Shown here one piece after another: positions 1 through 34,849 of a DNA stretch of 34,849 nucleotides. Below the pieces are notes generated by a model. That model did no database searches, was not told where the DNA came from, and was given only the letters and a program-made list of their open reading frames with translations. This stretch comes from Steroidobacteraceae bacterium (GTDB lineage Bacteria; Pseudomonadota; Gammaproteobacteria; Steroidobacterales; Steroidobacteraceae). The stretch covers positions 1-34,849 of the forward strand of contig JBARBX010000783.1 of NCBI GenBank assembly GCA_049793535.1. The letters run 5' to 3'. The position numbers and the translations under genes were made by a program. Within the stretch, counting starts at the first letter, position 1. Every line of letters starts with the position of its first letter.

Positions 1-1509
<1,509 letters not shown>

Positions 1510-1545
1510 CGAATTGCGGCTGACAAACGAAAACTCGAGGCTTGC

Positions 1546-3594
1546 ATGCGCGTATGGCTGTTGGGGTTGGCTTTTCTGGCGGTTGTGCCCGTGTTCGCCG
1601 ACGAGGGAATGTGGACCTTCGACGATTTTCCGTCGGGCGCGGTAAAGCAGCGCTATGGAGTCGACATAACGCCCGCCTGGCTCGACCACGTGCGCTTGGC
1701 GACGATTCGGCTCACGAACTGTACCGCGTCATTCGTCTCGCCCGAGGGCCTGATCCTCACCAACCACCACTGCGTGGAGTCCTGTCTCGCGAAGCTGTCC
1801 TCCAAGAACCAGAGCCTGCTGGAACTGGGAATCGCCGCAGCGGATCGCAAGGCCGAACAGCGATGCCCCGCGCAGCTCGCGGATGTGCTGGTCGGCAGCG
1901 AAAACGTCACCGACATTGTCTCCAAGGCCATCGCGGGTTTGAGCGATACGGCGGCCAATGATGCGCGCAAGAGGACGCTGACCACGCTCGAGCAGGCCTG
2001 CGAACAGGCCAGCGCCAAATCGCATTCCGGCAAGCTGAGATGTCAAGCCGTCGCCTTGTATCAAGGCGCCCAATACTTTCTCTATAAATACAAGCGCTAC
2101 GACGACATCCGGATGGTATTCGCGCCGGAGGCCGACATTGCCGCATTCGGCGGCGATCCGGACAATTTTCAGTTTCCGCGTTGGTCGCTCGATTTCTCGA
2201 TGCTGCGCGCCTACGAGAATGACAAGCCCGCAGCCACGCCCAACTACCTGCAAATCGATTTCGACGGACCCAAAGCAGATCAGCTGGTTTTCGTCTCCGG
2301 CGATCCCGGATCGACCGCGCGCCTGCAGACCCGGGCTCAGCTCGAATTTCAACGCGATCTGTCTCTGCCTGTCACATTGATGCGCGCCTCGGAACTGCGC
2401 GGCCGACTCATCCAATTCGGCACGACCAATCCAGCCGACGAACGAATCGTGCAGGCACCCCTGAACAGCCTGCAGAACGCGATCAAGGTTCGCCGCAAAG
2501 AGCTCGACGCCCTGGATGACGATGCATTGATGGCCGGCAAGACCGACGCCGAGGAGAAGCTGCGCGCGAGCGCCCACCTTGCCGGCCCCGATCCGTGGCA
2601 CGAGATCGAGTCGGCGTTGGCCCGCGAGCGGGCGCTCTACCTCGAATACACGTTTCTGGAGGTTGGCGCAGGATTCAACAGCACGCTATTTCGCGACGCG
2701 CGCCTGCTGCTGCGGGGGGCGGACGAACGTGCGAAACGCAACACCGACCGCTTGCGTGAGTTCACCGATGCCTCGCTGCCGCTGATCCAGCGTGAACTGT
2801 ACACGCGCGTTCCCGTCTATCCCGAACTCGAAGTTCTAACGCTCTCATTTTCTCTCGAACGCATGCGCGAATGGCTGGGTCCCGACAATCCGGTGGTGCG
2901 GAAATTGTTGTCAAAAGAATCTCCCGACGCGCTGGCAGCACAGCTCATCGCCGAGACCAAGCTCGACGATGCAGACGCGCGCAAGCAATTGTGGCTGGGC
3001 GGGAAAACGGCGGTGGATGCATCGCTTGATCCGATGATAGAGGTCGCGCGGGCGATTGACGCGGATGCCCGCGCCGTCCGCAAACGGTACGAGGACGAAG
3101 TGGAGGCACCGATTGCGGCGGCGGCGCAAAGGATCGCGGCGGCCAGGTTCAAGGTATACGGCACCAACGTGTACCCGGACGCTACGTTCACACTGCGGTT
3201 GAACTACGGCACCGTGCAGGGGTGGGTCGAGCACGGCACGCCCGTGGAGCCCTTTACCCGCCTCGGCCGCATATTCGAGCGCGCGACCGGCGCGTCGCCC
3301 TTCAAGATTCCCGATAGCTGGATGAAGGTGAAAGAGCAACTCGACATGAGCACCCCGTTCTGCATCTCGACCAGCAACGACATCGTCGGCGGGAACTCGG
3401 GCAGCCCTCTGATCGACGCCCAAGGCCGCATCGTCGGCTTGATGTTCGACGGCAACATCCACTCGATTGCCGGGCACTATGGGTTCAATGCGGCGAACAA
3501 TCGGGCGATTGCGGTACACCCGGCGATCATTCGCGAGGCGCTCGACAAGGTCTATGGTGCGAAAGCGCTGCTGACGGAGCTGAACGCGAAATGA
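1546..3594 (+). CDS. Secreted S46-family serine dipeptidyl-peptidase (DPP7/DPP11-like)
   Basis: A signal peptide (MRVWLLGLAFLAVVPVFA) is followed directly by DEGMW, the typical mature N-terminus of S46 peptidases. TNHHCV supplies the catalytic His and GGNSGSPLID the catalytic Ser. The 682 aa length fits the family. Confidence 0.9.
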   Translation: MRVWLLGLAFLAVVPVFADEGMWTFDDFPSGAVKQRYGVDITPAWLDHVRLATIRLTNCTASFVSPEGLILTNHHCVESCLAKLSSKNQSLLELGIAAADRKAEQRCPAQLADVLVGSENVTDIVSKAIAGLSDTAANDARKRTLTTLEQACEQASAKSHSGKLRCQAVALYQGAQYFLYKYKRYDDIRMVFAPEADIAAFGGDPDNFQFPRWSLDFSMLRAYENDKPAATPNYLQIDFDGPKADQLVFVSGDPGSTARLQTRAQLEFQRDLSLPVTLMRASELRGRLIQFGTTNPADERIVQAPLNSLQNAIKVRRKELDALDDDALMAGKTDAEEKLRASAHLAGPDPWHEIESALARERALYLEYTFLEVGAGFNSTLFRDARLLLRGADERAKRNTDRLREFTDASLPLIQRELYTRVPVYPELEVLTLSFSLERMREWLGPDNPVVRKLLSKESPDALAAQLIAETKLDDADARKQLWLGGKTAVDASLDPMIEVARAIDADARAVRKRYEDEVEAPIAAAAQRIAAARFKVYGTNVYPDATFTLRLNYGTVQGWVEHGTPVEPFTRLGRIFERATGASPFKIPDSWMKVKEQLDMSTPFCISTSNDIVGGNSGSPLIDAQGRIVGLMFDGNIHSIAGHYGFNAANNRAIAVHPAIIREALDKVYGAKALLTELNAK

Positions 3595-3607
3595 ACTCTC
3601 CGGGCCG

Positions 3608-5170
3608 TCACGAGTGGCGCGATTTTTCGATCAGCGCCATCACGTGTTCCCACGGCATCGGGCCCTGGTGCATGGCGAAGACGGTGTCGACGATGAGATT
3701 TTCGCGTTTCACCGCCTGCGAGACTTCGTACATCAATTCGGGATCGTAGAGCGAGCCGTCGTCATTCAATGCCAACGTGTCGCTCGCGTACAAAATCCTG
3801 CGTTCAGGGAAATAGACCATGTACTGCCGTTCGGTGGACGCGCCGCGCAGGGGATAGAGCTCCATCCGGTTGGCACCGCTGCCGAGTTCCAGCTTGCTCG
3901 CCACGATCTTCCACCGCGCCTTGGAGTCCTTCGATTTCTGCAGGGCGTCGGGCTCCATCGTGTGGGGCGCGCTCATCATTCGGTCAAGCAGGGGTTGGTT
4001 CAAATCGAGGATGTAGATGGGCAGACGTTGTGCCACCGCCAGCCGCACCCCCCCGGTGTGCGGCCACGAATCCGACGTCGACAGGACGGCATTGATCGGC
4101 CGGCCCGGGTAGCGCTTGCGGGCTTCCCTGATCACGCCTTGCATGTACAGGCTGGAAATCGGCGCCTCGAGAATCACGACTCCGTCAGGCTCCTTCACGA
4201 TGGTCGCATTCCACGATCCGGCGAATAGATCTATGCCCGGAGCGAGTGTGGCGGCCTGTTTGACGTTGAACGGGCGATTCCAGCCCGGAGAGGCCGCGCT
4301 CTGTTTGACGGCGCCCGCGTTCATCTCGAACGCCTTTTCATCCAATGGAACGTTGAATTCCACATTCAGCGCCTGTGTCGAACGCCAGAGGGCGTCGTTG
4401 CGCTCCTCGACCCAGTTCGTCGGATAGGAAATCCCCTCGACCAGCTTCCAGTTGTCGAAATAAATCCTCTGCCGCACGTCGCCCCAGAAATACCAGAAAT
4501 CGTGAAAGACCTGGGTGGTATCCACGGCATCGGGTAGATGGTTGAACGGATTGAGCAGCACCCGGACCGGAATATGCCGCCAGCTGAAGGCCACCGCCGT
4601 GTGGAACGTCGAACGAACATTCTCCGCTGCTTCATAGTGCAAGTCGGAGGCGCCGGCGGCCGTCAGCAGAACCCGCATGGGACCCAACGCCAGCGCCTCT
4701 CTGGATGCATCCAGATCTCCAAGCGAACAGGGCGAATCGCCGAATGCGGTGTGGTATACGCCGCCGTCCGGACCCACCACCAAGGTCGTATCGGAGTCGG
4801 ATTGATTGGGATCGGATTCCGGCCAGGTCAATTTGGTTTCGGCGATCAGCCGTTGGTTGGCAAGATCTATGGTGATATGGCCGCGCTCGTAGGAGGCGAT
4901 GAAGGGCGATTGCCGGTATGACTGCTCCATCAGCAACGTGTGGCCCACCGTCTGCATGCGCACGCTCACCACCTGCTGCAGGCGCTCACGGCCACCCATC
5001 GCTTCCAGCGCCGCGGTAACGCACTGCTGCGGACTCTCATTCTCGCAGCCCGGAGTCTGCAGGGACTTTTCATGCGCGTGTGCACGTGCGTGTGGATGCG
5101 CATCTGCATGAGCGTGAGCACCCACGGTCAAACACAGCCCCGCCGCGGCCATCAGCAAAAAGCGGTTCAT
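3608..5170 (-). CDS. Exported hypothetical protein with a His-rich N-terminal tract and a C-terminal MBL-fold-like domain with degenerate metal motif
   Basis: Signal peptide MNRFLLMAAAGLCLTVGA is followed by HAHADAHPHARAHAHE. The C-terminal part has the MBL-like layout, but LSTSDSWPHTGG sits where HxHxDH is expected. No other family recognised. Confidence 0.6.
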   Translation of the reverse strand: MNRFLLMAAAGLCLTVGAHAHADAHPHARAHAHEKSLQTPGCENESPQQCVTAALEAMGGRERLQQVVSVRMQTVGHTLLMEQSYRQSPFIASYERGHITIDLANQRLIAETKLTWPESDPNQSDSDTTLVVGPDGGVYHTAFGDSPCSLGDLDASREALALGPMRVLLTAAGASDLHYEAAENVRSTFHTAVAFSWRHIPVRVLLNPFNHLPDAVDTTQVFHDFWYFWGDVRQRIYFDNWKLVEGISYPTNWVEERNDALWRSTQALNVEFNVPLDEKAFEMNAGAVKQSAASPGWNRPFNVKQAATLAPGIDLFAGSWNATIVKEPDGVVILEAPISSLYMQGVIREARKRYPGRPINAVLSTSDSWPHTGGVRLAVAQRLPIYILDLNQPLLDRMMSAPHTMEPDALQKSKDSKARWKIVASKLELGSGANRMELYPLRGASTERQYMVYFPERRILYASDTLALNDDGSLYDPELMYEVSQAVKRENLIVDTVFAMHQGPMPWEHVMALIEKSRHS

Positions 5171-5264
5171 ATGGTTCCTGCAACTACCCAGGTCGGCGTG
5201 TTTCAGCTTAGTCCTTGGCGCCCTGCAATTCCACCCTTACGACCGCGGCGGGGCAATGAGTGTC

Positions 5265-5627
5265 CTAGTTCGGCGACAGTGTCACCGGGACTTCAGTGAT
5301 GCTATCGACGGGAATCTTGTTCGCCGTCGCCGCCTTGCGCACGGCAGCTTCGTCCGGCGCCTCGTATATGCAATACGTCTTGGTTTTGCTGGCATTGGCG
5401 TAGGACGTTACCCATTTCACGCCGTACCGGCTGTTGGTCGCGTTGATCTTTGCTTTGCCGGAAGCGTCGAGACCCTCCAGCGCGCCGGGCGGAAAGGTCC
5501 TCTCGATGAGATAGCGGTGTGCCACGGCGTTGGTCTTCTGTGGTGCCGCGGCGGTCTGTGCGGGCGGATCGGCGGCGATAGCTTGGCTGAGGAACATGAC
5601 GGGCAGCAATGCGATGAGTATTTTCAT
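5265..5627 (-). CDS. DUF4242 (SCO4226-like) protein, exported paralogue
   Basis: N-terminal signal peptide MKILIALLPVMFLSQAIAA. The core RYLIERTFPPG...VKWVTSYANASKTKTYCIYEAPDEAAVRKAA...IPVDSITEV matches the DUF4242 pattern (..W..SYV..D..YCIY.A.....). It is a paralogue of the next gene. Confidence 0.75.
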   Translation of the reverse strand: MKILIALLPVMFLSQAIAADPPAQTAAAPQKTNAVAHRYLIERTFPPGALEGLDASGKAKINATNSRYGVKWVTSYANASKTKTYCIYEAPDEAAVRKAATANKIPVDSITEVPVTLSPN

Positions 5628-5660
5628 GATGGTCTCCTTTGCTTGTGGTTATGGTTATAG

Positions 5661-5933
5661 CTACTCGGCGGTCGCAGGATCGATAACGGCGCTCACTCGC
5701 GAGATTTTATTTGCCGGGAACCCGCCCAGTTCGGCATGCCGCCGCACCAGGGACTCGTCGGCGGCGTGATAGATGCAATAGATCTTGTCGGAGGTTACGT
5801 AACTGTGAACCCACTGAACACTCGGCCCCAGGCTGCTCAGTACTCCGCACGACTTCAGCGAAATAGACTTCAAATCGGCCGGACTCATTTTCCCGGCACC
5901 GGGAATGTCCCGTTCGATGACAAACTTCGGCAT
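5661..5933 (-). CDS. DUF4242 (SCO4226-like) protein, cytoplasmic paralogue
   Basis: Track ORF 5661..5993(-), trimmed to the ATG at 5933. The product begins MPKFVIERDIPGAGKMSPADL...VQWVHSYVTSDKIYCIYHAADESLVRRHAELGGFPANKISRV, a typical DUF4242 sequence. No signal peptide. Confidence 0.75.
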   Translation of the reverse strand: MPKFVIERDIPGAGKMSPADLKSISLKSCGVLSSLGPSVQWVHSYVTSDKIYCIYHAADESLVRRHAELGGFPANKISRVSAVIDPATAE

Positions 5934-6108
5934 CTGTTTCCCCTTGAATGATTGGTTTGCTCGATTCCCATGTTTTTTTGATTCGACGCGCATAGAGTGG
6001 CCCGAATTCGCAGACCGTGTCTTGAATCGCGCATGAAATTATTCTAAAAGACCGGCAGCGGCCCTCGCGAGCGAGACAAGAGCATAATTATCAATAACTT
6101 GGGAACAC

Positions 6109-8640
6109 ATGGAACCGATACGCATCGGAACATTCGAGCTGTATCCGACGGAGCGCATGCTGCGCATCGCGGGAAATCCCGTCGACCTCGGAGCGCGCGC
6201 CTTCGACTTGCTGCTGATGCTGGTCGAAAATCAAGGCCGGCTGGTCACCAAGACGGCACTGATCGAGCGCGTCTGGCCCAACGTCATCGTCGACGAGAAC
6301 AACCTTCCCGCGCAGATCGCGAGTCTGAGACGCGTGCTCGGCGCGGGCGCCATACGCACGATTCCGGGATTCGGCTATCGACTCGAACTCACCGTCTCGG
6401 GCCCGGCGACAGCCTCGAGAGTGGCCGCGTCCATGACGACGCCCGCTGCCGAGTTGCCGCGTCTGTCGGTGCCGCGGCGCGTCTGGCCTAACCGCCTCGG
6501 GGCGCTGATCGGCCGCGACCGCGAGCTGCAAGATCTCCAGGAGGCGCTCGAGCGGGCATGTCTGGTCACCATCGTCGGCATCGCCGGCGTCGGCAAGACG
6601 CGCATCGCCCGGGAAATCCACGCACGCGAATCGGAAATGACCGGTGCCGCGGTCGCCTGGGTGTCGCTTCAGACGATTCGCGGCACGGAGCGCATTCCCT
6701 CGACGATCGCGCTCGCCCTCGGTCTGTCGCTTCCCGAGGATGTAAATGGATTCGCGGCCCTGTCTCAGGCGTTGGCGGAAGTACCGGTGACTCTCATACT
6801 GGACGGCGCCGAGCAATTCGGCCACGCCCTGGCGACACCCTTGGCCGATTTTGTCTCCCGCACGCGAGGCGTGCGCGCGCTGGTGACGAGCCAGGCACCC
6901 TTGGGCGTCCCCGGCGAGACGGTGTACCGCCTCGCCGTTCTGCCGGTCCCTGCACGCGGCACCGCGCCGGAAGACGCCGTGCGATTCGCGGCCGTGCATC
7001 TGTTTGCCGAGCGTGCGGCAGCCGCAGATCGCCGATTCGAGCTTTCGCCCGCCAATGCGTCCGCTGTTTCTGAGATATGCCGACGGCTCGATGGCAATCC
7101 GCTGGCGCTCGAACTAGCGGCGGCGCGCGTACCGGGGCTGGGTCTGAACTCGCTTCTCGAGCGGCTCGACGATCGATTCCGACTGCTCAAGGCGCCCGGA
7201 GAATCGCTCGATCCTCGACACGGCGCGCTGCATGCCGCGTTCGACTGGAGCTATGGCTTGCTCACGCCCGCCGAGCAGCGAGTTTTTGACAGACTTGGAG
7301 CATTTGCGGGAAGCTTCTCTCTCAACGCCGCTGCACGCTGCGTAGCGGACGAGACCATCGATACCTCCACGGCAATCGACTTGATCGGGCGCCTGGTCGA
7401 CCGGTCGCTGGTCACGGTGCTGCCGGTCGATCCGCCGCGCTATGCGCTGCTTGAAACCGCGCGTCTTTTCGCCGTTGGCAGGCTTTCTGCCGCACACGCA
7501 CTCACGGCGGCACAAGATCGCATGTCCGCGACCATGCTGCACTTGCTCGATGCAGCCTATCAGGAATATTGGTCGCTTGACGAAGCCATCTGGCTGCACC
7601 GCTACGAGCCGGAACTCGACAATGTTCGCGCCGCCATCGATTGGGCCATCGCCAACGATCACGCACGCGGCGTCGCCTTGTTCGGGTCGGCGTGGCCGCT
7701 ATTCGTGGAAACCGACCTCGGTGCCGAGGGTCGCAACCGCTTTGCGCAGACGGTGGCGCTTCTTTCCGATGCTCTGCCGCAGGCTCGCGTCGGACGATTC
7801 TGGGAGGCCGTCGCCACCTACGAGTCGACTCGCCAGTGCGACCGCGCGCGTTATGCAGCCGAGCTTGCGGCCAAAATGCACTCGGCCGCGGGTGACCACC
7901 GTGCTCATTATTACGCTCTGACGCTGTTGGCCTTCAATTGGCGGGGTGACGACGCGGCGGCTCGCGCCGCTTTCGACATGGCCCGCCGGCTCGAAGATCC
8001 CGCATGGCCTGCGCGTCTGCTGACTCATGGCGCACTGACAGAGGGTGCGTTGTTTCTGAGCGTCGGCCAATTCGGCGATGCGCGCGTTGCGTACCGGCGC
8101 GCAGTCAGGCTCGCGCTGACGATGAGCGAGCGGCAAGCGCTCGCGGCAACCGTCAACATCGTCGAACTCGATACTGCCTGCGGTGATACCGTGTCGGCGC
8201 TGCAGCTTGGACGGCCGTTGGCGCTGAGCCTGCGGCACTCAGGGCGCCGCGAAACGCGCTTTGAGCTCCTGGGCGCCACGTTCAGCGCGCTGCTGATCGC
8301 CGGGGATATCGACGAGGCGCGCACCACCGCTGCGGAACTCTACGAGCTGGCGCTGCGCATTGACACCGGCAAGCTCTACTCCGTGCTGGACGCCATGGCG
8401 TTCCTCGTCTGTGCCGACCGGCGATACGATGCGGCGGCACGAATTGCCGCCTGCTCCGATCTCGCGCGCGAGACCCACGGGCAGACGCGACGCCGCCCCA
8501 CTGAACTGCGGATGCGCGCCAGCGTGGGTGCTATTCTTGAGGAGCGCCTTGGACCGACGTGGAGGGCCGGCGCCGCCGAGATTCGTGAGCCTTTGGACGA
8601 GAGTGGGGCGTGTTCGTTGGCACTCGGCCTTCGCGCCTGA
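6109..8640 (+). CDS. Transcriptional regulator: OmpR/PhoB-type winged-helix DNA-binding domain + P-loop NB-ARC/STAND ATPase + TPR-like C-terminal repeats
   Basis: The N-terminus (FELYPTERMLRIAGNPVDLGARAFDLLLMLVENQGRLVTKTALIERVWP...IASLRRVLG...IPGFGYRL) looks like a trans_reg_C domain with no receiver domain. The Walker A is IVGIAGVGKTRIA. A long Ala/Leu-rich helical repeat region follows to the C-terminus. Confidence 0.85.
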   Translation: MEPIRIGTFELYPTERMLRIAGNPVDLGARAFDLLLMLVENQGRLVTKTALIERVWPNVIVDENNLPAQIASLRRVLGAGAIRTIPGFGYRLELTVSGPATASRVAASMTTPAAELPRLSVPRRVWPNRLGALIGRDRELQDLQEALERACLVTIVGIAGVGKTRIAREIHARESEMTGAAVAWVSLQTIRGTERIPSTIALALGLSLPEDVNGFAALSQALAEVPVTLILDGAEQFGHALATPLADFVSRTRGVRALVTSQAPLGVPGETVYRLAVLPVPARGTAPEDAVRFAAVHLFAERAAAADRRFELSPANASAVSEICRRLDGNPLALELAAARVPGLGLNSLLERLDDRFRLLKAPGESLDPRHGALHAAFDWSYGLLTPAEQRVFDRLGAFAGSFSLNAAARCVADETIDTSTAIDLIGRLVDRSLVTVLPVDPPRYALLETARLFAVGRLSAAHALTAAQDRMSATMLHLLDAAYQEYWSLDEAIWLHRYEPELDNVRAAIDWAIANDHARGVALFGSAWPLFVETDLGAEGRNRFAQTVALLSDALPQARVGRFWEAVATYESTRQCDRARYAAELAAKMHSAAGDHRAHYYALTLLAFNWRGDDAAARAAFDMARRLEDPAWPARLLTHGALTEGALFLSVGQFGDARVAYRRAVRLALTMSERQALAATVNIVELDTACGDTVSALQLGRPLALSLRHSGRRETRFELLGATFSALLIAGDIDEARTTAAELYELALRIDTGKLYSVLDAMAFLVCADRRYDAAARIAACSDLARETHGQTRRRPTELRMRASVGAILEERLGPTWRAGAAEIREPLDESGACSLALGLRA

Positions 8641-8699
8641 CGCCCACCCTGGCGCTACCGCGGACACTGGACGATCGGACAAATCATTGGGGGATCTAT

Positions 8700-9275
8700 A
8701 TGAGAACGCACGGGAAGCTGCCAGCACAGGGGATTGGGCCGACGCGCCGCGAGATAATCATCGGCGGGGCTCTGGCCGTTGCCGGTACGATCATCCGGCC
8801 GACCCGGGCCGACGAGCCGTCGGTTCCGGGAATTTCCCATTCCGCGGAATCCATTCATCAGGAGCCGTTCTTCACGGCGAGCCGGAAGCAAGTGTACGAA
8901 GCGCTGACGAACCCAGGGCAATTCGACCAAGTGACGCGTTTGAGCGGAGTCATGCAATCCTCCGCCATGGCGAAGATGAACACCCCGACCCAAATCAGCC
9001 AACATGCGGGCGGCCCATTTACGCTGTTCGGTGGATACATAACCGGCCGCCATATCGAACTCGTGCCGCACGAGCGCATCGTCCAGGCGTGGCGCACCGG
9101 TAGCTGGGATCGAGGCGTGTATTCGATAGTCAGGTTCGAGATCGCGGAACAAGGCACGGGCACCAAGATCCTGTTCGATCACGCGGGCTTCCCGAAGGGT
9201 CAGGCCGACCATCTGGCCGCCGGTTGGCAGGCCAACTATTGGTCGCCGATGGAGAAGTTCCTCAAGCAGGCTTAG
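8700..9275 (+). CDS. SRPBCC/AHSA1-family protein with a Tat-type signal peptide
   Basis: Track ORF 8610..9275, trimmed to the ATG at 8700 (GGGG-rich SD just upstream). The N-terminus MRTHGKLPAQGIGPTRREIIIGGALAVAGTIIRPTRA has a twin-arginine-like signal. The core (RKQVYEALTNPGQFDQVT...FTLFGGYITGRHIELVPHERIVQAWR...FDHAGFP...HLAAGWQANYW) is typical of the Aha1/SRPBCC family. Confidence 0.8.
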   Translation: MRTHGKLPAQGIGPTRREIIIGGALAVAGTIIRPTRADEPSVPGISHSAESIHQEPFFTASRKQVYEALTNPGQFDQVTRLSGVMQSSAMAKMNTPTQISQHAGGPFTLFGGYITGRHIELVPHERIVQAWRTGSWDRGVYSIVRFEIAEQGTGTKILFDHAGFPKGQADHLAAGWQANYWSPMEKFLKQA

Positions 9276-9312
9276 CGCTTGGAACACATCGCAGCGGCAA
9301 CAAGGGGGTCAT

Positions 9313-10353
9313 GTGCTATTCGAACAACTCAGCGTCGGGGGCTGTCAGTCCTATCTCGTCGGCTGTACCGACAGCTGCAGCGCCGTGCTCATCGATCCGG
9401 AAATCAGCCTGATCGATCGCTACCGAGCATTGGCGGCGCGCGACGGATTGCGCATACATTACCTGGTTGACACCCATACGCATGCCGATCATTTCTCGGC
9501 CACGCAGCAACTCGCCCGACAACTCGCCGTGCCGGTTGTGATGCACCGCATGAGTCCCGCTCCATTCGTGGACCTGCGAATGGACGACGGGGAATTGCTG
9601 GTGGTCGGAAAGCTTCGGCTGCAAGTGCTGCACACGCCGGGTCACACCGCGGACTCCATGTGTCTGCGGGTCGAGGATCGGGTGTTTACGGGTGATACCT
9701 TGCTCATCGGAGCGACCGGCCGCACCGACCTGCCGACCGGAGATCCCGATGCGCTGTACGACAGCCTGTTCAACCACCTCTTACGGCTTGACCCGGCGAG
9801 CAAAGTGCACCCCGCACATGAATACAAGAACCGCAGCCACTCCACGATCGAACAAGAGCTCGCGAGCAATCCTCGTCTTCAGGTCCACGATCGCACCGCA
9901 TTTTCGCAAATGATGCGCAGCCTCAACCTCAGCATGCCAACCCACGTGACCGAAGCATTGCGCACCAATATGAGCGGCGGCAAGACCGTCGCGCAAATGC
10001 TCGCCGAGGCGACCGCCACGGTGCCGTTCATGTCCCTCAGGGAATTGAAGGCGCGCACCGAAGCCGGCAACGGCGAACTGCTCGTTCTCGACGTGCGCGA
10101 GCGCGAATCCTACGAGGAAGGCCATATCCCCGGAGCGAAACTGCTGCCGCGCGGCCAACTGGAGTTGCGCGTCAATCAGGATCTGCCCGACCCCACCCGC
10201 CGTATTGTCGTGTGCTGCGAATTTGGCCGAATATCGACGCTCGCAACCGCCACCCTGCGCGCGATGGGTTACCAGCGCGCCGCGGCACTGGATGGCGGCA
10301 TGAAGGCTTGGCGCGAGGCGGGGTACCCCATCAATTTAGGGACGGCGCCGTAG
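9313..10353 (+). CDS. MBL-fold persulfide-dioxygenase-like domain fused to a C-terminal rhodanese domain
   Basis: GTG start with an AAGGGGG SD 4-5 nt upstream. MBL motifs are VDTHTHADH and HTPGHTADS. The C-terminal rhodanese domain reads LLVLDVRERESYEEGHIPGA...VVCCEFGRIS, with the active-site Cys loop. Confidence 0.85.
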   Translation: MLFEQLSVGGCQSYLVGCTDSCSAVLIDPEISLIDRYRALAARDGLRIHYLVDTHTHADHFSATQQLARQLAVPVVMHRMSPAPFVDLRMDDGELLVVGKLRLQVLHTPGHTADSMCLRVEDRVFTGDTLLIGATGRTDLPTGDPDALYDSLFNHLLRLDPASKVHPAHEYKNRSHSTIEQELASNPRLQVHDRTAFSQMMRSLNLSMPTHVTEALRTNMSGGKTVAQMLAEATATVPFMSLRELKARTEAGNGELLVLDVRERESYEEGHIPGAKLLPRGQLELRVNQDLPDPTRRIVVCCEFGRISTLATATLRAMGYQRAAALDGGMKAWREAGYPINLGTAP

Positions 10354-10368
10354 TTCAAGGCGCTCGCA

Positions 10369-11634
10369 CTAGCGGTACACAAACGTCGTCAATACGCTCT
10401 CAGACGCCGTGACTTCGTTGTTTGGATCGGTGCCGCCGGCCGACGCGTACCAGTAACGTCGCGCATCGCTTGCATAGGTCATGAGAGTATTCGGGTCGGT
10501 GACGATTCGTAGATAGCTCGTCGACCAATAGTGCACGGCCCGGCCCCGCGGCAATTCGAGATTGCGCGTCATCTGCTCGAGAAAATTGCTGAGGGGCCCC
10601 TCCTGCGGTGTCGCGTGCAGCACAATTTCGACGCAGGACGGGACTGCTGAGTCGGCCGCACACGGCACATTGCGCGTATAGGCGAATTCAATATCATTCG
10701 GCAGCAGGATATTGTCGACACCCGGCAAGATCAGCGCGGCGGACATTCTGTACCACACCCCCTGATCGAGCGTGGCGCCGATCCATGCGCCGGTAGCCAG
10801 GCTATAATCTTCCGCCGCCTTGGCTTCGATGGTATCCGGTGCGAAGACGACGTCGATCTCCAAGCCGGCGTGCCTCGACAAGCGTGCGGCGATCTCGCCG
10901 GCGGGCGCTCGATCGCTGATCAGCGCTCGTGTCGCATCCGCGAGCTGCCGCGCGGCCTTGCGGGAATCCGCCACCTCCAGCAGCTCGCCGTTGTGGCTCA
11001 CGACGATGTCCGGATGCTGCCGAAGCGCGCGGGTGAACAAAATCGCCAGCAGGCTCAGGTCCGCCGCCCCATTCGACTTGACGTCGGCCTCGTTCACGGC
11101 CATGAGCGGTTCATAGGATTCCAGCCAGGGTCGGTGGGTCTTGCGAAAGTGACCTTTCAGGGATGCGGTTCCGGAAGCACGATTGACCTTGTCGGCGGCG
11201 GCGCGGCTGAAGTCCAATTCGATCTCGATGTCCGCATCGCAAGGCACCCAGCCAAACTTCAACGTCACGGATCGGTGTGGAAAATCCGCAACCGCCCCAT
11301 CGCCGGACTTCCAGCGCATCAGCAGCTGGTTGTTGTCCTCTGCATCCTGGTGAAAGCCATATTCGCGGTCCATTTCGATGGCGATTTCGAGCGCTGCGAT
11401 GGATAGGTCATCGTCGCCCGCGGAACCCGCCAAATCATCTGCATACTCGAGGCGGGCTGCAAGTGCGGCCGGAGCGTTTGGATCGATCTTATCGAGTGCG
11501 GCGATCGCGGCTTCGAAGTCCTGGGGGCCCGGCGGGCTGTCCGATGAATCAGCGACGGACGCCGCTGCGAACGACGCCGATCCCCAGAGAATGGCGACCA
11601 AACCAGCCGAAAACGGGCTAGGGATTCGCATCAC
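10369..11634 (-). CDS. Secreted hypothetical protein, no recognisable domain
   Basis: ORF of 421 aa (GTG at 11634 or ATG at 11631). Signal peptide MMRIPSPFSAGLVAILWGSASFAAASVA. Composition is protein-like rather than shadow-like (Asp/Glu/Tyr/Trp present, not Arg/Pro dominated). No family motif recognised. Confidence 0.6.
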   Translation of the reverse strand: MMRIPSPFSAGLVAILWGSASFAAASVADSSDSPPGPQDFEAAIAALDKIDPNAPAALAARLEYADDLAGSAGDDDLSIAALEIAIEMDREYGFHQDAEDNNQLLMRWKSGDGAVADFPHRSVTLKFGWVPCDADIEIELDFSRAAADKVNRASGTASLKGHFRKTHRPWLESYEPLMAVNEADVKSNGAADLSLLAILFTRALRQHPDIVVSHNGELLEVADSRKAARQLADATRALISDRAPAGEIAARLSRHAGLEIDVVFAPDTIEAKAAEDYSLATGAWIGATLDQGVWYRMSAALILPGVDNILLPNDIEFAYTRNVPCAADSAVPSCVEIVLHATPQEGPLSNFLEQMTRNLELPRGRAVHYWSTSYLRIVTDPNTLMTYASDARRYWYASAGGTDPNNEVTASESVLTTFVYR

Positions 11635-11694
11635 ACCGCCGCTGCCGCACTGCCGCTCCAGCTTGCGGCCCGATTATCGCGGCCGAAATTCCAA

Positions 11695-12225
11695 TCAACC
11701 GGCTGGCCGGCCCGTTTTTGGGTTGACCGGCGCTTTGAGTGCGCTCCCGCATCGAGCGTTGGGGCCCACGGGGAAGTCGTCATCGCCGTTGAGCAAAGTA
11801 TATGCGCAGCGACCGAAGGCAACCGTGACTTGATCCGTATTGGCGCCTCTCCAAAACCTGTGATGGTGGCGGTGTTCAGGATTACCTGGATGCGTCTTAT
11901 CGGTACGAACGGCGGTTTTCGCCGCGTGGTCAGCGGCGTGACTGCCGATGGCCTGCGTGAACGAGCCTCGGCCGAGGTTCGCTGAACCGAAACGGCCGCT
12001 GTTGGAAAATCCGCCGCCAAATACTCCGTGCCCGCCGACTCCGCCGCCGTGGCCGCCGCCTCCACCGCCCCCTCCGTGCCCTCCACCGCCCCCTCCGTGG
12101 CCGCCACCGCCGCCTCCGGAACCAGCAGCGCTGCCCCCGCTGGAACTCGACGTGCTTGACGCAATGGCGCCGCCCGATGCACCGAGCGCAATGACTATGA
12201 CGAGAAGTGACAGATGCGGTTTCAT
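11695..12225 (-). CDS. Secreted Gly/His-repeat protein with a His-rich, two-Cys C-terminal domain
   Basis: ATG at 12225 is preceded by GAGGTG (SD). Signal peptide MKPHLSLLVIVIALGASGGAIA. Then (G5-8 H) repeats: GGGGGGHGGGGGGHGGGGGGGGHGGGVGGHG. Then ...HPGNPEHRHHHRFW...C...C. Three other frames over the same DNA are repeat-driven shadows. Confidence 0.6.
   Translation of the reverse strand: MKPHLSLLVIVIALGASGGAIASSTSSSSGGSAAGSGGGGGGHGGGGGGHGGGGGGGGHGGGVGGHGVFGGGFSNSGRFGSANLGRGSFTQAIGSHAADHAAKTAVRTDKTHPGNPEHRHHHRFWRGANTDQVTVAFGRCAYTLLNGDDDFPVGPNARCGSALKAPVNPKTGRPAG
12060..12101. repeat. Tandem 21-bp repeat (2 near-identical copies plus degenerate flanking copies) encoding the GGGGGGH units
   Basis: ctccaccgccccctccgtgcc (12060-12080) is followed directly by ctccaccgccccctccgtggc (12081-12101), 20/21 identical. 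Flanking sequence from about 12040 to 12125 is a degenerate version of the same unit. Confidence 0.85.
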
Positions 12226-12240
12226 AGAGCACCTCGAAAT

Positions 12241-12268
12241 GCCGGTTCAACAAACCAGGCCGGTTCAA
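12241..12268 (-). promoter_or_regulatory. Direct repeat GCCGGTTCAA-N8-GCCGGTTCAA (minus strand: TTGAACCGGC x2) 16-43 nt upstream of the Gly/His-repeat gene ATG
   Basis: Exact 10-bp copies at 12241-12250 and 12259-12268, period 18 bp. Function unknown; the position suggests an operator or 5'-UTR element. Confidence 0.3.
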
Positions 12269-12567
12269 GCTTACTCCGGTGACCACCCGATTCGATGCGC
12301 GCTACATTAACTATGGATTTGCCCTGACCTCGCTGGTATTGAGAGTCGTCGCGAACTACCACCGGCGGGCGAGTTCCCTACGCGAGGATCGCAATCTAGA
12401 ATTCGAGCCTTCGGAGCCTGGCATTTCAATCGCTTATCGCGTTCCCCGCAGCGGCTTCGAGCGCCGCCTCGGCGGTGCCGCGGGTGGGTTTGCCGCGATG
12501 ACGCTGGAGACATTAACAATTGATTAAACTTTGCGGCCATGGACCCCTTCGCACGTCGCGATGAGCT

Positions 12568-14490
12568 CTACCGCAGGGCGCACCTCACGCCGGCGATCCG
12601 TACGACTTTCATCGGCAATCCCATGTCCCTGTGGTTGGGCACATCGAGGCTCCACAGAGTGGATCCCGCCGTCGGGCACTCGCATTCGGTAAAACCGAGC
12701 TTGGCATAATGATCTTCGACCAGGCGATTGCGCTCGGTCGGTCGATAGGTGCCGACGATCCGAGCGATGCCGAACTTGCGCGCATGGCTCACCAATTCCT
12801 GTAAGACGGCCTGCTCGACCCGCCGTCCGAGGACGCGGCAGCTCATGAGCCATGTATCGACCAGCCAATCGTCGGCATTGCGCCGGCAGATCACGACACT
12901 GATCATGCCATTGTCGCCGAACGTGTCGACCAGGCGGACCTGAAGCGTGAAGCAATTCGGATCAGCCTCCATTTCACCCACCTGTACTTCGCTGTAGCGG
13001 CGGGTGGTCAGGTTGAACTGGTTGGATTTGTTGATGAGCTGCGCAATTCGCGCCCGGCCGATCTCGTCGAAAGGCCGGAACGTGATCGTCATGCCAAGCG
13101 TCTCGAGGTATGCGTCGAGATCCCCCGCGGCGCGCTGCAACGCCACGCGGCGCGCATTGTCCCGGTAGAAATCGGCGCGCTGCTGGTCCTCCGGAGAAAA
13201 AGCGACCGCCTCGAAGTACCCCGCGGCCAGCAGGGTGCGCACATAAAACGCGGGGTCCTCGGTCAGCTCCGGCACCGCCACTTCGGGCAACATATCGCGG
13301 ACCAAGCGCCGTTCCGCCGGATTGTCATCGAGGAATACCATCGATTCAAGTCCAAGCGACAATTCGTCGGCGATCGTCCGAATGTTGGTTGCCTTGTCGT
13401 GCCAATTTGCCTGGAATACCGCCACGTGATTCTCGTGCAACAGCATCTCAGGATGGTTGCGAAACGGCAGGCGAGCGATCTCATCGTTGTTCTTGGACGA
13501 TACCGCGAGCACTATGCCTCGTTTGCGGAGCGCCAACGCCGCACTCTGCACATCCAGGAACGCTTCACCCTGCGGATCTCCCTGACCGAGCACGATGCCT
13601 TCGAGCCCGTCGTCGCCGATAACGCCGCCCCAAAGCGTGTTATCCAAGTCCAGCACGAGGCAGCGTCGACTCTTGCCGCGCAACGCCGCGATCAGGCGGC
13701 AGGCAAGATCCGCGTAGATCGGCAGGTAGGCGTTGGCGAACGGAATCTTGCCCATATTCCACAAGCCGGGATCATGCCACGACGATAGCCCGACGGTTTC
13801 GGCCAGACCGGCAACATCGAGCAGCAGGTCCGCCTTGCCCGCAAGATCGGTCGACAACTTGCGATTGAAGAGATCGATGACATTGCGGCGCGTGCCGGGA
13901 AGGGCCAGGTCGAGACTGCCGAAGCTGGTTTCGACCGGTCTGGCCAAAGTTTGATAGATGCAGCTCGCACCACAATTTTTTCGCAGCGCGTCGCGTACCG
14001 TCCGCAATTCGTCCAGCGCCCCGTCCACCGCGCCGTCAACGGCGCTCGCAACTCCCAGCGGGACGTCGAACGCAAATGCGCGGTAGTCGAGCGCGACCAG
14101 CACAGCGTCGGGGCGCGCCCGATTGATGGTGGAGTCGGCGTCGAGTGCTTCTTGCATGAACTGGCCGTAGTTCGCCTCTACGCACTCGAGCGCAATGCCA
14201 TGCCGCGCCGCGGTCGCAGTCAATGCCGGCACCATGAAATGCGAGGTGGCATTGCTGATGATGCCGAGCCGAAACGGCGTCAGTGGCCTTAGGCCCTCGG
14301 GACGGCCTCGCACCGCCTCGATCGCGTTTGCAAGGCAGACGAGTTTGTTCTCGTCAAGCGCGAATGATGCCAGGGCGCGTACTTCGCGGCCCAGGTCTTC
14401 CGTAGCTACGCGCAGCGCCCGGCAACGCTTGGTGAAGTCTTCCGGGGGCCGAGGCAGCCACTCGAGGTCCGCGTACAACGACTCACTCAC
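12568..14490 (-). CDS. FkbH-like HAD-IIIC family enzyme (N-terminal FkbH domain + HAD phosphatase core + C-terminal GNAT-like domain)
   Basis: Track ORF 12568..14502 starts at a TTG. I prefer the GTG at 14490, which has GAGG 6 nt upstream. HAD motif I reads CLVLDLDNTLWGGVIGDDGLEG. The C-terminal region has DTFGDNGMISVVIC and LMSCRVLGRRVE, typical of the FkbH-like family as I recall it. Confidence 0.85.
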   Translation of the reverse strand: MSESLYADLEWLPRPPEDFTKRCRALRVATEDLGREVRALASFALDENKLVCLANAIEAVRGRPEGLRPLTPFRLGIISNATSHFMVPALTATAARHGIALECVEANYGQFMQEALDADSTINRARPDAVLVALDYRAFAFDVPLGVASAVDGAVDGALDELRTVRDALRKNCGASCIYQTLARPVETSFGSLDLALPGTRRNVIDLFNRKLSTDLAGKADLLLDVAGLAETVGLSSWHDPGLWNMGKIPFANAYLPIYADLACRLIAALRGKSRRCLVLDLDNTLWGGVIGDDGLEGIVLGQGDPQGEAFLDVQSAALALRKRGIVLAVSSKNNDEIARLPFRNHPEMLLHENHVAVFQANWHDKATNIRTIADELSLGLESMVFLDDNPAERRLVRDMLPEVAVPELTEDPAFYVRTLLAAGYFEAVAFSPEDQQRADFYRDNARRVALQRAAGDLDAYLETLGMTITFRPFDEIGRARIAQLINKSNQFNLTTRRYSEVQVGEMEADPNCFTLQVRLVDTFGDNGMISVVICRRNADDWLVDTWLMSCRVLGRRVEQAVLQELVSHARKFGIARIVGTYRPTERNRLVEDHYAKLGFTECECPTAGSTLWSLDVPNHRDMGLPMKVVRIAGVRCALR

Positions 14491-14498
14491 GGCGAACC

Positions 14499-14780
14499 TC
14501 AAGGCTGGAGTACGGCCCCAGAGGGCTGTTTGTGCTTGGTGAGCGCGACGAGATCGCCGACGTTCTTGAGCCGGCTCATCTCCACCGCGGAGAACTTGAC
14601 GCCGAACGCCTTTTGCACCGACAGAATCAACCGTATGTGCGTCAGACTGTCCCAGCCGTTGACGTCATTGGCCGTCAGCTCGGGTTTTAGCACCAGATCA
14701 TCGTCATCAAAGACTTCGCGAAATACCGAGGTCAAACGAGTGAGGATTGGGTCTTCCATGTATGTCTCCGTGGTATTCAT
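14499..14780 (-). CDS. Acyl carrier protein (phosphopantetheine attachment site GWDSL)
   Basis: The sequence ...LTANDVNGWDSLTHIRLILSVQKAFGVKF... has the DSL Ser motif in a small acidic protein. An alternative and perhaps better start is the ATG at 14759 (MEDPIL...), preceded by GGAG. The stop is 8 nt upstream of the preferred FkbH-like GTG (14490); it would overlap the gene only if the TTG at 14502 is the true start. Confidence 0.85.
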   Translation of the reverse strand: MNTTETYMEDPILTRLTSVFREVFDDDDLVLKPELTANDVNGWDSLTHIRLILSVQKAFGVKFSAVEMSRLKNVGDLVALTKHKQPSGAVLQP

Positions 14781-14789
14781 GACGGCCGG

Positions 14790-15221
14790 TTAGGGCTCCG
14801 CTCGCGCCGGCATGCCGGCAATGATTTCGATCACGCCGACTCCGCTGATCCTGTGGAACGATACTTCGATGCCGTCGAAAAGAAGCGCAGGCTGGGGAAA
14901 CCCGAGAGGTAGTACTTCCAGACCGGCTTGTTCCAGCGCGGCCAGCGATCGTTCGACGTCTTTGGATGTGTAGCAGATATGGTAGATCAAGCTGTCGCCG
15001 TGCTCGAGCACGGAATCTATCGGCGACGGTCCGGCTCCGGGCCATATCACTTCGACATCCGGCATGCGCTCATGATGGCGCATCGCCAGGTTGACCTTTT
15101 GCAGCGGGTCGTAACAGGCGTTTCCGGCGCGGTAACCGAGATCGTCCAAATAGCGCAACGCCGCCTCGGGAGACTTTACCGCCAGGCCCAAATGGTGAAA
15201 TTCGAGTCCATATTGATTCAT
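14790..15221 (-). CDS. VOC-family (glyoxalase I / methylmalonyl-CoA-epimerase-like) protein
   Basis: Track ORF 14790..15317, trimmed to the ATG at 15221 (MNQYGLEFHHLGLAVKSPEAAL...). This ATG overlaps the upstream stop (ATGA at 15218-15221). EFHHLGLAV is the typical first metal-ligand strand of VOC and MCE enzymes. Confidence 0.8.
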   Translation of the reverse strand: MNQYGLEFHHLGLAVKSPEAALRYLDDLGYRAGNACYDPLQKVNLAMRHHERMPDVEVIWPGAGPSPIDSVLEHGDSLIYHICYTSKDVERSLAALEQAGLEVLPLGFPQPALLFDGIEVSFHRISGVGVIEIIAGMPARAEP

Positions 15222-16330
15222 GGCCGCCCCGCGGCGAGCGTAGCGCTCTTCGCTGTTGGCGATTCGTAGGCCACGTCGCCGGCCATGCCGACAAGCCCCG
15301 CCACACGGGCCGCCCACTGCCGAGTGACGCGCGGCTTGGGGTGAACCTCATCTGAAAATTCGAGATCGCCATTCAAATCCGGCATTTCCAGGTGCGCGAA
15401 TCCGTCCCTGCCGTCGAAATGCGAGAGCAGCACCTTCTCGTGCCTCAGGTATTGCGGGTAGATGGGCGAGCGCTCCGCGTGCCAGCGCGGGATCGGCAAG
15501 TCGACGAGCACCACCTTGCTTCCCTGCGCAAGTATCCGGTCGATCAAGTCTCTGAGCACCAAGAACTGCTCCTCCGCGATCGGCCCGTCGCTGTGCATTT
15601 GATCGTGCCAATACTTCAGGGCGGCCTGTTTGTCCGCCTCGGAAACGACGCTGGCGTTGCGTTCGGCATCGGTACGCGAGACGGGGCGCCCGAACAAGCG
15701 GTCGCGCAGTTCCTTGCTCGCGCGCCGCGACAGCTCGTCGAAAACCAAGTAGGGATGAATCAGGGCGACACCAAGCGCCAATTCTGCGGAGGGCAGAACT
15801 TGTTTCGGCCCGTTCTGGGTGCGCCGGTAGAAGCCATAGCGATAGCGCTCAATATCGATGTCTGTGTCGCCCGGGTGCCGATCGGGCGTATCCCATCGGA
15901 ATTTGTCCTGGGTAAACGTGCCGTACCATATGCCGATGACGAACGTGGTGCGGCGTCGCGCCGGCGAACTCTGCAAATCCTGCACCAGATCTACGATTTG
16001 GGCGATTTCGGTCATGTTCGATCCGCCCACGGACAGGTTGTCGACCTCCTCATTCGGAAGCAGTGCTTGCACCTCGTGCTGCTTGAACCCGACCGCCGTG
16101 TTCGAAGCGCCGACGAACACAATGCGGGGCGCATCGGGCCTGACCGCGGCTCGGTTCAGAAACACGTACTTGGGGTCGGTCATGAAAATCGTGTTGTTGG
16201 CGAGAGTGGAATCCAGCCCGCCTCCTCGACTTTCCGGCGGCACCAATCCATAGGAGACGCCCAGCAAGACGCCGTAGATCCCCCCCAGCGCGAGCAGCAC
16301 GAACAGGCCTTGTTTGAGAATTGCGCGCAC
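15218..16330 (-). CDS. N-terminally membrane-anchored SGNH/DltD-like putative acyltransferase or esterase
   Basis: A single N-terminal TM helix (LKQGLFVLLALGGIYGVLLGV). Candidate SGNH blocks are IVFVGASNTAVG (block I Ser), LSVGGSNM (block II Gly) and FSDEVHP (block V Asp-x-x-His). The GTG start abuts the MBOAT stop codon. The family call is by analogy with DltD, AlgX, AlgJ and PatB and is not proven. Confidence 0.6.
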   Translation of the reverse strand: MRAILKQGLFVLLALGGIYGVLLGVSYGLVPPESRGGGLDSTLANNTIFMTDPKYVFLNRAAVRPDAPRIVFVGASNTAVGFKQHEVQALLPNEEVDNLSVGGSNMTEIAQIVDLVQDLQSSPARRRTTFVIGIWYGTFTQDKFRWDTPDRHPGDTDIDIERYRYGFYRRTQNGPKQVLPSAELALGVALIHPYLVFDELSRRASKELRDRLFGRPVSRTDAERNASVVSEADKQAALKYWHDQMHSDGPIAEEQFLVLRDLIDRILAQGSKVVLVDLPIPRWHAERSPIYPQYLRHEKVLLSHFDGRDGFAHLEMPDLNGDLEFSDEVHPKPRVTRQWAARVAGLVGMAGDVAYESPTAKSATLAAGRP

Positions 16331-17776
16331 CTAGAACGCCTTGTAAACAAATTCCGGGGCTTTGTGAAAAAAAGACCCCACTGCGAAGATCAACAGCACC
16401 CCGCTCGCCAGAACGACATTTCGCGCAATGAGGCCCGGGACTCCGGGCCGGTCGAGTCGGGGCACCATACCCGCCAGCATCCGGCCGGCCCGATCCACGA
16501 CCGGGCCGCCAACGGCAGCGCACAGTGTCGTGCCGAGGAGCGCGAACAGCAGCCCGCCGGCGCCGAGCCGGCGCGCCAGCAGCCCGAGTTGATCCATGTT
16601 GACCCAAAGAGCGGTGACCGCGAGGGCGAAGAAGGCGAACATCAGCCCACGCGCCAAGCTGGCGTACACAAATGATTCTCCGATTGCTCTGTACTGCTTC
16701 TTGCCGAAACGATTGGTCATGAAGACCTGCCAGAGCTTGTTGAGGCTGGCGCCCGCGCCCATGACCAACCCGTAGATCACGAAGACACCGGTCGAGCCAT
16801 GCCACACACCCATCACGAAGAATGTGACGAAGAACGCGATCACTCCCAGATAGGGCAGCCACACCGGCGCCGCCACCCGGCCGGCCAGAAACGCCATCAG
16901 CGGATTGAACAGGTAGGTCTTGAACCATTGCGAAAGGGTCATGTGCCAGCGGGACCAGAACTCGAATATGTTGCGCGCGGAAAACGGCCGGTCGAAATTC
17001 TCCGGCAGCTCCTGACCGAGCAGCCATCCAACGCCGATGACGATGTCCATATAGCCGGAGAAGTTGAAGTACAGGTAAAAGGTGTAGGCGACGGCACTCG
17101 CCGCATACTGCGCGGCAAAGCGCCAGCCGACCATCGGCGTCGTCTCACCGAGCACGGCGGCGGATAAATTGGCAAATAGATAGTTGAAGACCGCCGACAC
17201 GACGGCGAGTTTGATGAAGCCCTTGATTATCCGATGCGCCGCTCTGAACGCGATGGCGTCGTCGACCTTGCGGTCGAGCAGCCCGAGGCCGGCCAAGTAT
17301 TCGTTGGAGCGCTGTATCGGGCCCGACACGAAGCAGAGAAAATTGCAGGTGAAATTGAAAAACCCAAGCGGATCGAGCCGCGCCTCCTCTTCACCGCCCG
17401 CGCTGTCGATCACCATCTGCAGGACGCGGAAGAGAATGTATGAAAGCCCGATCTGCAGGTACAGGAACGGCAGTTCGATCCGAGCGGGCAGGAAAGTGTA
17501 GCGCTTGAGCACCGCGAATACCGCGACGATCAAGACGATCGTCCACCCCAGGAGTCCGGGTTTGCGCCAGCGCGCCACCCAGCGCGTGGCGGCGTATCCC
17601 AACACGAGAAACCCCAGCAATGGAGCCAGTTGCCCGGCCGATTGAACGAAACTCGCGAGGAACAGCAAATTCGCAAGCAACAACAACCCTTGCCGGAAAA
17701 GTGGTGCGCGCCAAGCGTTGAACGCCAGCACGGTTGCGGTTACAAAGCCGAGATACAGGGTCGATGTGAAATCCAC
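16331..17776 (-). CDS. MBOAT-family membrane-bound O-acyltransferase (DltB/AlgI-like)
   Basis: Polytopic membrane protein with MBOAT signatures FWSRWHMTLSQWFKTYLFNPL and FFVMGVWHG (conserved His). GTG start 5 nt after the GH16 stop. Confidence 0.9.
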   Translation of the reverse strand: MDFTSTLYLGFVTATVLAFNAWRAPLFRQGLLLLANLLFLASFVQSAGQLAPLLGFLVLGYAATRWVARWRKPGLLGWTIVLIVAVFAVLKRYTFLPARIELPFLYLQIGLSYILFRVLQMVIDSAGGEEEARLDPLGFFNFTCNFLCFVSGPIQRSNEYLAGLGLLDRKVDDAIAFRAAHRIIKGFIKLAVVSAVFNYLFANLSAAVLGETTPMVGWRFAAQYAASAVAYTFYLYFNFSGYMDIVIGVGWLLGQELPENFDRPFSARNIFEFWSRWHMTLSQWFKTYLFNPLMAFLAGRVAAPVWLPYLGVIAFFVTFFVMGVWHGSTGVFVIYGLVMGAGASLNKLWQVFMTNRFGKKQYRAIGESFVYASLARGLMFAFFALAVTALWVNMDQLGLLARRLGAGGLLFALLGTTLCAAVGGPVVDRAGRMLAGMVPRLDRPGVPGLIARNVVLASGVLLIFAVGSFFHKAPEFVYKAF

Positions 17777-17781
17777 GGCGC

Positions 17782-18747
17782 CTATACCTTGAGACGGGCG
17801 ACCTTGACTGAACTGATGATCATGTCGGCCGGGTAGTCGTGCTGAATGAGATCCGAACCGGCGGACAGCCGCTCCGGCGAAACGCCATCAATGGGCTGCA
17901 CATTCAATTCGTTGTACGGCCATTTCCCGCCGACCGCCAAATTGACGATCAGATACATGTTTTGCTGAAGAGAGGGCGGCGTTGGCTGTTGCCACAAAAT
18001 TCTTCCGTCGAGCAAACCGGTCATCGACTGCGGTGTCCAGTCCAGGCCATACTCGTGAAAGTCCGCGGAGGGATTGATGTTCAGATCCATCCATTGGCTG
18101 AAATGTCCGCCGGCTCCTTTGGGCACCATAGCGCCGAAATGTATCTGTTCCTGATGCTTACCCCAGGGCATGGCTTCGAAAATGTCGATCTCCGGCGGCC
18201 ACTGATGCGATTCGGGCAGCAGCCACAGGCCCGGCCACGAGCCGCGCGCCGATGGCAATTTGGCGGCCACGCGTATGCCCCCGAAAGTAAATGAGGCTCG
18301 CGACAGCAACATGCCGGAGCCGAAACGCCGGTATCCACCGACACGATAAGCCGACTGTTGTGCCGCGCTCAACAGCGATGCCTTGATGTGCAGGCCGTCG
18401 GGTTGAATTGAAAATGGGTCGTAACGCAAGTCCACCGGAACCGGGGTGCCCTTGATCCTATCGATGAGGGGGGTGACGTAGGTTTGGCACTCGGCATTGC
18501 CTCCGAGCCAGTTGGTGCCGTCTCCGTAGCTGTCCGGCCATTTAGTGCCCGGCCAGAAGGTGAAGGCCCATCGACTGGTATCGGGATAGAGTTTTTTGCC
18601 GCCGCCGGGCATTGTAATTTGTACACCGCGGAAATCATCTTCGATGATGTGGGTGTCACTCTGCGCGAGAGCTCTGTCGCCGCGGGCAGACAGCAGCAAG
18701 GCGCCCGCCCCCGTTGCCGTGTTAACGAGAAAATCACGCCGATTCAT
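17782..18747 (-). CDS. Tat-exported glycoside hydrolase family 16 (beta-glycanase, ExoK-like position in an EPS locus)
   Basis: Tat signal MNRRDFLVNTATGAGALLLSA. The GH16 catalytic motif E-I-D-I-F-E occurs in WPGLWLLPESHQWPPEIDIFEAM. Confidence 0.85.
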   Translation of the reverse strand: MNRRDFLVNTATGAGALLLSARGDRALAQSDTHIIEDDFRGVQITMPGGGKKLYPDTSRWAFTFWPGTKWPDSYGDGTNWLGGNAECQTYVTPLIDRIKGTPVPVDLRYDPFSIQPDGLHIKASLLSAAQQSAYRVGGYRRFGSGMLLSRASFTFGGIRVAAKLPSARGSWPGLWLLPESHQWPPEIDIFEAMPWGKHQEQIHFGAMVPKGAGGHFSQWMDLNINPSADFHEYGLDWTPQSMTGLLDGRILWQQPTPPSLQQNMYLIVNLAVGGKWPYNELNVQPIDGVSPERLSAGSDLIQHDYPADMIISSVKVARLKV

Positions 18748-18913
18748 GCGACCCGCCCCCTCTCATTGAAGCGCAAAAGCTCCTCATCATTTGGTCCTGA
18801 AAATCGCGCAAATGTTCCGTATAACTTGTACTGCCGAGCCTGGACTCGGCACCGTTGTTTGAGGGACACTGAATCATGCTGTTCGACGCGCAGATGCTGC
18901 TGAGAGGCGCCCG
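18748..18913. promoter_or_regulatory. Divergent intergenic region between the GH16/acylation operon (-) and the GT2-flippase operon (+); expected to hold both promoters
   Basis: This is the only non-coding gap flanking two divergently oriented, tightly packed operons. It is lower in GC than its surroundings and holds a small hairpin, GCCGAG-N6-CTCGGC (18833-18850). No -35/-10 pair could be assigned with confidence. Confidence 0.3.
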
Positions 18914-20704
18914 GTGATCACGCTGATCGTCCCCACCCGGAATCGGGCGCATACCTTGCGGCTGGTTGCGCCCAGCTACTTTGCGCAGGATGACGTCGAT
19001 GAACTGATCTTCGTCAGCGACGCCGGCGACGACGAAACGCCTGCCGTCCTCACGGAAATCGCTCGGCGGTTTCCGCAGAAGTCGCTGCGAATACTGTGCA
19101 ACGAAACACGGCTGGGCGCGTCTCAATCGCGCAATGTCGGCGTCGCCGCAAGCACGAATGACATCATTCTGTTTTGCGATGACGATGAATACCTCGAGGC
19201 TGGATACGCGCGCACCTTGTTGCTGAAGCTTCAGGCGCCGAACGTGGGCGCCGTCTCCGGGCGCCGCGTCTACATGCTGCCGGGTGAGACGGAATCTCAG
19301 GCACTGCACAGGTTCTGCACCGGTCTGCACGACGTCAAACCCTTCCGTGCCCTGATTTGTGAATACGTGAACGGTGCGCAATTCTCGGGCGACCTTTCGA
19401 TTCCGGTCACCAACGCGATAATTCTCACCAAGAAGAGCTTGCTGCTCAAATTCCCCTTCGACGCACACTATGCGAGAGGCAATGGATATCGCGAAGAGAC
19501 CGATTATCAAATGAACCTGTTCGTGAATGGATTCGATATCCGGGTCACGAACGACTGCCACAGCTTTCATCTGCCGATGTCGCAGGTGCGAACGGGCGGT
19601 CAGCGCACCAATACTCTCAGGCGCCTCTATTGGTCCATCCACTACACTCGCTATTTCTTTGGGAAGTACCACGAGCGCTACGCCCGGCGCCTCGGGCTAG
19701 GATGGCCGCGCTGGTTTTCGCTGCTGACATTTTCGATTTTTTCCGCCTACCGCGAGACATTGCGCCCGCTGTTGCATGCCGCCGGGATGGCCGTTCTGGC
19801 ACGCCGCAGGCGGTTGTCGGACTTCTGCCCGCGGGCGAATACAGGCGTCGACCGCAACGACGCCGACCGAAGCGTGCTGACCTTCGTCATTCCCGTGCGC
19901 CATCCGCAGAATTCACAGGACTGGCCGGCGCTCAAGCGCAGACTCGCGGACACCCTGCGCTCGATTGCGGGCCAGGACGACGTTCGCTGGCGTGCCATCA
20001 TTGTTGCCAATGAAGGCTCGGATTTGCCGCCGTTGCCGGACAACTTTGCGGTCAAGCGGGTCAACTTCCCCCCAAACCCAATGTTCGAGCGGGGGGATTG
20101 CGACCTCGAGGCGTTCCGCGACGCCGTCCGTCTCGACAAAGGGCGGCGAGTGCTCGCCGGCATTCTGGAAGCCGATCGATCCGGCTACGTGATGGTCGTG
20201 GATGACGACGATTTCGTGAGCTGCCGACTGACGGGTTTCGTGGCCGGCCACCTCGGCGAGAACGGCTGGTACGTGAGGAACGGCTACATTTGGGGCGACG
20301 GAGGCAGGTTAATTTACGAGTACGCCGATTTTTCCCGATTCTGCGGGACCTCGCACATCATCCGGGCGGCGCTATTCGAATTGCCCGCAAGCGTCGAAGC
20401 AGCCGATCCGGACTACATTCGCAAGATATTCGGCAGCCATATATTCATACGCGAATATCTGGAGGGGCGCGGTGAGCCTCTTCAGCCGCTGCCCTTTGTG
20501 GGCGCCATCTATCGCGTTGGCCATGCGGGCGCCCACAGCAAGTCTGCGGGGCTGATCAAACAGGTTTTTTTCAACCGTGAGCTCCTTAGGAACCCGCTCA
20601 AGATCGCGGCAAAGTTCGCACGCATACGGCTGTTGGGCGCCGATATCCGGCGCCATTTCTGGGGAATCCGTGCGGCCGATCGCGCTACCCATGTCCACGG
20701 TTAG
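18914..20704 (+). CDS. Two-domain glycosyltransferase (two GT-A/GT2-like modules joined by a hydrophobic segment)
   Basis: GTG start with GAGAGG 8 nt upstream. Module 1: ITLIVPTRNRAHTL...ILFCDDDEY. Hydrophobic linker: WPRWFSLLTFSIFSAY. Module 2: LTFVIPVRHPQNSQDW...AIIVANEGSD...VMVVDDDDFV. Confidence 0.8.
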   Translation: MITLIVPTRNRAHTLRLVAPSYFAQDDVDELIFVSDAGDDETPAVLTEIARRFPQKSLRILCNETRLGASQSRNVGVAASTNDIILFCDDDEYLEAGYARTLLLKLQAPNVGAVSGRRVYMLPGETESQALHRFCTGLHDVKPFRALICEYVNGAQFSGDLSIPVTNAIILTKKSLLLKFPFDAHYARGNGYREETDYQMNLFVNGFDIRVTNDCHSFHLPMSQVRTGGQRTNTLRRLYWSIHYTRYFFGKYHERYARRLGLGWPRWFSLLTFSIFSAYRETLRPLLHAAGMAVLARRRRLSDFCPRANTGVDRNDADRSVLTFVIPVRHPQNSQDWPALKRRLADTLRSIAGQDDVRWRAIIVANEGSDLPPLPDNFAVKRVNFPPNPMFERGDCDLEAFRDAVRLDKGRRVLAGILEADRSGYVMVVDDDDFVSCRLTGFVAGHLGENGWYVRNGYIWGDGGRLIYEYADFSRFCGTSHIIRAALFELPASVEAADPDYIRKIFGSHIFIREYLEGRGEPLQPLPFVGAIYRVGHAGAHSKSAGLIKQVFFNRELLRNPLKIAAKFARIRLLGADIRRHFWGIRAADRATHVHG

Positions 20705-22166
20705 CCGCAGCACGACTGCAAAATCCCTGGTCTGGAGCACGGTCGAGAACGGCGGTCTGGCGATCATTTCCTTTGCCTCGCTCATCATCTACATGCGGCT
20801 GCTGTCGGCCGCGGATTATGGCCTGTTTTCGGCGGCACTGGCCCTCATCGAGTTGTTGGGCGTGTTGGTTACCATGCTGTTTCACAACGCGCTGGTGCAG
20901 CGGCCGGAAGTGACGGAGCTGCACTTCAACACGGCCTTTACGGCCACGATGGCCGTGAGTTTTCTCATGGTGCTCGGTTGCTGGGCGATCGGACCGCTAT
21001 TTGCGACATCGGTCCATCAGCCCGCCGCAGGCAGTGTTCTTATTTGGATGAGCCTGGTGTTCCCCTGCTCCGCCGTGAGCGCAACGCTGGTCGCCCGCCA
21101 ACGGCGGCAGTTTGACTTTCGCGCACTGGCACTGCGTTCTCTGGTAGGCCGCACAATAGGCGGGGGCATCGGCATCGCGGCCGCATTCATGGGGGCCGGA
21201 CTGTGGAGCCTGGTTCTTCAGCAAATACTGATTGCCGCCATCGGCTCGTTGGTGCTGTGGGTGACCTCCGACGCCACCCCCCGTCTTCGATTTCGCTACG
21301 GCGAATTCAGGCAGATGATAGGTTTTGGCGCGCTCTCCGTGAGCGGACTGCTGCTGTCGGCCTCGATCAGAAGGGTGTTTACACTGCTGGCGTCCTGGTT
21401 TCTCGGCGTCGAGGCCGCGGGCTACCTCAATTTGAGCTTTCGCGTCGTCGATGTGTTCTGGGCGATTGCCGCCACGGCCGTAGCGCAGGTGGCTCTTCCG
21501 TTGTTGGCGGGGCTGCAATTCGACCCGGATCGGCTCAAGCGAGCCTACCAATCGTCCACACAACTCTCCTGCCTCGCTCTTTACCCCTGCTTCGTCGGAC
21601 TGGGCGCAGTGGCGCCGGATATCGTCGAGGTTCTGTTCGGCCATCGATGGCAGCCCAGTTCGCCCTACGTCACAGTGCTCGGTTTTCTCGTCCTGCTGCA
21701 GGTGCCGCGTCTGGTGTTTACGCCGCTGCTGACGGCGCTGGGCAAGCCGCGAGATGCGCTCATAGGGTTGCTCGCTGAACTGTTATTCCTGCTGGGCATT
21801 GCCTGGTCGTTCGGGATGCCCTCGATGCCGTGGGCAATCGCCTCATGGGTCGCGAGCGAGTGCGTATTGCTCCTGGTTTCGAGTTCGGTGCTGAGGCGCG
21901 CGACCGGCTACAGTCTTTTCGAGCAGTTTGGCGGAGTTCTGAAGCCGCTACTCGCCTGCTTGCTGATGGCCGCCGCGGTCATCGAAGCTCGCCCGGAATT
22001 ATCCGCCGATTTGGGGCCGGCCTTACGGTTGACCTTGCTGGTGCCGCTGGGTGCGATGATCTACGTTGTTTCGATATTCCTCCTGGATCGACGCTTGGTG
22101 AAAAACTTCCTGGAGTTCGCGCGAACCGCCTTCGAAAGCAAACGCAAGCGGCCCGAGCTGCCTTAA
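20691..22166 (+). CDS. Wzx-type polysaccharide flippase (MOP/PST family)
   Basis: Track ORF 20577..22166, trimmed to the ATG at 20691 (MSTVSRSTTAKSLVWSTVENGGLAIISF...), the typical PST N-terminus. It has about 12-14 TM helices and overlaps the preceding stop by 14 nt. Confidence 0.8.
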   Translation: MSTVSRSTTAKSLVWSTVENGGLAIISFASLIIYMRLLSAADYGLFSAALALIELLGVLVTMLFHNALVQRPEVTELHFNTAFTATMAVSFLMVLGCWAIGPLFATSVHQPAAGSVLIWMSLVFPCSAVSATLVARQRRQFDFRALALRSLVGRTIGGGIGIAAAFMGAGLWSLVLQQILIAAIGSLVLWVTSDATPRLRFRYGEFRQMIGFGALSVSGLLLSASIRRVFTLLASWFLGVEAAGYLNLSFRVVDVFWAIAATAVAQVALPLLAGLQFDPDRLKRAYQSSTQLSCLALYPCFVGLGAVAPDIVEVLFGHRWQPSSPYVTVLGFLVLLQVPRLVFTPLLTALGKPRDALIGLLAELLFLLGIAWSFGMPSMPWAIASWVASECVLLLVSSSVLRRATGYSLFEQFGGVLKPLLACLLMAAAVIEARPELSADLGPALRLTLLVPLGAMIYVVSIFLLDRRLVKNFLEFARTAFESKRKRPELP

Positions 22167-23212
22167 GCGAACGCCCGACGTCTGAGGTCGCTTTTGACTC
22201 CTTCCAGGCGGCCCAGAGTATCGTCCAGCGAGCGCGCGTGAGCGTGATCCGAACTCAGAAAGCCCTTGCTGTACCTCAGCTTGTCCAGATGCGCCGCGGC
22301 GACGGCGCTCATTTGCCGGCTTGACCCCAAGCCGGTTGCCGCCAGCCGTTTCAAGATGGCTTCAAGTCCCATGCTGGCGTTCCAGCGCCATCGTTGATCG
22401 ATACGGCGGCCGACTTCCTCAAAGCCGGACATCAGCAGATCCACATCGTCGAAATGCATTCGAATGCCCTGCGCCACCAGACCGGGCGAAGGGTAGCCAG
22501 GCGCATTGGAGTGTACGGTCCACTTGAGCAGCGTGTTGCGTAGGTACTCGATTCCACTGCTGGCGGGCAGGCAAATGGGACTGTACGAAACGTTCAGCGA
22601 CGATGCCCAGTCGACCCATTTGAAGGGCGATACCTCCCGGGAAAGAGCGACGGGAATCCAGGGCACCCGGAATGCGTCCGCGACGATGGCCGCATGCATG
22701 GATTCCGCAATGACCTTCTCAGCGGCGGCAATCCGTCTGACCACCGACCTCGAATCGCCGCACGGATGAACGAACTCGATTCCGAGGCTTTCGCAAATCG
22801 TCTCCCAATTGCCGTAGCGGACGCTCTTCCAATGAGGAATGAAAATGGTGCCTCGCCGGTTAAGTCCGCTGAACTCTGGCAGCGTGGCCAGCAGAATGGC
22901 CGGGTCCGTCATGGCGAAGCGCTCGTCGAGATGCAATGCGTGAGCGGTCAGGGGCCCACGCACGCCATAGATTCGCCAGCGAACAGAGTCGGTCGTTATG
23001 TCGCGAGGAACGGACGTATAACCGACTCCGGTGCCGAAAACGATCGTCACCCGGGCCGGAGGTAGATTCCTGTCGAGAATCGTGCCAATGCCGACGAACA
23101 GGACATCGTCCTTCGCATCGCCGCACACGTCGCCGAGCAGTTCGGGCCATAGCCATCGATTCAGCTCGTCGCCGAAATTTCCGCCGACCTGCTTGAGAAG
23201 ATGAATCTTCAC
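22163..23212 (-). CDS. Polysaccharide pyruvyl transferase (ExoV/CsaB-like)
   Basis: Track ORF 22163..23587, trimmed to the GTG at 23212, which overlaps the upstream TGA (GTGA). This gives an N-terminus VKIHLLKQVGGNFGDELNRWLWPELL, matching the GN(F/x)GDxLN motif of PS_pyruv_trans and ExoV proteins. Confidence 0.75.
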   Translation of the reverse strand: MKIHLLKQVGGNFGDELNRWLWPELLGDVCGDAKDDVLFVGIGTILDRNLPPARVTIVFGTGVGYTSVPRDITTDSVRWRIYGVRGPLTAHALHLDERFAMTDPAILLATLPEFSGLNRRGTIFIPHWKSVRYGNWETICESLGIEFVHPCGDSRSVVRRIAAAEKVIAESMHAAIVADAFRVPWIPVALSREVSPFKWVDWASSLNVSYSPICLPASSGIEYLRNTLLKWTVHSNAPGYPSPGLVAQGIRMHFDDVDLLMSGFEEVGRRIDQRWRWNASMGLEAILKRLAATGLGSSRQMSAVAAAHLDKLRYSKGFLSSDHAHARSLDDTLGRLEGVKSDLRRRAFA

Positions 23213-24510
23213 GGCCTGATCATATAGGTCACACTCGCCATCGCGAGCGTATCGTTGAACTGAAACCGGGCTTGATTGGACTCGCGCTGTTCGTACGTGA
23301 CCGAGAGTTTGAAGGTAAGTGAAGACGTCGGGGTGTAGGCGACGCGCGCCTGCTCCGTCGTCAACCGGTCGTGGCGCGAGAAGTACGTGAGCGCGCTCGG
23401 GCTGGAACTGATGTAGTCGTGATTCTCCCGTGAAACGCCCGCGGAAAGAGTCAAGGTGTCCGCGGCAATCCACACCGGCGCGATCGCGACCCCATTCGAG
23501 ACGAAATAATCCGACTCCGCCTCCACGTATGCCGTGAGCTGGCGCCAACCTGTCAATACCCATTGCAAATTGTCGGTCGGCTGCCACTGCAGCGCCGCCT
23601 TCCAGATGTCTCCCGAGAAGGTCGCGAATCTCGACTCCGGATAGTCGCGCTTCAAATAGCCGGCGCTGGCGTCGAGCTCCGTCGCGGCGCTAAAGACATA
23701 TTTGACCAGGATGCGCTCCGTATCCTCTCGGTAGTCCGAATTGAAGGGCGTTCCGTTCAATACGAAGTTCTGCGGGAAGGTTGCATCCGTGTAGCGATAG
23801 TCGAACGTCACCGTGTTCTGGGACGCGGCCGCAAGCTCGATTCCGGCGTTTCCGGCCTTGCTGTGAAAGTCGTACAATTGCTCGGGGACCGCGGTCTGCG
23901 ACGTATCCGCGCCGATCACTCCGCCGTAAATCGCCCAATGCGGTCCGACCTGGTAACGAATATTGCCGAAGTAATCTTCCCTTTCGACCACATCGCGTGC
24001 GTAGTAGCCCGTATCGGCGAAATTGGCGAGCCCCCGGAAATAGCTCACACCCACCTGCCCCGACCAAAAGGATGCCAGCCGCCAATCCCACTCGAGGTTG
24101 CCCTTACCCGAGACGTTGTCCAACGAGTCGTTATGGACGAAGCGATTGTCGTCGGCGCGGAAATCGATGCCAAACGTCTGGCTGTCCGAAAACCAACGGC
24201 CATCGCCGCCCAAGGTGGTGGAATTGAAGCCATCCTGGCGTCTCGCCATGGGCCCGGCCACGGTCGTGACGTCGAAGTAGGACGGCAGCCTGTAAAGGTT
24301 GTCGTCGTAGTTGAATTGGTCGGCAATGAACAAGTCGAGATTGTTCGGGGAATCTCTGGTAATCGGCGAATCCGTGGTAAGAGTCGGATTCGCGGGCACC
24401 GGGGGATTCGGGGCAAGCGGCGGATTTGTCAGAAGAGGCGGATCGCCGAATGCCGACGATCCCATTCCCATCGACAGGCCAACCGCCAGTACGTGCAGGC
24501 ATTTACGCAT
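23209..24510 (-). CDS. Outer-membrane beta-barrel protein of the EPS locus (EpsL-like, inferred)
   Basis: Track ORF 23209..24636, trimmed to the ATG at 24510 (signal peptide MRKCLHVLAVGLSMGMGSSAFG). A Pro/Asn-rich linker is followed by about 400 aa of alternating hydrophobic/polar strands rich in Tyr, Gly, Asp and Asn, typical of OM barrels. The family assignment is inferred. Confidence 0.6.
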   Translation of the reverse strand: MRKCLHVLAVGLSMGMGSSAFGDPPLLTNPPLAPNPPVPANPTLTTDSPITRDSPNNLDLFIADQFNYDDNLYRLPSYFDVTTVAGPMARRQDGFNSTTLGGDGRWFSDSQTFGIDFRADDNRFVHNDSLDNVSGKGNLEWDWRLASFWSGQVGVSYFRGLANFADTGYYARDVVEREDYFGNIRYQVGPHWAIYGGVIGADTSQTAVPEQLYDFHSKAGNAGIELAAASQNTVTFDYRYTDATFPQNFVLNGTPFNSDYREDTERILVKYVFSAATELDASAGYLKRDYPESRFATFSGDIWKAALQWQPTDNLQWVLTGWRQLTAYVEAESDYFVSNGVAIAPVWIAADTLTLSAGVSRENHDYISSSPSALTYFSRHDRLTTEQARVAYTPTSSLTFKLSVTYEQRESNQARFQFNDTLAMASVTYMIRP

Positions 24511-25795
24511 GTGCACTCCGACGCTTGGCCGCCGCGACATCGATGTCGAGCAGGCCCGTGCCCGGCGTTGTGGGAAGCATCCGTACGGCGGCCCACTGCC
24601 GACGTACATCGAATATCGCCTGCCGAAGCCGTTCACCCCTGACGCTCCATCGGAATTGCGTACTGCCGAGCGAGAAGGCGCGCTCTTGCATCCGATTCAA
24701 CTCGTCGAATCGATCGATGTGGGAAACTATGTCATCGATCAATCCCGCCTGGCTGCTGTTGGTCAGCATCGCACTCTGAAGTTCATCCGACAGACCCGCG
24801 ACGGCCTGCGATACCGTCGCGATGGGCACGCGCCCGAAGATGTAGTCCAGCAATTTGAGTTTGAATCCGCCTCCAATGGATTCGTGAACGATCGCAATGC
24901 GCGCACGGCTGAGCAGAGGCGCACAATCGGCCACGAAGCCGTGAAAACGCGTGGCCCGGCAACGCGTCCGCAGCGTGGCGAGGAGCGCCTGCGGCATTTC
25001 CCCGACAATGTCCAATTCGATTCCGTGCTCCTGGAAAATCGGATCGGCGACCCTTACGAAGCGGGCGATATTTTCCTGCTTCACGATCCATTGGAACGAG
25101 CCCATGATGACCACGCGCCGAGGCATTGCCGGCGTGATGCACCGTGGGCCTGCCACCGGCCCGGTGTACCCGGGCGTGAGCGACAATATATGGTCGTGCG
25201 TCATACCCGCGCCCAGCGACCGGCGGTCTTCATCGGTGATTGCGGTCAGTAAATCCACATTTCGAACCATCCGCCGCTCCAGCGTGCGCACCTTGTTTGC
25301 GTTGCGCCGGAGCAGCCATCTCTTGAGGACCGCTGCGCGCGATTCGCGGGCCATCGAGTCCCACAGGAGTTCCTCATGATTGTGCGCTACATGCACGAGA
25401 ACCGTCGGATGGGCCGGCCTTTCACTCCGATACGCCAGGCATCGGTCAAGTGCCCAGCCTGTTGCATAACCGTCGAGCACCACTGCATCCCACTGCTCGC
25501 ACAATTGCGTCTCGAGGACTGCGCGGTAGGTATTGGTCGCATCGATGGCGGCCGCGATCGGCCAGCGGCTGAATGCGGCGCGAATCTTGCTGCGCCGTCT
25601 GCCGGGTACCGCCAGCCAGTCGACGCCGGCGGCCGATTCCGGCACGCTGCTTGCGTCTCCGACGCCGACGAAACGCACGAATGTTCCCGCCTGAGCCAGA
25701 GATTGCGCAAGATTGGCCGAATACACTTTCGCACCCTCGTTTGACGGAAATGGCACGTAGCGGGAGATCCAAAGGCATCGCATCCGATTGCTCAT
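24503..25795 (-). CDS. GT-B fold glycosyltransferase (GT4-like)
   Basis: Track ORF 24503..26257, trimmed to the ATG at 25795 (MSNRMRCLWISRYVPFPSNEGAKVYS...). This ATG shares 1 nt with the upstream TGA (TGATG). The C-terminal region has HESIGGGFKLKLLDY, an E-x7-E-like motif. Confidence 0.8.
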   Translation of the reverse strand: MSNRMRCLWISRYVPFPSNEGAKVYSANLAQSLAQAGTFVRFVGVGDASSVPESAAGVDWLAVPGRRRSKIRAAFSRWPIAAAIDATNTYRAVLETQLCEQWDAVVLDGYATGWALDRCLAYRSERPAHPTVLVHVAHNHEELLWDSMARESRAAVLKRWLLRRNANKVRTLERRMVRNVDLLTAITDEDRRSLGAGMTHDHILSLTPGYTGPVAGPRCITPAMPRRVVIMGSFQWIVKQENIARFVRVADPIFQEHGIELDIVGEMPQALLATLRTRCRATRFHGFVADCAPLLSRARIAIVHESIGGGFKLKLLDYIFGRVPIATVSQAVAGLSDELQSAMLTNSSQAGLIDDIVSHIDRFDELNRMQERAFSLGSTQFRWSVRGERLRQAIFDVRRQWAAVRMLPTTPGTGLLDIDVAAAKRRSAHA

Positions 25796-26949
25796 CAGGG
25801 TGATCTCCGAATAGATGCGGCAGGACTCCATGTCTGGTAGCGGTCTCCGCGCAACGACCGCCATACACCCAGTCCGGTGCCTGCCAATGCGGCAATGGTC
25901 CCTGCGAATTGTGCGAAAGGCCGGATCGTCGACACGCAGCCCAGATACAGCGCCGCCGCAATGCAAAGGGCGAGCGCAGCGGCGAGCGGCGCATGCCCCG
26001 CGACGATCAGTGCGCCCTGGAACGCCAGGGCGGCGATCGCCAGCAGGTAAATCGTGAACCAGCGAATCAATTTGTGCGAAATATATTTGTAGAGCGTGAT
26101 TCCATCGAGCCTGCGGAGCTGCGGCCAAAGCAGCCGGTGCACGTTGAACGCCTGGCAGGCTATGCGTATTTTGCGCCTGAACTCTTCGCGTCCCGACACC
26201 ACTGATTCTTCGTAGGCCAGCGCGTCGCTGGCCTGTATGACCCGGAAACCGCTGCACATTATCTTCAGCGACACATACAAGTCGTCGATGATGTGGTCCG
26301 GCGGCGGCTGGTGCAGCGCGCGCCTGATCGCGAACACCGACCCGTCCGCCCCGATGGTGGAACCGCTTTCCATCTCGAGCTTCTTGATCGTCTCTTCAAA
26401 CCGCCAGTAGGCCGACCCGGATGACGCGGTCGCCGATGCCCTGCCGTTCGTATAGACCAGACTGCCGCAGACACAGCCGACATCCGGGTCGATAAAGTAC
26501 CGGCGAAAATCCCGCACGCAATCCATATCCATCAAGACATTGGCGTCGCTGAAGATCAATATCAGCGCCTGCGCCTTGGCCGCCAAAACATTCATGCCGT
26601 AAGTCTTTCCAAGGCGACGCGTCTCGACGTACAGGCTGATTTGCGCTCCGTACTCCCGCAGGATGTCGGCGGTGCGGTCGGTCGCTCCGTCTACATAGAC
26701 GAGTATCTCGAGACCCGGCTCGCGCGCGCGCAGCGCCAAGAGATTTTCGACCTTGCGCGCGATGGCGCGTTCTTCGTTGTACGCGCACACGCAAATTGCG
26801 CAATTCAATGGAGCGCTAGCCCCCTCCCCGGTGCGGCGCCTGACGGGGTGCAGCACCTGGAGGACGATAAGCGACCACGGATAGGTGATGAACGGGTGGC
26901 AAGCCGCGAGCACGCACAGAATTCCCAGGACAAACAGCGCGGTGCTCAT
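25795..26949 (-). CDS. Membrane-associated GT2 family glycosyltransferase
   Basis: Track ORF 25795..27183, trimmed to the ATG at 26949 (ATGA overlap with the upstream stop). An N-terminal TM helix is followed by ICVCAYNEERAI...VYVDGATDRT...IFSDANV (DxD-like), then C-terminal TM helices. Confidence 0.85.
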   Translation of the reverse strand: MSTALFVLGILCVLAACHPFITYPWSLIVLQVLHPVRRRTGEGASAPLNCAICVCAYNEERAIARKVENLLALRAREPGLEILVYVDGATDRTADILREYGAQISLYVETRRLGKTYGMNVLAAKAQALILIFSDANVLMDMDCVRDFRRYFIDPDVGCVCGSLVYTNGRASATASSGSAYWRFEETIKKLEMESGSTIGADGSVFAIRRALHQPPPDHIIDDLYVSLKIMCSGFRVIQASDALAYEESVVSGREEFRRKIRIACQAFNVHRLLWPQLRRLDGITLYKYISHKLIRWFTIYLLAIAALAFQGALIVAGHAPLAAALALCIAAALYLGCVSTIRPFAQFAGTIAALAGTGLGVWRSLRGDRYQTWSPAASIRRSP

Positions 26950-28268
26950 GCCCGGCCTCCTAGATTCAGTGCCGGCAGATCGGCGGCGACAGTCGTCGTG
27001 GGGGTCCGCAGCGACGATTTTCCGAGCCACTGGCCGCGTCTCTCCCGCTCGGGCCCCGGTTTCCACAGCAGCAAGCTCAGCGCCAGCCCATGGGCAAATG
27101 GCGTGTAGATTCCGTTTAGAAGGTAGGTGATACCGATTGCGAGCGTCAGAATTCGCGGTGCCGGCGAGTAAAATAGGCAGCAAAACAGAAATCCAAAATA
27201 CGCGACCGCCCCGACCAGGCCGAATTCGAGCACGATCTTGAACAGCGCCATCTCGTCCGCGCCATAGTGGGCGCGCGAGGCATAGTTGCTAAAGGCGCCG
27301 GCCCCATATCCGAACAACGCCCGCCAGGGATCGCCCCACAGGAATCGATCGAAGAGATAGAACCCGCCTACAAAGCGCGAGAAGCCGCTCGAATGACTCG
27401 AGCCGAACTCGGCCAGCCGCGACAGTAAACGGACCGGGTGCACGTACTCGTGCAACAGAATGATCGCCACCGATCCCAGCATTCCGGCGAGCAGAAGCCC
27501 CCAGCGACGCCGAGCCACCAGGCACCAGGGCAGGCAAACGGCGAGCACCACGATGCCGGTACCGGAATACGATGCGATCAGCGCCAGCCCGAATATGGCG
27601 AGACGGGTTATCCGGCCCCGGGTGCACAATTCAGCAAGTATGGCGACGGCAAGGAACTGACTGAAAAAGGAGGGCTCCAGGAAAAAGACGCCGTTGGCCC
27701 GGTATTCATGCGAGCCGTACTCCATCGCCGCCTGATGATTGAAGTGCTGGACAATGAACGTGTTGGGGACGAAATTCTCGATGGGGAACAGATAGCGCGG
27801 ACTGACGAAGAATTGCAGGCAGAATTGCGCAATGCCCAACAAGGCAAAGATCGTGGCCACTCCCAGAAAGAACCCGATAATGCGGTCGCCGTCGTCGCTG
27901 TGCGGCACGGTCACCGCATACGGCAGATGCACGGCGACCAGCAGCAGCAACGACAAGGGAGAGAATGCTTCCGGCTGCAGGAGTTGAATCAGACCCAGAG
28001 ATCCAACGAGCATGAAATAGAGGGTCAATCGCCGTGGCTCGATGCGCATGCCGCCGCCGACCGTGCCCGCGATGACGGCTGCCAGCAACACGAAAATGGA
28101 GATACCGATTCCCTGTGCGCCGAAGGGCGGAATCGCGAAATTCGACAGAAAAGTGGCGCCGATCAGCGGCGTGACCAGGAGGGCGAAACGCAGCCCGTTC
28201 GTCGCCGGGACTGCGCCGCCCGCGGCATCCGCGGTTGCGCGCGTGGGCGCTGCAATCGCGCTAGCCAT
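26946..28268 (-). CDS. Wzy-like polysaccharide polymerase / O-antigen-ligase-family membrane protein
   Basis: 440 aa with about 10-12 TM helices and a larger loop in the C-terminal half. No other enzyme motif. Sits between the chain-length/kinase genes and the GTs, and overlaps the upstream gene by 8 nt. Confidence 0.7.
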   Translation of the reverse strand: MASAIAAPTRATADAAGGAVPATNGLRFALLVTPLIGATFLSNFAIPPFGAQGIGISIFVLLAAVIAGTVGGGMRIEPRRLTLYFMLVGSLGLIQLLQPEAFSPLSLLLLVAVHLPYAVTVPHSDDGDRIIGFFLGVATIFALLGIAQFCLQFFVSPRYLFPIENFVPNTFIVQHFNHQAAMEYGSHEYRANGVFFLEPSFFSQFLAVAILAELCTRGRITRLAIFGLALIASYSGTGIVVLAVCLPWCLVARRRWGLLLAGMLGSVAIILLHEYVHPVRLLSRLAEFGSSHSSGFSRFVGGFYLFDRFLWGDPWRALFGYGAGAFSNYASRAHYGADEMALFKIVLEFGLVGAVAYFGFLFCCLFYSPAPRILTLAIGITYLLNGIYTPFAHGLALSLLLWKPGPERERRGQWLGKSSLRTPTTTVAADLPALNLGGRA

Positions 28269-29139
28269 CGATCACCGCGCCGAGCAATGAGACCTCCGCC
28301 GACTCGAGCTGCGCTTTGGCGCGCAATACATCGTCCAGCCGCACACTGTGGCGCTTGATCGCCAGAATTGCCCCGCGCGCGCGCGCTGCGATTAGCTGCG
28401 CGTCGGCGCACTCGCGGATTGGCGGTGTATCGACGATCACAACATCGTATTTGACGGGCGCGGTCTCCATCAGGTAGCCGAATGAAACACGCCCGAGCAG
28501 TTCCTGCGGGTTGGGAGGCGGCTCACCGGCGCACAGCACGGACAAACAACCGATACCTGGAACCATCGAGAGCGCATTTTCGAGGTCTTCGCCCTTGATG
28601 CAGTCCACCAGGCCGTACTGCGGCTCGATTCCGAAGAGCAAGTGCTGCAACGGCGCGCGGAGGTTCGCGTCGATGAGCAGTGTCCGCTCACCGAGCTGCG
28701 CAAATGTCACCGCCAGATTTGCAGCGAGCGCGCTGCAGCCGTTTCCCGGCCTCGGTTCGATTACGGCCAGAACTCGATTGCTGCGGCCGAACCAGCGCAG
28801 CATCAGATCGCTGCGCAAGGTCCGCAGTTCCTCTGCGCGCTTGCTGTAAGGTTGATACGCAGTGACGACCTCCGGACTCAAGTCGGAATCGCCCGGCTTC
28901 AGCACGGGGAATTCTATTTGCCGAGCGAGCGCCCGCCGGACGTCCCGCTCGCTGGCCAGCCCCAAACGCGACGCGACCTCGCCAAAGCGCTCGCCACAAT
29001 CCCGTTGCGCCGCCAAAATGACCTTGATGTCTTGTTCGGTCAGCGTTCCGTCGTTCTGCAACAGTTCGCCAAGCCGGGTGTCGATCAAAGTGGGAGCCAT
29101 CGCTCCTCGCTGCCGCGAGATTTTTCTGGTTACCGTCAC
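28261..29139 (-). CDS. BY-kinase-like (MinD/ParA-fold) protein with degenerate Walker A and an N-terminal MshEN/T2SSE_N-like domain
   Basis: Core: VLAVIEPRPGNGCSALAANLA (Walker A position, Lys replaced by Cys), LLIDANLRAP (Walker A'), YDVVIVDTPP (Walker B). The N-terminus has RLGELLQNDGTLTEQDIKVILAAQ-RDCGE-RFGEVASRLGLASERDVRRALARQ. There is no C-terminal Tyr cluster. Start is the GTG at 29139 or the ATG at 29100. Confidence 0.75.
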   Translation of the reverse strand: MTVTRKISRQRGAMAPTLIDTRLGELLQNDGTLTEQDIKVILAAQRDCGERFGEVASRLGLASERDVRRALARQIEFPVLKPGDSDLSPEVVTAYQPYSKRAEELRTLRSDLMLRWFGRSNRVLAVIEPRPGNGCSALAANLAVTFAQLGERTLLIDANLRAPLQHLLFGIEPQYGLVDCIKGEDLENALSMVPGIGCLSVLCAGEPPPNPQELLGRVSFGYLMETAPVKYDVVIVDTPPIRECADAQLIAARARGAILAIKRHSVRLDDVLRAKAQLESAEVSLLGAVIDG

Positions 29140-30611
29140 TAGAGTTTCTCCACGATTTTCGGTTCCATCCGCGGTCTTTTCCCCCTGGGTCTAAACCAGC
29201 CGCGACGCCGGCGGTAGCGCCGCAGGGAGATGTTCACGACCGGCAGTTCGGCCAACACGGCGATACCGGCTCCTTCCAGCAGGTCGGTGCGCGTGTGAAT
29301 GCGCTGATCGAACCGTTCCCTGATCAAACTTGCACCGACGGCGAGCATTGACCCCAGAATGACCCCCAAAGCAAGATTGAGAAGCAGCCGCGGCGATGAG
29401 GGCTTCATCGGGGGGAACGCGTAGTTCAAAATGGCGGTGTTGGTGTTTTTGAGCCGGCTCTCCAGCTTCGTCTCGCCGCCGCGCTGCATGGCTGAGTCGT
29501 ACGCGGTACGAGCGCTCTCTTCATCCCGCTTGAGTACTGAATACTCGTCCTGGTTGTGCTGGAGGTCGAGGATGCGCTTGCGCTGTTGGTCCATCGCGCG
29601 CTGCAAATCCGCGACGTTCTGCTTTGCCACCCGCGCTTCCCTCGACACCGCCGCATTGGCGTTGGCGACTTCGGCCGCCACTTTGCCGCGCAGCGACTCG
29701 AGTTCGGCCTGCGCGCTGATATACTGCGGGTGATTGTGGTCATAGCGCTGCGACACTTCGGCGAACTTTGCGGTAGAGCGCGCGAGCTCGGTCTTTAGGT
29801 TCTGCAGCAACGGGTTTTGCTGAACATTTACCGATTCGTCGGCGAGACCCTTGGCGGCCGCATCGTTCATCTGCTGCTGCCGAGTCTCGGCATCGTACAT
29901 GGCGGCCTGCGCATCGACGAAGCGATTCGAGAGCTCGGTCAACCGTGCTGTCTCGACGTCGATCTTGTTGCTGTTGTTGTTGTCGTTGTCAGTACCGATG
30001 AGGCCATGTTGCGCCTGATAGGCCGATAGCTTTCCCTGGGCGGTTTCCAACGTCGCTCTAAGGTCGTTGACTTGCTGAGCGAACCAACCCGCCTGGCGGC
30101 GCGCGGGGTCGGTTTTGAGTTCGAGGCTGGCCTCCAGGTACCCTTCCGAAAATGCGTTCGTGATATCCGCGGCCGCCTGCGGAGACTTGCTGGTGTACTC
30201 GACGAAGATGACGTCGCTGTCGCGCGACGGCTTTACGGTCAGCGATTTCAGTATCTCGTCCGCCGCCCAATCGCGTATGGACCCGACCCCGCCGGTCTTG
30301 TCGTTAAATTTCTCGACGATCTGCGGATCGGCGGTCAATTTCATGCGATCGACCACCTTCAGCGCGACATTATGGCTGTCGATGACGTCGACCTGGGTCG
30401 CCACGTAGTTTGCCTCCTGCGCCGACTGCATGACGCCGTCCTGTGCCAGCGGATCAATGCCATGCGCATCGACCACTACCGCCGATTCGCCCGTGTACTT
30501 CTTCGGCAACAGCAGGCTCGCAGCGAGCGCGACCGCCACGACGGACACGATGATCCACATGGACATCGCCCTGTGTACCCAGAGAATCCGCATTAACTGT
30601 GATAAGCGCAT
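29139..30611 (-). CDS. Polysaccharide co-polymerase / chain-length determinant (Wzz domain, PCP-2 type, EpsF-like)
   Basis: N-terminal TM helix followed by LLPKKYTGESAVVVD (Wzz motif region). A long coiled-coil periplasmic domain, a second TM helix (LLLNLALGVILGSMLAVGASLI) and a basic tail (RRYRRRRGWFRPRGKRPR). Confidence 0.85.
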   Translation of the reverse strand: MRLSQLMRILWVHRAMSMWIIVSVVAVALAASLLLPKKYTGESAVVVDAHGIDPLAQDGVMQSAQEANYVATQVDVIDSHNVALKVVDRMKLTADPQIVEKFNDKTGGVGSIRDWAADEILKSLTVKPSRDSDVIFVEYTSKSPQAAADITNAFSEGYLEASLELKTDPARRQAGWFAQQVNDLRATLETAQGKLSAYQAQHGLIGTDNDNNNSNKIDVETARLTELSNRFVDAQAAMYDAETRQQQMNDAAAKGLADESVNVQQNPLLQNLKTELARSTAKFAEVSQRYDHNHPQYISAQAELESLRGKVAAEVANANAAVSREARVAKQNVADLQRAMDQQRKRILDLQHNQDEYSVLKRDEESARTAYDSAMQRGGETKLESRLKNTNTAILNYAFPPMKPSSPRLLLNLALGVILGSMLAVGASLIRERFDQRIHTRTDLLEGAGIAVLAELPVVNISLRRYRRRRGWFRPRGKRPRMEPKIVEKL

Positions 30612-30628
30612 AAAGACTCGCGTTGGGT

Positions 30629-31447
30629 TCAGAAAATGCTCGCCTTGATCAACAGCACGTCGTTCGGCTGCAATACGTCATCCTTCTCGACCGAGTACTT
30701 GTGCTCCTTGCCCGCCGCATCCACGCGCTTGACCACCGCACCGCGCTGGGTGCCGCGCGGCATGAGGCCGCCGCCGATGGAAATGGCCTGAGAAATGGTT
30801 GTATCGCGCATCAGCCGGTATTGCCCCGGATGCTGCACCTGCCCGTAGATGTAGAACTGCGGTGCGTGAGGCACGAATATGGTGTCGCCGTCCTGCACGC
30901 TATAGTTCACCGCGGGGTCGCCGTCGAACAGCTTCTGTAGATCGATGACAACGCGCTTTCCGTCGGCTCGAACCAGCGTTCCCTCGTCCGCAGCCGTGTC
31001 GTTGAGCACCCCGCCGGCCATCGCCAGCAAGTCCAGCACTTTTTTCGAGGCGTCGAGCGGATACTGTCCGGGCTTCGCGACCTGGCCCATGACGGACACC
31101 TTCTGGCTCTGAAACTCCTCGACCAGCACCGATACCTCCGGCTGCTTGACGAAGCCGCCTTCGATCAAACGCCGCGCCAGGAGCAGTTCGGTCTCGCGGG
31201 TCGACAATCCGGCGACGGACACCATGCCGACCAGGGGAAAGGTGATATTGCCGGTTTGACTGACGCGCGCATCGACGCTCAATTCGTCGTGGTCGAACAC
31301 GGCGACCCTGATCAGGTCGCCGGCGCCGAGCCGGTAGTCCTGCGGTTTGGCGACCGCTTGCGTCATCCACATCAGCGCCGCCACCGACAGAAGGGATACT
31401 TGGAAGAACCGGCCGCTTCGAAGGCTCGTCCGCCGGTCAGTACGCAT
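30629..31447 (-). CDS. Periplasmic/outer-membrane polysaccharide export protein (Wza/OPX family, short EpsE-like form)
   Basis: Track ORF 30629..31486, trimmed to the ATG at 31447. Signal peptide. Poly_export motif YRLGAGDLIRVAVFDHDELS...GNITFPLVGMVSVAGLSTRETE, followed by an SLBB-like repeat. At about 272 aa it is too short to include a Wza-type C-terminal OM helix. Confidence 0.85.
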   Translation of the reverse strand: MRTDRRTSLRSGRFFQVSLLSVAALMWMTQAVAKPQDYRLGAGDLIRVAVFDHDELSVDARVSQTGNITFPLVGMVSVAGLSTRETELLLARRLIEGGFVKQPEVSVLVEEFQSQKVSVMGQVAKPGQYPLDASKKVLDLLAMAGGVLNDTAADEGTLVRADGKRVVIDLQKLFDGDPAVNYSVQDGDTIFVPHAPQFYIYGQVQHPGQYRLMRDTTISQAISIGGGLMPRGTQRGAVVKRVDAAGKEHKYSVEKDDVLQPNDVLLIKASIF

Positions 31448-32897
31448 CGCGATCGCTCCAGAGCAGACCGATCGTCCGCAGGACAATCATCAGGTCGAGT
31501 CGTAGCGACCAGTTCTTCAGGTATTCCAAGTCGAACTCGATTCGCTTTGTCATGGTGCGCAAATCATCCCCGCCGCGGTAGCCGTTGACCTGCGCCCAAC
31601 CGGTGATGCCGGGTTTAACCTTGTGGCGGAACATGTAGCTCGGAATCAGGCTGCGGTAGTGCTCGTTCACCGCAATGGCGTGGGGGCGCGGGCCGACCAA
31701 GCTCATGCTTCCCTCGAGGACATTGAACAATTGCGGCAATTCATCCAATGAAGTCCGTCGAATGAAGGCGCCGAACGGCGTCACCCGATCGTCGTCGCGC
31801 GTGACCTGCGTATAGGTCGTTGCACCATCCTCGGTCACCGTCATGGACCGGAATTTGTAGACCTGAATGGCGCGGCCGTCGAGGCCGTAACGAAGTTGCT
31901 TGAATATTGCGGGGCCCTGGGAGGTGCGCTTGACGCCGACGGCGACGGCGACCAGCACCGGCCATACGCACAGCAGGATCAGGAGGGACAATATGATGTC
32001 GCTGACACGCTTTGCGACCGATCGCACGCCGAAGAAAGGCGACTCATTGACCGCGAACACCGGCATGCCATGCAGTACATCGACACGCACCTGGATATCG
32101 TTGAGAGAATACAAATCCGGAACGAAGTAGACCGACGCCACCGTGTCGCGCAATCCACCCAATAGCTCGGCAAGTTTGGGGTGCGGCGACATCGGCAGGG
32201 TGATGTAGACCACATTAACCCCGTGTTCCCGCACGAAAGTCGGCGCATCGCATATCCGGCCCAGTGGCAATTCCCCACAGCGCGGGAGACCGCCCGCCGG
32301 CCGGTCATCAAAGAATCCCAGCAAATTGACGCGCATCAGGGGCTGTTCCAAGATCTTCCCGCCCAACAAAAGACCTTGTTTGCCCGCGCCGATGATGACA
32401 GCACGGCGCGGCGCATGCCTGACACCCACATACAGCAAAATCCGGCGCACGCCGATGGTGCCGCTCCACAGTACGAGCGGCGTGAAGACAAACCAAGCCA
32501 TCAATGCGCCATCTCTCGGTGAGATGCGCAAGCCGGTCAGATACAGCACCACAGTCACACAGGCGCCGACGGCGACCCATCGCACGACCATGTCCAACAG
32601 CCAGCGCAGCTCCTGGTGTATTTCCGCCGGGTCGTGATCCACGCGAGAGTCGCCCAACAATTCCGCGGTGCCGGCAAACGCCAGCACCGCAATCAAAAAA
32701 TACGTGCCGCTAAACGAGCGCTTCCCCAACCACAAGCAGAACACGAGAAACGCCACCGTGGTTACGGGATAAAACAGCGCCTTGACCATGAATACGGCGG
32801 CGGAATCAAACGAAGTCACGTCCTGCGACTGGGGCTGCGATCGTGCATGAACAATGTCAGCGACCAGCGACTCATCGATCATCAGTTCACCACTCAT
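31437..32897 (-). CDS. Polyprenyl-phosphate hexose-1-phosphate transferase (priming glycosyltransferase, WcaJ/EpsB-like)
   Basis: Track ORF 31437..33284, trimmed to the ATG at 32897, just after the upstream stop at 32927. It has 4-5 N-terminal TM helices and a Rossmann-like middle domain (VIIGAGKQG). The C-terminal bacterial sugar-transferase domain reads SLVGPRPHA...KPGITGWAQVNGYRG. Confidence 0.9.
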   Translation of the reverse strand: MSGELMIDESLVADIVHARSQPQSQDVTSFDSAAVFMVKALFYPVTTVAFLVFCLWLGKRSFSGTYFLIAVLAFAGTAELLGDSRVDHDPAEIHQELRWLLDMVVRWVAVGACVTVVLYLTGLRISPRDGALMAWFVFTPLVLWSGTIGVRRILLYVGVRHAPRRAVIIGAGKQGLLLGGKILEQPLMRVNLLGFFDDRPAGGLPRCGELPLGRICDAPTFVREHGVNVVYITLPMSPHPKLAELLGGLRDTVASVYFVPDLYSLNDIQVRVDVLHGMPVFAVNESPFFGVRSVAKRVSDIILSLLILLCVWPVLVAVAVGVKRTSQGPAIFKQLRYGLDGRAIQVYKFRSMTVTEDGATTYTQVTRDDDRVTPFGAFIRRTSLDELPQLFNVLEGSMSLVGPRPHAIAVNEHYRSLIPSYMFRHKVKPGITGWAQVNGYRGGDDLRTMTKRIEFDLEYLKNWSLRLDLMIVLRTIGLLWSDRDAY

Positions 32898-32926
32898 GAC
32901 ATCCGGATGGCAACGAACACTCAAGG

Positions 32927-33310
32927 TCAGCCATAGGGCGTAATCCGCCTTTGCGGCAACGACTTGTGTTTGTGCCGAAGCTGCAGAACGATCAATCCAA
33001 GGGCCGCCAGCATGATCAACCAACCATTGAAGGTCCCTGTATTGGCGGCCTGTCGCTGCACAAACGCTGAAGTGGCCCTCATCCTTTTGACCACGCGGCC
33101 CTTGATGTTCGAGAAATTGGCGCGCGGTCCCGGATAGCTGCCTCGCTCGCCTGATTTCGACAGCGTTCGCGCGGGAGGTTCCATCGTCGGCAGAGTTATG
33201 GGGTCGATGGCGAGAGATGCCTCCGCCTGTTGCGTTTGCGCATCGGAGCTGCTCGCATTCGTGTACGCGATCGCGCACAGGCATACCAACAACAATTTAC
33301 AACGTCTCAT
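32927..33310 (-). CDS. Small exported protein with C-terminal TM helix plus basic anchor; first gene of the EPS operon
   Basis: ATG at 33310 (the track start at 33325 is a TTG). Signal peptide MRRCKLLLVCLCAIAYTNA, then an 80-aa polar low-complexity region, then WLIMLAALGLIVLQL-RHKHK. No family recognised. Support for coding comes from its position 30 nt upstream of the priming GT and its signal/anchor architecture. Confidence 0.45.
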   Translation of the reverse strand: MRRCKLLLVCLCAIAYTNASSSDAQTQQAEASLAIDPITLPTMEPPARTLSKSGERGSYPGPRANFSNIKGRVVKRMRATSAFVQRQAANTGTFNGWLIMLAALGLIVLQLRHKHKSLPQRRITPYG

Positions 33311-33473
33311 ATCTGATAACCCCAATTGCGTCCCCAGTACAGGGATGGTTATCCGCGGCGCTCCAATGCGGTAAAAAATACTAGCAAGCGGCCCGCCGGC
33401 GAAACAGCGTCGCGGATATCCGACAACGCGTGCAATATTTACCTGGCGCGCCGCGAATGATCGACGCGCTTCC

Positions 33474-33500
33474 GCGCCACAGTGTTCAAACCTGTGGCGC
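33474..33500. promoter_or_regulatory. Perfect inverted repeat GCGCCACAG-N9-CTGTGGCGC upstream of the EPS operon, flanked by CGCGAAT(G/C)AT copies
   Basis: Arms lie at 33474-33482 and 33492-33500, extendable by one C-G pair (33473/33501). CGCGAATGAT lies near 33453-33462 and CGCGAATCAT near 33506-33515. No U-tract on either strand, so it is not a canonical intrinsic terminator. Confidence 0.35.
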
Positions 33501-33637
33501 GCTTTCGCGAATCATTCTGGATCAGTGATGCGTTGTGGGCGACGTTTCGGAAGCGCACGTTGCTGTCGGATTTCTCCTACGGCGTTGCTTTAACGCACGT
33601 CGAACATATCGTCCCGCGTTGGGCGGCGCCTGCGCAA

Positions 33638-34465
33638 TCAGCTCACTTGCTCGGACTTGCCGGCAAATAGGGTCTCATGGCGGGCGCAAATGGAAGGCCA
33701 GAGGCTTGCTGCTTCGGGGATGTCGAGGTCGAATCTGTCTCGGAGGGTCGCGCCGAGTTCGTCTGCGGAGTTCAGCCATTTCTTGTCGATGCGCGTCGTA
33801 TGTGTAGTCGCCAAAACCCGGCCGCGTAGGGAGACGTGCGTATCGGCCGTGCGGCGTTGGACGACGAGATTCTGGATAAACGGGGAAGCCGGATCGGATT
33901 GAAGGAATTGGCACTTCCGCGCCAATAACGCTTCGTCGGCGGGAGCAGCACGAAAGTCGAAGCTGAAAGGGTCGCCGTCGCCATGCGCCGTTTCAGAAAA
34001 TCGCCAGTACCCTCCAACCAGCTCGCTCAGCTCAACACGGTACGGTGGGTCCTCGCGTTCCGATGCTCTCAGCGGCAACGGCTCCGCCAGGCTTCCTCCA
34101 AACCCAACATCGACGAGATAGCGCTGATCGAGGCGAACCAGCAAGCACAAGTGATTGCCGAGCTGTGCATCACCCGTCCTCACCCGCATGACGCCTGCGC
34201 TCATGCGCATCACCTCGAAGCCTATTTGCTCCAGTGCCCATCCCATCACGCCGTTCAGCTCATAGCACCAGCCGCCGCGTCGCCGGTAGACGATCTTGTC
34301 GTAACTCGCCTCCAGGTCCAGGGCGACGGGGCGACCGAGCTGCACGTCGATATTTTCGAACGGGATCGCGTGTTGATGCGCCCGATGGATGGCTTTGAGC
34401 GTCGCGAGATCCGGCCGCGCGCTGCCGTCAAAACGGATGCGACGCAAATAGTCTGCAAGGTGCAT
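33638..34465 (-). CDS. Arylamine N-acetyltransferase (NAT family)
   Basis: MHLADYLRRIRFDG...DLATLKAIHRAHQHAIPFENIDV...RRGGWCYELNG (catalytic Cys motif). The 275 aa length is typical of NAT. Confidence 0.9.
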   Translation of the reverse strand: MHLADYLRRIRFDGSARPDLATLKAIHRAHQHAIPFENIDVQLGRPVALDLEASYDKIVYRRRGGWCYELNGVMGWALEQIGFEVMRMSAGVMRVRTGDAQLGNHLCLLVRLDQRYLVDVGFGGSLAEPLPLRASEREDPPYRVELSELVGGYWRFSETAHGDGDPFSFDFRAAPADEALLARKCQFLQSDPASPFIQNLVVQRRTADTHVSLRGRVLATTHTTRIDKKWLNSADELGATLRDRFDLDIPEAASLWPSICARHETLFAGKSEQVS

Positions 34466-34490
34466 ACCTGAATTTTACCGGATCGGCGAG

Positions 34491-34849
34491 TCAATCGAGG
34501 TCGACTGCAAAGCGCTTGAGGTCCGCGAGCGGGCAGTGGCTCAGCGCTCCTTCGTGCGTAGCGCGCAAAACAACGCGCGGCGCACTCCCCGCTTGCAGCG
34601 CTTCCTGCCAACGAGGCGCGCACAGACACCAGCGATCACCGGCCTTCAGTCCCGGAAAGCCGAATTCCGGCATCGCCGTCGAGAGATCATTGCCGCGGGA
34701 CTTCGAGAACGCGAGAAACTCCACGGTCATGACGGCGCAAACCGTGTGGCTGCCGTTGTCCTCGCGGCTGGTGTCGCAGCAGCCGTCGCGAAAGAATCCC
34801 GTCATCGGGCTCAAGGAGCAGACTTCGAGTCGCTCGCCCAGCACGTTCT
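34491..34849 (-). CDS. DUF2237 family protein (5' end probably beyond the right edge)
   Basis: ...NVLGERLEVCSLSPMTGFFRDGCCDTSREDNGSHTVCAVMTVEFLAFSKSRGNDL...GDRWCLCAPRWQEA matches the conserved DUF2237 pattern. The frame stays open to the window end. Confidence 0.8.
   Translation of the reverse strand, partial: NVLGERLEVCSLSPMTGFFRDGCCDTSREDNGSHTVCAVMTVEFLAFSKSRGNDLSTAMPEFGFPGLKAGDRWCLCAPRWQEALQAGSAPRVVLRATHEGALSHCPLADLKRFAVDLD

Follow-up and report, generated by a model that had tools for sequence, protein, structure and literature searches.

In the described MBOAT/SGNH acylation systems, a role has been assigned to a conserved MBOAT histidine, and an acyl-tyrosine shuttle motif, FXYXXF, has been defined together with its mechanism (PMC12148441). 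PatA/AlgI-type enzymes have this motif fused to the MBOAT, whereas in Dlt it sits on a separate protein, DltX; MBOATs with the fused motif are so far known as users of acetyl-CoA, and the MBOAT/SGNH pathways other than Dlt are stated to operate without a carrier protein (PMC12148441). FkbH together with a free-standing acyl carrier protein (ACP) converts 1,3-bisphosphoglycerate (1,3-BPG) to glyceryl-ACP (PMC7489565). Here, we analyzed a 34,849-nt stretch of DNA from a Steroidobacteraceae bacterium (the window; GCA_049793535.1, JBARBX010000783.1), in which genes of both kinds share one operon. We propose, at a probability of roughly 0.6, that they form an ACP-dependent MBOAT/SGNH system that puts a glycerate-derived C3 2-hydroxyacyl ester on the exopolysaccharide (EPS) of the same locus. 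No description of such an FkbH/ACP/MBOAT/SGNH module was found in the literature searched, where a route from a glycolytic three-carbon hydroxy acid to a polysaccharide ester is likewise undescribed for any polysaccharide so far.

Operon layout and protein assignments

Between positions 12568 and 17776, five minus-strand ORFs with abutting or nearly abutting stops and starts were read from the sequence, in the order MBOAT, SGNH-fold protein, VOC metalloenzyme, ACP and FkbH-type HAD-IIIC enzyme (Table 1). Re-reading of the junctions bore out the packed arrangement described in the original prediction: the MBOAT stop TAG (16331-16333) directly abuts, with zero gap, the GTG of the SGNH-like gene at 16330; the SGNH-like and VOC genes overlap in an ATGA at 15218-15221; and the gaps flanking the ACP gene, given as 8-9 nt, are 9 nt (VOC stop to the ACP ATG at 14780) and 8 nt (ACP stop to an FkbH GTG at 14490), while an FkbH start at the TTG at 14502 would overlap the ACP stop. 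The module genes are translationally coupled. The prediction missed a GH16 gene that stops 5 nt short of the MBOAT GTG at 17776 and brings the operon to six genes, of which it is the first; it is kept upstream of the MBOAT gene in Steroidobacteraceae-type loci, and in Steroidobacteraceae it counts as an accessory of the module. The neighboring Wzx/Wzy-type locus, which presumably makes the acceptor polymer, encodes GT2, a flippase, a pyruvyl transferase, a BBP2 barrel, GT4, GT2 and an unassigned membrane protein, followed by a tyrosine-kinase-like ATPase, Wzz/GNVR, Wza and a Bac_transf priming enzyme.

Table 1. Coordinates of the module, its predicted functional residues and the surrounding locus, counted from the first nucleotide of the window.
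Feature	Coordinates	Strand	Evidence or remark
FkbH-type loader, 644 aa from TTG at 14502 (alternative GTG at 14490)	12568..14502	-	TIGR01686 1e-84
Dedicated acyl carrier protein, 93 aa	14499..14780	-	PP-binding 2e-5
Codon of ACP Ser45, predicted phosphopantetheine attachment site	14646-14648	-	DSL at residue 44
VOC / glyoxalase-I-like metalloenzyme, 143 aa	14790..15221	-	Glyoxalase_4 5e-15
SGNH-fold, DltD-like transferase, 370 aa	15218..16330	-	AF2 model; Foldseek; one N-terminal membrane helix
DEVH, Asp327-His330, SGNH block V	15341..15352	-	H330 invariant; D327 kept in at least 90% of sequences
Ser76 codon (GASN, block I), predicted nucleophile	16103..16105	-	Invariant
MBOAT membrane acyltransferase, 481 aa	16331..17776	-	PF03062 5e-8; TIGR04091
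FVYKAF, C-terminal hexapeptide (residues 476-481), Tyr478	16334..16351	-	Fits FXYXXF acyl-shuttle motif
His326 codon (GVWHG), predicted MBOAT catalytic histidine	16799..16801	-	Invariant; aligns with DltB GFWHG histidine
GH16 glycanase	17782..18747	-	PF00722 1.7e-15; TAT signal match
Surrounding Wzx/Wzy-type EPS locus	18914..33284	.	Pfam scans

All motifs previously quoted for the module (RWHMTLSQWF, GVWHG, GASN, GGSN, DEVH, DLDNT, SCRV and DSL) were found in the translated ORFs, and profile searches upheld the MBOAT, VOC, PP-binding and FkbH/HAD-IIIC assignments. Profile scans detected no AMP-binding (adenylating) domain in any sizeable ORF of the window, in agreement with the earlier claim that the locus has no adenylation enzyme.

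DltB is both the best NCBIfam match of the MBOAT (TIGR04091, 3e-50; 171 bits, under that model's 375-bit cutoff) and its nearest solved homolog in the PDB (8JEM and 6BUG, 2e-26). RWHMTLSQWF begins at residue 276 and GVWHG at residue 323, and H278, H326 and Y478 are invariant in 58 orthologs. Three hydrophobic segments lie C-terminal to the MBOAT core, and FVYxxF forms the C-terminal end in 61 of the 62 MBOATs recovered; the lone exception (L062) ends in FVYGGY and retains the tyrosine. By analogy with known shuttle enzymes, we predict that the MBOAT takes the acyl group off acyl-ACP and places it on its own C-terminal tyrosine.

The SGNH-like protein had zero Pfam or NCBIfam matches, and its family showed no sequence-level match to DltD or to DltD's Pfam family; its assignment comes from structure rather than sequence profiles. 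Its AlphaFold (AF2) model (pLDDT 93.8) has an SGNH fold with DltD (6O93; 5.4e-5, TM 0.45) as the top Foldseek match, followed by SGNH esterases, PatB and OatA-C. The single TM segment spans residues 4-22, and the motifs GASN, GGSN and DEVH stand at residues 74, 102 and 327. Across 65 sequences with 22-48% identity to the window protein, G74 and S76 are invariant; with an invariant His330 and a nearly invariant Asp327, this gives a conserved Ser/Asp/His set, a candidate for the expected Ser/His site. The family comprises approximately 346 representative clusters at 50% identity. We predict a periplasmic location for the protein and a role in esterifying the polymer.

The ACP, whose closest solved homolog is 2LML, scores under every housekeeping-ACP cutoff and under that of DltC (19 bits against an equivalog cutoff of 68), and its W43, D44, S45 and L46 are invariant across orthologs. 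The FkbH homolog consists of an FkbH_N domain (1e-6), a HAD-IIIC phosphatase domain (TIGR01681, 4e-16; 60 bits, cutoff 36) and a C-terminal transfer domain; TIGR01686 gives 284 bits, over its cutoff of 147, and the structure of BF1531 (3SLR) matches at 9e-59. DLDNT (DxDxT) is located at residue 285 and SCRV at residue 554, and D285, D287, T289, K337, K370, D392, D393, C539 and C555 are invariant in 52 orthologs, making C555 or C539 the candidate acyl-S-enzyme cysteine.

The nearest solved homolog of the VOC protein is glyoxalase I (3HDP/2QH0, 4.5e-12), and its conserved residues H9/H10, E57, H81 and E132 form an H/E/H/E metal tetrad. It had been described as methylmalonyl-CoA-epimerase (MMCE)-like, a label that we rejected: the protein scores 31 bits against an MMCE equivalog cutoff of 115, and the MMCE structure 1JC4 is matched only at E 0.3. 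The second metal-ligand position is the conserved Glu57; the MMCE metal site is H/Q/H/E.

Conservation across loci and exchange of tailoring genes

Among the 57 informative loci, that is, those with enough flanking sequence, 55 contain the MBOAT, SGNH-like, ACP and FkbH genes together, which argues that the set is not a chance juxtaposition. These core genes span Gamma-, Beta- and Alphaproteobacteria and Myxococcota, with carriers in Steroidobacteraceae, Burkholderiales, Bradyrhizobium, Acetobacteraceae, Dongia, Methylocella and Polyangiaceae. Sampled distant members at 33%, 28% and 25% identity again showed all four core genes co-located, and a member at 26% identity lies on a short contig where only the MBOAT and SGNH-like genes are visible. 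Gene order within the module varies between loci, with the four core genes remaining adjacent. The FkbH homolog keeps the loader position proposed for it in the same 55 loci, and the ACP gene adjoins FkbH or sits inside the module in nearly all loci. A phosphopantetheinyl transferase gene lies a few genes away in locus L003, 6.4 kb upstream of the MBOAT gene. In the four lineages examined for wider context (Steroidobacteraceae, Rhizobacter, Bradyrhizobium and L003), the module invariably lies within polysaccharide loci that are of the Wzx/Wzy type or rich in glycosyltransferases. As predicted, the neighborhood survey recovered the FkbH-ACP-MBOAT-SGNH set as co-conserved in polysaccharide loci of four bacterial classes. 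VOC is an optional tailoring gene, carried by roughly half of the loci.

In the loci compared, the VOC gene is not found alongside MaoC plus SDR. Other lineages carry a MaoC dehydratase (SGDFNPLH motif) and an SDR (YxxxK) in its stead, and further loci have a radical SAM enzyme or a methyltransferase as the tailoring gene. The tailoring genes seem to behave as thioester enzymes, and VOC is presumably one such variable enzyme, acting on the ACP-bound 2-hydroxyacyl thioester. A role as a D-to-L epimerase, as suggested originally, is conceivable, and the link drawn there to the L-glycerate of native gellan is speculative. Lactyl cannot come from VOC alone, and a pyruvoyl ester would be labile.

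Proposed route and competing explanations

In the cytoplasm, the FkbH homolog would take 1,3-BPG to form an acyl-S-enzyme on a conserved cysteine; the HAD domain would then strip the 3-phosphate, and D-glyceryl would pass to the phosphopantetheine arm on ACP Ser45. We infer this loading step from the conserved catalytic residues and the established chemistry of the FkbH family. VOC may then act on the ACP-bound thioester via a metal-bound enediolate, either epimerizing C2 or eliminating the 3-hydroxyl; this is the weakest step of the proposed route. The MBOAT would accept the acyl-ACP at the cytoplasmic face and, with His326, would transfer the acyl group to Tyr478 of FVYKAF on the periplasmic side, by analogy with DltB/DltX and PatA. 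Finally, the SGNH/DltD-like protein would receive the acyl group on Ser76 and use it to esterify a sugar hydroxyl of the EPS, either while the polymer is being exported or afterwards.

Alternatively, the operon could combine two linked but independent functions, namely an ordinary EPS O-acetyltransferase of the PatA/PatB or AlgI/AlgJ type that depends on acetyl-CoA and is formed by the MBOAT and SGNH proteins, and an FkbH/ACP/VOC pathway making a glyceryl-type acyl group for cytoplasmic attachment to a sugar precursor or a lipid-linked repeat unit. The fused FXYXXF motif is the hallmark of acyl-CoA-using MBOATs (PMC12148441) and counts against an acyl-ACP donor. In addition, two loci (L010 and L024) have kept MBOAT and SGNH-like genes but have neither ACP nor FkbH nearby. 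The fkbH-domain gene cj1302 belongs to a Campylobacter flagellar glycosylation locus, which has its own ACP and is not known to include an MBOAT, so that FkbH could serve glycans without an MBOAT. We nevertheless consider this explanation unlikely. The four genes stay adjacent despite changes in gene order, down to 25% identity, and are translationally coupled in the window; L010 retains remnants of the missing genes, so that locus looks like decay rather than an alternative design; and no co-conserved cytoplasmic acyltransferase able to unload the ACP was found among the compared loci. Moreover, the SGNH tree largely follows the type of tailoring gene set, the pattern that a transferase handling the tailored acyl group would be expected to produce.

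Within the single-pathway reading, the acyl group might not derive from glycerate, with this FkbH subfamily loading some other small acid that is phosphorylated or activated. In favor of this, tailoring sets are diverse, and BF1531, the sole solved member of the polysaccharide-associated FkbH subfamily, is annotated as uncharacterized. Against this, the window protein exceeds the FkbH model cutoff and keeps all HAD motifs and a conserved cysteine, 1,3-BPG is the substrate of every characterized FkbH, and a dehydratase-plus-ketoreductase set is chemically sensible on a 2,3-dihydroxyacyl thioester, which together leave another acid distinctly improbable. Slimmer still is the chance that the acyl group goes to some other component of the envelope (LPS O-antigen, periplasmic glucans, peptidoglycan or a lipid) instead of the EPS of this locus, for although peptidoglycan, teichoic acids, alginate and cellulose are targets of MBOAT/SGNH pairs (PMC12148441) and the sequence itself names no acceptor, the module lies inside the polysaccharide loci of all four lineages above and shares its operon with a secreted GH16 glycanase.

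Beyond the proposed glycerate-derived esterification of EPS in this locus, we see evenly balanced chances that the module represents the first carrier-protein-dependent MBOAT/SGNH pathway outside Dlt, a modular family reminiscent of natural-product pathways, in which FkbH would channel 1,3-BPG onto an ACP and tailoring by swappable enzymes (VOC, dehydratase plus reductase, radical SAM or methyltransferase) would yield glyceryl, lactyl or methylated acyl groups that a tyrosine-shuttle MBOAT exports to esterify exopolysaccharides. Such a family, if real, would explain how glycerate and lactate esters come to be on some EPS, a step for which a route has been missing.

Comparison with known loading and acylation systems

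As in the FkbH/FkbJ methoxymalonyl-ACP and tetronate (glycerate-utilization operon) pathways, an FkbH-type enzyme stands beside a standalone ACP, with the HAD motifs and a candidate catalytic cysteine kept. In contrast to those pathways, the module has no FkbK/FkbI dehydrogenases, FkbG methyltransferase, FabH-like tetronate enzyme or PKS, and its ACP partners a membrane acyltransferase, which would direct the product to a polysaccharide. The relatives with MaoC and SDR (class B: MaoC, SDR, FkbH and ACP) have the same enzyme set as the DH-KR-FkbH-ACP loading modules of trans-AT PKSs, a set proposed to turn glyceryl-ACP into lactyl-ACP; BryA uses a lactate starter, and the domain order of OocJ is DH-MT-FkbH-ACP. 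The module enzymes differ in being discrete proteins rather than PKS domains, and the window has VOC where the dehydratase and reductase stand.

The module shares with PatA/PatB, AlgI/AlgJ/AlgX and WssH/WssI an MBOAT whose additional C-terminal helices end in FXYXXF, a separate, here predicted, periplasmic SGNH transferase and a Gram-negative envelope polymer as the target, here a presumed one, to which the module adds its EPS setting. Two traits of the PatAB/AlgIJ type were found, namely the C-terminal FXYXXF and His326 in the MBOAT and conserved Ser, Asp and His in its SGNH-fold partner. However, those systems transfer acetyl from acetyl-CoA without a carrier or loader. The MBOAT/SGNH pair of the module is co-conserved with an ACP, an FkbH loader and enzymes for thioester tailoring, and this ACP and loader argue against an acyl-CoA donor without a carrier.

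The loader of Dlt is the adenylating DltA, whereas that of the module would be an FkbH HAD-IIIC enzyme; the module also differs in its Gram-negative host and EPS locus, in an MBOAT and ACP that fall below the DltB and DltC equivalog cutoffs, and in an acyl group that is presumably a hydroxy acid, not an amino acid. The original description of the module as dlt-like is in line with its dedicated carrier protein, its MBOAT with DltB as nearest solved relative, its N-terminally anchored SGNH protein nearest to DltD by structure and, presumably, the relay from thioester to Tyr to Ser to polymer. It does not extend to the shuttle, since the MBOAT itself ends in FXYXXF, in the manner of PatA/AlgI, in place of a separate DltX microprotein, making the module only half dlt-like.

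Gene layout and surroundings of the module

All five minus-strand ORFs of the original prediction were found where it had placed them, and every peptide motif that it quoted occurs in the encoded proteins. The tight packing was likewise reproduced: the TAG of the MBOAT gene abuts the GTG of the following gene at 16331/16330, as read from the sequence, an ATGA overlap lies at 15218-15221, and the ACP gene is preceded by a gap of 9 nt and followed by one of 8 nt, up to a GTG at 14490. An alternative FkbH start, a TTG at 14502, would overlap the ACP gene by 4 nt. Because a GH16 glycanase gene stops 5 nt ahead of the MBOAT start, the operon comprises six genes. The GH16 gene keeps this position in Steroidobacteraceae-type loci, and is comparable to the EPS-trimming glycanases of succinoglycan-type loci.

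Pfam scans identified positions 17782-33284 of the window as a Wzx/Wzy-type EPS locus, with genes for GT2, a flippase, a pyruvyl transferase, a BBP2 barrel, GT4, GT2, an ATPase, Wzz/GNVR, Wza and a Bac_transf priming enzyme. No AMP-binding domain was detected by profile scans among the sizeable ORFs of the window. Across the window, searches for Rfam families and tRNAs gave zero matches, and a promoter/terminator scan gave no signal above that of shuffled sequence. The close relatives of the window are Steroidobacteraceae metagenome-assembled genomes.

An arylamine N-acetyltransferase gene, located just past the EPS priming-transferase gene, is probably unrelated to the EPS locus. Several more genes (5170-12568) separate the module from S46 peptidase and MFS genes; in addition to those tabulated, they encode an AHSA1-like protein and a 421-aa protein without an assigned family. 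In a relative's locus, L001, just two genes (307 and 521 aa) separate the module from the peptidase gene.

Features of the window in and around the module, with their profile matches
Feature	Coordinates	Strand	Profile matches
Regulator, winged-helix plus STAND NTPase	6109-8640
MBL-rhodanese fusion	9313-10353
Gly/His-rich secreted protein	11695-12225
FkbH homologue	12568-14502	-	TIGR01686 1e-84, 284 bits (cutoff 147); HAD-IIIC 4e-16; FkbH_N 1e-6
ACP	14499-14780	-	PP-binding 2e-5; under all housekeeping-ACP and DltC cutoffs
VOC	14790-15221	-	Glyoxalase_4 5e-15
370-aa protein	15218-16330	-	Zero matches in profile searches
MBOAT	16331-17776	-	PF03062 5e-8; DltB model TIGR04091 3e-50, 171 bits (cutoff 375)
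GH16 glycanase, TAT-type signal	17782-18747	-
Arylamine N-acetyltransferase	33638-34465	-	PF00797 4e-54

Core proteins: MBOAT, SGNH-like protein, FkbH homologue and ACP

The nearest solved relatives of the MBOAT are the DltB structures 8JEM and 6BUG (2e-26), with which its RWHMxLSxWF and GxWHG motifs align, and His278, His326 and Tyr478 are invariant among 58 orthologues. Compared with DltB, the protein carries three extra hydrophobic segments past the core, followed by a terminal FVYKAF. The sequence FVYxxF forms the C-terminal end in 61 of the 62 orthologues recovered; the lone exception, from locus L062, ends in FVYGGY and keeps the Tyr. FXYXXF has been defined as an acyl-shuttle motif, the Tyr of which receives the acyl group from the MBOAT and passes it on to the Ser of the SGNH protein; in the Dlt pathway the motif belongs to a microprotein of its own, DltX, and in enzymes such as PatA and AlgI it is fused to the MBOAT at the C-terminal end (PMC12148441). 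The same study describes non-Dlt pathways as lacking a carrier protein because acyl-CoA is used (PMC12148441). The MBOAT of the module combines features of both bacterial types known so far.

The 370-aa protein belongs to a family of 346 representative clusters at 50% identity (exhaustive search), nearly all of 340-380 aa. In a 65-member alignment (22-48% identity to the window protein), Gly74 and Ser76 of block I (GASN) and His330 of block V (DEVH) are invariant, and Asp327 of block V nearly so. By sequence the family stands as an orphan: against all PDB sequences its profile gave no meaningful match, and a profile search matched the DltD family in 0 of the 65 members and PF13472, weakly, in 12. 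The link to DltD and SGNH proteins therefore rests on the fold together with these weak PF13472 matches. An AlphaFold2 model built from the 65-member alignment (mean pLDDT 93.8, pTM 0.90) had DltD of Enterococcus faecalis (6O93, E 5.4e-5, probability 1.0) as its top PDB structure match, followed by SGNH esterases, PatB (7TJB, 8TLB) and the OatA C-terminal domain. The SGNH/DltD-like fold proposed originally is thus borne out by the model and by the invariant Ser76 and His330, and the protein is, on this modelled structure, a predicted DltD-like transferase of SGNH fold. Its single, N-terminal hydrophobic helix fits a membrane-anchored periplasmic domain. A tblastn search of 72,556 plasmids with this protein gave zero matches.

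The assignment of the FkbH homologue to FkbH-like HAD-IIIC enzymes held, its TIGR01686 score lying above the cutoff. The protein keeps HAD motif I (D285-x-D287-x-T289), Lys337, Lys370 and Asp392-Asp393, together with two invariant cysteines, one of which is Cys555 in MSCRV. A structural-genomics entry, 3SLR (BF1531, 9e-59), matches it over the N-terminal and HAD domains. The ACP keeps W-D-S45-L; it resembles another such entry, 2LML, a 'putative acyl carrier protein' (3.9e-20). Neither entry has a function assigned. The genomic contexts of 2LML and 3SLR might reveal the same module. In three relatives' loci on long-read MAG contigs (L006, L007 and L009), FkbH was matched only piecewise, at about 12100-13700, which could reflect assembly-error frameshifts or real pseudogenes.

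Co-conservation and exchange of tailoring genes

With each GTDB species represented by one genome, a scan based on a 14-sequence alignment and a single peptide pattern identified at least 59 loci, a lower bound owing to the use of that one pattern. These span Steroidobacteraceae, other Gammaproteobacteria, Burkholderiales (Rhizobacter, Rhodoferax, Albidiferax), ten species of Bradyrhizobium, Acetobacteraceae, Dongia, Methylocella, Stellaceae and Polyangiaceae. Cultured carriers include Rhizobacter sp. Root1221 and LjRoot28, several Bradyrhizobium species and Dongia sedimenti, and the module is therefore experimentally tractable.

Window proteins were compared by phmmer with six-frame ORFs of 63 loci. 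When loci cut by a contig end were left out, the MBOAT, SGNH-like, ACP and FkbH genes were co-located in 55 of 57, in agreement with the predicted co-conservation of this set within polysaccharide loci. The gene order is GH16-MBOAT-SGNH-VOC-ACP-FkbH in Steroidobacteraceae, FkbH-MBOAT-SGNH-ACP-VOC in Bradyrhizobium and MBOAT-SGNH-ACP-MaoC-SDR-FkbH in Burkholderiales. The four core genes are also co-located in distant metagenome samples at 33%, 28% and 25% identity, and a sample at 26%, on a short contig, shows only the MBOAT and SGNH-like genes. Polysaccharide-locus surroundings were seen in every lineage examined: Bac_transf, GT2 and GT4 in locus L003, where the gene for a phosphopantetheinyl transferase also lies 6.4 kb upstream of that for the MBOAT, at a distance of a few genes; a flippase together with GT4 and GT2 in Rhizobacter; and GT4, AT3, GT2, epimerase and Wzc in Bradyrhizobium sp. 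ORS 111. Both exceptions to co-location, L010 and L024, lie at a locus edge. In both (L010 11113-11302; L024 from 3364 onward), the MBOAT and SGNH-like genes remain and those for VOC, ACP and FkbH are lost, as in a naturally occurring partial deletion of the module; in L010, short VOC and FkbH remnants are followed by DUF1993 and MFS genes.

The VOC gene, present in about half of the loci, falls outside the conserved core. The encoded protein is closest (4.5e-12) to two entries for the Clostridium acetobutylicum enzyme, 3HDP, named Glyoxalase-I, and 2QH0, named Lactoylglutathione lyase, and it conserves the His/Glu/His/Glu set (H10, E57, H81, E132). The originally proposed likeness to methylmalonyl-CoA epimerase was not upheld (E 0.3 vs 4.5e-12 for glyoxalase I), and orthology to that enzyme was rejected at a model score of 31 bits against a cutoff of 115. 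Glyoxalase I makes a 2-hydroxyacyl thioester through a metal-bound enediolate, which makes a glyceryl thioester a chemically sensible ligand for the VOC protein; that the latter is a C2 epimerase appears doubtful.

In Burkholderiales, Polyangiaceae and one Stellaceae locus, VOC is replaced by two genes located between those for ACP and FkbH: one encodes a MaoC-type dehydratase that contains the hydratase-2 motif SGDFNPLH, the other a classical SDR that has YxxxK and a Gly-rich NAD(P) motif. Short 'MaoC' matches over ACP genes are an artefact of a seed ORF running out of frame; with MaoC counted only where the match spans about 430-580 nt, the phmmer survey of six-frame ORFs found no locus with a full-length VOC alongside MaoC and SDR. 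The SGNH tree largely tracks this split. One more distant member carries VOC, an extended SDR and a methyltransferase, another has a methyltransferase as its tailoring gene, and three loci show no recognisable one. At 25% identity, locus L064 (54-7482) encodes, in this order, MaoC, a 543-aa radical SAM enzyme, FkbH, ACP, MBOAT and the SGNH-like protein, so that its acyl group may be C-methylated or modified by other radical chemistry. An extra canonical GDSL/SGNH gene (PF13472 1.7e-24) lies directly upstream of the MBOAT gene in locus L060 (7809-8549, plus strand) and likewise in about 16 Burkholderiales-type loci, where it could encode a second transferase or an editing esterase.

Acting on 2,3-dihydroxypropanoyl-ACP, the dehydratase and ketoreductase would yield lactyl-ACP. 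The same enzyme set occurs in trans-AT PKS loading modules of the type DH-KR-FkbH-ACP or DH-MT-FkbH-ACP. A D-lactate starter has reportedly been proposed for one such PKS, BryA; OocJ is a documented trans-AT PKS with an FkbH-containing loading module. A fixed core of loader, carrier and export proteins with swappable thioester enzymes is what would be expected if the ACP-bound acyl group goes to the MBOAT.

Proposed route and comparison with known systems

What the analysis establishes is the gene set with its folds, residue conservation, linkage and genomic context; the chemistry set out next is inferred throughout. FkbH would turn 1,3-BPG into glyceryl-S-ACP, and VOC would modify the ACP thioester by epimerisation, beta-elimination or otherwise, the most uncertain step. 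The MBOAT, through His326, would pass the acyl group to its own C-terminal Tyr478 at the periplasmic face, from which the anchored SGNH protein would accept it on Ser76 and then esterify the EPS. We give this overall architecture a probability of about 0.6; a glycerate-derived acyl group is favoured slightly over other identities. The main alternative is that the MBOAT and SGNH-like proteins form an ordinary acetyl-CoA-dependent O-acetyltransferase, with FkbH, ACP and VOC acting in another acylation within the cytoplasm. This division is favoured by the fused FXYXXF motif and by the two loci that lack ACP and FkbH genes; against it stand the persistent adjacency of the core genes and the lack of a co-conserved soluble acyltransferase. 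That the module is simply a Dlt operon was rejected, as both DltA and DltX are absent.

The proposed route nevertheless resembles the Dlt pathway in its carrier protein, DltB-like MBOAT and DltD-like SGNH protein, whereas DltA, DltX and the equivalog scores all place the module outside it. With PatAB and AlgIJ it shares the fused FXYXXF and a Gram-negative polymer target, and differs in adding a co-conserved carrier protein and loader. The FkbH-ACP pair is common to the methoxymalonyl and tetronate pathways, the downstream enzymes of which are missing here. Searches of open-access full texts turned up no paper that connects FkbH with an MBOAT or with the acylation of polysaccharides, and an earlier description is possible. 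Within carrier-protein-dependent MBOAT/SGNH polymer acylation, the loader, the fused shuttle motif and the polymer class would be new.

To our knowledge, the transfer of non-acetyl hydroxy-acid ester groups to EPS has no established route, and the module offers a testable one. Gellan, for example, is documented to carry L-glycerate esters (Kuo et al. 1986, cited in PMC9104527 and PMC4432689). The exchange of tailoring genes also points to a possible means of engineering how polysaccharides are decorated with acyl groups, and hence their rheology. MBOAT/SGNH systems have been split into Dlt, in which a carrier protein is used and DltX is separate, and the others, with acetyl-CoA and a fused motif (PMC12148441). 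The module joins a fused motif to a dedicated carrier protein and a loader that is not an adenylating enzyme; should the proposed route be correct, the rule that non-Dlt systems are without carrier proteins would fail, and Gram-negative MBOATs could use acyl-ACP donors.

Follow-up and report, generated by a model that had tools for sequence, protein, structure and literature searches.

Overlapping reading frames couple epsF, epsG and a gene for a 440-aa polytopic membrane protein translationally in the window, the whole stretch of 34,849 nucleotides analysed here (contig JBARBX010000783.1 of a Steroidobacteraceae bacterium); all coordinates below are on the (-) strand. epsF (29139..30611) encodes a 490-aa PCP-2 co-polymerase with Wzz and GNVR domains and without a kinase domain, the partner of EpsG; EpsF scores 451.2 bits against TIGR03017 (cutoff 422.75). 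The TAG stop of epsF and the GTG of epsG share base 29139 (CTCTAGTGACGG), the last base of the one and the first of the other, and the two genes therefore overlap by 1 nt, in agreement with the first-pass annotation, which had placed epsG directly after the Wzz/PCP gene. The order epsF-epsG is also found in the loci of relatives. The membrane protein gene (26946..28268) overlaps epsG by 8 nt and is conserved directly after it in relatives; its product, a candidate Wzy polymerase, has no match in Pfam or NCBIfam. A locus scan with the single EpsG protein returned only four close loci, all in metagenome-assembled genomes of uncultured Gammaproteobacteria, and one weak cyanobacterial match.

Elsewhere in the window, the EpsE and EpsL profiles scored 257.3 (cutoff 262.65) and 215.9 (cutoff 275), respectively, both just below cutoff. 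The large ORFs of the window gave no match to exosortase or EpsI models, the window ORFs gave none to a phosphotyrosine phosphatase (PTP) family, and the CxGNxCRS signature is absent from the window in six frames. A GGDEF/EAL gene or a c-di-GMP riboswitch was looked for in the window and not found, and in two relatives no PTP or GGDEF gene lies within 10 kb. A scan of promoters and terminators gave nothing above shuffled expectation.

The product of epsG (28261..29139) is a 292-aa protein in which an MshEN_N domain (residues 22–74) precedes a BY-kinase-like (pseudokinase) domain, as assigned from the translation, TIGR03029 and an AF2 model (pLDDT 94.2, pTM 0.87). With 321.4 bits against the equivalog profile TIGR03029 (cutoff 313.8) over residues 20–290 of 292, it belongs to the known EpsG family. 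Two observations favour the GTG start: a GGAG lies 8 nt upstream, and the N-terminal extension xSATKISxQR is conserved at the protein level in homologs without an internal Met. The start chosen by the gene callers is the internal ATG (M14), which gives a product of 279 aa (P0001).

Residues 87–292 have the bacterial tyrosine-kinase (BYK) fold. The family profile matches CapB at E 1.7e-59 and Wzc at E 7e-53, and the EpsG model superposes on Wzc and Etk with an rmsd of 1.3–1.4 Å over 203 columns. With the canonical BY-kinases Wzc, Etk, CapB, BceF and VpsO, EpsG shares fold, strong homology, the ExxRxxR motif, Walker B, a PCP-2 partner and the position in the locus, but it has neither the Lys of Walker A nor the second Asp of Walker A′, and it is without the Tyr cluster and a cognate phosphatase gene. 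The degenerate Walker A or P-loop, PRPGNGCSA (residues 129–137; 28729..28755), aligns without gaps to CapB APGAGKSTI, and the position of the Lys is thus taken by Cys135; the alignment to Wzc is gap-free as well. In Walker A′, LLIDANLR (residues 154–161; 28657..28680), the second Asp is replaced by Asn. Walker B, VVIVDTPP (residues 233–240; 28420..28443), is retained, as is the oligomerisation (O-) motif E-x2-R-x2-R, which reads EELRTLR in helix α2 (residues 103–109; 28813..28833) and has a role in ring formation and oligomerisation (PMC9800525). The C-terminus, LLGAVIDG followed by the stop (28261..28287), ends 6 residues past the last β-strand Gly and has no Tyr cluster; Tyr residues occur only at positions 95, 98, 175, 222 and 231, which leaves the final 60 residues free of Tyr.

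The first-pass annotation had read Walker A as P-G-N-G-C-S with Cys in place of Lys, Walker A′ as IDANLR rather than IDADLR, and the C-terminus as free of tyrosines. The gap-free CapB alignment, the checked translation and a last Tyr at 231 of 292 bear out these readings, and its description of a pseudo-kinase gains support from a genuine BYK fold in which Walker A has no Lys, Walker A′ no second Asp and the C-terminus no Tyr cluster. Of the features that mark a catalytic BY-kinase, EpsG has the P-loop fold with its homology and Walker B; intact Walker A and Walker A′ motifs, a Tyr cluster and a PTP gene in the locus are missing. The absence of catalytic residues and of a Tyr tail, with a partner, EpsF, that is itself kinase-less, is the pattern of a pseudokinase or phosphorylation-independent PCP-2 system. 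To judge from its sequence, EpsG can probably no longer phosphorylate.

The search recovered no fewer than 2,166 homologs among the 90% clusters, plus 616 clusters at 50% identity, with E ≤ 1e-30; motif states were compared in the 120 closest homologs and in 150 diverse representatives of the family. None of the 120 close homologs has the Walker A Lys, and among the representatives the residues at its position include Arg (67), Ala (25), Cys (19), Ser (14) and Lys (6). The site of the second Walker A′ Asp is Asn in 68 and Asp in 82 of the 150 and co-varies with the Lys site of Walker A. The Walker B Asp is kept in 133/150, and the three O-motif residues are conserved in 141 (E), 148 (R) and 149 (R) of the 150. 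No representative has a Tyr cluster (0/150); the C-terminal tail is 5–7 aa long in 128 of them and never holds more than one Tyr. Across the 120 closest homologs the entropy of the P-loop is 1.38 bits per site, versus 0.21 bits per site for the next 24 residues; few segments of the kinase domain vary as much in this close clade. On the evidence of these alignments the predicted loss of catalysis is selected, not accidental, because no Lys occurs in 120 of 120, no Tyr cluster in 150, and the P-loop is variable. The family appears to record a stepwise decay of the kinase, in which the Tyr cluster was lost throughout and Lys then gave way to Arg; the last step appears to have been the change of Lys to small residues together with that of Asp to Asn.

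The MshEN consensus consists of two tandem 24-residue motifs, separated in Vibrio cholerae MshE by a 5-residue spacer (PMC5013675), and R, K and L are all tolerated as the first motif residue (PMC11731258). EpsG was tested for the form (R/K/L)hGxxhhxxGhhxxxxhxxxhxxQ in two copies 5 residues apart. Motif I, RLGELLQNDGTLTEQDIKVILAAQ (residues 22–45; 29005..29076), aligns to MshE 9–32 and is followed by the spacer RDCGE (residues 46–50; 28990..29004), whose 5 residues equal the VcMshE spacer in length (PMC5013675), and by motif II, RFGEVASRLGLASERDVRRALARQ (residues 51–74; 28918..28989), which also aligns to MshE. Both motifs fall within a match of residues 22–74 to the NCBIfam model NF053729 ('c-di-GMP_motif, MshE-related'; E 9e-12, 44.6 bits, cutoff 38). 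The ligand-contact positions R22, L23, G24, I38, L42 and Q45 of motif I and R51, F52, G53, V67, L71 and Q74 of motif II are identical or conservative, and three core positions deviate from the published consensus, with Q at position 7 and T at position 11 of motif I and S at position 7 of motif II. EpsG carries the MshEN_N subdomain only, not the full MshEN.

The resemblance is not a chance one: the single EpsG sequence matches V. cholerae MshE (5HTL) at E 8e-7, and the family profile finds both 5HTL (E 3.3e-10) and PilF GSPII (E 2.3e-24). In the AF2 model the domain forms four helices, with motif I in helices 1–2. When the N-terminal model was searched against the PDB with Foldseek, the top 11 matches were all c-di-GMP-bound MshE or PilF GSPII-B (probability 1.00, rmsd 1.2–2.5 Å, 31–37% identity). 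The earlier claim of two 24-residue segments joined by RDCGE at 28918–29076 was exact in its coordinates, and the proposed fit to the MshEN consensus stands at all six key positions of each motif. Of the suggested alignment to T2SSE_N/MshEN, the first part failed, Pfam T2SSE_N giving no match to EpsG at E ≤ 0.01; the second was confirmed through NF053729, PDB sequences and the modelled fold. The non-homology to MshEN that had been named as a refutation did not occur, and modelling, which had been suggested as a check, yielded a fold that superimposes on c-di-GMP-bound MshE and PilF GSPII-B.

Like V. cholerae MshE and Thermus PilF GSPII-B, EpsG combines two 24-residue motifs and a 5-residue spacer in a four-helix bundle, with the Gly, Gln and hydrophobic ligand contacts in common, and when numbered from the internal ATG it coincides with MshE at R9, G11, G18, Q32, R38, G40, G47 and Q61. 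It differs from MshE in that there is no MshEN_C and MshEN_N is fused to a BYK fold, not to a T2SS/T4P secretion ATPase, and across the family position 2 of motif II is Phe, not Leu, in 140/150 representatives. In the alignment of homologs (A1), conservation reaches 90% or more at F52, G53, L71 and Q74, and in the 150 diverse representatives the c-di-GMP-contact positions of MshEN_N are 87–93% conserved. The key positions of MshEN are the best-conserved residues in a family with only 35–50% shared identity. In contrast to the canonical BY-kinases, EpsG has MshEN_N where Wzc has the RK-cluster loop, directly before the oligomerisation helix; in fused relatives the domain sits between β1 and α2. 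EpsG is predicted to bind c-di-GMP through this domain. The literature searched contained no report of c-di-GMP binding for any EpsG.

The end of EpsF consists of the equivalent of Wzc α1/β1 and then a basic tail. The former, the cytoplasmic segment QRIHTRTDLLEGAGIAVLAELPVV (residues 436–459; 29235..29306), aligns to Wzc 444–473 and, by analogy with CapA-CapB and EpsV-EcpK (PMC12004946), is the predicted docking element for EpsG. The Arg/Lys-rich C-terminal tail (NISLRRYRRRRGWFRPRGKRPRMEPKIVEKL; 29139..29234) lies at the Wzc RK-cluster position and may correspond to that cluster, which it matches by position only. Supply of a Tyr cluster in trans by the EpsF tail was considered and rejected, as the tail has a single Tyr. 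A shifted or 'deviant Walker A' Lys that would rescue catalysis in EpsG was also rejected, the P-loop being gap-free versus CapB and Wzc and the upstream position variable.

A BY-kinase normally switches the export of a sugar polymer on and off, and c-di-GMP is a biofilm signal. Given the domain identities, motif states, family-wide conservation and operon structure observed here, the reading that fits best, and that we consider moderately probable, is that EpsG serves a Wzx/Wzy-type exopolysaccharide machine as a pseudokinase scaffold, gated by c-di-GMP, that acts on the co-polymerase EpsF. EpsG would be the cytoplasmic partner of EpsF, docking on the α1/β1 segment of its tail, and would self-associate through the O-motif and so organise the EpsF oligomer. 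Occupancy of MshEN_N by c-di-GMP, not phosphorylation and dephosphorylation of Tyr, would set the assembled (active) state, so that polymerisation and export would be licensed post-translationally when c-di-GMP is high; the direction of this regulation, like ligand binding, docking and oligomerisation, is a prediction. A scaffold role for a BY pseudokinase has published precedent (PMC12004946).

A broader claim is put forward more tentatively. It is quite possible, though we lean slightly against it, that across the whole MshEN_N-BYK-like (EpsG) family the switch of PCP-2 assembly and disassembly is now c-di-GMP occupancy in place of the phosphotyrosine cycle. BY pseudokinases gated by a ligand would then be seen here for the first time, as would a direct post-translational input of c-di-GMP into a Wzx/Wzy-dependent complex for polymerisation and export.

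An alternative that appears unlikely is that EpsG is a constitutive pseudokinase scaffold that keeps EpsF together, the kind of role put forward for EcpK, HfsB and PslE, and that MshEN_N is a structural or interaction module that either does not bind c-di-GMP or binds it without regulatory effect. Like EpsG, EcpK/EpsV of Myxococcus, HfsB/HfsA of Caulobacter and PslE of Pseudomonas have BYK folds that lack catalytic residues and end with no Tyr tail; they are paired with or fused to a PCP-2 protein and are proposed to be scaffolds, not enzymes. PslE, a fused pseudokinase PCP-2, works without assembly and disassembly cycles and is functional with its kinase-like domains disulfide-locked (PMC13434223), so that a switch may not be needed. 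Unlike EpsG, none of these described pseudokinases has a ligand-sensing domain, and EcpK is without any Walker motif (PMC12004946), whereas EpsG stays close to the active BYKs and keeps the O-motif. Some GSPII/MshEN homologs, such as XpsE and PilF GSPII-A, do not bind c-di-GMP, and EpsG is off the published consensus at the three hydrophobic core positions given above. The non-binders, however, have clearly degenerate motifs, with Gly, Gln or half-motifs lost (PMC11731258), while EpsG keeps every key position in both motifs, and conservation at these positions is the pattern expected from selection on a ligand site. In the MshEN table of Wang et al. the left-hand column holds M. flagellatus EpsG, MshE and NfrB, with GspE and HofB apart, and this column may be taken as that of the predicted binders.

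Less probable still is a nucleotide-dependent switch without kinase chemistry, in which the altered P-loop would bind ATP or ADP as in non-hydrolysing proteins of the MinD/ParA/BcsQ type and nucleotide state, possibly with c-di-GMP, would control oligomerisation. The P-loop glycines, like the Asp of Walker B and the first Asp of Walker A′, are still present, EpsG has weak matches to ParA/BcsQ profiles, and Wzc K540M still binds MgADP, according to PDB entry titles. In 45% of representatives, which might still bind nucleotide, Arg takes the place of the Lys, Ser/Thr is present and DxD is intact. In the clade of the window, however, the Mg-coordinating Ser/Thr position is unconstrained (S57, N28, G20, A12 of 120) and the whole P-loop is highly variable, which argues against selection for nucleotide binding. 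That EpsG is an active non-canonical tyrosine kinase/ATPase, phosphorylating for instance EpsF or the priming transferase through substitute catalytic residues, is very improbable: a review cites EpsG-family proteins as autophosphorylating kinases, but EpsG has no Lys or Arg at Walker A, no second Walker A′ Asp, no Tyr cluster and no phosphatase gene, and the gap-free P-loop alignment to CapB and Wzc leaves no shifted Lys as a substitute.

The proposal of a c-di-GMP-gated pseudokinase is not new in its parts, as the EpsG family, its MshEN_N and BY pseudokinases have already been described. The MshEN_N-plus-ATPase architecture of EpsG is present in the 2016 supplement of Wang et al. (PMC5013675), and BY pseudokinases partnering kinase-less or kinase-dead PCP-2 proteins were published in 2025–26 (PMC12004946, PMC13434223). 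No link between the MshEN_N sensor of EpsG and BY pseudokinases was found in the literature searched. The 2025 EcpK study left unanswered how a catalytically dead BY pseudokinase drives or times PCP-2 assembly, and EpsG suggests an answer, a small-molecule sensor adjoining the oligomerisation helix. Post-translational control of polysaccharide synthesis or export by c-di-GMP is known from NfrB of E. coli, BcsA-PilZ, Alg44, PelD and BcsE/BcsQ; NfrB also uses an MshEN domain, and BcsQ is a related SIMIBI-type ATPase scaffold. In those systems the sensor acts on a synthase-dependent pathway or a glycosyltransferase, whereas the putative sensor of EpsG belongs to a Wzx/Wzy pathway, in which it sits on the module associated with the PCP. 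If the proposal is true, protein-level control of exopolysaccharides by c-di-GMP would reach beyond the synthase-dependent systems (cellulose, alginate, Pel, NfrB) and take in Wzx/Wzy systems, and the name 'tyrosine kinase EpsG' would be wrong for thousands of database entries.

The family is easy to test, since cultured hosts exist in Methylobacillus flagellatus and Curvibacter AEP1.3 (WP_087496558.1). EpsG of M. flagellatus KT (Mfla_2024; TIGR03029) resembles the protein described here in its MshEN_N and BYK-like architecture and in its place after epsF, and its locus appears alike in the exopolysaccharide partners, with a WcaJ-type transferase and with EpsE and EpsL, of which the window has candidates that score below cutoff; it differs in that the window shows no exosortase XrtB/EpsH-EpsI genes among its large ORFs. 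When the published Mfla_2024 fragment was used as a query for homologs, two short fragments of unrelated source were the only matches. Motif I of the window EpsG (R...Q) follows the MshE consensus more closely than its counterpart in Mfla_2024, which reads T...H in the published alignment.

Translation of epsG (28261–29139, minus strand) yields a protein of 292 aa. The first-pass annotation had placed a 1-nt overlap between this gene and the upstream PCP gene, and at the GTG start the TAG of epsF and the GTG of epsG do share 1 nt; the overlap hinges on this choice of start. A GGAG lies 8 nt 5′ of the GTG, and the 13-residue extension that this start adds is conserved at the protein level in homologs without the internal Met. 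Gene callers begin at the internal ATG, giving 279 aa (P0001). When numbered from that ATG, the motif residues of EpsG (R9, G11, G18, Q32, R38, G40, G47, and Q61) coincide exactly with those of V. cholerae MshE. The gene 3′ of epsG begins at an ATG inside epsG, with 8 nt shared up to the epsG stop. The overlaps of 1 and 8 nt indicate that all three genes are translationally coupled.

NCBIfam assigns the protein to the EpsG family (TIGR03029) with 321.4 bits versus a cutoff of 313.8, over residues 20–290. The C-terminal part of EpsG has the fold of a bacterial tyrosine (BY) kinase. With a 139-member family profile, residues 80–291 matched CapB (E 1.7e-59) and Wzc (E 7e-53) in the PDB, as well as Etk, BceF, and VpsO; the Pfam matches (ParA, AAA_31, CbiA, and BcsQ) were all sub-threshold. 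In the AlphaFold2 model of EpsG (pLDDT 94.2, pTM 0.87), this domain superposes on the kinase domains of Wzc and Etk at 1.3–1.4 Å over ∼203 columns. The altered catalytic site noticed at first pass is confirmed: Walker A reads PRPGNGCSA (28729–28755), Walker A′ reads LLIDANLR (28657–28680), and the C terminus, ending in LLGAVIDG, is devoid of tyrosine, the last Tyr being residue 231. Walker B is VVIVDTPP (28420–28443, minus strand). The P loop aligns without gaps to CapB and Wzc, and the Lys position is thus occupied by Cys135. None of the 120 closest homologs (identity at least 64%) has Lys here (Cys 59, Gly 47, Ser 11, and Ala 3), and the position of the Mg-binding Ser/Thr is unconstrained (Ser 57, Asn 28, Gly 20, and Ala 12); IDANLR is kept in 111 of the 120. 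Entropy per site in this close clade is 1.38 bits in the P loop versus 0.21 in the next 24 residues. Since the Walker motifs form the conserved core of active BY-kinases (PMC9800525), the variable P loop of the EpsG clade is the opposite pattern.

The N-terminal part contains the two 24-residue segments joined by RDCGE that had been read from the sequence (29005–29076 and 28918–28989). Their proposed homology to MshEN held up in a profile comparison, residues 22–74 matching NF053729 (“cyclic di-GMP-binding domain, MshE-related”; NCBIfam) with 44.6 bits against a cutoff of 38; the T2SSE_N alignment also suggested was not obtained, Pfam giving no T2SSE_N match on EpsG. With the 139-member profile, residues 18–86 matched the PilF GSPII domains (E 2.3e-24) and MshE (5HTL, E 3.3e-10), and the single N-terminal sequence matched 5HTL with E 8e-7. 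Modeled alone, residues 1–93 form a four-helix bundle. The 11 PDB entries that match it best are, without exception, structures of MshE or PilF GSPII-B with bound c-di-GMP (probability 1.00, rmsd 1.2–2.5 Å, identity 31%–37%). As defined from the structure of MshE, each motif has R, L, G, L17, L21, and Q24 as key positions, plus a turn Gly (PMC5013675). In EpsG these are R22, L23, G24, I38, L42, and Q45 with G31 in motif I, and R51, F52, G53, V67, L71, and Q74 with G60 in motif II. Polar residues (Q, T, and S) occupy three positions of the central core that are L/V/I in the consensus. In PilF, R, K, or L are all tolerated as first motif residue, and the half-motifs of GSPII domains that do not bind are grossly degenerate (PMC11731258); those of EpsG are not.

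Searched exhaustively, a set of 1.84 billion cluster representatives yielded 616 clusters at E ≤ 1e-30, and the combination of MshEN_N with a BY-kinase-like domain is found in nearly all of the best 150 of these, which share only 35%–50% identity with the window protein. The putative c-di-GMP contact positions are the best-conserved residues among these 150 (ATG-start numbering: G11 139, Q32 133, F39 140, G40 135, L58 135, and Q61 140). In the same set, the Walker A Lys position is Arg in 67, Ala in 25, Cys in 19, Ser in 14, Thr in 7, Val in 6, Lys in 6, and Gly in 3, and the second Walker A′ Asp is Asp in 82 or Asn in 68. The two positions covary across the representatives (P0121–P0269), Arg/Lys occurring with Asp and Ala/Ser/Cys/Thr/Val with Asn. 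The Walker B Asp is retained in 133, and the oligomerization motif ExxRxxR (O-motif) is near invariant (141, 148, and 149). The tail beyond the last strand comprises 5–7 residues in 128 and never carries more than one Tyr. Given these tails and only six Lys among the best 150, loss of the Tyr cluster is universal and loss of the Lys nearly so. The covariation points to an active site that decayed stepwise following Tyr-cluster loss, and the window clade is the most decayed of the family. Fused relatives (∼750 aa) carry PCP, TM2, α1/β1, linker, MshEN_N, and BY-kinase-like domain in that order; P0167 (749 aa), P0216 (747 aa), P0165, and P0189 are single chains with MshEN_N between the PCP transmembrane/α1-β1 part and the BY-kinase-like domain. 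Long low-complexity extensions precede MshEN_N in P0156, P0158, P0161, P0203, and P0227 (417–539 aa).

The gene 5′ of epsG encodes EpsF (TIGR03017 above cutoff; Wzz and GNVR). Its C terminus (29139–29306, minus strand) aligns to Wzc 444–473, helix α1 and strand β1 of the cytoplasmic domain, and this α1/β1 equivalent is followed by a very basic Arg/Lys-rich tail, RRYRRRRGWFRPRGKRPR. As the EpsG–Wzc alignment begins only at about residue 490 of Wzc, the split and the MshEN_N insertion fall at the RK-cluster of Wzc, which lies immediately N-terminal to the O-motif helix. It is therefore EpsF, the PCP half, that carries the RK-cluster-like element.

The best-supported reading, which we consider reasonably probable, casts EpsG as a BY pseudokinase that serves EpsF as a scaffold and in which c-di-GMP on MshEN_N replaces the phosphorylation cycle. 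EpsG would dock on the EpsF tail, by analogy with CapB on CapA and EcpK on EpsV (PMC12004946), and may self-associate through its retained O-motif. The MshEN_N bundle adjoins the O-motif helix and could render assembly or docking dependent on c-di-GMP, a dependence that would replace the phosphorylation/dephosphorylation cycle controlling Wzc (PMC9800525). The analysis establishes what the domains are, the state of their motifs, and how these are conserved; from this we infer ligand binding, docking, and oligomerization, as well as the sign of regulation. It is unlikely that EpsG is a scaffold that acts constitutively and whose MshEN_N is silent, although cycling, as PslE shows, can be dispensable (PMC13434223). 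Still more doubtful is a switch that binds nucleotide without hydrolysis, a reading that suits the half of the family with Arg better than the window clade. That EpsG, with Cys135 in place of the Lys, is an active noncanonical kinase is very improbable. The c-di-GMP-responsive pseudokinase, as interpreted at first pass, is supported as far as computation reaches.

Wang et al. aligned Mfla_2024, the M. flagellatus EpsG, and placed it in one column of their MshEN table with MshE and NfrB, listing GspE and HofB separately (PMC5013675); we take the column with Mfla_2024 to be the predicted binders. A dedicated model for the MshE-related c-di-GMP-binding domain exists at NCBI. Three BY-kinase-like proteins that lack catalytic residues and Tyr tails have been published as pseudokinases, EcpK and HfsB in 2025 (PMC12004946) and PslE, with a structure and no kinase activity, in 2026 (PMC13434223). 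These proteins have no sensor domain. As the EpsG MshEN_N and BY pseudokinases are both already published, the window protein adds one more member to a family already described. No paper in the searchable literature treats MshEN together with Wzc, PCP-2, or a pseudokinase, and a 2025 preprint still regards EpsG as a phosphorylation-state regulator; the novel element may be the synthesis of c-di-GMP sensing and kinase death across the EpsG family. EpsG offers a direct handle on the control of pseudokinase PCP-2 systems.

The surrounding genes form an EPS locus. The window has neither a gene for a phosphotyrosine phosphatase or a GGDEF/EAL protein nor a riboswitch for c-di-GMP, and in two relatives a phosphatase or GGDEF gene is likewise absent within 10 kb. 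The WcaJ-type priming transferase (31437–33284, minus strand) is listed as a 615-aa ORF overlapping epsE by 50 nt; family models span only residues 185–615 and relatives have 482 aa, and the true start is probably well 3′ of the first in-frame start. EpsE (30629–31486, minus strand; 285 aa) is a short OPX protein with Poly_export and two SLBB domains and no C-terminal outer-membrane helix. Together with the EpsL/BBP2_2 β-barrel (23209–24636, minus strand), it looks like a composite OPX/β-barrel (“class 3”) translocon, not a Wza-type pore. The polytopic membrane protein directly 3′ of epsG (26946–28268, minus strand; 440 aa) is matched by no Pfam or NCBIfam model, even with the threshold relaxed to E ≤ 5, and has counterparts of 443 and 434 aa at the same place in relatives; it probably acts as the Wzy-type polymerase. 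GT2 and GT4 glycosyltransferases, a pyruvyl transferase, and a Wzx flippase are also encoded. An FkbH-domain/HAD-IIIC protein (12568–14502), a DltB-like MBOAT (16331–17776), and a GH16 glycanase (17782–18747), all on the minus strand, hint at a polysaccharide that carries acyl or other decorations and comes with a hydrolase to trim it. Two relatives share the order priming transferase, OPX, EpsF, EpsG, membrane protein, GT2, GT4, BBP2_2 … Wzx; the genomes closest to the window, at 79%–86% protein identity, are MAGs of uncultured Gammaproteobacteria. Upstream of the cluster, an 843-aa protein (6109–8640, plus strand) has an OmpR-type winged helix for DNA binding and, C-terminal to it, an NTPase region resembling STAND/NB-ARC; it may regulate transcription.
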